A stretch of DNA of 64,000 nucleotides from Pavona decussata (taxonomy: Eukaryota). Where the stretch lies: contig CDRNST010000035.1 of assembly GCA_977016875.1 (NCBI GenBank), positions 1,612,001 to 1,676,000 on the forward strand. The letters are read 5' to 3'. Both the position numbers and the translations under genes were made by a program. Shown one piece after another: positions 1-64,000 of the stretch (the first letter of the stretch is position 1; each line of letters starts with the position of its first letter). The notes beneath the pieces are model-generated. The model was not told the origin of the DNA. It did not search any database and saw only the letters and a list, made by a program, of their open reading frames with translations.

Positions 1-14800: not shown

Positions 14801-17800
14801 TGTAACCCAAGGATTTTTATTTGGGAGGCTTTAATTTTGCAATTTTTTTAACACTCGCAAAAATCATGGAATTAAAGACCCATGAAATTAAGAACGAATC
14901 AAGGTAACAGGATTTTATTTGATAAAATTAATCATTCCTGGTTCCCCCATGATCACCTTCCAGTTCTTGTCCCCTGTTTGGCTAACCTCAAGTTCCTTCT
15001 CAGTCAGCAGATCCTGCACCAGGTCCTTTCCACGCTGTGCTCTCATGACATCTCCCATGATCCGCAGGGGCTTCTCTGGTGCATTCAAGAATGGTCCATC
15101 CTGAATCATCATCATCCGACACTGTGCCCTCTCCTGCAAAGTGATATGACCAAAAGACACTAGAGCACACACAACCTTGCATAGCAAAATAGTTGAATTC
15201 ATCCATGCAATATTTAATGTCTAACATTATGAATGTTTACTGAAGACACTGAAGGCAGTGTTAAACCAAGATATGTTTTGAGCTAGTTGTTTCTCACTAA
15301 AATTACAATTTCATATTTGTAACTGCAATAACTCTAAAAGTAGAATTCTTATGTACTTTTCTTAAAGATTGCCATTATTATAATAATGATTATGATGATA
15401 GAGAGAACAGCAACAATGATAATGCTAATACAATGGAAAACTTAAAGAATTGTCTGCTACAGAGTACTTTGTACATTAGACTAAGAAATGTTTTCATGCA
15501 ACCTGACAACTATTGCACATCATTTTAGAATTACAGTTTAAAGTGCACAATAACTATCTTTCTGTGTACATTGCAATGCAGCAAAACACCTACAACTGTA
15601 CCTGAAGACTCTTGATAGTTTCACCTCCTTTTCCTGTGAGTGGAATAATCAAGAAAATTTATTGATATTGATGCAACTAACTGTTCTATCTGTTGTGGTT
15701 ACAAAAATTGAACCACAACATATCCAACGGGCAGTTTCTGCCAGGGAGGATCGGAGGAACTAACAAACGGCATAAAGACTGTTCCAAAAAATAAGCTTAA
15801 GGGGCCATCTCCTTTGAGAAACTAATGTACCTTCACAGCATGCTATCTAACTCAGCTTTTTCAGTCAAACTTCTGAAAATGGCCACCCCTCCACAATGGT
15901 GCAGTGTTTTCATCCCAGGATACAATCCATTCTCTCTCAAACAGTCTCACTACAAAGGCCCTAAGGGTAGCCACTGTAGAGTGGAGCTTATGACCTCTTT
16001 TACACACTTCTGTGCATGTGACAATAAACATTTAATGACTGGTCTCAAGGGAAACAGTTAATTGTTTCCCAAGAGTCTCAATGATTCCCCGAGACCACGT
16101 TGAGGAAAACATCGGGATTCAATTTTCTTGGAAAAACAAAATTAACTTGTTTCCCAAGGGACCAGTCATTAAGTGATCTGTTATATAGCACAACAATGAC
16201 ATTCTTTGTTCACGTAAAAAAGAAGTCAACATTCAGGTTATAGTTTTTGCAATGTTACACACTCGCGGGCTTTTGGCAGCAAACAGTTTTATAGGTGGAA
16301 GACTATATGGGATACATGTTTGTAATTTGAGGAAATCAAATGTATAAGGAGGAGAATTTGGGAAATAAGGTTAAATGGTTAGGGTTATCCCATCAAACCA
16401 CATACTTTTTCACTCAGTCAGTAACTGATTTAAACTAGCTTGAGTACAGATGACCACCTAAACCTAGATTGACAATGGGTTTAACCTAAAACCAGATTCC
16501 AGCTATGACACTTATGTGGTGTACCCACCAAGGAAGAGGATGCAAGATACAGTAGAATGACTTCAACATTTTGTCAGGAGTTTGAAAAAGGGACCAATGA
16601 CACTTACCAATAATAAGTCCAACTTTACTAGCTGGTATCATCAACTCAATCACTTGCTCACCAGGAGCAACAACTGGTAATGACATCTGACGAACAAGTA
16701 AGAAGAAGTGGTTTAGAAAAGCATTTAACTATAAAAAAAAATGTGCTAAAATATTTCTTACAATCATTTTAAGATTAAAAACATTTGCTATAAAACAATG
16801 ATGTTTCGATGTTAGCTAAACGTCATTATCAGGTCAAAATATGTTTGTAAGTTGCAGTCTATAAATACTAAAAAGAACAATGGCTGATTAATTAAGAAAA
16901 ATTAAACAAAACGTTTGGCACATATTTTGACTTGATAATGACCTTTAAGCTTATGTCGAAACATCGTCATTTTTTAGCAATTTTTTATTCTTAAAATTAT
17001 TTCAAGAAATCTTTTATCGCAATATGTTATAGACAAAATAGTCACGACAAAAATTAATATTACTGAAAGTGGCAAGTCAAGTCACGCCAACTTGAAATTA
17101 TTTTGTGACCAACATGCAATGACTGTGAATTAAAACAAAAAAATTAATTCCACAAACATTTTAAAAATGTCAGTCAAACTCTGACTCACCAATGATTCTG
17201 GAATTTTCCCTTCCTCGCATATCCTGTTTAACAAATTCTTCGCCTTCCTGTTAGAAAGAAACACTTGTGAGTACATGTACAGTATGTGAGATTGTGTAAA
17301 TATTTACATCTATCAAGCAGGTGAAGATAGTATAAATCACTAAAAGAGATGGTGGAAATAGCAACGCTGTGGAACTGTGCACGTGCAAACTGAAGCAGAT
17401 AGGCCTTTTCATTGTTTCTGGGGCCATTTGTTGGTGGGGGCGCAAATATGGAAAACGTTACAGTAAATATATAGCATTTTGGCCCACCCTGAGCCTTGTG
17501 ACTATATAAGAAAGGCACTGGACTTACTCTACAGCTTCTTTAGTGCCATTTATGGATACATGTCGATCTGGAGGCGCCATCTGTCCGGGAGGTGGGTCTG
17601 ATGAAATTATGCACAAATTGGTCAGTTCAAATCTTAATGTCAAAACTTTTGCATTCACAAAATGTGAGACAAAATAAATGTAAAGTAGCTGGGATAAAGG
17701 CAGGAAAATCAAGATTTTTAAAAACAAAACATCTCTCCTTATTTAACCTCGGAACAATACATCATTGATAGTAACGTTACAGTGGATTTTAGAGGATGGA

Positions 17801-20800
17801 AAATTTATACTAATAGTTTATTAATATTCAAAATCCAATGAATCTCAATGTTTTCCTCGACAATTAAGACTCTCGGGAACAAAATTAACTGTTTCCCTCA
17901 AGACCAGTCATTAAGTGATCACTGTAACTGATAATGATGGAAAATCCATGATAACATGTTTGAGTAAAGAGAGTCATTATAACTTAAAATGTAAACTGCT
18001 TAATGGCCCAACACAATGGTAACCTCAAGGCACCAAAATAATTAGTAACCACCAGAAATCCAGCTCACTCCTGTAAAAACACTACAAAATGCACCGTTTT
18101 AATGTGCAGCTATATTTTTTCATGGATAAGAACCACAGACAGCATGTAACAAGTAAATACATTCATCACAGGGTAGCCACTAGAATTAATAAATTATTTT
18201 TACAATTAATCCTGAAAGCTGACTTCTACAACTCACATCCCAATGCTTCAGATTCAGGGAACACAAGTAATTTCATTACCTGGGGCAACTTGGATTTTTG
18301 CTCCAGTTTCTGATTGTAGTTTATTGATCTGCTCCCCACCACGTCCAATAACTAAAAGAAGAAAAATTGAACAGTTCAGAATATGGCTGACATTTGAGGA
18401 TTGGCCATCAGTCATAGCTTTGAATATCATCATGTGTGTTCAAAGCAGCTGCGCGGCAAAAGAGACTTTGAAATAATACCACTGATGGTGTTATGCCAGT
18501 GGTTTTGTTTTATTTCATTTTACATGTAGTTGAGACAGACCATTGAAGACTGCAATTAAGTGGAATGTCAGCATGAAATTAATTATAACAAATAGAAAAC
18601 CATTGTGTACTTACTTAGTCCTACAAATCTGTTGGGGATCTTCATATCTTCTGAGACCATTGACCCAAGACCAGCTCTACAGAAGAAAAAACGTAAATTA
18701 TAAATGAGAGCCCAATGTCCTTGCACATGTTTGTCTGACAGCAACACACACATTGACAATGATCAACAAAACACACATCTTAAAGATACACTGCTACAAT
18801 GTATAAGGGTACAGGGCTGTGGATCACGTTAGTTTTGAAAAAGCTCCGTCTACAAGACAAACGGCCAGTCGCAATCCAAAGAACAGCTCTCAAGCCGGTT
18901 AAATTTCATACATTTACAAGCCTTGAGAAGTTGGTCATCCTCGTTGGCCTTTGCGGTGGCAATCTATACAGGTGTTGAAACAAAAGGCCAAATTTGAGAG
19001 TTTTGACTTTTAAATGTACAATTCGTTAGATACAGGAACCCTGATTATTCCTAAATGTACCAGCAATAGGAAGGTCATATAGGTACTAAGGATTTGCCTT
19101 CAATAAGCAGACCTCTTAAAGAGTCCACTTTGCATGATGACTCTGCATATTGACAGAATACTCCCAAATATCAACCAGCTTGTGGCATCACTGTTATGTG
19201 CCAATTGGTACTCTTAGGGATGAACGGGTGATGTTTATGTACATGTATGTAATCATAAGAACTATAAAATACCTTTGTGCAAGGCTGGCCGCAACTTGCA
19301 TAGCTATTGATTTTGGGTCTTTTCCATCCATGTTGCCTGAAAACCAAATTACACAAGACTTCAAACTTGAAGGTAAACAGTTTAGCTCCACATGCATGTA
19401 TATAGCTCATATCACATATGGGAGTTTGCACAATGCAATGACGACTGACATTTCTACAGCCCACAAAAATTAGTAAACAATATAGGCTGGTCAAATCGAA
19501 TAGGTGTGAAGATAAGAAAAAAAAACGAGAGCGTAATCTTTTAAAGCCAAAATAAGTTGCCATTACCAGTGAGGTAACGATCTGGCCCATTAGAGTAGTC
19601 AGCAATCTTGTAAAAGGTCCTACAGTCAATCTACATCATGCATGACCAGTAGTTTTGAAATTTGAATGAGTTTTGAAATGTACAGACCGTATATGACAGT
19701 TTTGAACATTGCCAGCGACATTTCAGAGTTCCCGTAAAATTGTCCCTAGTTTATCGAAAGTATAAAGCTATACATAACAGCATATTAAGTATTTCAAAAA
19801 TAACGATTGCTTCCCAAGCACTTTGAATTTTTTTTCAGTAATGCATCTTTTTCGTTAAGATTTCAGGGGAAATCTTCAAGATTCCATTCAAATGCCAGAC
19901 ATTACAAAGAGGAATTCAAATGTTCATTTCAATCTCAGAAATACTGCTCAATGTGAAGTAGCCTGACTGTCCAGGGTGCATTCTTTGTACGTCCAAGGCC
20001 GAAGATAGGCTGGGAGTATCCAAGTTCCACACCAACCAGCTGAGGAAGCGCCTAGCCAGGAAAATGTTATGCCAGCGGCCTATAGACTCTAATTCCTACA
20101 CCAGGAGAGAAATCCTGGACATTTTTGGGCAAAAACAGTTTGTTGGATGGGTAGAAGTTTTCAAAAACCTAGGTAATTTTTGGTCCCGTCATTACCTCTT
20201 TTAGGTTATCTAAACCCAGGCACAGGTATTACCTTGGTCTTTGCTGCTTTGCACCAAAGACCACAATCATGGACCAATACGCTGAGTGATTTAGAAACCC
20301 ATGCTGAAGATCTTTGGCATAACTAACCTACATAAAATGCAGCCTTGCTGACTGTAACTACCATATAGCTAGGCCAGGGTGGTTAGATATTGAGTAAAAC
20401 CATGTTTTCTAATGCTGCGAAAAGTCGTCTGTTTAACCGTAAGTGCAAAAGTGAACAGTTAAATGCCCTGCATCTATCTTTGTCTTAGACACCAAAAGGA
20501 CTTGCTGCTATATGTGCATCTCTTTCTGGTTCATGTTAATTACAACCAAAGATAGTTTCTTAAAGTTACTTTAAATCATTTCTCTTCAAAAATTCAGCAT
20601 GATACCAAAGGAAAAGAATAAAAGGTGCATACATAAGCTTACATTTAGTACAACTTTTACTTTCACCAACCTAAACTTCCTGGCCAAACAATCTAAGATT
20701 TTGACAAAAACGAAATTTTACTTCTCCCTTTTAAACAATCCCTTTCATATAATAGAAGAAATCTAATTTACTCAATGCTTTCATTTCGTAGATTACAGAG

Positions 20801-21471
20801 TCTCTACGCTACGGCTTTGATTGAACCCTGAAAACATTTATTTTTTCCTTCGATCGACCTTAGATTTCCACAAGCTTGATGGTTAGAGAAGAAAGAAAGA
20901 AACTTTCATGTTTATATTTCATTAAACAAATCCTGATCCTACCTTCTGTAGCTTGTCTTTTTACAACAATCTCGTCTCCACCGCCTAAAACGAGATTAAA
21001 TATGTCGTTTTATTTACAGGCATGAAAGAATAAGCTTGCTATTCAAGCGAAATAAGCTCACATCCTGGCACATAAAATCTCGATCCTTACCGTCGTGTTC
21101 GAAAGCTCTTTTCTTACTGATATCTGCAAAGCAGACGAAAGCAAAATAATTACCGCTCTATTCTTTGTAACAATAGACGTTCTGTTGACAAAATGACATG
21201 TGTTCTTGAGACGAATAACGAAATTTTCGCACCTTGGTCAGCCGAATGCGAAGCATCCGCTGCGGCGGCTGCTGCGGCGCTACTTGATCCCATCCGGGCC
21301 GCGATCTAACGAGAAAATTCTAGTTAAATTCCGTATAAAATACCAATTAAAGACGTTCAATAAATGTCCTACCTCCTTAGCTCTTTTTAATGCGTCAGCA
21401 AACGCTGAATTGGGATCTACAGGGGCCGCCGAAGGCGGTGGAACACTGTTGAATGCCATTGCGTCCGCCAT
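6378..21471 (-). CDS. FUBP1: Far upstream element-binding protein (FUBP1/KHSRP/FUBP3/Psi family), about 20 coding exons, 4 KH domains plus C-terminal Tyr-rich repeats
   Basis: Exon 1 reads MADAMAF...[12 protein letters not shown] (ATG 21471, GT donor 21372). KH GxxG motifs are split over exons: IPNRFVGL|IGRGGEQI (~18614/18350), [11 protein letters not shown]|KGGETIK (~16608/15620), [18 protein letters not shown] (~13450), [12 protein letters not shown]|GGETIR (~10790/9850). [10 protein letters not shown] (~7180) and [15 protein letters not shown] (~6550) are family hallmarks; stop TAG at 6378-6380. The symbol is family-level only. Confidence 0.92.
8203..8821. mobile_element. Non-autonomous hairpin-rich element embedded between (TAA)n microsatellites
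   Basis: (TAA)n at 8203-8286 and 8765-8821; long hairpin at 8291-8430; near-perfect palindrome at 8618-8682. Confidence 0.6.
11880..12024. repeat. 47-bp minisatellite, 3 copies
   Basis: Unit CTGAAAAATAGAGAGTATACTGTATGTAGTAAGCTCTGGCATGACGA; copies start at 11927 and 11974, with an imperfect first copy at ~11880. Confidence 0.9.
16034..16171. repeat. MITE-like inverted repeat; a partial copy lies at ~17840-17918
   Basis: AATGACTGGTCTCAAGGGAAACAGTTAAT ... ATTAACTTGTTTCCCAAGGGACCAGTCATT; the same right arm recurs at 17875-17918. Confidence 0.65.
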
Positions 21472-22679
21472 GTTCAACACGTGAATGAAGCAGAAAAGGG
21501 ATAATGATATAGGCCCGCAACGCATGGCGGGATTCGTAGAACAGCGCGACAGACGACCAAGGACATACTAAGCGGGGAGGGGGGGGGGGGGGGGTTGATT
21601 TCTAGCATTGGCCCAATACCCTCGCGCGTTGCACCGCTTGGTGATTTGCTCTCCAATGTTTTTGATTGATTTCTCTCGTTATTTTAGTCAACGCAGGCGA
21701 TTTCTTCCGCCCGGCGCCTTCACTTTTCCCACCTCTTCTTTGGGATGAGCAAAAGCATACTCAGAAACAGGTTTTCAGTAAAAGATTGAAAATCCAAAAA
21801 AACACTGGGACGATTGAAGCAGATTTCTAGATGTATTCGACGCGTACTTTTGATTTCAGGTTGAGGTAGACGCTTTTCAAACTGACAAAACTAGTGTCCA
21901 GGTCAGCACGGTCACAAAGCTGACTGTGTCCCTTTAAAGGAAACGGAAACGTCGACTGCTACGTAGGCTATAGATAGAACGAACATAATAGTGATAAAAC
22001 AAAGAAAAACTTCACAGGTTTTTACACCGAGGTAAACTCGAAAATTTCGCAGGGATGCCATGGAGCTCTTGATATTAAAGTCCTCAGTGCCAAAGTCTTC
22101 GTGATAAAGTTCTTATTCTGGGAAAAGAATTATCTTTTGCTTGTCCTTGCTTGTAGGATTTAACTCTGCCCCTCACGATTTGGGAGTAGCACGTATTAGT
22201 CATTGACAATTTAGCCTGAGCCCACAGTTTCTTAAGACCGCAGATATTTTTATTTCATCTCCATCTATGGAGAAAGTAAGTGGCTCAGACTATTTATTGC
22301 CAAAAATTCATTGAAAAAAAAAAATACCACACACCTGGTATTTAAAGGGTTAATTAAGGTGGAGAGCGAAAAGTGAAATGACCAAACAAAATGAAAGAAA
22401 AAAAAAACAAAAAAAGAAAATAAAAACATCAGCGAAAAAGCCCGTTAAGCTGTTTCTTATTATGCAGTTATGCATACATCCATTTATAATATCCGTAAGA
22501 GTGCATCTAGTAGGAACTGGGGGCATTGGACATCGACAAATTTTGCCTCAAACGATTGGAATAAATTAGACCTTTCAATCAGACAAAGCCCATCATTAGC
22601 TAGTTTTAAAAGAGTGGTAAGAAATGTAAATAGTCTTTAGTCTAATTTTTATATATTCATATATTAGTCTTTATTTTTC

Positions 22680-22714
<35 letters not shown>

Positions 22715-25700
22715 CATTTTTTTTTTATTCTTTTTAATTTTAGAGGACTCTTTTGTAAATCACTTATTAGTGACATTGATTTCCTCAATAAAGATTGTTA
22801 TTACCATTAGTCAATTCCAGTGTCCACCCCCCCCCCCCCCCCTCTCTCTCCCTCTCCCTGGCCGACCCCCGGGAATTAAGGGGTTTTTTTTATAAAATAA
22901 ACTGGCAAATGCTCCACGGCCGGAAACAAAAAAGTTGTTCAAATCATGGGGTAGGGGTTCAAAAATGTTTTATTTTCTTCGTTTCTCGACTTACTTTCAA
23001 TAAAATCTAAGCTAATTTAGGCCACATTTATAGTCCTAGCTAGATTTTGTTTTCCGTAGTATTGTAAAAATAGGTCATTCTGCAACTCTAGCGTCCATTT
23101 ATGTCCTATCTAGACGTATTCTAGAAGAAACTTACTGAATTTGCCAATGAATTGGTCACTAAAAGAAGCGACAATGCTGTTAGGTGAAAAAAGTGAGATC
23201 ATCAAATGCCCGGCCCGGGGTAATTGGGTGGAAGGCTAATGCCCGACCCCAGGGATGGAAAGTGTGGGAAAATGCCCCACTATTGCCCGAAGAGGGGGAT
23301 GGGCACAGCTCGGAAAAAAATTGACTGATGCATTAGGTCGTCACTCGTTACGCCGTTATGCGTTTTACTAGTTCAACCACGGAACAGAGGTGATCGAAAG
23401 CGGTCAAATAATTTTCAAGACTTTTCTTGAGAGCCGTGCAAAGTTAACAGGTTAACACAATTATCAGCCATTTTAGGTTAATTTGTCGTTCTTTTTTTGG
23501 CAATAATTCTGCATGGTAGCTAAAGCTTTTTGTCTGCTGTTCAACTAGCATGTCGCAGACGGCATGTCGAAACATAGTTGCTATTCTTGGCTTTTCACGT
23601 AAAAGTGAAAGTGTCTACAAATCGCGACCGGAAACTAAAAATTCCTGAGAAATTCAGTGCGACTTAAGATGTCTAAGATCGCCGCATTCCGGTTTCAAAC
23701 GTATGTTTCAAACTTGACACAATTATTATTTGCAGGGTTTTCTTAAAATTCCCGCGGTGAGGGTAATCATGCCGAATGCATAATTATACGCAGTATAAAA
23801 TATGAGGAATGCTGGAGTTGAAGAAAGAGACTCATTTCGTGACAAGTTCGCTCGAATAGGACCCACTATCTGGGGTAGGGGGATTATTGAAGACACCACT
23901 CGCGAGCAACATTTTATTGGTGTTAAAATTTGAGTTGATAAGAAATATTGTTGAAAGAACCTTTGGGGAATTAGCTGGGTTCACTTCAACAAAGATCCAA
24001 CAGCTTTTTCAGTTGCTCTTCTATATTACTCTGGCAAGAGTTCAGCTTACTCTGCTCAACAATCACTTCTCTACTAAAATTAGATAGCACCCATTTTTAT
24101 ACTGACTCGACAACCACCTGCTCAACACAAATTAAATCTTACGCAAGCCTACTGTGATTGGCTGCAAGGAACTTATTTGCATCCGTGCCTTCGATCTGTT
24201 AGCTGAGCTAAAGACATTTTTCCAGTAAGATATCACCATGAAACTTGAGTTGTCCAGTCAATACAAAACAGGGAAAGCAATATAAAAATTACAAGGTTCG
24301 GGATTATACAGTAAGGTTTCACAGGGATAATCTGAAAAACACTAAAAGTTGTTGTTTAAAAACTGTACTAGAAGTCGATTCGTTGAAGCTGTTAGCCTTC
24401 TTCATCGAAAGTGATTGGTTAATCGTTTCCATAAATTAAATGAGTACGTGGTAAACAAAACCTAGAGCTCAAATTATATATTCAGTACGTGGTTGATAGC
24501 TGGATTACAACAATAAATATTTATCTTCATAATCGCCTTAGGATTAACTTAGGATTACTTTCAAAAATACCTCAAAATTACAGATATTGTCATTTAGATA
24601 TCTTCATCTTTAAAATGAACATCAACTACCATGAATTCGGTAAAGAACCCAAGGAAATCTACTAAAAATGACTAAAACTAAGAACAGTAACAATTTCCCG
24701 GAATAAACCGTTGAAAGGTCAATTTGAGGAAAAACTTATAAAAAGTAAGGTAAACAAGGTGTTATCATTTGTAGGAACTTAATTAAACATATCTTTGCTA
24801 TTGCAAGTGTTTCTGCGGAAACGTACAGCTTCTAATACCGAATTCATGACAGGAGAATTTATAAATTAATCACACATTAAGAACAACTAAGTCGAACTAC
24901 AAGGTATTATCTTTCGAAGGACATGAATCAACTGGTCTTTTTCTGTGATATTCCCCAAACCGAAATATAATTTGTAATAAGTCCAAACACCAAATAAAAT
25001 TCCTTTAACTATTTTATCTCCAAATAATTGTGTGATAAATATTTTTCAACATTGTCAATTTTTATCATCTAACAATATTTTCATCTCGCAAGAGTGAGCA
25101 TTGCTAGATAAACAACCCCCGGGATAAACAACAAAAGTGAGTTTTGAATCTCATTGTCATTTTTTTATCGCTGGATTAAGGAGTGACTATGCAATAAACA
25201 CACCTTTTGAGGTTGAGGAAGGGGGATGCAGACAGGGACCACCATGCGTCTATTTTGTGGTTTGGTGGGTCATAGTGTTCGAGTACACTAGTTTTCACCG
25301 CTTCCATCACGAAGAGCGTGCATTTTTAGCGCCAGTTTGTAATTATGCCGTTCTGCAAGTCACTCACATGTCACATGCCATTCTCTAAACTTTATTCTGT
25401 CAGTTTTGCTCAACGAGTGATATCGAAGTGAAATCGAACCTGGTTTACGCGATTTGAAGTCGAAGCCTTGCGTGTAAAAAAATTGCTGTGAAGTATAGGT
25501 GATTTGCAGCCAATCCTTAGAGATCCAAAAGACAATGGTGTGGCAGCCATGTAACCTTTTGTTTTGTCATCCAACATGGCCGCCATACCGTTGTCTTTTT
25601 GGCCTCCAGGCGTTGGTTGCAAACCATCTATATAACAAAAGTTGCATAAAATATCATATATGTAAAAGGGCCTCAGGACAATTTTTTTAGCACTGAGGTC

Positions 25701-25986
25701 TTGGAGTTTAAAGGCCAAATCAGAAAATATATGTTTTCACGATCGTTTGTGAAAACCTTCCAAAACTAACATTTCGCCAAAATACGTCAAAATACGTTGT
25801 CATGAAACATTGTTACATGGCCAATACGTGTAGCCGATATATGATACAATGCAATATTTTGAATTTTCTCAGTATAATATTTTGTATAATTCTCTTTTTA
25901 GGACATTGACGAATACATTTTCAGCAACGTCGTGAGTCATTGTCCCAGCAAATTGTCAAGGTTAATTCTATGCGTCAAAACATGAT

Positions 25987-26409
25987 ATGGTTTTTGGTAA
26001 CAAGTGCGATTCACAAACCCAAAAATCGCTCATCTTCGAGGCGTTTTACTTTTTCTTTGTATCTGCCATGGTAATGAAGGAAGCCTTTTCTCCAGTGTAC
26101 TACAGACAGCTGGGACTAAGCGCTAGTTACACAGGAATTCTCTCAGGAACAGCCCCGTTTATACGCGGTGTTGGCGCACCGCTATTAGGATATCTGGCTG
26201 ACAAAACCAATAAACGAAAACCTGTTTTTCTTGTTAGTATGACAGCAAATGCGATAACGCCGATATTGGTGCTCATTCCTCGACCAGGGGAACAAGTTTG
26301 CAACTTATCACGTGTAAATCGAGGGCATCGTCAGTCTACCCGGAACGCACGGACAACTTTGAATGAAGTTTCTCACCGGAGAGCTCTTTGGTGCTCCGTG
26401 GGGAAATAA
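25987..26409 (+). CDS. Major facilitator superfamily (MFSD6/MFS_1-like) transporter, N-terminal fragment
   Basis: FYFFF...FSPVYYRQLGLSASYTGILSG...APLLGYLADKTNKRKPVF matches MFS TM1-3 and motif A (GxLADxxxRR). I recognised no continuation in the window, so it is possibly truncated. Confidence 0.7.
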   Translation: MVFGNKCDSQTQKSLIFEAFYFFFVSAMVMKEAFSPVYYRQLGLSASYTGILSGTAPFIRGVGAPLLGYLADKTNKRKPVFLVSMTANAITPILVLIPRPGEQVCNLSRVNRGHRQSTRNARTTLNEVSHRRALWCSVGK

Positions 26410-26931
26410 ATCACGTTTAGGTTTTTATTATATACAATTTCATACAGAAACGTTTACCAAAATTGAACACTCTTGCACCTAAGTAGTTGGAGGAAGCATT
26501 GCCCACGAAGACCTCTCCGTTAATACAATGATGTTCGGTAACTCAACATACCTGTATTTAATCACAAGATGTTTGGTTACAGAGCTGCCTCTACAGCTGC
26601 TCGTAGATTACAAAAATTACTAAGATTACTAGATTACTAAGACAGCTTATACAGCTTGTAATTTGGAGTTTTAGTTTTCAGTTGCTTCCTGAAGGGCGCA
26701 TGTTTTTGCAACATATTCTGTGTCTTCTGAAAACGGTGTACACTGAAAAATCTAAGTTATGTCTGTTGCACGGTGACGGAAAATATCCAAATGGTCAAAG
26801 GAATATTTTAGAAGAAGAACATATTTAATTTTTGGAGGTAATCTTATTTTGAAATTTCCGGAATATGTCCCAGAAAGACGCTCCCAAAATATTGTAAACT
26901 GTGCAGCACAGAAATGGATACGCACTGTACA

Positions 26932-26991
<60 letters not shown>

Positions 26992-27285
26992 CGATTATTT
27001 TTAATCATACAGTTACACTTTAAAATAATTTTTATTTTATTATTTATTCAAGTTAAGCGCTGTCAAACTTGGATTTACTGTAGAACCGAGCGAGTTTATT
27101 TACTTTCTTGCATGCTTATTAGCTCTTATTTACTTATTTACTTACTCACTTACTTACTTACATTTTCTCGCTTAGCTGTTTATTTACTATTGAATACCAA
27201 TCAGATAGAGTTTATTTGTTTGTGTCCGTAAACCAGGAGTTATTTTCATTAATTCTTGTTCTCTGGGACTTCAACCTTAACATGA

Positions 27286-27454
27286 GGTTATGTTCACACT
27301 TGGACCCCGAGCACCAGTGCCGGGGCGACCGGGTACAAAATACAAACGTGTGCTACTTCAGCGTCCGAGATACTTGATAAACGGGTGCGTTCACATTAGT
27401 GCTCAGGAAGAATCGACTCGAGCACCGTGCTCGGAACCAAATGTGAACATAGCC
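27286..27454. mobile_element. PIF/Harbinger-type MITE
   Basis: TIRs GGTTATGTTCACACTTGG and CCAAATGTGAACATAGCC (2 mismatches in 18 bp), flanked by TGA and TAA. Related GC-rich sequence continues to ~27805. Confidence 0.6.
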
Positions 27455-28650
27455 TAATGTCCGTAAAAACAGGGTGTCCGTAATAGTAAGATGCCCGTGC
27501 CCGGTCACTAAAAAGGACTTTGTTCAAACTCCTTGGTGCCCAAGGAACAATCGTGTTCTCGTTTGTCAATTTCCTGTGTGCCATTTTGTTTACTGTATCT
27601 CAGGGAGGCATGGAGAAAAAGCGTGGGAACTGACAAAATCTTGTTCAGACCCGTGCCCAGGAACGGTGCCCGAGTACAACCCAGGAGGGTAGGTGCCGGG
27701 CACAGTGCTGAGATTTTTGGTCTAGCACTAAAAAAATGTGTGTTCAAACTAGTGTCTGTGCCGGAGAACCGGACCCGAGCACCCAGTCTAGATCTGAACG
27801 GGGCTTAGTAATCAAAATTAATTAATTGATTGAGTGACGGGAAAAAACACAATTTACATCAGAACCGAGAAACAATAAAAGAACTTGTTCACTCAAAAGA
27901 ATTAAAATTGACTCTTTTGACACTCAAGTAACTTAAAGTGCATATGACACGAACATTTTAATTCCTGTTTCTCATAGTTCCAAACCAATCACACAAATCT
28001 GTAAATCTACATTTCTTTTGTGCACATTTTACACATGAGGAAGGTTCTTTGCTCAGTTGACAATACTAAGATTCTGGTGCATACCAAAACTCGGCAGCTG
28101 TTAAACTGTTCACTGTTATAAGTCTTTTAAAATTCCTCAGCTCGCTAGACTTCTTACCCTGTCACACAAGCACGATCATGTCACGCCACTTCTAAAAAAT
28201 CACCAACTGAATATGGCAAATGATAAGGATGTGGGAGGGGTGGGGGACTCAGTGTTCCCCTTCAAAATCTTGTACATTTCGTCGTGTCAGAATAGATTTT
28301 AACCCGCAAACTAGCCTGTGGAACTACGAAAAGACCATGCTCATCAAAATACTTGCTATGCACCTTTTAATCTCCTCATTTGATGCTACAATACGAGTAA
28401 AGAGGGCTTTCCACCCAGCCCCAGCTTCGCGAGGCTTTGCGAATCACGTATTTCTAGTAAGGATGTAGAAGGGGTGGGGGACTATTCCCCTTCAAAATTT
28501 TAAGCTTAAATGACCCTAAAGAGGGGGTAGCTCGCCACCCAATCCACCCCCACCCTGGATTCGCCCCTGCACTAGTTAAAATTACGAGGTAAAATTAACG
28601 AATCGATGCATGAAATGAAACTTTGAACATAAAGAAATGGCAAGTTAAAG

Positions 28651-29577
28651 TTATTGACATCTGACAAGCTTATAGATCCCCTCTTTGACTTTGGCATTTC
28701 CGCGATAATACAACACTGGGTTGATGCCCGAACACAGGGTAAGTAGAGGAAATAAAATGGGTTGTACCAGCTTAACAAGAGGCTTTTTTATAACGAAGGC
28801 TGTTACCATAACACTAATGAGAGGAATGAACAATAATGCCAGCAAACCCACCACGTATATGGTTGCTTTGGTGAGCGCGCGTTCAGCAGCAGCATTTGCG
28901 GTGTTGACAGGATTGGCTTGACCACCCTCCTCCATCATTTCAGCAATGGTGCTGTTGTGAATATGAAGATGACGAAGGGTCATAATCTGGCCAACGATTA
29001 TGACAGCAGCTGAGAGGACTACGAAGGCAGCCACCAAAACATGGAAGACTCCTGCTGGGTTGCCACTAACTTGCCTTACAGTTCCAAATGTTGTCGTTGT
29101 AAGCCAAACCAAACAACAAGCGATAAGGGCGCGGCGGCGGGTCACCAGGTACTTGTACCAGACCACGTAGCGGACAGCTAAGTAACGATCAATGGTGATG
29201 ATGGCGAGGTTTCCAAATGTACCAAGAAAATACATTGCGACTGGTATATCTTTCGGCTGCTCATCTAGCTCCAAGTACACGTCACAAACCTGAGTGTTCA
29301 GAAAATGTTTGATCCTAAAACCGGCGTTCATTGGTGAGATATATGCTCCGCAGATGAGATCTGACAAAGTCAAGCTGCAGACCATCAACAGGCCAGGACG
29401 AAGGCGCTTGACACCACTTCTGAATAACGCGATAATAACAGCCGCATTAGCCACAGCACACCAAACACTCAACAGCATCGAAAGTGGAGAAAGCCAGTTA
29501 GTGTAGTAGAAGTAACTCTTTTGGAATGACACAGATATTCCTGAGACAAGACATGACTGAGCGATTTCATCTTCCAT
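28651..29577 (-). CDS. Rhodopsin-like (class A) GPCR, orphan, single coding exon
   Basis: 308 aa with 7 hydrophobic segments, TM1 AN, TM2 SLTLSDL, TM3 TIDRY, TM6 proline and TM7 NPVLY. Confidence 0.9.
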   Translation of the reverse strand: MEDEIAQSCLVSGISVSFQKSYFYYTNWLSPLSMLLSVWCAVANAAVIIALFRSGVKRLRPGLLMVCSLTLSDLICGAYISPMNAGFRIKHFLNTQVCDVYLELDEQPKDIPVAMYFLGTFGNLAIITIDRYLAVRYVVWYKYLVTRRRALIACCLVWLTTTTFGTVRQVSGNPAGVFHVLVAAFVVLSAAVIIVGQIMTLRHLHIHNSTIAEMMEEGGQANPVNTANAAAERALTKATIYVVGLLALLFIPLISVMVTAFVIKKPLVKLVQPILFPLLTLCSGINPVLYYRGNAKVKEGIYKLVRCQ

Positions 29578-31759
29578 CGCACCGGCTCGCTGTATTATCG
29601 GTTAAAATAAAAGGAGAAACATAAAAATGTTTATTGTTATGTTTGCATAAGTTTTCCTAAGCCTGGATTTTTTTAACAGCCTTTCTGTTTGCAACTTCTT
29701 GTTTTGCGTACATTAGTGTGTTAGTCTTTCAGCCATTAAATCTTTCATCAGTCGTTCAAAAGAATATGTGTCATACATTTCACTCGGATAATTTATTCAT
29801 CCCCTACGGGTCTATATAAAGCGAACTCACAAGATGCCGGTCCGGCAGCGGGCCAACTAAATTCTCCTAATTATTATGAATGACGATTACAAATTCGTTT
29901 AAATTTTCTCAAAAATATTGGTCGTGTTTTCTGACTTTCGCTTCGATTTCTGTAAAAAAAAAAAAAAAGGTAAACAAACCAACGTTTCGTCAATTTTTGT
30001 GGTTCGGTGTTATTGAAAAGGAATCATTTTTTAAAGTTATTTTTCTTCGTGATATCTACTACCACTTTCTGCTTTCCCGCAGGTGGAATGGTTTTTAATG
30101 TCAAAAATTAAAATTGCATAAATGAATACGGATTATTTTCTAAGAAAGTGGAAAAAAATTAGTCTTTCATATTTTGACGATAAACAAATGAGAAAAATTT
30201 TCCCAAGTCCTGCCCAGTAGGAGATTTTACAAACCAAAAGGGAAGCTGTTAATTCGATGTATTTTTATGGCCAGAGTAGGCCAGGCCTTGCGGAGGAAAT
30301 TAAAGCCCGCTGCATCGCCTTCGCAATACCGTCGCAAATTTAGCAAATTGCAAATTGCTAAATGAACAATTAACCATGATAACGCAATTAAGAAATTATA
30401 GATAGCTATTCATAGTTCCAGCTGCTAGTCATCAATCACGTTGAGTTATTGTTTTTTTTTTTCTCCAAAACGATTGTCGATTGATGAATCAAAGTTTTAG
30501 GTATGGTTGAAACTTGCACCCTCTGTAAAAGCAAAGGTGAAATTGAAACTATCAATCTGATATTTAGAATCAAAATGAAAGTGGAACAAACGATGAGGCA
30601 AGACCACAGCAAAAATTTTTTTAGTTGATATTTTGTTTCCTGCCTACTCTGTCAATACTCAAATTAATTTGACTTTTTTTAACAACTGAAGATCTTTAAT
30701 TAAAGCAAAGCAAAGCAAAGCTACTCATAAAAATAATCATTCCATTGCATGAAAATGAATCAGACAAAGTTAAGAGGATATCAGTATAGTAGCGACCTGA
30801 ACATATAAATAGCCTTTGCTAATCAGGAGAAGACCATAGAAGTGTTGTGTCTTTCTGTTCTTCTCCACCTGCTTCGTTTAAGAAGCAAGATCCTTTACAA
30901 GCTACACCATCTCATTACAAAATTGCGGTAACCGAATGCTACGACAGGAAATAAACTCTCGCTTATTTGACAGTGTGTTTTAGTAAAGGCTTTGCATGTG
31001 GATGTTACAGAACGTCACTTCAACAAGAACGAGTTCAATAATAGTAATCACTTTTCAAACTCAGTGCTAATGAATTAGGACATTTTTAATGCTTAACTGA
31101 TCAGAGTGCTCCTTAAATTTTAAAAACGTTTAAAAAAATATTGCCAAATAGGGTCATAAACAATAATCTGAGCAAAATAGTTTAGTGAAATTGTTTTCTA
31201 CTCCGCCAACGGCACCGAAAACAATATTTCCGGATCTTTGCTTGGAACTTGAGTTTCATTTAGCGTTGCCGTACCTACAACTGAGATGCAAAACGCAGAT
31301 TTTTGATTTCCCAAGGAAATTGACTTAAATACTGTCTCAGCAAAGCGTAGCCTTTACATTGGACTTGATAGTTAAAAAACAAAACGAGCGCCAAATATAT
31401 GAAATTCAAATTTAGTGCTCATTTCTTTGCGTTTTGCCGGCGCGTATTTCGAACAGGAAATAAACTACGGACCATTTGTGGTAAGAAATGAATCATTCAT
31501 CCTCGACAGATACAGTTAAATACATAATTTAGAAGAAGCGAAGCCAAAATCAATTTTTTTCCCTATCTAATTCGACTGAAACCTTCAAAGGAGAGAACAC
31601 CATTGTACAAACAGCAGTTCGGGTACCCCGACAAATCAATTTCAGTCTGATGTTGTTTAACTTTTCAGGAACCTAATTCTCAGGATCGTAAGTTATCGCA
31701 ACATATCAAAACAGATGTTAAACTGAAGATTAGTTTACCACCAGTTATTTCTAGCTTTC

Positions 31760-31924
31760 AGTAGTAAGGGGAGCGGATATAGGTCATAGCCAATCAGCGT
31801 CGAGTATTTGGGTCACGTGCACATTCCATTCTGATGACGTCACAGTTTTTAATTTATGCTAATGTAAGCTAATGTATGCCACTCTCCAGGGTGGGGTCAG
31901 TACAAAATTGGCGTTTTAAAAAAA
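31760..31924 (+). repeat. Left terminal inverted repeat
   Basis: Reverse complement of 56910-57079. Apart from one extra terminal AGT on the right, there is 1 indel and 2 substitutions over the first ~145 bp, then further mismatches. Confidence 0.95.
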
Positions 31925-32506
31925 TGGGGGTGATTGTGATGATCCTATTGACATATCATCACAACCACCAAATAATATTTTAAACATCTGGATGAAATAA
32001 CGGAAGGTGTGTTTGAATTAAAAACGATGAAGAAGAAACTGGTAATAATGTCATCCTTGTGTCAGATTTTTCAACTGTTCCATTTCCATCAAAGTGAAGA
32101 GGAGGCAGAAGTTACATATTCCTTTTCATATTAGTTCCATGGAAGTCATCGTTGAGGAACGTGAGGATGAAGAGTCAAGAGCAGTGGTGGAAGTTACATT
32201 TTCTTTTATCCAATTTGCAACATCACAGCGGACAGGTGGTAGCAGCATCCCATTCAACGTTTCTATCCAAAACTGTCGTCAAAATGCTGGATGTGGCTGC
32301 TTCATACTGGCACTGGATGAAGTCAAGAGAAGAAATGCCAATGCATCAGAAGAAGGTATGATGCGTGGTCATTCCTTCATATCCATTAAATTCAAATCAA
32401 AACGCAAGAGTTGCGGCAACGATTATTGAATCTGGAGGCATTCAAGGTGGCATGAAGAAAATCAATGAAAACGAAGACGGAAACAAGCACTCCAACCAAA
32501 AGAAGA

Positions 32507-32875
32507 TCAATGGTTACTTAGTTCTTTCAGGGCGTTTCCAATATGGATCAGCATATGCTGACATTTGGCGTTTTGTATCAGGTGCTTGATGAGTTCACTG
32601 AAGTAGGTTTCGTTGACGTTCTCCACGTAGGGAAAGATGGCGTCCCACTGTTGGGAGTTCATGAGATCCACTACATGCTTCATGTCGTTGAGATCCATGC
32701 TGTCTGGGTACATGGTATTCAAATAGTTTTCAAAGACTTCTTTTAACTTGACTTTAAATTTGACATCTTCTTCTTCTACATCTTGACTATCAAGAACACA
32801 GGTCCAGTTTAGATCACTCCTCTTGAACAATCCTGCACAATAACTTGCGTCTTCCACGTTTACCACGTTTGCCAT
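32507..32875 (-). CDS. Polinton hypothetical protein (122 aa)
   Basis: ATG-initiated ORF with protein-like composition, co-oriented with pPolB; no recognised motif. Confidence 0.5.
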   Translation of the reverse strand: MANVVNVEDASYCAGLFKRSDLNWTCVLDSQDVEEEDVKFKVKLKEVFENYLNTMYPDSMDLNDMKHVVDLMNSQQWDAIFPYVENVNETYFSELIKHLIQNAKCQHMLIHIGNALKELSNH

Positions 32876-33037
32876 GTTTTATCTCTTTAAAATAAATACC
32901 ACCGTTTAGACCTTTTTTAAGCCACTGTTTAGCAATGTTCCACTTTCTTTTTTCTAATCTATTGCCCATGTTCAAATGATTACAAATAAAATAAAACGTT
33001 CCTTTATATACATGTGAAGACTTGTCACCTGTCATAT

Positions 33038-33991
33038 CTATTTGCCAATGGGAATGTCCCATTCCATGGGGTCATAGTTCTGACGGATGCACATCAGCGC
33101 TGATCCATTTTGGTAGGCTTTTTTGGCTTGGGCTTTGACACGTTTCACGTAGAAGGTCGGTTCATGACTCATGTCAAAGACTTGCCGTATGAACATGGAG
33201 TCCTTGGACATGTCTTCAGCGGATTTGTAAGTGCACACGTTTTCATAGTGGAGGAAATCTTTGATGTTCTCTTTGCTGCCACGCACGAAGCTTGCCCAAG
33301 AAAATCGGTTGGTGTTCATCAGGGTGTTGGCCAAGATGCGATTGCGCAGATCTTCTTTCTCAAAGCTTTTGTCTTGCGTGGAAACATACTTGAAGGCATA
33401 TTCTTGCAGCTCCAAGTTGCGATTGACGTAATCCACAGACATATCTCCAGCCATGAGAAAAATCACTTGGTACCAGGCTTTCCACACGGTTTCAAAGGGA
33501 ATGGCTTCCACGATATGCTGGACTAACACCAAGTCCACACGTTCCACAGCATCATGGACTTCGTTGTAGCAGGCTGGATCTTTGCATTTCATCACGGATT
33601 CTACCAGCAGGGCCCAAGCGATCCACACGTAAGCCTTAAACTCATCATGGCTGGCTTTGATTTGAGTTATCTGATCTTCATCCCACAACAGGCAGGAGGG
33701 ATTATCTCTTTGGAGGGCTATGTTGAAGTCGAAGGTGGATTCACGGCAACGAAGCTGATCGAGTTTCTGTTGTATCCACCATTCAAAGCGAAGGGGAAAC
33801 ACAATGTCCCATTCAAACTGGTCTTGATGGGGGATTTCAAAGTCAAACAATTTGTCCTCCATGTTGTTGTTGTTGTTGTTGTCATGTTTTGAAAATGTTT
33901 GACCTCCTCCTCCTTGTTGAGAACAGGAAGGTTCCATGATTCTGTAGATTTCTTTCACGAATACTTCGTCGTCGTCGTCGTCGCTTGCCAT
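33038..33991 (-). CDS. Polinton hypothetical protein (likely start MASDDDDDE)
   Basis: Long ORF; TATAAAA on the - strand at 34021-34027 overlaps the pPolB stop, ~30 nt upstream of ATG 33991. Confidence 0.7.
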   Translation of the reverse strand: MASDDDDDEVFVKEIYRIMEPSCSQQGGGGQTFSKHDNNNNNNMEDKLFDFEIPHQDQFEWDIVFPLRFEWWIQQKLDQLRCRESTFDFNIALQRDNPSCLLWDEDQITQIKASHDEFKAYVWIAWALLVESVMKCKDPACYNEVHDAVERVDLVLVQHIVEAIPFETVWKAWYQVIFLMAGDMSVDYVNRNLELQEYAFKYVSTQDKSFEKEDLRNRILANTLMNTNRFSWASFVRGSKENIKDFLHYENVCTYKSAEDMSKDSMFIRQVFDMSHEPTFYVKRVKAQAKKAYQNGSALMCIRQNYDPMEWDIPIGK

Positions 33992-34022
33992 CTGGAATGA
34001 CGCTGCAAATGAAGCGGCGCTT

Positions 34023-37000
34023 TTATAGATAGCCATAGGGATATGATTGATAGGTGTCACTGTCCAGAACGCGTTTGTCAAACACGAGTTTGTACGTTTT
34101 ATCTTGCGAGACCGTTTGAAGGGTCTTGTTGACGGTGACGCGTTGAATCTTGTGTGGATTGGTTAATGTCAACGTGTGTGGAGAGTCTTCGGGGTCCAGG
34201 ATTTCTGACAGGACCAAATCTTTCATCGTGTGAAAATTCAACGTTTGTTGACCGCGCATGTTGAGTGTGAAGCCTCGTACTTTGCATTCCACATGTTGTT
34301 GGTTTGTCTTGTACGCGTAATTCTTGGGTCCGGCTGCTACAAATTCTTCAATGAAATCGTTTTCTTTGAGTTCATTGGTGAAATCTCCCAGGTAATTGCC
34401 AAGGGGCACGTGGGCTTGTCCCGGTTTCCACGTGTAAATGACGGAATCGGTGTCAAAGTACAGGACGCGTTGATCCAATAATTCCAAGGCCTCGTACAAT
34501 TTGAGACGTGCGTGACACGTGGTAAAGCAGGCAATGAACACGTTCACGTTGGTTTGAATGGGATTGCATACATCCACGAAGGAATGAAACACTTCAACCA
34601 TGGCGTCGTTCATGACTTCGATGCGATGAATGATTTGATTGTCATTTTGCATTAACTTGAAAAAGGAACTGGGTTGCGTGAACGACGTGACTTGTGTTTG
34701 TTTAGGACGTTGTCCGTATTTTCCCCAATGAGAATTTAACATCAGTTTACACAATTTGCGTAATCCGGGGTTGCTTTCGATCTTGGTTCGATCCAGCGTA
34801 ATGCCTTCATGTTGAGCATAATCGTCGAGGTATTGAGCTCGTTGGGTTTCGGTGTGGCATCCTTTGGGCCATCCGCTCGATTCTTGTTTCATTTTCAAAA
34901 ACGTGTTCACGTACTCTTTGAACAAGGTCGTCGACGTTTCTTGGAAATGCCACACTTCATAGATGTACATCACTTTGTAACCTTTCTCGATCGCTTTCTG
35001 TAATTCGGGTGTGCAACACGCGCCGGTCAAGGCTCTTTCGTGATTGGTGTGCGTACAGGTCCACGTGCGTTCATGCATGGGTTTGACCGTTTCTTGCTCT
35101 ACACAGGTACGGCAAAGGGGAAACGTGAGTTTCTTTCCGTGTCGGTAGGGCAGGACGGGATGATACAATTGCCGCGGGGGTTCCACTTTGCATTTGACAA
35201 AACCAAAGTACTTCGATATGTCCGTGTGATTGGGTTGATCGATGAATTCGGGATGACCGACGGGGTAGGTGCCGTTCTTGTTGACCCACGGGTAAAGGGA
35301 ACAGACATCCACGTACCAAATTTGTTCGCCCGGTTCCACGCGATGATAGAGTTTAATGGCATTGGTGCGTCCGCCGAAAAAGGTATCTCTTGGGTTCAGG
35401 GGGAACTGATGTCCAGATTCTTCACAAACTGTTGGATGTCAGGGTGGTTCTTTTTCAAACGGTTCCATTCACATTCCCACATTTCCTTGAGAGGATAACC
35501 CAGGGCTTGAATGCTTTGACTTTGTTGAGCAGTGGCTTGACGCACGTTGTGCATGGTTTTCCCATCATGCCATGGATGTCTTTGATGGCGATTGGGAAAG
35601 TCCGTGATACATCCGTGGGAAAAGCACCCTTGAAATTGATACACGGTTTGGGTGACGTCATCGTAACCATCGACTAAATATTGATGAGACGGACCATGAT
35701 TCAACCGTCGTTCGCCTTGATTACCAGCATGCGCAATGCGTGGAGGGGTCACGGGGTCCTCGGTGGGATGGGCGCGGCGTAACACATCTTCTTCCCAATA
35801 CAGCCATTCGAGAGCGATCTTTGAATGCGTGTGATGCGGACGCCATCTTTGCAGGGGTTCGACGGCAATGGTATTGGCAGGCATCCATTTGAGGCGATAG
35901 GCTGTGAGACAAGCTGAGGCAATGGTAATGCATTTTTTCATGGGATTGATGCCTACAATGGATTTGAATTGACGTTGAAACTGCATGCACCCTTGTTTGA
36001 GCAACCGCACATCCGATTGACAATAACTGATCAGTTCGTTGTGGAAGTTAAAGATGTAACGATTAGCCACTTGTTCTGCATGTCACGTTAAGAATTCAGT
36101 TCTGCGTTTGGGTGACATACCATCGGGATCAAAGTAGTGCGTGTCGGGTATGTAGCCCACATACTGCTGATTGGCTTGCGTGTTAAAGAAGTGTGGAAAA
36201 AATCCTTTCTTGAGTTCGGTCAATCCAAAGGTGTTGGTAAAGTCTGATAAGGGCATGGGAAAAAAGTTCAGAGAGTCAATGAATTTGATTTGAGGTAATT
36301 CCAAGCTTAAAATTTTCGCTCCATTGACAATCTGTTGCAGATTGCTGGCATGTTGACGATACAGTTCTTCCAAGATCATGTAACCATCATACCCTTTGAA
36401 ATTGTGAGCCACCACAATCACTTGTTCGACGAGCGGTTCCTCTTGATGACTCAATTGATGCACCCAATGCAAGAAATCCGTCACGCACGTTTCTCCTTCA
36501 AATGTGAATTGTTGATCGTTTTGATCCGTTTCGGCGCATAACAAATTGGCCATGTGATTGCCCGTGTCCTGTCTGGCCTCGATGTCAAAGTACACAAACA
36601 CGGTGATGCCTTCTTGTTCGTCGTCTTGTCTTTTTTTCTTTTTGGGTTTTTTCACGGGTTGAATAAAACATTTGTGTTGTCGCAAATTACACACGTTGTG
36701 ACAACTGGGGCATTCACTCTCGCCACACACATGTTTGGGACCATCGCCTTTTCTCAAGACCAGTCCGCAATGAGTACAGACACGGTGGGTGTGACACACA
36801 GCATTTTTTTCTTGAGCTGTCGCGGGTTGATTGGATGACGTTTTGATTAAATGATTCACATGGCACGTGATTCCAAAGAAACGGCGTCCGCATTGTTCAC
36901 AGGGTACGGAGGCTGGACCTTGTTTGGAAAACAAGGGAAAATCGGGGCAATCGGCTTGATGGCAGCAGTAACACTTGGTGCTTTGGCAGCGATGATGTTG

Positions 37001-37945
37001 TAGGTCATCATAAAAAAATCCCTTGTCGCATTGCAAGCAAAAATAGTTTTTACTGAAAAAGGCAGCCAGGGAGGTGATGACGCTAAAGTGTCTATCGTGC
37101 ATGAGTAGCATCAATTGTTTGTTGCAAGGTGGACCTTTATGCACGATACTGTGCGCATGTTCGGCTGACACGACCACCAATCGATAATCGGGCAAGACGA
37201 TTTCAAAGAGCTTGAGCGCTTCCAATCCACAAGGACCCGGTGGAACGCGCGCTTCCGCTTGAAGGGCACGAGCGCGTTCTGATTGAATGGAACGACCTCG
37301 TCGAATCGCTTCATACATGGGATCCTGATCGACCAGGGCTATGGCGGTCACCAGAGCTCGGGCGCAACAATACTCATCTCGATTGTGAATGGTAATGACG
37401 CTTCGTTTGTTCTTGAGCAAGACGTCGTAGTTATCTGTACCAAAACGACATTTACGTTTTCCGGTGCCGGGGCGTGGCATGGTAATATGCGTCACATCCA
37501 GTTGAAGCGTATCATCCACTTCAAAGTTTTCGTTGGAGTTTAACATCTTGGAGATTTGATGTAAAATTTGTCGGGCACCCGACAAGGGATCTCGCCAATC
37601 TCCAATGCTGACATTGGCCGTCGTATGAGCACTGCGTAATCGATTGGATCCCAGATAGATTTGAATGCGATCGTGTTCGGGTAAATCTTCAATTAAATCT
37701 TCAATGACATCTGCCAATCCTTCTTCAAAGGCACGCACAATGTTTCCATGACCGACAGGAAACGTGTCGGGCGTATTGTTCAATCGAAGATGATACGAGC
37801 GACGTCGAATTCCATAACTACGCGCTTGTCGATCTCTGAAGGGTTCCAATTGAAATTGAAATTCACCTGGTCTTGAAAGGGCACCACCTTGTTGTCGTTC
37901 AAAGGCTTCCACTGCTTCTACTAATTCTTCATCGCTGTTGCTCAT
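34023..37945 (-). pseudogene. Protein-primed family B DNA polymerase (pPolB), disrupted by one nonsense codon and one frameshift
   Basis: Exonuclease motifs YFDIEA, AHNFKGYDG, FIDSLNF, YCQSDV; polymerase motifs YVDVCSLYP, KLMLNSHWGKYG, YFDTDS, GPKNY, KVRG; Vsr-like insert VDGYD...QFQGCFSHGC...EMWECEW. In-frame TGA at 36083-36085 where W is expected; a 1-bp loss in the G5 run at ~35399-35403 breaks PLNPRDTFFGGRT. Likely start MSNSDEE at 37945. Confidence 0.95.
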
Positions 37946-37981
37946 GATGAGACGAATGAAGCAGAAGCCGAGTGATCTCTC

Positions 37982-38131
37982 TTTTATAGATCCTTGGTAC
38001 CACGTGACGGTGGCGAATTTTATGACGTCATCATAAAAAAGGGACCCCCCTCTCCCCCCAGGGGGTCTTTTTTTGGAAAGTGACGTCATGCCGACGTCAC
38101 TGTCACGTGGTACCCTATAGACTCTATAAAA
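37982..38131. promoter_or_regulatory. Symmetric bidirectional promoter cassette 1 (TATA / E-box / CRE / stem-loop / CRE / E-box / TATA)
   Basis: TTTTATAGA..GGTACCACGTGAC..TGACGTCA..AAAAAAGGGACCCCCC..GGGGGTCTTTTTT..TGACGTCA..GTCACGTGGTACC..TCTATAAAAG, between the divergent ATGs at 37945 and 38171. Confidence 0.75.
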
Positions 38132-38170
38132 GAAAAAACGAAGAGGGACGCAGATAACGTTTTTTCCAAG

Positions 38171-38734
38171 ATGGAGAAGATATGTATGATTATGGACATG
38201 GAAGGTTACTTTTTACCTCGGTTTCATTGCAGAGAACTTGGGGTTTTTGGAATGGATTGGTTGACTACAAAGAGGTATTTCTATCACATGCCCATCAATT
38301 ACTTGGAGCTGACACCCTCTCAAGCCACGACCGTGATGTTTGTCAAGAGACGCATTCATGGACTCCCCTTTGTACCCAGTTACATGGAACGAGCGCGTCC
38401 AGCTAAGCAGTTGTATGAGGACATCAAAGAATTTTATGATGCAGCGAAGACACCAGACAAGTTTGTTGTGGCCTACAAGGGCGGTACTTGCGAAAAAGAC
38501 GTGTTGCAGGAACTGGGCATTCCATTCCAGAATTTAGAAGAGTTTGACTGTCCTAAAATAGAAACATTGATCCATCAAGGGTATGGAAAGGATGTATCCG
38601 ATTGTGGATTTCATCACATCTATGAGCAGCAGCATCTTAATAAGACGTGTATTCATTGCGCGTGTATGGAATGCAGCATCTTGAAAGAGTGGGTCGATCA
38701 TCAAACCAAGCTGCCCAAAGAGACACTCGTTTAA
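38171..38734 (+). CDS. DEDD/DnaQ-fold (Maelstrom-like) nuclease-family protein
   Basis: N-terminal MDMEGY...CRELG, IHGL, YKGG, NLEEFDCP and C-terminal CxxH...HCA. The assignment is by motif recall only. Confidence 0.55.
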   Translation: MEKICMIMDMEGYFLPRFHCRELGVFGMDWLTTKRYFYHMPINYLELTPSQATTVMFVKRRIHGLPFVPSYMERARPAKQLYEDIKEFYDAAKTPDKFVVAYKGGTCEKDVLQELGIPFQNLEEFDCPKIETLIHQGYGKDVSDCGFHHIYEQQHLNKTCIHCACMECSILKEWVDHQTKLPKETLV

Positions 38735-38783
38735 ACATGTTTTAATCACCAAACTTGTAACAAAGTGATTACAATAAAAGATG

Positions 38784-39155
38784 TTACAACTTTAACTTTT
38801 TCTTGGCTTGCATAATCTTTTTAACGACTTTTTCTTGAAATGTTTTCTTGCCAGGTAACTGACTAATGGACTTGATCATCTTGTCGTCGGCTTTCCACTT
38901 GTCCTGTAAACTCTTGGCTTTGGAATAATCGATGTCGTGTTGCTTGGGAATACGATCCAATCGATTCTTACCAGGGTCACCACGCTTCAATCGTTTGTCC
39001 AATAAGGTCCCAGGTCCCAAATATTGCATGCCGGGCCAATGCAATTCGCCCACTTTTTCCAATCGTTTTTGAATGTCAAAGCCAACTTTTCCTCCTCTTT
39101 GTTGACGACGACGGCGTCGCCGTTGAGGACGTCGTTGTTTTCGTCGTTGGGGCAT
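38784..39155 (-). CDS. Parvovirus VP1u-type phospholipase A2 domain protein with an Arg-rich leader
   Basis: PGMQYLGPGT (Ca-binding loop YxGPG) and HDIDY (catalytic HDxxY); the leader ends in QQRGG. Confidence 0.85.
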   Translation of the reverse strand: MPQRRKQRRPQRRRRRRQQRGGKVGFDIQKRLEKVGELHWPGMQYLGPGTLLDKRLKRGDPGKNRLDRIPKQHDIDYSKAKSLQDKWKADDKMIKSISQLPGKKTFQEKVVKKIMQAKKKLKL

Positions 39156-39157
39156 GT

Positions 39158-39802
39158 TTATCTCTTAAAGGACAGACGTTTACGAATTCCTTGCTGATCC
39201 CAATCCTGCCAACCAGGCGCTGTTCGAATGCGACTTTGAGCCAAGGGTGTCTTCACTCGTTTCCTTGCTTTGCGTACAATACGTTCGGCTGTACGTTCGG
39301 CTTCAAAGGGAATGTCTTCTCCAAAAAAAGGTAATTCTTTCGCTGCTTTGGTGCGAGTGATTCGTCTCCTGGGTGTTTTTTTAGCTTTCGCTGGCGGTGA
39401 TGGAGGTGTCTCGGGTGTTGTAGTAACTGGACGTTTTCGTTTAGGTGTCACGGCTTTTAAAATGTTGCTCAGGATTTTTTGTTGTCGATTTGTGACTAAA
39501 TCTTCTGCTTCATCTTCTTCTAGTTCATCCTCATCATCCACGGCACCTGCCCTTGCTCCAATACCAGGAAGTTGACGAAGCCGTTTGAGTAGTTTTCGGA
39601 ATGGAATTTGTAATTGTTGAAGACGGCTCCTTTTTTCAGCGGGTTTCATACGAGGATTGTCCAGCACTTTTTTTTGGCGAGCCGCTAATTTGGCTGCTTG
39701 GGTGAGAATAGGGTCATCCGTTAATTGTCCCTTGAACCAATTGACTGTTTCGGGATCGTCTTCGACGGGGACCATCATCATCTTTTGAAATTTTCTAGCC
39801 AT
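39158..39802 (-). CDS. Basic virion/core-type hypothetical protein (214 aa)
   Basis: K/R-rich ORF tightly packed in the structural block. Confidence 0.7.
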   Translation of the reverse strand: MARKFQKMMMVPVEDDPETVNWFKGQLTDDPILTQAAKLAARQKKVLDNPRMKPAEKRSRLQQLQIPFRKLLKRLRQLPGIGARAGAVDDEDELEEDEAEDLVTNRQQKILSNILKAVTPKRKRPVTTTPETPPSPPAKAKKTPRRRITRTKAAKELPFFGEDIPFEAERTAERIVRKARKRVKTPLAQSRIRTAPGWQDWDQQGIRKRLSFKR

Positions 39803-40118
39803 GAGGACAACAAGTTGAGAGCACGGTGTTTAATGCGTTCCAAAGTCCTCCACCTTTCTGCTTTTGTAGCGTTTCGCGTCTCTTTTTAAGCGAGGATCGT
39901 CGTTTTCCAATGGTGCGAAGCGAGCGTCGGTAGGGTCGTAGTTTCGCCATCGTAACGGGTGAGAGTGGTATGTTATTTTTCAAGGTATTCAACACCAATT
40001 CGCTGACAGAGTTGATCTGATCTTTGTTGGCATGACGAAGCAAGTCGTTTCGACGACGTCGATTGGCTGTTTTCAATACGTTTCGTAAAAAAGGCAAGTT
40101 CCGACGTATTCTCTTCAT
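39795..40118 (-). CDS. Small basic Polinton protein with a QKGGG putative protease site
   Basis: ELVLNTLKNNIPLS...LRPYRRSLR...QKQKGGGLW resembles small basic proteins typical of Mavericks. Confidence 0.75.
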   Translation of the reverse strand: MKRIRRNLPFLRNVLKTANRRRRNDLLRHANKDQINSVSELVLNTLKNNIPLSPVTMAKLRPYRRSLRTIGKRRSSLKKRRETLQKQKGGGLWNALNTVLSTCCPHG

Positions 40119-40122
40119 GCTT

Positions 40123-40296
40123 CTAACGCTTTCTCGTTCTTCTAAGCTTCTTTAAAGCAAAGGTGGCTCCTTTTATTGCCAAGTTTCTGGCTAACCTTTT
40201 AGCCATATTTTTCGCCATATTCCCAAAAATATTTCCACCATAATGTCTCATTTGTTTTCGTCGAGCACGACGACGACGCTTGACAATGCCTACCAT
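40123..40296 (-). CDS. 57-aa Arg-rich peptide (below the ORF-track cutoff), putative core or membrane-active protein
   Basis: MVGIVKRRRRARRKQMRHYGGNIFGNMAKNMAKRLARNLAIKGATFALKKLRRTRKR*; it fills the gap between neighbouring ORFs. Confidence 0.65.
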   Translation of the reverse strand: MVGIVKRRRRARRKQMRHYGGNIFGNMAKNMAKRLARNLAIKGATFALKKLRRTRKR

Positions 40297-40341
40297 GATT
40301 AAAACACCATCAGGGTTTGTTTCTTTTTATACTTTTTTTTC

Positions 40342-41307
40342 TCAACCTCCTCGACCACGCCCCCGGCCGCGTCCTCGACCACGTCCTCTACCTGAGGCTC
40401 TTGAAGCTCTTGAAGCTCTTGAAGCTCTTGATCCTCCTGAGGCTCTTGATCCTCCTGAACCCCCACTAGCCGAAAAGGAAGTTCGGGTAACTTCAGGATT
40501 GTTGGGATCATCTTTGTAAGTGGTCGTAATGGTATTGGTGTGAGTTACACCCGCCACGCGACGACCACGCGCTATTTGTAAATTGTCTTGTTGCAATCGA
40601 TCCAATTGACGCATAAGACCAGCTTGACGTCGACGTCGATTGCTGGAAGGGGGTGTGCCTCCTCCAGGTGAACCACCACCTCCAGGTGAACCACCACCAC
40701 CGGGTGAACCACCACCACCACCACCACCTCCTCCTCCTCCAGGTGAACCACCACCTCCACTACCTCCTCCACCTCTTGGAGGTGTACGTCTTGGAGGGGT
40801 ACGACCTCCTGTTGCTCCTGTTGCTGTTGCTGTTGCTGGAGCAGCGGCGGCCGCACGTCGTCTAGCTATACGTAAAATATTGGGCATGGGACGACCACGG
40901 GGTGTGCTTGGAGGAGGTTGTTGTTGGGGTGATGGCCACTGTTGAGCCCAACTGGCTTGAGAAGCTGGAGAAGCTTGAGAAGCTGGAGATAGTGTGGGTG
41001 GAGTTGGACCCATGGGAATGGGACTGAGATTGACACCAAAGGGATCTGGTCCTGGAGAAGGTCCAAGCGGAGAGGAAGTGGATACTCGAATCACATTTTC
41101 TCTGTCCATAGCATCGGTACTGACTCCAGATCGAGCCGCTGCTTGTCGTAAGAATTGATCATACCCTGACGGGGAGTCCAAATCGGGCCCTCGCAAGGCA
41201 TCTCCAATGTTGGCCATAAACCCGTCTGGGCTACTACTGGCTGATTGTTGTCTTTGGTATTGTTCCAGTAAATCAGATGTGGTCCAACTCATGGTCGACG
41301 TTTGCAC
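40342..41307 (-). CDS. Low-complexity Gly/Pro/Arg-rich protein with an (RG)n tail
   Basis: 321-aa ORF with SPGGGG and SRA repeats and C-terminal GRGRGRGRG. Confidence 0.65.
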   Translation of the reverse strand: MQTSTMSWTTSDLLEQYQRQQSASSSPDGFMANIGDALRGPDLDSPSGYDQFLRQAAARSGVSTDAMDRENVIRVSTSSPLGPSPGPDPFGVNLSPIPMGPTPPTLSPASQASPASQASWAQQWPSPQQQPPPSTPRGRPMPNILRIARRRAAAAAPATATATGATGGRTPPRRTPPRGGGGSGGGGSPGGGGGGGGGGGSPGGGGSPGGGGSPGGGTPPSSNRRRRQAGLMRQLDRLQQDNLQIARGRRVAGVTHTNTITTTYKDDPNNPEVTRTSFSASGGSGGSRASGGSRASRASRASRASGRGRGRGRGRGRGRGG

Positions 41308-41951
41308 ACGGTCGTATACCCTTCTCCTTTTAAAATGTTACTTTTTAAACGTTCGTCGTCGGAGGAACTTGGATGTAAATCAAAGAGTAAATAACCGTAC
41401 GGGCGTTTGGTAGATTCACGGTAGACTTGAAGCACGTCTTCCCAATCGGACGGAAAGGACTGCAAAGCTAAATTGCGCACACCCAATTGATCGCGCGGGT
41501 TTTTAAAGGCTATGATGTAGTGTGCATTCCTAGAGATGGTTTTGGCGTATTTGCCTGGAGGAAACATGTCTTGACACAGATACAAGACGGTCACATTACG
41601 ATGATGTGAATCTTTAGTAAATAAATCCAATACGCGCTTGTCATTGCTCCCTTCGGCCATGAGATCATCCAACACTAAAATGCCACCTTTTTGTTTTCCG
41701 AACCATTGATGGAGTTGATCCGTGTCGGGGATGCTTTCATGCATGCGGATTCCCTTTTTTGCCAAGTTCTTGAATTGATCTTGCCAAATGCCATAGCAAT
41801 AATGAACGTTGGGTGGACACTCTTTGAATAAAGTGGCTTTTTCTTCCAATATCTTGTCCACCAACCAGGATTTTCCGCACGAGGAAGGACCCACCAATAA
41901 AATGCTACTTGGAGAACGAAAATAAAATGCATGACATTCCATTTTTTTCAA
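41289..41951 (-). CDS. DNA packaging ATPase (A32/FtsK-HerA family)
   Basis: Walker A GPSSCGKS, Walker B ILVLDDLM, SHHRNVTVLYLCQ, and RPYGYL. Confidence 0.93.
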   Translation of the reverse strand: MKKMECHAFYFRSPSSILLVGPSSCGKSWLVDKILEEKATLFKECPPNVHYCYGIWQDQFKNLAKKGIRMHESIPDTDQLHQWFGKQKGGILVLDDLMAEGSNDKRVLDLFTKDSHHRNVTVLYLCQDMFPPGKYAKTISRNAHYIIAFKNPRDQLGVRNLALQSFPSDWEDVLQVYRESTKRPYGYLLFDLHPSSSDDERLKSNILKGEGYTTVCKRRP

Positions 41952-41985
41952 CCAACTAAATTTTTAATGCCAAGGTATTTTCTTT

Positions 41986-42537
41986 TTATACATCCAAATC
42001 CACTTTACGGAAGTTACTTTGTTGTTTGGGATTCATTCCCAATGTTTTTACATACATTTCATTGACAATTAAACGTTCAACTTGATGGCCTACTCGATGA
42101 TCGTTCATGACATAATCTCTGTCAAAGCAGTTGACAAAATCTTCCATGGTTTTTCCTCTGGCTTTGTACTTGAGGTACATCAAGGCATAATGCCCACAGG
42201 CATTGGAATCCAACGACTGCAAGGGTACTCCGTTGCATACAATCCTTTCGAATTCTTGCCGATTCAACCAGGGAACCAAGGCGGAACGATACCAAGACAG
42301 AGGTATTCCATAACTGTCCATCACTTCACAATCCCCTTGGTGCGTGTAAAAGGAGATCCAATGACTTCCGGGCTGATCGTGCGGATCCGTATTGACAATG
42401 TAAGCTTGAGGTTCGTACAAATCTGGTTTGGAAGGTAAACGATCCGCAGCAAAAACACCCACAAAAATAGATTTGAGATGAGGGTCTTGTTTGGCCAAGT
42501 AATCCAACTGTTGCGTGGTCAAGGCTACTAATTCCAT
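41986..42537 (-). CDS. Adenain-like cysteine protease
   Basis: NTD...GSHW (His), DSYG (Asp), LQ...ACGHY (Gln/Cys). Confidence 0.93.
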   Translation of the reverse strand: MELVALTTQQLDYLAKQDPHLKSIFVGVFAADRLPSKPDLYEPQAYIVNTDPHDQPGSHWISFYTHQGDCEVMDSYGIPLSWYRSALVPWLNRQEFERIVCNGVPLQSLDSNACGHYALMYLKYKARGKTMEDFVNCFDRDYVMNDHRVGHQVERLIVNEMYVKTLGMNPKQQSNFRKVDLDV

Positions 42538-43943
42538 TAGGACTGGTAGATGTTGTACAGAACAGCGCCGTTGGGATCAATGTGCATGAAATTTTCAAAT
42601 TCTCCATATATAATCACATTGATGACGTGAGTTGTGGCTGCTCCAAACAAGATCTTGATTTTGACATCTCCCGCTTGTTTGGGATTTAACATGTCCAGTC
42701 TGTCTCCACAGCCTGACGCCACATTGTCAAACATGAACAAGGTGGTGGTCTTGTCTTGTCCCCAGTGTTCTGGCTGGATCATGAATCCATGTTTGAACCG
42801 AGCACAACTGGCTTCTATCAACTGGTTGTAGATGTATCCATCCAATTGGTCATTGTTATGATTCATTTCTGTGATCTGGTAAGGGTATTCCTCACCTCTC
42901 ACAATCTGGCTGACTTTGGTCGCTCCAAATTTTTCAAAGCAGAAAGGATTTCTTGTATAGTTGCCATGATACGCATCGGAATGGACCATGCCCACTACCA
43001 CACGATTGGGAATGCGTCCTTTGAAGATATCTGTCTCCTCAAACACTTGCTGTCCTGTTGGGATGGAGAACACTCGGATCTCGGATCGGACTGTGGGGTA
43101 CATGACCACTTTTCTATTTTTTAGTCTGTCTTGAACCACTGTGTTGTAGAGATCGTGTCTCACTTTCACATGACACATGTGAAACGTGACTTTCAAATCT
43201 TCCTGGGTCAATCTGACATTAGCATTGGCACCTTGACCAATCATGAAGAAGTTAGGCTTATTTAGATCCAGCTTGATCCTCAAATGTACACCTGGTACAA
43301 GCAATTTGTTAATGTTGAAAATGTCTGCAAAGAGGCGACCTGTCAAAATGACTTCATTGCCACCCGCACAATGGGCTCTTAGGGCGAGTCCTCTTCTCAC
43401 AGCAGCTTGAGCCTCTGAAGACAGACCTTGAAGATCATCATGTCCAAGACCACCATTGGCTCCAATATTCAGGATATTAGCTGTCACTGCGGGGGGAAAG
43501 TCCAGAGCTGGGTAAAATCCCGCGTTCTTTAGAAATGTCTTGGTGTCCTCTTGGCTGTAGTTCAAGATGGTTTCCAGGTAGGCTTTGTAGGCATACGTGT
43601 CTGTTTGCTCGGTGATCAAGACTCCATTGACCCAGATGCTGGGTTGCTGAATCATGGTATGCATTAGATTGGGTGCTGGGAAAATGTCGTGAGCAGCATC
43701 TAAATCGGCTCCTGCTCCAGTTTGTAATCGAATTTTGAAGGAGAAGAAACTTCTCGACAAGTCCGTATAATCCATACTGGGTTCAATTTGAAACTCCACT
43801 GGGTTAATGCTTCGGCTGGTCGGGTTGACATCTCGAATGCGATAGGAATTGTATTGAATGTTGGTAGGCGGAATGGCAAAGAAATCGGACGATGAATCTT
43901 TCACAGCTTCAGAAGCTGGATGAGAGGATTGCGCTTCAGTCAT
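42537..43943 (-). CDS. Major capsid protein (double jelly-roll, PY/hexon-like)
   Basis: 468 aa with YAYKAYLETILNYS, GRIPNRVVVGMV, G.YTRNPFCF and IIYGEFEN; adjacent to the protease; ORF intact. Confidence 0.9.
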   Translation of the reverse strand: MTEAQSSHPASEAVKDSSSDFFAIPPTNIQYNSYRIRDVNPTSRSINPVEFQIEPSMDYTDLSRSFFSFKIRLQTGAGADLDAAHDIFPAPNLMHTMIQQPSIWVNGVLITEQTDTYAYKAYLETILNYSQEDTKTFLKNAGFYPALDFPPAVTANILNIGANGGLGHDDLQGLSSEAQAAVRRGLALRAHCAGGNEVILTGRLFADIFNINKLLVPGVHLRIKLDLNKPNFFMIGQGANANVRLTQEDLKVTFHMCHVKVRHDLYNTVVQDRLKNRKVVMYPTVRSEIRVFSIPTGQQVFEETDIFKGRIPNRVVVGMVHSDAYHGNYTRNPFCFEKFGATKVSQIVRGEEYPYQITEMNHNNDQLDGYIYNQLIEASCARFKHGFMIQPEHWGQDKTTTLFMFDNVASGCGDRLDMLNPKQAGDVKIKILFGAATTHVINVIIYGEFENFMHIDPNGAVLYNIYQS

Positions 43944-43987
43944 GGTGGCTGAAATAAACTGCCAAGATGAACAAAACGATCTCCTTT

Positions 43988-44392
43988 TTATACTGCCCAG
44001 GGTCTTCGATGAGCTTTGTAATGACCTCTGGCTCCCACGGCACCCATTCGCTTATACTGTTTACTTCGCCCCAATTTGACACCTACTTCGGCGGCTCCTT
44101 TCACTAGAGCACCCAACCCTATGCCTTGACCGCGTTGTTTCTTTCTTCTTGATCCGGCTCCTCCTTTCCTTCCTAACACCAAGCCACCCAATTTTCCTCT
44201 TTCACCTCGTCGTCTTCTTTCCATCATGTTTCTTTCGTTTTCTTGAAATTTTTTGATCCAAGCGGGATCTACACCAAATCTACCACCTCGTTGACGTTTG
44301 CTTTTGGTTCTTTTTTTGGGGGCAACACCTGGCATGGCACCATACATGGCACTATACAACGTGGGACTTGACACGGGCGCGTACGAATCCAT
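43988..44392 (-). CDS. Basic core-like protein with QRGG/QRGQG motifs
   Basis: R/K/G-rich 134-aa ORF in the structural block. Confidence 0.7.
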   Translation of the reverse strand: MDSYAPVSSPTLYSAMYGAMPGVAPKKRTKSKRQRGGRFGVDPAWIKKFQENERNMMERRRRGERGKLGGLVLGRKGGAGSRRKKQRGQGIGLGALVKGAAEVGVKLGRSKQYKRMGAVGARGHYKAHRRPWAV

Positions 44393-44398
44393 TTTTTT

Positions 44399-44737
44399 TT
44401 AACCAAAGATATCTCGATGACGTCGTCTTCGTTGTTTTCTTCTGGCTGGACCATGACGACGTCGCCTTTTAAGGGCTCCCCCACGTTGTTTCATTCTTCT
44501 GGGAAGGCTCAGGTTACGAAGAGAACGTCTTCGTTTTTTACCAAGGGCACCACCACGCATCATTCGACTGACTTTGCGTCGTCCTTGTTGAATCACATCT
44601 TGCAGTTTTCGTTTCGCAGCGCGTTTGATTCTTGGTAAGAAGGGCATGGCTTGACGTTTTAGCATCTTTAAGATACCGCCAATACCCCTCCCACCATTTT
44701 GATCCGGTCTATAAAAAGTTAAGTCACCTCCACGCAT
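44399..44737 (-). CDS. Arg-rich core-like protein with repeated xxGG motifs
   Basis: Contains MRGG, QNGG, MRGG and QRGG; ends RHRDIFG. Confidence 0.75.
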   Translation of the reverse strand: MRGGDLTFYRPDQNGGRGIGGILKMLKRQAMPFLPRIKRAAKRKLQDVIQQGRRKVSRMMRGGALGKKRRRSLRNLSLPRRMKQRGGALKRRRRHGPARRKQRRRRHRDIFG

Positions 44738-44805
44738 GTCTCTCTCTGATTTTTTTTATTAAAATGAATGAAATCACATTTTATACATGTTCTTTATATA
44801 GTTTT

Positions 44806-45850
44806 TCAGTGATTTAGGCGCCTTTCAAACTTGAGAGTCACAATCACATCACCTCCAAGGAAATCCACTAGTTTTCCATCCGTTTCTGTCATGGCCACTT
44901 CGATGTCATCGATAACATTTTTACGAATGGGTAGAAACTCTATGTGTCTTGGTTCAAAGTAAACGCGACCACGTCCTTTGGCATCAAACACCACTTCTCT
45001 TATCTTGTTGGTGATCTGGTGCCCCACCACTTGCGTCTGATTGGCATCGCAAAAGACAAACAGGCTTTTGACAGGGCTGCCAAAATTCATGATGAAATGC
45101 TCATTGATGTGGGTCATTCTCCAATTGCTCCAGCACGTCAGTTTCACGTAAGCTTCAGTTTCATCGTGTAGACTGGTATCAAAATCAGTATCACCTGGGA
45201 AAACCGTTTGCCAAAACTTGTTGGGAGTTGGATTGGGAATGTTGGGTTTGTCATAATGTTCAATGTGCAGTCCATAGTCCAGATCATAGACATCCTTCAA
45301 CTGGCCCGTCTTCTCATCTTTTATTTTTTCCACTTTGATGAAATGAAACGCCAACGCAAATGAAAGGCTCATATAGATATACACTTTTCCTTTGTCTAGG
45401 ACGTCTGTGTTGTCAATCAGAAGTTCTTGCTGTCCAGCTCGTTCTTGCCACTTGAACATGGGACGATTGGTTTTACCATCGGCGTTTGCCCATCTTGTTC
45501 CAGGGGACAGATCGAAGTAATAGTTAAAATCAATCCAATTGAACATTTTGTTGAAGAGAGACGTACGTACCATCTTGCACGCGCGGTTGATCATCCATCA
45601 CTCGTTCTACTTTTAGATTGTAGTGTTTTTTCTTTGGTACGATCAGATTCATACCAAAGGGAATTTTACCAAAGACATCGGCTTTCAATGTCGTCTGCAC
45701 ATCGGGAAACGAAATGCTGGACAGGCCCACTTCCCAATCGTTTTCTTGAAAGAACAACTGTTTGGGCAACCGTACCTTGTATTGGTTCGGACGATTGTTG
45801 GGAAAAATCTTCTTACTGGCAGTGCTTGGTAATGTTATGTAGAAGCTCAT
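44806..45850 (-). pseudogene. Minor capsid protein (penton/PX) copy 1, frameshifted
   Basis: N-terminus FYITLPS..S...FPNN...Y.VRLP...WEVGLSSISFP; C-terminus LFVFCD...QVVG...FEP...FLPIRKNVIDDIEV...G.LVDF...VTLKF. The halves are joined if a 4-bp duplication in ACGTACGTAC (45561-45570) is removed. Confidence 0.88.
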
Positions 45851-46927
45851 AATGTGACCAAATCTTTCTTGTTAATCCAACCGTTGTACTTGCTCGGCCA
45901 ACCTTTCCACTGAATGAAAACTTGATTGCCGCGCTTCTTTAATACTTTTTCGACACGGAAAAATGCGTCTTCAGCAATGTTGACTTTTTGTAGATCAGGT
46001 TCGTAAAACGTGCCTTTGACCGCCGTGCCGTCGTATTCTTGAATGTGATAACTCGGGACGGGACCTGTCAAGCGTCGTCGAATGACAAACACTTCTTCCG
46101 TCCATCCTGGCAGATAACTTTTCTTAAAAACACGTCGGACTTTACTCAAGCGTACTTTGTCTCCCACTTTAAATTTAAAACGCGTGGTAGGACGCACACG
46201 TGTGGCGTACAACGTTTTCCATACGCGTCGATCGTTTTGCATGGTCACGTCTTTAGGCGGCATGCCAATGGAACGATGTTTGGCTGCATTGTACCCTTGA
46301 ACCAAATCGGGTAACATGGTGATGTACGTCAACGTGTTATTCGCCGTCAAAGCACGGTACATGCGTGCTTTGAGTGTACGATTAAAACGTTCCACCGTGG
46401 CGGCTTTGGTATCGCCATGCGTGCTGAACAGATGAATGCCTTTGTCTTTTAAAAAAATCCTGAAACGTTTTATTGTAAAATTCACTGCCCTTGTCCGTTT
46501 GCAATTGCACGGGTTGACGTCCTTCTTTGAAAATCACTTCAAAAGCTCTTTGGAGTTCCTTTCCCGTTTTGTTCTTAATGGGAATGGCCCAAGCGTATTT
46601 GGATAACACGTCAATCACCGTCACCAGATATTTGAATCCTTTATTTTGACGACTCATCTTTTGCATGTCCACCAGGTCCGCTACCCATTGATGATCGATG
46701 CCCAAGGCCACCGTGGGATTCGTCGCATACCGTCGTCGCACGGGTTTGTGAAGCGTGTAAGGTAAATTACGACTCAAGATGGATTTAATTTTGGCAAGAG
46801 GTACGCCAGTCGCTTTTTGCAATCGATCCAAACCGCCATATCTTCCAGGATTTTTGGCATCGTAATAGGTCTTGATCACCATACGTTCTAAACGTTTTTC
46901 TTTGTCTCTTTTCCGTTTTCGTACCAT
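45847..46927 (-). pseudogene. Retroviral-like (rve) integrase with a C-terminal chromo-like domain, frameshifted
   Basis: WVADLVDM (D), LQTDKGSEF (D), VERFNRTLK (E), FKVGDKVR, IQWKGWPSKYNGWI. The frameshift lies in the A7/T homopolymer at ~46447-46457. Confidence 0.93.
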
Positions 46928-46930
46928 TTT

Positions 46931-47308
46931 TTACAGTGCGGCGACTCCTCGGGTGAAGGCGATTACGATGATTTTTCTCAACAGCAATCCTGCGATGTTC
47001 CCCAGAAGATTAGCAAACGATGGAATTAGATGAGGAAACTGATTAAATACCCATTCGCGATGTTCCTCGTATTCATCCAAAGGCACCGTGTGACGAATAC
47101 CTTCCATGTGAGTGATCAAATGCAGTGGTGTAAACGTTTCGTTGATCCTCTTCTTTTCCTCCATGTGATCGAGTAATTCGTCTTTAGGATCTGTATACAA
47201 TTGAGTATTCTCAAAATCTTTTTTGCGAACACCACTGAGTCTTAAAAGAAGACGCCAAAGGACTTCCTTCAACCTTCGTTTCCAACGTGGTATATATTGC
47301 ACCTTCAT
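46931..47308 (-). CDS. Polinton hypothetical protein (likely start MKVQYIPRW)
   Basis: ATG 47308 lies downstream of a TATA at ~47400-47407; the ORF abuts the integrase start. Confidence 0.55.
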   Translation of the reverse strand: MKVQYIPRWKRRLKEVLWRLLLRLSGVRKKDFENTQLYTDPKDELLDHMEEKKRINETFTPLHLITHMEGIRHTVPLDEYEEHREWVFNQFPHLIPSFANLLGNIAGLLLRKIIVIAFTRGVAAL

Positions 47309-47398
47309 GAATATTAAAAATAGACAACACCTACTCAAAGCTACTCTAACTACCCCCTTTTTCCTCATTCTAACTGAAAAAATTGATTGGGGGCCAAG

Positions 47399-47446
47399 CC
47401 TTATATAGCAATCGATTTGATTGACAGGTATGATCGCTATATAAAG
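47399..47446. promoter_or_regulatory. Compact divergent TATA pair
   Basis: CCTTATATAGC (47399-47409) and GCTATATAAAG (47436-47446) are inverted copies located at the strand switch. Confidence 0.55.
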
Positions 47447-47477
47447 ACGACACCATGTCATTTTTTTTGTCAATGCG

Positions 47478-48250
47478 ATGGGACGCAGTCACGACGTTTG
47501 GAGACAGCTATTTGGGGTCAGCAAAAAACCGTCCGTTCCAAAACCGTCACTTCGAACGCGTTTTCATCAGTCCATCGACAAAGTCTTTGGTCTACGCAAA
47601 AGGGAATGTGTAAAGAAGAAAAACTCGTTCGAAAAGAATGGCTCGCCATGCAAGATGTCTTCAACGAACAAGGACACTTAATCCCATTCAGCAAATTTTA
47701 TCATACCTTGTCTGAACATCCATGGCGCCGCTTATGGATCATTGCCATTCTACAACTTGTTCATGCAGATCAAGATATCGCACCCCCCACTGAGCCGGTG
47801 TACTCAGAATCCAGTTTAGCCCATCTTCGAAATCTCAGCCACAAAGTGCGCCAAGGTCTCAATAACTTATCCTTCTTACATGTCTATCAAACATGGCGTA
47901 CCTTGTTAACAGAAAATGGGTACGTTCATCCCACGTGGAATGTGACCGATTGCGAATTTACCAGTCACATGACACACGCTAGCATGTTGACGTGTCGCAT
48001 TCTGGAAGAAATCCTGTCATTCAAGCGTCAAGAATGTTTTTTCACCTATGAGCTGTTAGGATTGACGCATATCGACATGGATGATGTCTTTGATTGGTTA
48101 AGAGTTGAATTAAGAGGACGTGATTGGTTGGGCATCGACATACCTGATGGTGCAAGGTGTGATGGGAAGGTACTCAAACCTATAAAAAAGATGTGCAAGC
48201 CCGATGTGTTCTCTTTTGCTGCTGTCAGAGAAGAAGAAGATCAAGAATGA
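47478..48250 (+). CDS. Polinton hypothetical protein, probably frameshifted near 47610-47625
   Basis: The ATG 47478 frame (MGRSHDVWRQ...) overlaps the long frame that continues KEEKLVRKEWL...; the junction region is A-rich. Confidence 0.55.
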
Positions 48251-48275
48251 GCAGTAAAAAAGACCTCTTGAAGCG

Positions 48276-49046
48276 ATGCAAGCCATGGTGGATGGATTAG
48301 CAACGCCCGAACCCGTCAAACAAAAAAGAAAAAGCAACAAGGTAGCAGCCGCCATTGTAAAACCACAACAGCTGCCACCACAACCACAACCACAAATGAT
48401 CAGCGTCTCGCCAACGGCTTCTTCGGCGGTGGACATCATTACGTCAGAGGAAAGTGATTTTTTAAATCTACTCATGCAAGACATCAGTAGCAGTAATGAG
48501 ACCAAAACCACCACCGTGTTGATGGAAGAAAAAAGTTACGATTTGACCGTGTGTCCGTTTCACAAGTGCAAACTGACTGTCTTTGAATCTCAAAACGGAG
48601 ATGAATTCATCAAATGTCAAGTGGAGCAATGCTGCCTGTTTAGTAGCATGGAACGTTTCCAAGATTACATGAAAACCGTGAATGAAAAATTACATCCCAG
48701 TTACTTCAAGATTGGAGAACTTGTTTGCAAGTGTGAGCGGCCCGTCACCCTGAGAGTCAGCCAATCAGAGAAAAACCCCAATCGCCCCCTCTTTGGATGC
48801 AGAGAAAAGGAAAAGGAGGATCAATGTGGATTTTTTCAATGGGGCAACATTCCCCTGCTAAAAAAAAACAAGAACGTTCAAAAAAAAAATCCCCTAAAGC
48901 ATGGACCCTGTTGGAACATTTTTATTCGTCTATTTTTTAATTATAACATGTGGCAGTGTGTTTGCCCTTTTCTGGTTCTTCTGTTCTGTTATTTTACCCC
49001 ACGCCATGATGGGACAACAATAAACAACAACCATGTTTACCATTAA
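48276..49046 (+). CDS. GRF-type zinc-finger protein
   Basis: CKCERPVTLRVSQSEKNPNRPLFGCREKEKEDQCGFFQW is a zf-GRF; a second Cys/His cluster (CPFH...CQVEQC) lies upstream. Both ends may be frameshifted in A-runs. Confidence 0.8.
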   Translation: MQAMVDGLATPEPVKQKRKSNKVAAAIVKPQQLPPQPQPQMISVSPTASSAVDIITSEESDFLNLLMQDISSSNETKTTTVLMEEKSYDLTVCPFHKCKLTVFESQNGDEFIKCQVEQCCLFSSMERFQDYMKTVNEKLHPSYFKIGELVCKCERPVTLRVSQSEKNPNRPLFGCREKEKEDQCGFFQWGNIPLLKKNKNVQKKNPLKHGPCWNIFIRLFFNYNMWQCVCPFLVLLFCYFTPRHDGTTINNNHVYH

Positions 49047-49097
49047 ACAACGTTTTATTGACAACAACTGTTTTTTACTCTTTATTTACATGAGAGC

Positions 49098-49751
49098 TTA
49101 AACGAGAATGCCATCCAAGGGAACATCAGCAATAGACTCCACTATGTAAGACTTGTATTTAAGTCCATGCATGCTGGATTTAAATCCTTTACGCCTTGCT
49201 TCCTTCCTCCACTGACTGAACATGCGTTTATAGTTCCTGAGTTCCCGCCGGATGCAACTATAAATGTACTTAAATTTAAACCATTGCCATTGTCTGGGCT
49301 TAGTGAGAGGTGTCATGCCCATGGGAAGGCGTTTCAACTTCATGTTAATCAACTTCTTGTTGAGTTCTGGATATAAACAAAGTTCCAAAAGTGAGCTCAG
49401 TTCACGCACAATCAAACCCGTTACACCGGTTGGCATGATCTTACGATGCGCTATGGAAAACCTCCAAAATCGATCGTACACGTAGGTACACATGGCAAAC
49501 AAGTTTCTTGACTGAATTAACATGATGGTGTCCCATTGTTCCGGATCTCTGGTAAAGTTTTCTTTTCGATCAATAAAGGACTGAATATCTTGGATAGAAT
49601 AACGAATATCACTTGGTCCCACGTAGCTATATCTGGACATGCCAGCTTCCACCGCATCATCATTGATGGTTTCCATAATGGTCGCCTCTTCGCTTAAGGG
49701 AATCACATAGTTGACGTCTCTGAGCACAAAGGCTTCATTGATGGGATCCAT
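49098..49751 (-). CDS. Polinton hypothetical protein (217 aa)
   Basis: ATG lies ~35 nt downstream of the TATA of cassette 2; AATAAA signals on the - strand at ~49055 and ~49081. Confidence 0.7.
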   Translation of the reverse strand: MDPINEAFVLRDVNYVIPLSEEATIMETINDDAVEAGMSRYSYVGPSDIRYSIQDIQSFIDRKENFTRDPEQWDTIMLIQSRNLFAMCTYVYDRFWRFSIAHRKIMPTGVTGLIVRELSSLLELCLYPELNKKLINMKLKRLPMGMTPLTKPRQWQWFKFKYIYSCIRRELRNYKRMFSQWRKEARRKGFKSSMHGLKYKSYIVESIADVPLDGILV

Positions 49752-49783
49752 GATGGAAATGACGACTGAGCGCTGAACCTCCT

Positions 49784-49934
49784 CTTATAGTCTCTAGGAT
49801 ATGATGTCATCATGACGTCAATACCCCACGTGATCCTAAAAAAGGACGACCCCCCTCCCCCCCCAGGGGGTCTTTTTTGAAGTGACGTCATGCCGTCGTC
49901 ACCGTCACGTGGTACCATGTCAAGTCTATATAAG
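49784..49934. promoter_or_regulatory. Bidirectional promoter cassette 2 (paralogue of 37982-38131)
   Basis: Shares GACCCCCC..CCCCAGGGGGTCTTTTTT..AAGTGACGTCATGCCG.CGTCAC.GTCACGTGGTACC..TCTATA with cassette 1; lies between divergent ATGs at 49751 and 50012. Confidence 0.75.
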
Positions 49935-50011
49935 AAACGCTCATGCCCCTGTTCGACACTCGTTCCAGAGCTGCCTTGATCCAGTGATTGTCAAGACGTG
50001 ACGCAGAAAAG

Positions 50012-50353
50012 ATGTCAAGACAAAGCAAACGTCTAAGGTCAGAGCCACCTGAAATACAAGACTTAACCTTTACCTGTTTTGTTTGCCGAGCCACTTCAGA
50101 TTCCTGTGCGAACAATGTGATTCGTATGCACTGCTGTAACCAGTTTGTCCATGGCACATGTGCAACACGATGGGCTTCAAGCCATGATCGATGTGGACTT
50201 TGCAGACAGTCCCTAAGAGTCACAACAGCTGTTGCTGCCCAGCCCGTTCCTGTGGGTGTAGCCCCTAGCCGAGAAAACATGACGCGCCAGCAAGTCCTGG
50301 ATCGCTTACGAGGATTACTCAACTCGGATGAACTGCAACGCCAACTGGATCGA
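50012..50353 (+). CDS. Constant exon: RING-variant zinc finger (putative E3 ubiquitin ligase) plus a helical linker, ending at a phase-0 splice donor
   Basis: CFVC-x15-CC-x4-HGTC-xxx-W-x6-CGLC; codon boundary CGA|GTAAGA at 50353/50354. Confidence 0.8.
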
Positions 50354-50523
50354 GTAAGAAGATTATTGACATTCTTGATTTTATCATGCGCTCTTGTCAT
50401 GACATTATTATTGTTATTATTGTTAGTATTGTTAGTATTGACATTATTGACTCTTGTCGTGCGTATTACGTATTATTACGTATTATTCGGTGCACTGAAA
50501 AAAATGTATTTTATTTTTTTCAG

Positions 50524-50835
50524 TGCACTGAAAGACAACAACGAGTACTATGGACAGTACATTCCACGCTAAGTCATCTTCTTTCCAATGATTTTTTATT
50601 AGTGGTGATTGGAAATCGTTTATTCTTAACCATGATGGACCATATCATTACCAATACATTTGTTGATCCCTCCATATCAGAAGAATTAAGTCTCTTGTAC
50701 CAAGAACTTCATGTCGATGAAATCGAAGGATATTTTATCCTTTTAAAAAAATCGATAGGTGGTCTTCGTACCTACGGCACTGTCTTAGACTTTAGAGCAG
50801 ACGATTTTACCGGAACACCTTTTGTTTTTTCTTAG
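50524..50835 (+). CDS. Variable terminal exon V1 (CTERQQRVLW...GTPFVFS*)
   Basis: Acceptor TATTTTATTTTTTTCAG| at 50523; open in phase 0 to TAG. Confidence 0.7.
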   Translation, partial: CTERQQRVLWTVHSTLSHLLSNDFLLVVIGNRLFLTMMDHIITNTFVDPSISEELSLLYQELHVDEIEGYFILLKKSIGGLRTYGTVLDFRADDFTGTPFVFS

Positions 50836-51126
50836 CTTTCAAGGGAGGATCCTGATGGAAATTGGATATATCTTAGAGACCTTCATAGACATCTTAATGG
50901 AGAAGATCTTTACTCCAGCAAAGATAGTGATGATGATGATGATTTGTATATCGATGACATCAATATCGATGTCGTAAGATATCGATATAGAACTATTAAA
51001 AAATATAGTTACATCTTCATATATCGTACAATGAATAATCCAAGACGAATAAGACTTTTTAAATGGCCGTTACTTGATTCTTCACCTCCACATATTTCCA
51101 TTCATGTTGACATTTCATACGTTTAA
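50836..51126 (+). CDS. Variable terminal exon V2 (LSREDPDGNWIYLRDLHRHL...)
   Basis: Acceptor TTTGTTTTTTCTTAG| is also the V1 stop codon; phase 0. Confidence 0.7.
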   Translation, partial: LSREDPDGNWIYLRDLHRHLNGEDLYSSKDSDDDDDLYIDDINIDVVRYRYRTIKKYSYIFIYRTMNNPRRIRLFKWPLLDSSPPHISIHVDISYV

Positions 51127-51138
51127 TTTAATTTTTAG

Positions 51139-51441
51139 CTTGAAGAAACCTTTCCAGAAGAAAATTGGAGATATGTTCGATACTTGAAAGAACACCTTGA
51201 TCGTGAAAATCATTACTTGGTGATAGATAAAATAAGTTATGTTTACAATGCTTACTATAGATCTAGTTGTATATGGATAATAGATACCTCTTCAAGAGAT
51301 ATTCTTTTTTGCTTAAATAGCGACCTTTTTACTTTTACTGATGCCTTTCCTCGCATCACCATGCTTGTCTATATCCATGAAAGCCATCCAATCGAACCAA
51401 ATTTTAATTTTAACGTAGACTATGGCATCGGATCATTTTAG
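51139..51441 (+). CDS. Variable terminal exon V3 (LEETFPEENWRYVRYLKEHL...)
   Basis: Acceptor TTTAATTTTTAG|; phase 0; N-terminus similar to V2. Confidence 0.7.
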   Translation, partial: LEETFPEENWRYVRYLKEHLDRENHYLVIDKISYVYNAYYRSSCIWIIDTSSRDILFCLNSDLFTFTDAFPRITMLVYIHESHPIEPNFNFNVDYGIGSF

Positions 51442-51455
51442 TTTTTTCTTTTTAG

Positions 51456-51782
51456 GTCTTTTCATTTTGGTCTGGTCCAATTTATCCTAGAGGAATGGAT
51501 ATAAGTCACTTCACTTGGGAACGTCAATTCATCACTACACAATTAGCATATCAACGTAATACATATAATAATACAAATACTAGAAGCGTTCAATTCACAC
51601 TAGATATGCCTTTTCCTTTATTTTCCTAGCCACCTTATCAAGTTGTTATTTGCGTATTTCAAATGAGACGTGAATTAATCATCACCGCAAGAATAGATAC
51701 AAGACCCAAGTACATACTCATATTAGATACCAAACGACTTTTTTCCATTTTTTCTTTTTTACTAGCTACCTTTCATATTTGA
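51456..51782 (+). CDS. Variable terminal exon(s) V4 (51456-51629) and V5 (51630-51782), or one exon with a nonsense codon
   Basis: Acceptor TTTTTTCTTTTTAG|GTC; the in-frame TAG at 51627-51629 is preceded by CCTTTTCCTTTATTTTCC, so it is also an acceptor candidate. Confidence 0.5.
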
Positions 51783-52191
51783 AGGGCGTCACAGATTTGA
51801 AGCATGGAGTCCAATAGGAATAGCAAGATCACTTATCAGACAATATAATAAACAACAAGCACCCCCTTTTGTAGATCATTATCGGTGTGGAGTAAGAGTC
51901 CGTCATCTAAGTGAAGAATATGAAACTCTTAATGAAACTCTAATGGATTTGTGGAATCGAGCTCCACCATTTTGGTATAGGTATACATCGATATGTATTG
52001 AAATCACTGTCAGAGGTCATAGGTGTATCTTGCCATTCATCCTTGAAGATGTCAAAACATTCATGGCAGTCTTCATACCTAATTACAAATTTTTAGTTAA
52101 TTTATTTTACTATACCGAGGGTGTACCTTGCACCGGTAACTGTTTTCAACATTCTAAAAGACTTTACTTTATTACTTGTTATGTCCACTAG
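51766..52191 (+). CDS. Variable terminal exon V6 (LPFIFEGRH...)
   Basis: Acceptor TTTTTTCTTTTTTACTAG|; phase 0; open for 141 codons. Confidence 0.72.
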   Translation, partial: LPFIFEGRHRFEAWSPIGIARSLIRQYNKQQAPPFVDHYRCGVRVRHLSEEYETLNETLMDLWNRAPPFWYRYTSICIEITVRGHRCILPFILEDVKTFMAVFIPNYKFLVNLFYYTEGVPCTGNCFQHSKRLYFITCYVH

Positions 52192-52653
52192 TTTCCCTTC
52201 GTCTTTGGAAGAGAAGAAGATGCCTTGACTCCAAATTACATCATAAGTTCTCTCATTGAACTATACGAAGATCACATTACTGTAGAACCCAATTATGAAG
52301 AATATGGGGGTATTGACTTGCACTGTATAAATCAAGATGGAGATCTATTTTATTGGACTTTTAATCATAGAGATAGATGGATAAGAACGTCAGAATGCAT
52401 GCATATGGAAATTGATGGTCATTTTTGTTACACGCATGATATAGCTTATGATTTAAAAGCATTCATGGGATTTCTTATTCCCACTTATTCATTTTACATT
52501 TATTTAGACTACAGCATTTCACAAGCTTATTACCAAGGTCGATGTACAGCTAGATTCACTACACATACCCAAAACTGTACTCAGTGTCATCCTGGGAAAC
52601 GTGAATACACCCTCGCTCATCTATCGTTTCGTTCTCCTTTGTCTCCATTTTAG
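52192..52653 (+). CDS. Variable terminal exon V7 (FPFVFGREEDALTP...)
   Basis: The acceptor TAG is the V6 stop; paralogous to V6 and V8. Confidence 0.72.
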   Translation, partial: FPFVFGREEDALTPNYIISSLIELYEDHITVEPNYEEYGGIDLHCINQDGDLFYWTFNHRDRWIRTSECMHMEIDGHFCYTHDIAYDLKAFMGFLIPTYSFYIYLDYSISQAYYQGRCTARFTTHTQNCTQCHPGKREYTLAHLSFRSPLSPF

Positions 52654-53058
52654 TTTCCGTTTAAATTCTGGATTCAAAGCAGACATCGAAGCTTGACACC
52701 TGAATCCTTCATTCAACGACTCATTGAAGATGTCGATCACCCCTATACTATACGACATGAATGTGATATCAACCTATACCACGAAGTAGTAATCAATTCA
52801 ACTCAATCTAACGAACGATTTATAGAACGACGACCATTAGTTCGACAATTGGTTCGACAATTCACGCTCGACATAAAAATCAAAGGGTATCTCTGTCACT
52901 TGCCATACATTTTAAATGATATGGAACAATTCCTTTCGTTTCTCATTCCAAACAATTGTTATTATTGTTATTTATGTTTTGAAACGGATTTTGATGATGT
53001 AGAAGAAGCGCAGGACTATCAATATAGACCCTACGTCATTGATTTTTTTCAATATTAA
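52654..53058 (+). CDS. Variable terminal exon V8 (FPFKFWIQSRHRSLTP...)
   Basis: Acceptor TCTCCTTTGTCTCCATTTTAG| is the V7 stop; paralogous to V6 and V7. Confidence 0.72.
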   Translation, partial: FPFKFWIQSRHRSLTPESFIQRLIEDVDHPYTIRHECDINLYHEVVINSTQSNERFIERRPLVRQLVRQFTLDIKIKGYLCHLPYILNDMEQFLSFLIPNNCYYCYLCFETDFDDVEEAQDYQYRPYVIDFFQY

Positions 53059-53068
53059 TTTTTTTCAG

Positions 53069-53581
53069 CATCACATCCAATTTGATGTCAATGATGAATG
53101 CGATGACTTTAACTCCACTCAATCTCAATTTCCGATTCTATTTGGACAAAACAGAAGAATCAGACAAAATGTCTTTGCATTTACAAGAAGATTATATGAA
53201 GATTATCAGCAATCCATTTATCAAGCTCATTATTGGCCTGTGGGTATTGCTAAATTTTTCAGAACAAGGCATAACCTTCTATGTCAGTCGTTTGGATGGC
53301 ACCGACGAGGACATCGAACCGCATTAAGTCAAATAGCTATATCTATCTATATAGATTACAAAGATTGTAAAGAAGAGCAGACCGTCTATAATGATGTGAT
53401 GCATTTTCTAGATTATCTCTTAGGAGGCAATCAATACTATTATGCAGAAATTTGGGTACGTCCACTTCTATGTCAAAATGACAGGTTCAATCCAAATGAT
53501 AGGTTCAATCCATGTGCATGGCATAGGAATAGTATTATCAAAAATTATTCCATTCTTTCTGGTAATGATTTTTCTAATTAA
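53069..53581 (+). CDS. Variable terminal exon V9 (HHIQFDVNDEC...QFPILFG...)
   Basis: Acceptor AATTTTTTTCAG|; phase 0; contains ISIYID...VYNDVMHFLDYLL like the other cassettes. Confidence 0.7.
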   Translation, partial: HHIQFDVNDECDDFNSTQSQFPILFGQNRRIRQNVFAFTRRLYEDYQQSIYQAHYWPVGIAKFFRTRHNLLCQSFGWHRRGHRTALSQIAISIYIDYKDCKEEQTVYNDVMHFLDYLLGGNQYYYAEIWVRPLLCQNDRFNPNDRFNPCAWHRNSIIKNYSILSGNDFSN

Positions 53582-53598
53582 GGCCTTTGTCTTTTCAG

Positions 53599-54069
53599 AC
53601 GGTTAAAATTCAAGAACTTGAACTTATTTATCATACCTGTATCCGGTTGGATATTTTTATCGAGGCCATGGAACGATTGTTTTTTTCAGGATTATGAAAT
53701 ATTGACTGATATCCAAGAAGTTTGCCATATCTTACGCCTGTTTGATCATGTCTATGATGAATACTTGATTGGGCATCACGAGGATATTACAGAAATCGAA
53801 CTTTACATAAGTGTCACATGTAATCGCATCAGATTTCCTTCAAGAAATGATACAAGACCTATTGGATAAGTCGTTTCCTCCGCGAAATCAAATCACTCCT
53901 CAATTTTGCATTGATTCCAAGAAGACGTATTCCCATTCGATTTTGCTTTCTCATATACGGACACGATCCTAGACGCATGAGTCTTTTCAATATCAATGGA
54001 TTGATTGCCTGGTTGAATCAACACATCTTATTGTATTACCAAAACAACGCTTGGCATCACCTTACATAA
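53599..54069 (+). pseudogene. Variable exons V10 (53599-53697, short) and V11 (53690-53869, frameshifted continuation to 54069)
   Basis: Acceptors CTTTGTCTTTTCAG| and TGTTTTTTTCAG|. An alternate frame after ~53850 reads WISRFLREIKSLLNFALIP, which resembles the family motif. Confidence 0.5.
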
Positions 54070-54086
54070 CTTTTTTCTTTTTTTAG

Positions 54087-54404
54087 GTTTTTCCCTTCAA
54101 ACTATATGCAAGCAATGTGCAGACAACTATACGTAGACTCGTTGACTTTATAAATAGCGACCACACTATTTTCACTTGGGATTTCCGTATTTCCGTCGTT
54201 CCAACTTCTTATTTGATTTCTATATCCTGTGATATAGCCGGTCCAAAAAATAGGCGATCAAACATTGATGAAGACATGTGGTGTTTCTTTCGATATTTAA
54301 TAACGCATGAAAACGTTACCATTCATTTTCATTGCAACCGTTACTTTGGTCTTGAACACGAACACGGTTTCGTATTAGCTAACCATGAGTTCAGTGACAT
54401 GTAA
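54087..54404 (+). CDS. Variable terminal exon V12 (VFPFKLYASNVQTTIRRLV...)
   Basis: Acceptor TTTTTTCTTTTTTTAG|; phase 0; FPFK start and ISCDIAG...IDEDMWCFFRYLI. Confidence 0.72.
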   Translation, partial: VFPFKLYASNVQTTIRRLVDFINSDHTIFTWDFRISVVPTSYLISISCDIAGPKNRRSNIDEDMWCFFRYLITHENVTIHFHCNRYFGLEHEHGFVLANHEFSDM

Positions 54405-54426
54405 TAAAAATGAACTTGTCTTTCAG

Positions 54427-54729
54427 TTCAATTTCAGATTTTGTGGAACGCATCATGCAGTATGCATCATCAACCATTTAGCTGCCGAAATGGAATCGAT
54501 ACACTACTGGTTACCTCATACCAGCGAAAATCCCATGCTTTTTACTGTGCATTTATACATTCACGGTCCCAGAGATGGTACTGTAAGACAAGCTCATTCC
54601 CACATGCAAGAATTCATGCATTTTCTTGATGCTGTTGATCAATTCAATATATCGATCAATTACTTTTATACAGATTCGTTTACTTACCATGTTGTAGAAT
54701 CTAGTCTTAATATTGAATACCAATTTTGA
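54427..54729 (+). CDS. Variable terminal exon V13 (FNFRFCGTHH...)
   Basis: Acceptor CTTGTCTTTCAG|; phase 0; VHLYIHG...HMQEFMHFL; AATAAA at 54769-54774. Confidence 0.7.
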   Translation, partial: FNFRFCGTHHAVCIINHLAAEMESIHYWLPHTSENPMLFTVHLYIHGPRDGTVRQAHSHMQEFMHFLDAVDQFNISINYFYTDSFTYHVVESSLNIEYQF

Positions 54730-54820
54730 ATACCGTTTTTTGTAAACTTTTTTGATTGTTATTGTTGGAATAAAAAAAAGACATAAATACCACCACCTGT
54801 GTTGTTGTGTCATTTTAATC

Positions 54821-55772
54821 ATGAGTATCTACGTCACGCTATTGAGCCCCAAAGGATCTCCCAACAAATTTACGGCCAAACTCCCCTACTTCCTCTACTT
54901 GACCGAAAAAGACTGGGAAGTAGCTCTGGTGAAACTAGCTCACCCCGTCATCGAAGATATCTTTTGGACCAGTAATGAGGCGCGTCGCAACACCTTCTCC
55001 TTCCAATTCAGTAATGGTGTCACCACCAAAACCAAAAAGCTGCGACTGTCCTCTCGAAAAATAGACAACTTCAAACAACTATGGACAAATCTGGCTTTTG
55101 AAATAGAAAAAGTCACTGGAGAAGAACTAACAAAACAAGCCACCTTGGACCCCTACGATGACACAGCAGCGAAAAATCTGCTCACCTTACCCAGCTTGAA
55201 AATCACCAATGGGCCCTTTCTTAGACAGTGTTGTTATTCACGTCCCCAAAAATAATATCTTGAGCATGAGTCGAACCTTTGCAGGAAAAGCCAACATTGT
55301 CACCAGTGATGGAAAAGTTGGAAAAAACCTCGCCGTCATAAATACCGCTGAGTCTTCCATCGATAACCTCGTCACGATCACTTCAGGAAAAGTCGATCTT
55401 GGTAGTACCAATACAGACGCCCAATTTTTAATTGGACCCAATATGTCCACAGATCTTGGACAGACACCTCTAGAACATGAAACCAACAAACGCATCTTTC
55501 TCATGTCAGACATTGTGCAACCTCAAATCGTGGGTGATACAACCAAAGGATTGTTGCGAGAATTCTTCATCTTCAACACCGCTTCAACGCATTATTTTGA
55601 ACCGGATCACCTCATTCATCATTCTGTCAGAAAAACTGTGTTTGACACCATCGACATTGAACTGAATGATGATCAATTCAAGGTAGTTGACTTTCATCAT
55701 TCTCATGACAAGGAACTGGTGACATCTGTCACGTTATGGTTCTCAAGACGATCCTTACGACATGTCAATTGA
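54821..55772 (+). pseudogene. Second, divergent penton/minor capsid-like gene, frameshifted near 55200-55220
   Basis: MSIYVTLLS...NKFTAKLP...DWEVALVKLAHP and IFLMSDIVQPQIVGD...LLREF...FEP...VRKTVFDTIDIEL...VDF...VTLWF parallel copy 1. Confidence 0.8.
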
Positions 55773-55826
55773 ACCATTAAAAAGAGTGTTGAGCGTACAG
55801 CGTTGATCACATCTGCTCTGCTATCC

Positions 55827-56084
55827 ATGACTCAAGAAACGTTGCAATCGTTGGTGGGATTGATACAAGAAGCCAACGCCAAGTACAACGCCCTAGAAGA
55901 ACAGCACAAGGACTTGCAAATACGCTATAATAGAATCAACCAAGAACTCACTCATCTGAAATTTTCCCTTTCGTGCGAAAAATGCTGTGAGAGAGAAGGA
56001 GAAATTTGTAGACTGTGCTCTATCAAGTTTGAGAAACTATTGGACCTCTTGCAAATATTGGACAGCTTATGGAAAAAGCAGTAG
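55827..56084 (+). CDS. Small coiled-coil plus CxxC...CxxC protein
   Basis: Heptad-like YNALEEQHKDLQIRYNRINQEL followed by CEKC...CRLC. Confidence 0.55.
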   Translation: MTQETLQSLVGLIQEANAKYNALEEQHKDLQIRYNRINQELTHLKFSLSCEKCCEREGEICRLCSIKFEKLLDLLQILDSLWKKQ

Positions 56085-56827
56085 AAGAAGCAGTCTGTAT
56101 GTGGGGATACAGACTTCTGCCCGAACTTCAACACTTCATCATCAACCACGATTCATTCAATCATCTCGTTCTTCAACAAGTATACACATGTATGAAGGAT
56201 GATGATGATCTCTATGGCTTCATCCTCGACCACTCCAATCCTTTCAACGAAGACGAACTTCGAAGAAAAGCCGCCAAGATCCTGCTCTTGCACAATCAAT
56301 ATCACCACTTCAATAGCGTCTTCAATAGCACTTCACCGCTTGAAAAACCCACACCCTGCAAAGTGTACCCAGACTTTAAAGTCTTGGACATTACAACCAT
56401 TGAACAATGCCGACTGGATACCGAATGTGACCTCATCAGTATCTCCAAAGGGGACAATAACAAAGTCCTCCCTTTGACCGTAGACACGCACAGCTACATG
56501 AACGTGTGGTGTTATGCTCATTTCAATCCTGTACCATTTCCCAGCAATAGTCTCTTCTGCCTCACCCTGGCAGCCACCATACAACAGGAAGCTATTCGCT
56601 CAGAAAAGATATTGAAAGAACTAGAAGAAGACCATTGGGAAGAACAGCACGGTGACGATGCTGAAGAACTACTCTTTCAAGTGGATAAAGAAACCCTTGC
56701 CAAGTTTTCTCCACAGTGGTGGAAGAAACAATTCCCACATGGCATTCGAAAATTCCTCAACAAACGATCCGAAAGAAGAAAAAAACATCTTGAAGAAAAA
56801 CTGAGTGACTTGAAAATTGTACCTTAA
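56069..56827 (+). CDS. Polinton hypothetical protein (252 aa)
   Basis: ATG-initiated long ORF ending just inside the right TIR boundary region; no recognised motif. Confidence 0.65.
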   Translation: MEKAVEEAVCMWGYRLLPELQHFIINHDSFNHLVLQQVYTCMKDDDDLYGFILDHSNPFNEDELRRKAAKILLLHNQYHHFNSVFNSTSPLEKPTPCKVYPDFKVLDITTIEQCRLDTECDLISISKGDNNKVLPLTVDTHSYMNVWCYAHFNPVPFPSNSLFCLTLAATIQQEAIRSEKILKELEEDHWEEQHGDDAEELLFQVDKETLAKFSPQWWKKQFPHGIRKFLNKRSERRKKHLEEKLSDLKIVP

Positions 56828-56909
56828 AAAATGTTGATCATTAAAAACTTGTTGACTCAGTGTATTACTCTTGTTACTCTTGTTACCCTTATTACCCTCT
56901 GGAGAGAAA

Positions 56910-57079
56910 TTTTTTTTAAAAGGCCAATGGTGTACTGACCCTACCCTGGAGAGTGGCATACATTAGCCTACATTAGCATAAATTAAAAAACTGTGACGTC
57001 ATCAGAATGGAATGTGCACGTGACCCAAATACTCGACGCTGATTGGCTATGACCTATATCCGCTCCCCTTACTACTACT
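56910..57079 (-). repeat. Right terminal inverted repeat
   Basis: Ends ...CCCCTTACTACTACT, followed by the TSD GCTTTC. Confidence 0.95.
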
Positions 57080-60000
57080 GCTTTCTTAATCAGTCGCATT
57101 TTTTATTTACTGGACAAATGTAATTAAGTGAAATACATCAAATTCGCACATTTAATCAATGCGACAATCTATCACTTATTAGGAAACTTTAGTAACGACG
57201 ACAGCGACGGCAGCAATTAAATGAATTCACGTTTTTTCAAACGTTGTAGCGATTATTCCAACTCACTTTAAATTTCAAATGAAATTTCCTGAGTTGTATT
57301 CTTGGAGACCGCACCCAAGTTAAGAAAGGGAAAGAAAAATTCCTCGCTGTGTGTTTAAGTCCTCCATGAAGCGTCCCATTAGGGAATTTCACGTCCTAGT
57401 CGTACAGTGACGGCAAAGAAATCTACCACGTGCAATAGCACTCGAAATGTCAGCTTTTCTTTTGTCTGTTCACGGTGGTCAATTTAACGGCTTATCATCC
57501 CAGGTCATAAAAACATTGATTTTCACTTGATCCCCTATCGATAGAAAATATTTCCTTTAATACTTCAAGAAAGTGCTGTCGTATTTTCGTGTTGTGTGCA
57601 TTCTGTATTCTAAGCAGAATATAAGAGAAGGTAAAGAAACTAAAGCACCGTCCAGAGAAACCGTACTCGCGGAGGGTCTTAGCTTATTTATCCAGGCTGT
57701 ATTAATCCAGCATTACTTAAGTTCCTTGCAAAAAGAACTTAAAAGGGATCACCTAGACTAGATACAGGTTTGTGCGAAAAAAAAAATTAGGGGAACTAAC
57801 TCCAATCCTCGTTAGCCCAGGAGGAAAAAACGTTTCACTATCTCTCTGGGAAAAGTCTTACCTCAACCGGAGCAGTTGAAGATCCAACCCAAGGCCACCG
57901 ATTTTTTCCGATACAACGAAAATCTTACAAGAGGACGATTATTTCTCCAGATATGTTTTTTCCATTGTTGGAAGAGATTATGGGGTATTGTTGGAAGAGA
58001 TTATGGGGTAAACATCTTTTGTTTAGCATCCATCCGTTGTTTTGTATAATAAACTTGGATGTGAGTGAATACTAAGGTGACAACGTGCATGGAGGATGTA
58101 TTTTCAAAAAGGTTAGTCACCTAGCAACAAGAATCTTTCTAAAAACCACAGACTAGTCTCCTTAATCAGGCAGTACAGCATTATATTTGAGCCGCTTATT
58201 TATGAGGTAACATTAGGTAAGGATTAAGGATAATGTTGCTCAAATAATAAAATGAGCAACCATGTGTAACGTCTGGAGTCTTATAATGAGCTCATTAATT
58301 CAAACCTTCATCCCTCCCCCCGGAGAAACCCCGAGCATTTGACCATTTCTCGTGCCCGAGGAGAAGGGCACTGATTTGACGCGAGAAGCCTTCCAGAGGG
58401 TAGGTGGGTGATTTGAACTTTAGCTGGGTGGGGTGGGGTGGGGTGGGGAATTTGAACCTGAATCTCAAGTTGACATCTTTCTGTGGCTTATTCTGCGAAA
58501 TACACGTGGTTCCTGATCCATGGACAAGTTGGAGGGAAAATTGTCGCTTTTTCAGTGATTGGCTCACCAAAAAGGGAATCCCCAATCTTTGCAGTGTTTT
58601 AGAAGGTGTGTATAAAAACCAGAATGATTGATTTGCAGATGTTCGAATTCAAATAAATTCTCTCTTAATGAGTGCAATATATGTACCACAGTTAAGAATG
58701 AAAATGAACCAGTTTCCGATCAATAAAACAGTGTATACCCCAAACTGGAATGTTTGGTTTTGGGGAGGAGCGTTTGATCTTCCAATTCAGTGCTAGGGAA
58801 GGGCATTTGAACGGCTTTTTGGCCCCGCGAGATAAGAATTTAAACAATTAAACCAACCGTCAAAAGTTCGAATTTATAGCTAGGGGATGTTGAATCTTCA
58901 AACTGATCGGCGTATGGCTGAGTGCTCTTGAGTATACAGTTTCTCAAACAAACAACAAATCAGCTCACTTGAGTTGCCTCTTATTTCATCCTTCGCTCTG
59001 TGCTTTTACATGGGATAAAGTGATTGACGGCTTGTAATGAAATTTAGGTTTAACATAAAGCACTCAACAGCCAGATAGACGAACGTTTCACGTTGTAACA
59101 GACGAAGGTCTTAGACCGACTATTAGACAAAAAAGCCGCTGCGCTTAATTCCAAATCGACTCAGGTTGATGTCCTTCAACAACGATGCGCAACTTTATCT
59201 GCGAGTTTCCTCTAGCTTGAAAACAAAAATGGATTTTTTCCTCGTAAATTATAAACTTTTCCGAGACATTTTTTGGTACAAATCATTTCATTCAGCTCCC
59301 ATTAGGAGATATCGCAGCCTCTGTAATCGTGAAGCAAATCACCGGTATAGATGTTTAATACCTGCTTTTCTTTCGAATATGAAATGAACTTCAGTTTGTA
59401 AAGGCGCGAAAGGTAATATCCGCCCGTAAGAATTTCCTTCATTTGCTAAGCATACACAAGTGCGGAAATTGAGCTGTGGAAATACTATTAAATTGGCTGC
59501 GGGCCCTAAAAGCTTTTGAGTAATGCCTTACACTTGAAAAACTCAGACCCTTTAGTGTCTCGAAAACTCGGGTCGATTTACGCAATTTGACAAAGGACTG
59601 AAATAATGGGTGGACGGACAAAAATCGGTCCGATTTATAACCTCTTTGGCAATACTATAGATTTTCGGAACCTGGCCGTTATTCTTCCTGCGTCTCACCA
59701 AAAAAACAAAACAACAACAACAACAACAACAAAAATCGGCCGACAAACAGTGACTTGTCAGTCGTTACGCTTTCAAAGCATCAACCCACAGTCCATGCAC
59801 TGAGGAAAAGATAAGGCTGGACATTCAGCTCACACATTATGCTTTGCGACCCTAACACAGCTAATAAGCAAATAGAAAGCCTCGGACATGCCATTATCAT
59901 GCAGCAAGTATATTTGCGAATATGGGTAAGATACAAAATGATCTGGCCTACACTTCCGCAGAGACTGTACACACCATAGCTGCTCGACTCGCTTTCCAGA

Positions 60001-61266
60001 GTAACGTGCCACGCAAGCGTTTCCGTGGAATTTTCTGCACTAAAAAGCTGATTTCCATATTTTGGACGCGCGCGAAATGGGGCGGGAGCGAAAAAGGGAG
60101 GGGGGAGGAGAGGGAGGAGAGAGAGTTTCAAGAGTTTCTTTCTTCTTTCCCCTCCCCTCCCCCTCCTCTGACTTTTTCGCTAACCGCTTGTAGTTCCGAT
60201 GTCTGCGCGGTCAAACAGCGAAAAACGAACAAATGGAAATGGAGTTTCAAGTAGTACTGCGTCAGCGAGATTTAGTCGAGCAGGAGCTCCAATAAACTCT
60301 CCAATTACAAAGACGGTCATAAGAACAAGAAAGACTGAGTTTGCTGTTCCCTTGCGAACAAATCATGGTTCATCTGTTGAATTTCCTCGTTTGCATTTCC
60401 TGTATGAATGTCTAAATTACCATGAAGAAACTGTTGGGATGCACCTTCTTTAGTTGTCATATATATTCTAGTTTTTATACCTGCTAACTCTCGCGCCTGC
60501 GGTTTAAAAACTTCGATCTTACGCCAGCTCACACGTACGGACCGAATTCAGTATTAAAAAATTTCCTGGTTGAAAAAACAATTCTTAAAAATATGTAGAC
60601 ACAAACCAATGGGAGAAAAGAAAAAGTCCACTAGAAATGACTGAATGGCGATACTTTCCCCGAAATGTCTGATTTTTGAAGGTCCGTATGGAGATAATCA
60701 TTTTCTTGAGAACTTCAGAATTACTCGGGCCGTCTTCGGAAATCTTCGGACATACAGTCGTGTCGTCTTCGAAAATCCCCGCACTCCTGGGATAAAATCT
60801 CACGCCTTTGCGTCAGAAAAAGTTGGCAGGTATATATTCTGCATATCGATTTGTTTGGTTTGATCGTGATTAGCCTTTGTGTGTCCTATTTGGTAGGACG
60901 GTTGATCATAACAGAGGCTCTTCCCATCCGTATTCGCATTTCTACCAAATACACAAGGCGATTGACTTTGTACGCGCGAAATATTGCAAAGTTGCTCCCC
61001 TGGTTGGTACATAAATATTGTAGTGCAACTGAGCCATTATTACATTTATAGGTTATAACTGGGAAGGCAATCCTAACTGGCGTATTAACCAAGGGGGATT
61101 TAATTGTATTTTTAAATCTTTATGAAAATACTTTTGCGGCTGAATCTCCAGAACGTAATTAGGAGAACTCTGGACATGATGGCTCAGTAAAGGTTAATAC
61201 AATCCAAACCACAGTAAACCACATTATTGATTAACCTCTTCGCCTAGCTACAGAAATCCGGTTACC

Positions 61267-61315
<49 letters not shown>

Positions 61316-61609
61316 GAGATACTCGGGTTTCCTATGGGTGGTGCCAACTAAAACAGGAATATTTTTGCTCGGTTTAAGGCTATGCGGAGAAAGCAGAGCT
61401 TAGCAAATGCTTTTGGTATGTCAAAAGAAAATTGGGGGTGACCATGCATTTTACAGTTACGTTCTAATTCGCTCCGCTCAAACGAACGTAAATCATTTTA
61501 CCCTTAAATTCCCGTAATACAAACAAATCATACAAGAAATATGGTAGGATGCGCAAGCGGATCCAAAACAGTTTATTATAAGATAAATAGCTACTAATTA
61601 ACAATTATT

Positions 61610-61764
61610 NNNNNNNNNNNNNNNNNNNNNNNNNNNNNNNNNNNNNNNNNNNNNNNNNNNNNNNNNNNNNNNNNNNNNNNNNNNNNNNNNNNNNNNNNNN
61701 NNNNNNNNNNNNNNNNNNNNNNNNNNNNNNNNNNNNNNNNNNNNNNNNNNNNNNNNNNNNNNNN
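61610..61764. other. Assembly gap (N run)
   Basis: Run of N bases. Confidence 1.
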
Positions 61765-62398
61765 CATTGGGGCTTTTCAGGAACAATTATTTAAATACTT
61801 AAGTTACTAATAACTACACAATTAAAATTAATCAAATTTAAAAAACAATTACAACATTATCTAAACTTACTAATCGAGAAAAATACTAAAAATAAATGAA
61901 GTTCAGGAAGTATTTACAAAATTGTCTAAAAGCTTATTCTTTAAGGTACGTTTAAAAACTTGAACAGAACGGCTTGATTTAAAAAGGGGGTCTAAATAGG
62001 CGCGTAGCGCCGAGTTGGCTATAATCATCTCATATCCAACAAGCGCAAGTGGAATAATTGTTTTATTAAAAACAACCGAGAAATATTGCTAGATCTTACT
62101 GATTTCGCCGTGCAAGAACGACCAGAAGGCAATTTAATGGTCGCCATTTCTCGGCCATGGTATAATTGCTCATATACCATGGCCGCTAAGCCAATCAAAT
62201 CCCTCGAATTGCATTATACAATGATGCAGTTTTTTAATAATAGACTGCAGTTTTACATAATAGACTGAAGAAAATTACAAAACTGTTTGTTACTAATACA
62301 AGACAACTTGCAGGAAAATCACAAGACTGGTGTTTTTTTTTTTTTTTTTACAATACTTATTAAAAGCATGCATTAAATAATATAAGTTCGATAATACA

Positions 62399-63412
62399 TT
62401 ACAAACCTAAACACTTAGATACTTGTAATCTGCTTTCAAGACTTTCTTCTACATACATATCCTTGGCCGAATCAGATTTCCATCTACCATGCATTTTAAG
62501 AAGCCTTTCTGGAATTGAGTTACAACTATTACGTACCGCAGAAGTAATGCCACCGGATCTTAAACTATGAAGACCATAATCATTAGGGTTGTAACCCAGC
62601 TGACTTAAGGTATTCCTTAAGATATCTCTACAAGTAGTATAAGAAATCTTACCACTTCTAAGGGTATAGATAGAACTACTACGGTGAAAAACAGGCGGTC
62701 TAAATAAAGGGAGAGAACTACATAAGGCAATACCAGATAAATCTAAGTACCTCTGTAAAACACTAACAGGACAGTACTTAGACCTGGATGCGCTAATGAA
62801 GACGTAATTCCCTTCCCTATAAACATCCTTCTTACTACGAGGTACAAAAATTCTAATATAATCACTGTGAAATTCAATATGCTTAGGAGCGATACTGCAT
62901 AATTCGTCATGACGAAAAAATCCTGTAAAAGCTGAAGAGCATAACGCGGCGATACGAAGATTCTTTAAATTAGCGTCTTTCTTATTATGGATATCTAAAA
63001 TACTACTTGTGATATCTGTGGTAATAGGCTTCTTTTTCACAACGGGCTGTGATTTCTGGCGTTTAGCAGACTCAACAATATTCCTGCAAAAGTCACTATC
63101 CAAAGGATTACGATCCAAACTAGGGACAAAGGAATGAAGCCATTTAAGGGCGGCATGGGCTAAAATTACTGAGGAACTAGAGGTGCAAGACTGCTGAACT
63201 TCAAATAAATAAAGAGAAACAACACTAAGAGGAAAAGGTAGCTGCAAGTTGAAATGCTTACTTTTATACCACTCAAAAAACTTCCTAATTACGCGAACGT
63301 AGGCTTTAGAAGTTGTATCCGCCCTGGACTTCAACATAACTTCTAAAACCTGATAAACGTTGCCTGAGGAAAATTGTTGAAAACCTTTCCAGGACTTACT
63401 TGACAAGATTAC
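62399..63412 (-). CDS. Tyrosine recombinase (phage-integrase fold)
   Basis: FTGFFRHDEL (R), PRSKKD (K), LHSLRSGG (HxxR), HGRWKS...DMY (H/W, Y). An acceptor-like TTGTCTTTCCAG| at 63413 suggests a spliced start. Confidence 0.88.
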   Translation of the reverse strand, partial: VILSSKSWKGFQQFSSGNVYQVLEVMLKSRADTTSKAYVRVIRKFFEWYKSKHFNLQLPFPLSVVSLYLFEVQQSCTSSSSVILAHAALKWLHSFVPSLDRNPLDSDFCRNIVESAKRQKSQPVVKKKPITTDITSSILDIHNKKDANLKNLRIAALCSSAFTGFFRHDELCSIAPKHIEFHSDYIRIFVPRSKKDVYREGNYVFISASRSKYCPVSVLQRYLDLSGIALCSSLPLFRPPVFHRSSSIYTLRSGKISYTTCRDILRNTLSQLGYNPNDYGLHSLRSGGITSAVRNSCNSIPERLLKMHGRWKSDSAKDMYVEESLESRLQVSKCLGL

Positions 63413-64000
63413 CTGGAAAGACAAGAACAAAACATACACACTAAAAGAGCAAAAAGAACATCCGCTCATAACCGAACAAAAGGAAAAGAAATAACGATCA
63501 TGGGGCCAGTGCCACATAAAACGATAAACCATAATTATTTGAGCCAGTGCCCGACAAAACAAAATTCATTGACTAGGCCAGTACCACATAAAACAACAAT
63601 ACGTTGTTTAAGCCAGTGCCATGAGAAATGATAAACCATTAATTAAGCCAGTGCCACATAAATAAACAATATATTGTTTTGGCCAGTGCCACCAAAAGGA
63701 TATAATGATTAGGCTAATAGACACACCATCAAATAGATAACTCAGTAAACTTCAATCTCAAGGCAATAATATTTCCTGTGAAAAGATCAGACCCTAAGAG
63801 CGAATTAGGGTTCCTACCGTGGGTTAGAACCTCCTTCCCAATATGAATACTGTGGGCCACAAGATAACTACTATACTTAAGTGTAATTAAAGGCCAGAAA
63901 TGAGCCGAAGGCCAAAGAGGTACAACAAGCGTACCAACGGCCTGCTGAGATTTCAAATAATGCAATACGCGTGGGACGATACCAACTGGAGGAACTACAA
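62399..64000 (-). mobile_element. DIRS/Ngaro-type tyrosine-recombinase retrotransposon, 3' part (extends beyond the window)
   Basis: A YR ORF plus an upstream ORF tail PPVGIVPRVLHYL...GTLVVPLWPSAHFWP, typical of the methyltransferase-like C-terminus of DIRS-group pol. Confidence 0.8.

Follow-up and report, generated by a model that had tools for sequence, protein, structure and literature searches.

A complete Polinton at the locus

The stretch of DNA analysed here (64,000 nucleotides; hereafter the window) contains a complete Polinton, a virus-like transposon, at 31760–57079; the host is an animal and probably a coral. Terminal inverted repeats, a 6-bp target duplication, a protein-primed family B DNA polymerase (pPolB) and an rve integrase are all present, which bears out the identification of the element in the first-pass annotation of this DNA. 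Its ends and recognisable genes are as follows.

31754..31759: left target-site duplication GCTTTC, the same hexamer standing at both element flanks
31760..31924, + strand: left terminal inverted repeat (inverted repeat pairs I1/I2)
33038..38089, − strand: pPolB, in four ORF pieces in the present copy
41289..41951, − strand: putative packaging ATPase (weak Pfam AAA_16/AAA_22 matches)
41986..42537, − strand: putative adenain-like cysteine protease (weak Pfam Peptidase_C5/C48 matches, below the cut-off)
45850..46927, − strand: rve integrase with chromodomain (Pfam rve E = 9e-13, Chromo E = 1e-4)
56911..57079, − strand: right terminal inverted repeat, partner of the left
57080..57085: right target-site duplication GCTTTC, matching the left-flank hexamer

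The terminal repeats are ~165 nt long and 94–98% complementary. Pfam DNA_pol_B_2 was found on three ORF pieces of pPolB (best E = 5e-26). The putative packaging ATPase has a 99% identical homologue in a related element, L002, relative to which the integrase shows one frame change. Searches with Pfam, PHROGs and PDB sequences did not reveal a capsid protein. Several genes of the present copy carry frame changes, and the copy may be silent.

A constant exon with a phase-0 donor precedes an array of acceptors

On the forward strand of the Polinton lies a gene consisting of one constant exon and a downstream array of open cassettes (V1–V13), with the following parts.

49927..49934, + strand: TATA box (CTATA[TA]AAG block), ~78 nt upstream of the ATG
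50012..50353, + strand: constant exon ending in phase 0, which encodes a basic N-terminal motif, a RING-type zinc finger, a disordered linker and a helical hairpin
50354..50523, + strand: intron up to the first acceptor, with donor GTAAGA
50524..50835, + strand: V1, 103 codons, more conserved than any other cassette
50836..51126, + strand: V2, 96 codons, N-terminus paralogous to V3
51139..51441, + strand: V3, 100 codons
51456..51782, + strand: V4 and V5, short frames of 57 and 50 codons, doubtful cassettes
51766..52191, + strand: V6, 141 codons, FPFxF-type family
52192..52653, + strand: V7, 153 codons, FPFxF-type family
52654..53058, + strand: V8, 134 codons, FPFxF-type family
53069..53581, + strand: V9, 170 codons, 96% identical to L002
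53599..53697, + strand: V10, an acceptor-like site followed by a frame of 32 codons, probably no cassette; no homologue found
53690..54069, + strand: V11, open for 59 codons, with one frame change in the present copy; intact in L002 (126 codons) and in another relative, L003 (130 codons)
54087..54404, + strand: V12, 105 codons
54427..54729, + strand: V13, 100 codons, the last cassette
54769..54774, + strand: shared poly(A) signal AATAAA

The constant exon opens with the ATG at 50012 and extends for 342 nt (114 codons) to CGA/GTAAGA at 50353/50354, and thus closes on a codon boundary at a GTAAGA donor, as had been proposed. Its TATA box sits in a CRE/E-box-rich region shared with a divergent gene at 49098–49751, and the CTATA[TA]AAG block does not vary between the window, L001, L002, L003 and L010, a Desmophyllum locus. 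The donor is likewise kept in L001, L002, L003 and L010, and no other GTRAG[TA] is common to the arrays of the window, L002 and L003. The first intron varies in length (170, 122 and 77 nt) between fixed exon edges; in the window it includes a tandem repeat of 9 nt as well as two copies of a GTGCACTGAAA motif. At the other end of the array, the AATAAA expected after the final cassette was found at 54769 and is the sole such signal common to the window, L002 and L003; the array of L003 contains no second AATAAA. It lies just 5′ of a TATA-like box and the ATG (54821) of the next gene.

The 13 acceptors listed in the first-pass annotation were all found to have a pyrimidine-rich tract and YAG immediately 5′ of an open phase-0 frame. 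Over the 14 nt 5′ of these sites the fraction of pyrimidines averaged 0.82, compared with 0.51 at the 89 other YAG sites in the region (Mann–Whitney p = 1e-8). Counts of frames of at least 90 codons at acceptor-like sites, by phase 0, 1 and 2, were 8, 1 and 1 for the window, 10, 1 and 1 for L002 and 10, 2 and 2 for L003; the same count on the reverse strand gave none, and no minus-strand ORF of at least 50 aa was found between 50400 and 54553. The cassettes lack an ATG at their 5′ edge, again as proposed, and the first methionine of the long ones stands at residue 37–111. No conserved TATA was found inside the arrays. At eight of the 13 sites the AG of the acceptor belongs to an in-frame TAG closing the upstream frame, so that an open frame after the AG, and phase 0, are automatic there; what is non-trivial at these sites is the pyrimidine tract, the absent ATG and the conservation.

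The proposed number of 12–13 cassettes proved too high. V4, V5 and V10 lack both a paralogue and a counterpart in L003, and the defensible count of solid cassettes is therefore ten (V1–3, V6–9 and V11–13). V4 is absent from L002, V5 overlaps the acceptor of V6, and V10 is reduced to 22 codons in L002. V6 is paralogous to both V7 and V8 (E = 1e-9 to 1e-8), and the FPFxF-type motif is conserved and starts at the first codon past the AG.

The constant exon is predicted to adopt a RING-H2-like fold

The presence of a RING-type zinc finger in the first exon was upheld by sequence and fold matches, its Pfam zf-RING_2 score being sub-threshold (E = 7e-4; 20.2 bits, below the cut-off of 27.3). zf-RING_2 was found in 33 of 52 family members, and the exon matched the RING of RNF126 at E = 1.6e-6. 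Eight zinc ligands (C22, C25, C41, C42, H47, C50, C61 and C64), invariant or at least 90% conserved among 52 homologues, occur in cross-brace spacing in the order C4HC3, unusually with two cysteines (CC) side by side, the fourth ligand being non-canonical (CC-x4-H in place of C-x-H). An AlphaFold2 model (pLDDT 81) suggests a RING-H2-like fold, the top fold matches being the RINGs of RNF12 and RNF165 in E2 complexes; Foldseek gave a probability of 1.00 and an rmsd of 1.5–2.9 Å against RING–E2 complexes, but an E value of only 6e-3. That the exon recruits an E2 is a conjecture drawn from this model, and a ubiquitin-ligase function of the RING–cassette proteins, together with its host targets, is also conjecture.

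The best sequence and fold matches (RNF126, RNF12/RLIM, RNF165/Ark2C, Arkadia and RNF38) include the H-x2-C-x3-W signature. In contrast to these RING-H2 E3s, the Polinton RING has its fourth ligand His replaced and carries the invariant CC pair (C-x2-C ... CC-x4-H-x2-C ... C-x2-C).

The cassettes matched no known family or fold. V7 was modelled as an alpha/beta fold (pLDDT 65) with no structural match in PDB or BFVD.

Layout and cassettes are conserved in related elements

A search of related elements found a RING exon with a phase-0 donor followed by a phase-0 acceptor array in L002 (95% RING identity), L003 (68%), L013 (45%; ~7 cassettes) and L014 (38%; ~6 cassettes), and in Desmophyllum L010. 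The first-pass annotation had let its reading depend on acceptor phase being kept in homologous elements; as the layout is common to relatives as distant as 38% RING identity, the phase has indeed been kept. Orthologous cassettes align from residue 1, and where acceptors have moved they are shifted by a whole codon. Identity to the L003 orthologue is 61% over the full length of V1, 46% for V7 and 51% for V13, each aligned from residue 1, and 36% for V12, whose acceptor has moved by a whole codon.

The exon edge is also marked in conceptual translations. Among the 52 RING-exon homologues reaching the exon end, read-through past it continues with 'VS' or 'VR' in 36 and with V in 43, which corresponds in sequence to a translated GT donor, the initial V being GTN in phase 0.

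Cassette dN/dS was 0.15–0.57 at divergences with dS ~1 or saturated. Against L003 the values were 0.20 for V1, 0.57 for V8 and 0.15 for V13, with 0.20 for V11 between L002 and L003; the comparison of L003 with L004 gave 0.24–0.57. By these sequence measures, the cassettes are coding and under purifying selection.

An annotated coral model joins the RING exon to a cassette

In a GenBank model from the stony coral Desmophyllum pertusum, KAJ7386117.1, the RING exon runs directly into a V1-like exon, with the junction where it was predicted. The model has three exons, namely RING, the 62 N-terminal residues of the V1-like exon and then a cassette, and so chains the V1-like exon to a further cassette without ending at the V1 stop. 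The annotation of this genome combined RNA-seq with ab initio predictors (PMC10022433), and the model may be ab initio. For the present lineage, no spliced RING–cassette protein or transcript was found in protein collections over a length range allowing one, and the close relatives in databases are all unspliced genomic reads.

Alternative 3′ splice-site choice as the probable mode of expression

We consider it probable that the locus is one Polinton transcription unit that yields a protein family by alternative 3′ splice-site choice at the RING donor. Transcription would run from the conserved TATA promoter (49927) to the single poly(A) signal (54769), and the RING-exon donor, the only strong and conserved one and in phase 0, would be joined to one of ~10 phase-0 acceptors. 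Translation would then proceed through the chosen cassette to its stop; everything beyond would be 3′ UTR, so that the mRNAs would share a 3′ end. Every isoform would thereby carry the same N-terminal module, made up of a basic motif (possibly nuclear-targeting), the RING-H2-like zinc finger, a flexible linker and the helical hairpin, followed by a distinct C-terminal domain of 100–170 residues. Very long 3′ UTRs are implied (up to ~4 kb for V1), which is unusual and speaks against the model.

From the first-pass reading of RING+X isoforms, the conserved phase-0 donor and acceptor array and the selected cassettes stand; because no spliced RNA or protein was found for the lineage, we infer from sequence which acceptors are used, as well as splicing at each individual one. 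The cassettes would most plausibly be target-binding modules that direct ubiquitination of different host or viral proteins, which, as they match no known fold or family, is a guess, and degradation of host defence proteins by the RING–cassette products is conjecture.

Other readings of the array are less probable. The cassettes, or parts of them, could be consecutive exons of one long mRNA (e.g. RING–V1–Vx), as the three-exon chain of KAJ7386117.1 and internal phase-0 GTAAG motifs in three cassettes (V2, V6 and V13) of the window and L002 would allow. However, these motifs are missing in L003, which has the RING donor only, and each cassette ends in a stop up to which orthologues are conserved, V1 over its full length; moreover, the V1-internal donor of the coral model is weak and consensus gene builders favour long chained CDSs. 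Serial splicing is thus unlikely. Prokaryote-style gene callers report ORFs in the array from internal ATG, TTG and GTG, as might be expected of independent small genes with internal AUG or non-AUG starts on RNA that is either polycistronic or separately initiated; the tracts resembling acceptors would then be incidental. Yet conservation and the FPFxF motif begin at codon 1, well ahead of the first methionine, the pyrimidine tracts are highly non-random, acceptor and donor phase agree in every relative and internal promoters were not found in the arrays, all of which makes such genes very unlikely.

A constant 5′ part with many alternative 3′ exons is also the layout of mod(mdg4) (PMC13490949); on this reading the cassettes would come from transcripts of their own and be attached to the RING exon by trans-splicing. 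To this we give slightly less credence again, given that the cassettes are all on the same strand, tightly packed and often back to back, that no conserved TATA or promoter-sized spacer was found in the array and that cis-splicing is enough to account for the layout. The least probable reading is that the array has no present function, being either tandem duplicates in decay or a one-time polyprotein with read-through of stop codons. Some cassettes do lie in one frame, separated by TAG alone; V4, V5 and V10 resemble debris, frame changes affect V11 and several further genes of this copy, and between the window and L002 the dN/dS of V3 and V8, from few changes, exceeds 1. Against decay, many adjacent cassettes differ in frame, TAA and TGA stops are used as well, and at least five divergent elements have kept the ORFs open while synonymous divergence reached saturation, dN/dS being well under 1.

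Comparison with known systems

By analogy, the alternative splicing proposed for the Polinton gene comes nearest to Drosophila mod(mdg4)/lola and to viral leader-type splicing. In lola, constant BTB exons are followed by many alternative 3′-terminal exons (20–30 are given for mod(mdg4)/lola). The likeness is that of a constant N-terminal module, of protein-interaction or effector type, joined to one of many paralogous tandem last exons, each with its own stop. The differences are that mod(mdg4) and lola are host genes with BTB constant and zinc fingers variable, whereas in the Polinton gene the RING is constant and orphan alpha/beta domains are variable. In mod(mdg4), whose constant exons also encode a BTB domain and whose 3′-terminal exons are alternative, all isoforms arise by trans-splicing (PMC13490949). 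This involves both strands, whereas the Polinton array, known from genomic sequence, lies on a single strand of a virus-like mobile element.

With small and mid-size DNA viruses such as adenovirus and polyomavirus the array would share one promoter and one donor serving several acceptors, with 3′-coterminal mRNAs likely. The leader of the adenovirus major late unit is non-coding. In the polyomavirus early region the shared N-terminal exon is coding, and two to four isoforms are made, none with a RING, compared with ~10 predicted RING-bearing isoforms for the Polinton gene. No sequence or fold similarity to adenovirus or polyomavirus leader-splicing proteins was found.

TRIM/finTRIM proteins combine a RING with a rapidly diversifying C-terminal recognition domain, and their diversity arises by whole-gene duplication in host genomes. 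The common principle would be a constant ligase module with a variable recognition module; in the Polinton gene the variants are candidate alternative exons within a mobile element, and B-box, coiled coil and SPRY domain are all absent.

Other coral-associated Polintons have single-ORF RING+X genes (P0100/P0032, P0048 = KAJ7321164.1 and P0045), which lie in elements with pPolB and protease and encode a homologous RING, the same N-terminal motif and helix, and a C-terminal domain after the RING. Unlike the present gene, they have no intron and no array, and hhalign detected no similarity between their X domain and the cassette family (probability 0.3%). As single-ORF RING+X genes exist in other coral-type Polintons (P0100 and L011), a RING with a C-terminal domain behind it is a genuine protein architecture in this family.

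The array gene lies within a complete Polinton

The RING exon and its downstream cassettes are carried by a complete Polinton/Maverick insertion, in which the following features are referred to below.

31760-57079: complete Polinton/Maverick insertion, with terminal inverted repeats and target-site duplication
49098-49751 (-): gene neighbouring the RING gene
49752-50011: divergent promoter region between these two genes
50012-50353 (+): constant RING exon

An inverted-repeat comparison gave terminal repeats of ~165 nt with 94-98% identity, and the hexamer GCTTTC forms the duplicated target site at both flanks. The element encodes a protein-primed DNA polymerase B (Pfam), a chromodomain-containing rve integrase and a GRF zinc-finger gene, together with a putative ATPase and a putative adenain-like protease that gave weak Pfam matches; no capsid gene was recognised by PDB sequence search or PHROGs. 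Rfam and tRNA scans of the window returned no match.

The copy in the window carries frame changes in several genes. Relative to L002, the closest related element, one frame change each was found in gene 44809-45850, in the integrase and in gene 54821-55769, all of them outside the array; the polymerase reads as four ORF pieces, and within the array cassette V11 carries one frame change. Gene 42902-43943 matches the L002 gene call in two pieces, and the break appears to lie in the L002 copy, because the window ORF is longer, intact and in agreement with L003, a more distant related element.

A single donor is followed by phase-0 acceptors

The first-pass annotation had proposed a RING exon ending on a codon boundary, and this anatomy was recovered exactly: the exon begins at the ATG at 50012, runs for 114 codons and ends at CGA/GTAAGA. 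The proposed acceptors were also borne out, with a pyrimidine tract and YAG at 13/13 sites and phase-0 frames of 32-170 codons behind them, as were the missing 5′ start codons (in the long cassettes the first Met is 37-111 codons from the start) and the AATAAA after the last cassette, at 54769. The pyrimidine fraction was 0.82 before the 13 acceptors versus 0.51 at 89 other YAG sites (p = 1e-8). Long open frames at acceptor-like sites fell predominantly in phase 0 (counts for phases 0/1/2: window 8/1/1, L002 10/1/1, L003 10/2/2), and there were none on the reverse strand. At 8/13 sites the acceptor AG is part of an in-frame TAG that closes the upstream frame, so that a frame open from the AG is automatic there, and the informative features at these eight acceptors are the tract, the absent start codon and conservation.

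The earlier count of 12-13 cassettes proved too high, although all of the positions are present. V4, V5 and V10 have neither a paralogue nor a counterpart in L003 and were rejected as true cassettes; V4 is absent from L002, where V10 is reduced to 22 codons. The array in the window therefore contains ten real cassettes.

Two further motifs were noted in the array. GTAAG[AT] occurs internally in V2, V6 and V13, in phase 0 and near mid-cassette, and likewise in L002; none of the three is found in L003. These motifs might provide extra splice combinations, or may be due to chance. The sequence GTGCACTGAAA occurs twice within 50474-50533, one copy lying ~33 nt before the V1 acceptor and the other across it; this doubling is kept in L001 (a further related element), L002 and L003, and in L003 a CAG precedes the upstream copy as well. 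The motif could act as a branch-point, a decoy acceptor or a regulatory element.

The cassettes are coding sequence and evolve faster than the RING exon

Comparison with related elements showed that the cassettes are real coding sequence. Between the window and L003, dN/dS was 0.15-0.57, with non-synonymous divergence of 0.25-0.54 and synonymous sites at or near saturation; the less diverged pair L003/L004 gave 0.24-0.57 with adequate counts. Against L002 the pooled dN/dS was 0.57, and the values above 1 for V3 and V8 come from few changes. Identity to L003 was 36-61% for the cassettes versus 68% for the RING exon, indicating that the cassettes evolve faster. V6-V13 constitute one very divergent paralogous family, V2 and V3 have a common N-terminal motif, and V1, the best conserved cassette, stands alone. 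Pfam gave no match to any cassette. An AF2 model of V7 formed an alpha/beta domain (pLDDT 65) that had no match in PDB or BFVD (E > 0.2, TM < 0.3).

In a confident model of the constant exon (pLDDT 81), a basic stretch at the N-terminus is followed by a RING domain, which a disordered linker connects to a helical hairpin. The best fold matches of this exon were RING-H2 domains in E2 complexes (RNF12, RNF165, RNF38), and its best sequence match was the RNF126 RING. Across the RING-exon family eight ligands are conserved (order C4HC3), two of the cysteines being directly adjacent, which is unusual; the window copy scored below the Pfam cut-off for zf-RING_2, which was matched by 33/52 relatives.

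The arrangement is conserved in related Polintons

A search with the RING exon identified three close proteins, in all of which prokaryote-style gene calling had continued the frame into the intron, and their contigs carry this gene in matching Polinton surroundings. L002 (RING identity 95%) has ten cassettes and a V5 fragment, and L003 (68%) has ten; all are in phase 0 after a pyrimidine tract and YAG, and many lie back to back such that a TAG serves as both stop and next acceptor. The donor GTAAG[AT] is fixed in place while intron length varies (170, 122 and 77 nt), and it is the only strong donor motif common to all arrays. Orthologous cassettes align from residue 1, and where the acceptor differs (V11, V12) it is shifted by exactly one codon.

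A phmmer scan with the RING exon, covering all 1.84 billion representatives, gave 91 hits. Fifty-two of these align to the exon end, where the next residues are 'VS' or 'VR' in 36/52 and V in 43/52; a valine at this position is what a GT donor in phase 0 yields when translated. The first-pass annotation had suggested searching related Polintons for a RING exon followed by phase-0 acceptor arrays, and both were found not only in L002 and L003 but also in two distant loci, L013 (RING identity 45%, ~7 cassettes) and L014 (38%, ~6 cassettes), each with a phase-0 donor followed by phase-0 cassettes. Some of the L013 and L014 cassettes are clear members of the FPFxF-type family, named for a conserved motif starting at the first codon after the AG. 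In a third lineage (P0100 in L011; Desmophyllum KAJ7321164.1 and KAJ7372839.1) the RING and a C-terminal domain (X) occupy one ORF without an array, which shows RING+X to be a genuine protein architecture in this family; the intron-plus-array form is derived from it. No similarity was detected by hhalign between the cassette family and the X domains of these single-ORF genes. Among the relatives of the RING gene, those with a species name belong to two stony corals, Desmophyllum pertusum and Oculina patagonica, and the others to coral-type metagenome assemblies, so that the host of the window element is probably an anthozoan; IMG/VR and JGI metagenome contigs contained no relatives of the RING exon.

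Proposed splicing of the RING exon to the cassettes

In the D. pertusum gene model KAJ7386117.1, the RING exon is followed directly by a 'CTER.QR' exon that corresponds to V1; the junction is exactly the predicted one, and two earlier acceptors are skipped. Annotation of this genome combined RNA-seq evidence with ab initio predictors (PMC10022433), so that this particular junction may rest either on reads or on prediction. The same model then runs from V1 into another cassette by way of a weak internal donor, a step that is doubtful. The protein collections, searched exon by exon, contained no spliced RING-cassette protein of the window's own lineage, and splicing at each acceptor is thus a prediction.

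Other ways of expressing the cassettes were weighed against this model. Against separate promoters for the cassettes, no conserved TATA box was found inside the arrays; a TATA box ~78 nt upstream of the RING ATG is invariant, including at the D. pertusum locus L010, and the AATAAA after the last cassette is the only one common to the window, L002 and L003 arrays, lying directly before a TATA-like box and the start codon of the following gene. An operon, or trans-splicing of a spliced leader, was rejected since the cassettes are without start codons. TAG reassignment and read-through were rejected as well, since frames vary from cassette to cassette, and TAA and TGA also serve as stops. Under the preferred model, a single pre-mRNA, starting ~30 nt after the TATA box at 49927 and with one main poly(A) site after 54769, would be spliced from its one donor to any of about ten alternative acceptors, yielding 3′-coterminal mRNAs for RING-X1 to RING-X10.

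The divergent promoter region contains TGACGTCA (CRE-like), CACGTG motifs and a C-run/G-run palindrome, all common to L002 and L003; L010, besides its TATA box, has comparable C/G runs.

A possible ubiquitin-ligase repertoire

On the model of RING-H2 ligases, and of host families in which a constant ligase module is combined with recognition domains that vary, the RING-X isoforms would be ubiquitin ligases with different targets. Cassettes evolve fast and vary in number between elements, which, as a conjecture, would fit conflict with proteins of the host or of competing viruses. The fullest form of this proposal, that coral Polintons carry a self-contained ubiquitin-ligase repertoire in which splicing links one RING module to ~5-13 fast-evolving recognition domains, the array growing, shrinking and diverging in the course of an arms race with targets from the host or from rival viruses, is a tentative one that we consider rather unlikely to hold in full. 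If true, the repertoire would mirror, on the virus side, the TRIM-like expansions of hosts, and would be a sign that Polintons express genes through alternative splicing in the manner of adenoviruses.

Polintons are regarded as ancient relatives of adenoviruses and of other DNA viruses of eukaryotes, and to our knowledge almost nothing is known of the expression of their accessory genes or of their dealings with the host. A conserved gene pairing one RING module with a choice of many C-terminal domains would show that they use the splicing machinery of the host to enlarge their proteome. The array would be the first candidate host-manipulation system of coral Polintons, and its orphan domains could, through their targets, lead to antiviral factors of cnidarians. 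In the literature searched, neither RING genes nor alternative splicing were found described for Polintons, Mavericks or adintoviruses. The array shares its layout with Drosophila mod(mdg4) and lola, and the splicing proposed for it is of the leader type known from DNA viruses; what is unexpected is to meet such a layout in a Polinton. The mod(mdg4) layout has been described previously (PMC13490949).

Additional features of the window and of related loci

Several observations concern the host flanks. An intronless rhodopsin-family GPCR gene (28651-29577, -; 7tm_1, E = 8e-14) is situated 2 kb from the Polinton's left end and marks the host as an animal. A 387-aa ORF (62399-63562, -), adjoined by an N run (assembly gap) at 61610-61764, weakly matches a phage-integrase N-terminal SAM-like domain and may belong to a Crypton- or DIRS-like tyrosine-recombinase element. 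Two more inverted-repeat pairs (8222-8826 versus 22671-26988; 66-69 nt, 78-92%) are probably remnants of other transposons.

Among the related loci, L013 has a second RING-matching gene (7317-7877, -; zf-RING_2, weak) head to head with the RING-array gene. The database proteins P0029 (745 aa, 8 matched stretches) and P0084 (1841 aa) contain RING-exon-like stretches in tandem, and may be gene models spanning several elements or true multi-RING proteins. Finally, a 3,500-bp head-to-tail repeat of many copies was found in L004-L007 (ENA ERZ26692669 ctg60432, 187 kb, 139x) and L008-L009 (ctg60730). Its unit corresponds to L003 11392-14560, from just upstream of a V7-type cassette to the last cassette and the start of the next gene, without the RING exon, and the copies in L004 are 100% identical at lag 3500. 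The repeat is either a macrosatellite derived from a cassette array or an assembly artefact, its exactly round period being suspicious.

Follow-up and report, generated by a model that had tools for sequence, protein, structure and literature searches.

The cassette array at positions 50524 to 54729 of the window, the 64,000-nt stretch of Pavona decussata DNA analyzed here, is part of a Maverick/Polinton-like element, a virus-like transposon in an animal genome. On the forward strand the array comprises 12 coding cassettes. Each begins in phase 0 straight after a pyrimidine tract and AG and ends at its own stop codon. Judging from sequence comparisons, we consider it on balance probable that the cassettes are alternative 3′ parts of one accessory gene, to which the single donor of an upstream RING exon would be spliced.

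The element and its cassette array

The element unit measures ~25.3 kb between its terminal inverted repeats (Table 1), in keeping with the 15-25 kb expected of Mavericks/Polintons. It encodes a protein-primed family-B DNA polymerase (PF03175 matches in the window copy; 1309 aa and E 5e-45 in sister copy P0011) and a retroviral-type (rve) integrase (PF00665, E 9e-13, with a hint of a chromodomain), each broken in the window copy by one frameshift and one stop. Candidates for an adenoviral-type cysteine protease (Peptidase_C5, E 7e-4, below the Pfam cut-off) and a packaging ATPase (AAA matches, also below cut-off) were detected, and a 468-aa ORF at the capsid position, a putative capsid, gave no Pfam match. 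Five genes are broken in the window copy, which is decayed and probably inactive. An intronless rhodopsin-type GPCR gene adjoins the element and suggests a metazoan-like host.

The array had been predicted to hold 13 cassettes, V1 to V13. This number has to be corrected to 12 because V10 and V11 are a single cassette broken by a frameshift in the window; it is intact at 126-131 aa in all three sister copies (L001, L002 and L003, 126 aa each) and in the divergent lineages L005, L009 and L011. Cassette content varies among lineages. Window positions 51454-51610 are missing from L001-L003, and V4 has no similarity elsewhere.

Table 1. Features of the element and of the cassette array (positions in the window).
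Feature	Positions	Strand	Remarks
Left terminal inverted repeat	31760..31924	.	165-nt arm; 94-98% complementary to 56911-57076
TATA-box-like motif	49926..49935	+	exact match to 10-mer CTATATAAGA; 5′ of RING exon
Constant exon 1 (ATG, RING-H2-like domain, helical linker; 114 aa)	50012..50353	+	PDB-sequence matches, conserved donor
Intron 1 (shortest predicted splice, to V1)	50354..50523	+	length-variable, low-complexity stretch
V1, 103 aa + stop	50524..50835	+	acceptor TTTTTTTCAG; singleton; best conserved cassette
V2, 96 aa	50836..51126	+	in-frame indels among copies; weak V3 paralogue
V3, 100 aa	51139..51441	+	acceptor + ORF
V4, 57 aa	51456..51629	+	only in window copy and duplicate record L004
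V5, 50 aa	51630..51782	+	short; overlaps V6 acceptor; window lineage only
V6, 141 aa, superfamily A	51766..52191	+	hhalign vs V7 E 1.5e-17; orthologues in L005, L009, L011
V7, 153 aa, superfamily A	52192..52653	+	paralogue matches V6/V8
V8, 134 aa, superfamily A	52654..53058	+	orthologue intact in L011
V9, 170 aa, superfamily A	53069..53581	+	20-residue N-terminal extension
V10/11, one singleton cassette	53690..54069	+	one frameshift in window; intact in relatives
V12, 105 aa	54087..54404	+	joins superfamily A in profile iterations 1-2
V13, 100 aa	54427..54729	+	recruited to superfamily A
AATAAA, candidate shared poly(A) signal	54769..54774	+	40 nt past V13 stop
Right terminal inverted repeat	56911..57076	.	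homology to sister copies L001-L003 stops at 57076

Acceptors, reading frames and selection

Phase-0 ORFs of at least 50 codons lie behind 13 of 16 strong acceptor motifs, whereas the share for AG sites in general is 16.6% (binomial p 2e-8), and long ORFs arise from phase 0 only. The V1 stop codon doubles as the acceptor of V2. Counting against the exon reading, TAG rather than CAG is found at 8 of the 12 acceptors, and V4 and V5 are very short for cassettes. The attributes expected of an array of alternative 3′-terminal exons, namely an acceptor, an open frame, a stop and a donor-compatible phase, are present and are conserved in L005, L009 and L011, in which acceptors occupy the same codon, or lie one codon off, at 36-60% amino-acid identity. 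These observations lend indirect support to the cassettes being exons that would be spliced from the RING-exon donor. In a collection of 5.8 billion proteins the RING exon is present solely as unspliced ORF calls, and no annotated spliced RING-cassette protein was found there.

Where cassettes abut in one frame (V1/V2, V4/V5 and V6/V7/V8), a single TAG stands between them, and V7 and V8 abut in all lineages, an arrangement that could suggest readthrough into tandem-domain proteins. We give this reading hardly any credence, as most cassettes either have TAA or TGA as their stop or precede a gap in another frame, and V6 and V7 are not contiguous in either L005 or L009. The abutting stop is a TAG because the same triplet serves as the next acceptor.

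Independent small genes, translated from internal ATG codons or released from a polycistronic transcript by spliced-leader trans-splicing, also appear unlikely. Trans-splicing could use the same acceptor motifs equally well, and V13 has in the window an in-frame ATG just 5′ of its acceptor. However, no start codon is conserved: the first Met lies 2-111 residues in, usually deep inside the conserved region, its position differs between orthologues, and the intact V10/11 of L001 contains no Met at all. Conservation and paralogue alignments start instead at the AG. A search of the window against Rfam returned no RNA family, including no spliced-leader RNA, which is weak evidence against trans-splicing.

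In the three sister loci all cassettes are open and indels are in-frame. Cassettes are open in the divergent lineages as well, and cassettes, acceptors and order are retained in related Maverick copies down to ~36-60% amino-acid identity. A check of dN/dS across related copies, proposed with the original prediction, gave ratios between L005 and L009 of 0.22-0.43 per cassette and 0.36 pooled, compared with 0.74-1.5 in the +1-frame control; for V1 the ratio is ~0.18 with dS saturated. The conserved frames, acceptors and order, together with a dN/dS of ~0.36 against 0.7-1.5 in the shifted frame, therefore indicate that the cassettes are real coding sequences under purifying selection. This conclusion bears on the possibility that the array is a relic, composed of leftovers of once-functional genes or of chance frames still open because the copies are young. 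Such a reading would be consistent with the decay of the window copy, with the few substitutions per cassette that separate the sister copies, and with a 3.5-kb satellite in another genome that derives from an array fragment and lacks the RING exon. We judge it very unlikely given that lineages separated by a dS of ~0.45 to above 1 still share frames, acceptors and stops, that the shifted-frame control looks neutral next to ratios of 0.2-0.4, and that L011 retains eleven intact cassettes.

Between the window lineage and L009, amino-acid identity is 36-61% for the cassettes (61% for V1), 75% for the putative capsid ORF, 76% for the protease and 89% for the integrase. The cassettes thus diverge faster than capsid or integrase, and the "rapid" diversification claimed for them holds in this relative sense only. 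The arms race invoked to explain it is neither supported nor refuted, the dN/dS values being those of purifying selection.

Relationships among the cassettes

V6, V7 and V8 are clear paralogues by sequence comparison. They match one another by blastp (E 4e-10 to 2e-6), and a profile comparison by hhalign yielded probabilities of 97-99% (E 1.5e-17 to 7e-11) with alignments beginning at residues 1-3, as anticipated by the proposal that homology begins at the acceptors. The motifs LPFIF, FPFVF, FPFKF, VFPFK and FNFRF do open V6, V7, V8, V12 and V13 straight after the AG, the internal FPILF of V9 was found at residue 21, and the three strings quoted as a shared core were located in V6, V7 and V8. 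We assessed more distant relationships against a background of 2,400 shuffled decoys, the best of which scored 11.8-13.5 bits. With an HMM built from V6-V8, each of the four V9 orthologues outscored every decoy (18-28 bits), and three V13 orthologues reached 13-18 bits; later iterative rounds added the remaining V13 sequences and then V12. V9 compared with the family profile gave p 6e-4 across 101 columns. V2 and V3 are related more tentatively, with an hhalign probability of 78% (p 1.7e-5) and an HMM score barely above the decoys. The motif said to unite them is borne out by 10 identical positions in the first 23 residues, except that its fourth letter, E, is T in V3. Among the cassettes no paralogue was detected for V1, V4, V5 or V10/11.

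The original prediction of at least two diverged families born by tandem exon duplication is therefore sustained in part. Sequence similarity supports tandem duplication and divergence from one ancestor for half of the cassettes, namely V6-V9 and, with profile transitivity as the link, V13 and V12; common descent of V2 and V3 is marginal, and the four singletons fall outside any family.

Using exon 1 and the cassettes one by one as separate queries, we searched for relatives beyond these elements. A Pfam scan of all cassettes revealed no known family, and a V6-V9 profile had no match among PDB sequences. The structural comparison suggested earlier brought no fold match: AF2 models were of low confidence (pLDDT 60.7 for V7 and 48 for V13), and Foldseek with this V7 model against PDB and BFVD returned nothing better than E 0.27. 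A HMMER profile search of 1.84 billion representative proteins gave eight matches, all fragments of the same elements, and word-based searches, for which V7, V1 and the RING exon served as queries, retrieved the same lineages only. Scans of IMG/VR and JGI metagenomes gave no match. Given that no relatives outside these elements emerged from the 1.84 billion representatives, the cassette family is a candidate new fold family.

The RING exon and its predicted products

The 8-nt core of the TATA-like motif (TATATAAG) is also present in L009 and the sister copies, about as far from the ATG of exon 1. This exon is 68% identical between the window lineage and L009 and ends in a phase-0 donor, CGA/GTAAGA, whose GTAAG is retained in seven copies. 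A phmmer search against PDB sequences matched it to RNF126 (E 1.6e-6) and, besides, to about 15 RING E3s at E <0.01, including RLIM, RNF38 and Arkadia. The Pfam zf-RING_2 score is 20.2 bits, below the cut-off of 27.3. Where RNF126 has the first zinc-ligand His of its C-x-H-x2-H stretch, the window has Gln, as do the other copies in which the RING was read; the remaining ligand positions covered by the alignment are Cys or His, and an additional adjacent Cys is present. By these similarities exon 1 would encode a RING-H2-like, ubiquitin-ligase-type domain with predicted E3 activity.

Intron 1 varies from 70 to 170 nt across seven copies, with differences that are not always multiples of 3, and holds a 9-nt repeat whose translation mimics a transmembrane helix. 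We rejected a RING ORF continuing into such a helix, that is, a membrane-anchored E3 with variable ectodomains, since the hydrophobic stretch is this variable-length repeat, the conserved GTAAG donor precedes it, and an in-frame stop immediately follows the donor in L009 and L011. An alternative phase-0 donor, TAC/GTATTA at 50479/50480, was likewise set aside as weaker than the GTAAG donor and without a counterpart in L009.

The acceptors are linked to the donor at 50353 by position, strand and phase only. The cassettes might thus be alternative 3′ exons joined to another 5′ exon or to a non-coding leader, and leaders are possible in virus-like elements related to adenoviruses. We regard this as improbable, as a non-coding leader would give no translation from the acceptor where cassettes have no conserved start codon, and the RING exon is, in every full copy, the nearest upstream forward-strand exon with a phase-0 consensus donor. 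Between it and the next forward-strand genes lies a minus-strand gene.

Under the favored reading of one RING-exon donor, the region would be the 3′ part of a single accessory gene in which exon 1 provides a RING-H2-like module and a helical linker, followed by ~11-12 stop-terminated cassettes, each with a pyrimidine tract and AG of its own and entered in phase 0. The choice among nested 3′ splice sites, with one donor and one terminal poly(A) signal, would set the C-terminal domain, and whatever follows the first stop would belong to the 3′ UTR. The products would be RING proteins that are alike except for their C-terminal domain, which would measure 50-170 aa and most plausibly, by analogy, bind targets or act as a substrate adaptor. 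The RING-cassette link, the E3 activity and the adaptor role are all predictions here. A further step, which we put forward as a tentative and rather doubtful possibility, would make the gene an "adaptor library", a RING module combined with about a dozen alternative target-binding domains of previously unseen fold, gained and lost by lineage.

Several known systems offer points of comparison. Exon 1 resembles the RING-H2 E3s RNF126, RLIM, RNF38 and Arkadia/RNF165, aligning across the whole RING (E 1.6e-6 to 6e-3), but differs from them in its sub-cut-off Pfam score, in the Gln in place of one His ligand and in having no similarity beyond the RING. In TRIM proteins a RING, a B-box and a coiled coil precede a variable C-terminal domain, the part that diversifies in conflicts between host and virus. 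The logic of a RING, a helical linker and a variable C-terminal recognition domain is similar, whereas diversity would here come from alternative exons of one gene instead of gene families; neither a B-box nor a SPRY domain was matched in exon 1 or any cassette, and the predicted product is not a TRIM. Compact viruses such as HIV-1 with its major donor, adenoviruses with their late leaders, parvoviruses and papillomaviruses use one donor with many acceptors, so that nested downstream acceptor choice picks the ORF expressed from a single transcription unit. In these viruses a mostly non-coding leader is joined to bodies that are unrelated genes, whereas here the leader would itself code for a domain and be linked in frame to C-terminal domains that are paralogous.

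Mavericks/Polintons have mostly been described as carrying intronless core genes and poorly understood accessory genes, and a literature search for splicing or RING domains in them returned nothing relevant. If correct, the proposed organization would suggest that proteins of the host or of competitors are manipulated through ubiquitin, and would give a mobile element a splicing-based route to many targets among host or rival proteins. Its closest counterpart in layout is found in Drosophila lola and mod(mdg4), in which a common 5′ BTB exon set is spliced to many alternative 3′-terminal exons. A constant N-terminal domain and tandem, partly paralogous C-terminal cassettes with their own acceptor and stop are common to both. 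lola and mod(mdg4) are host transcription-factor genes with BTB and zinc-finger cassettes, separate poly(A) sites and some trans-splicing, whereas the array described here sits in a mobile virus-like element, with a RING as constant part, predicted splicing, and cassettes without a known fold whose packing is tight enough for the stop codon of one to serve as the acceptor of the next. If borne out, a virus-like element would possess a compact means of generating diversity comparable to that of lola and mod(mdg4).

The RING exon and the cassette array

The ORF that begins upstream of the cassettes starts 77 nt past a TATA motif kept in relatives, and its first exon encodes a RING-H2-like domain that matches RNF126 (E 1.6e-6) as well as RLIM, RNF38 and Arkadia; this RING falls under the Pfam cut-off and carries Gln at one zinc-ligand His position. 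After residue 114, CGA/GTAAGA forms a phase-0 consensus donor that is kept in all seven copies examined. An alternative reading is that a different 5′ exon, and not this one, is spliced to the cassettes. The low-complexity stretch behind the donor ranges from 70 to 170 nt among copies, contains a 9-nt repeat in the window, and is interrupted by an in-frame stop directly behind the donor in L009 and L011, two loci of a divergent lineage. Because of these three features we consider it most likely, judging from sequence, to be an intron. When translated, the 9-nt repeat resembles a leucine-rich transmembrane helix and prolongs the RING ORF to 50572, so that the RING could wrongly be annotated as membrane-anchored; given the conserved donor, the variable length of the repeat stretch and the L009/L011 stop, a transmembrane tail was rejected.

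Twelve stop-bounded reading frames follow on the same strand, each opening in phase 0 right after a pyrimidine tract and AG. The acceptor positions include 50524, 50836, 51139, 51630, 51766, 52192, 52654, 53069, 53690, 54087 and 54427. They are named V1 to V13, as in the original prediction, except that V10 and V11, there counted separately, proved to be a single cassette (V10/11), intact at 126-131 aa in every relative. In the array region, 13 of 16 strong acceptor motifs lead into a phase-0 ORF 50 or more codons long, compared with 16.6% for AG sites overall (p 2e-8), and both other phases hold short frames only. TAG read-through across the cassettes would be an unlikely alternative way of joining them; in four exactly abutting pairs (V1 and V2, V4 and V5, V6 and V7, V7 and V8), the TAG stopping the first cassette supplies the AG acceptor of the second, whose pyrimidine tract codes for the tail of the first. 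The cassettes could alternatively be independent or trans-spliced cistrons; they have no conserved start codon, and one AATAAA is found 40 nt beyond the V13 stop.

Paralogy among the cassettes

All strings quoted in the original prediction were found in the window, and the letters said to be common to V2 and V3 were confirmed apart from one. V6, V7 and V8 resemble one another by blastp (E 4e-10 to 2e-6) and by hhalign (E 1.5e-17 to 7e-11), with alignments beginning at residues 1-3, as expected from the proposal that homology starts at the acceptor; they are unambiguous paralogues along their whole length. V9 aligns with the V6-8 family profile over 101 columns (p 6e-4), in a register that agrees with its internal FPILF. 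In a search of all 60 cassette sequences together with 2,400 shuffled decoys, the V6-8 HMM scored V9 at 18-28 bits and three V13 orthologues at 13-18 bits, above all decoys (maximum 11.8 bits); later rounds recruited the rest of V13 and afterwards V12, and never V10/11, V1-V5 or the L009-specific cassettes. Since iterative recruitment may drift, the membership of V12 and V13 in the V6-9 family is probable rather than certain. The V2-V3 link gave an hhalign p of 1.7e-5 and an HMM score hardly over the decoys. The view of the cassettes as diverged paralogues thus holds clearly for V6-V8, for V9 and probably for V12 and V13, but is marginal for V2-V3 and does not extend to V1, V4, V5 and V10/11.

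V7 and V13 were modelled with AF2 at low confidence; both models suggest a like succession of elements, with a short strand at the N-terminus, then a helix, one or more strands, a long helix and further strands. The V7 model found no match by Foldseek in PDB and BFVD. Exon 1 and the cassettes were queried individually. No cassette was matched in a Pfam scan, nor did a V6-V9 profile match PDB sequences, and among 1.84 billion representative proteins a profile search returned only fragments of these same elements.

Relatives, constraint and decay

Relatives were gathered by exact-sequence look-ups and contig retrieval; the source species is covered by the ENA assemblies ERZ25073805 and ERZ25073751. 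They comprise the window locus again in a second assembly (L004), two sister loci with 90-94% DNA identity (L001; L002 and L003), a divergent lineage (L009, L011) of which another assembly contains at least six copies, a third lineage forming a 3.5-kb satellite (L005-L007) and two short Logan contigs (L008, L010). An alternative takes the array as a relic; the cassettes are open in every copy, with in-frame indels and with acceptor positions that coincide to the codon or differ by one. Between L005 and L009, dN/dS is 0.22-0.43 per cassette; pooling the cassettes, with about 120 synonymous and 207 non-synonymous differences in total, yields 0.36, while the +1 frame of the same DNA gives 0.74-1.5. 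The start of the neighbouring ORF gives 0.15, and near-identical sister copies, in which substitutions are few, mostly 0.1-0.6. Compared with L009, the window lineage shows amino acid identities of 89% for the integrase, 76% for the protease, 75% for a 468-aa ORF in capsid position, 68% for the RING exon and 36-61% for the cassettes. These dN/dS values and identities indicate that the cassettes are genuine, constrained coding sequence evolving faster than the core genes. The rapid diversification originally proposed is therefore borne out insofar as the cassettes outpace core genes (75-89%), but positive selection, as in an arms race, is not shown at the pooled dN/dS.

Cassette content varies among lineages. 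Among the relatives compared, V4 occurs in the window locus only; in L009 and L011, three other cassettes stand at the place of V2-V5, and a different one, "x", replaces V9. The V1 acceptor of L009 is present in two tandem copies (TTTCAG, then the same 10 bases), the first of which would yield a 26-aa tail in another frame; the window's first copy has no AG. The satellite of ENA ERZ26692669 ctg60432 is a macrosatellite derived from the cassette array: each exact 3,500-bp unit is a related-Maverick fragment running from a V6-like cassette without its start through a V13-like one and into the downstream ORF, of which it includes the first ~100 codons. A comparison of two neighbouring units showed 100% identity; the array extends to the contig end, and the RING exon is absent.

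The array lies in a Maverick/Polinton-like element that spans about 25.3 kb between its inverted repeats and also holds genes for a protein-primed family-B polymerase and an rve integrase with a hint of a chromodomain, weak adenoviral-protease and ATPase matches, a parvovirus-type PLA2 domain, and a GRF zinc-finger ORF. Counted against intact sister proteins, five genes of the window copy are broken. Polymerase and integrase each carry one frameshift and one in-frame stop; V10/11, the 346-aa ORF and a 317-aa ORF that follows the array have one frameshift apiece and no in-frame stop. All five are intact in L001 and L002. The window copy is decayed. GC in 2-kb bins is 0.35-0.36 across 50001-54000, the bulk of the array, versus 0.43-0.475 across 34001-50000, the element core; the array equals or lies slightly under the lowest bins of the flanking DNA. 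The flanks look like animal DNA.

Coordinates of features in the window and in related loci
Feature	Position	Strand	Remark
(AAT)n/(ATT)n microsatellites	8202-8290, 8761-8826, 26923-26991		long; give spurious inverted-repeat pairs
Rhodopsin-type GPCR gene	28651-29577	-	intronless; 7tm_1, E 8e-14; 2.2 kb from left inverted repeat; sister proteins on other contigs
Element, window copy	31760-57076		
Inverted repeats	31760-31924, 56911-57076		165 nt
Parvovirus-VP1-type phospholipase A2 (PLA2) domain	38784-39155	-	PF08398, E 4.6e-11
RING exon	50012-50353	+	114 aa; ORF start 50012
Putative intron	50354-50523		
Cassettes V1-V13	50524-54729	+	
N run	61610-61764		
387-aa ORF	62399-63562	-	outside Maverick; weakly matches tyrosine recombinases (phage integrase); candidate Crypton or DIRS-like element
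Satellite array	L005:1-20384, L006:1-13100, L007:1-15079		tandem units
Tandem V1 acceptor	L009:8520-8560		
Ty3/gypsy-type retroelement	L009:15121-18205		RT, RNase H, integrase; adjoins right end of divergent Maverick copy

Expression model and comparison with known systems

We infer splicing of exon 1 to the cassettes, E3 activity and an adaptor role. One promoter and one coding donor would serve about 12 nested acceptors, all in phase 0, and a single poly(A) site, the C-terminal domain would be set by acceptor choice, and cassettes downstream of the chosen one would become 3′ UTR. The predicted proteins are not TRIMs, because neither a B-box nor a SPRY domain was found. The array resembles lola and mod(mdg4) in its architecture, one-donor/many-acceptor viruses in its expression logic, and RING E3s with variable recognition domains in its protein logic.
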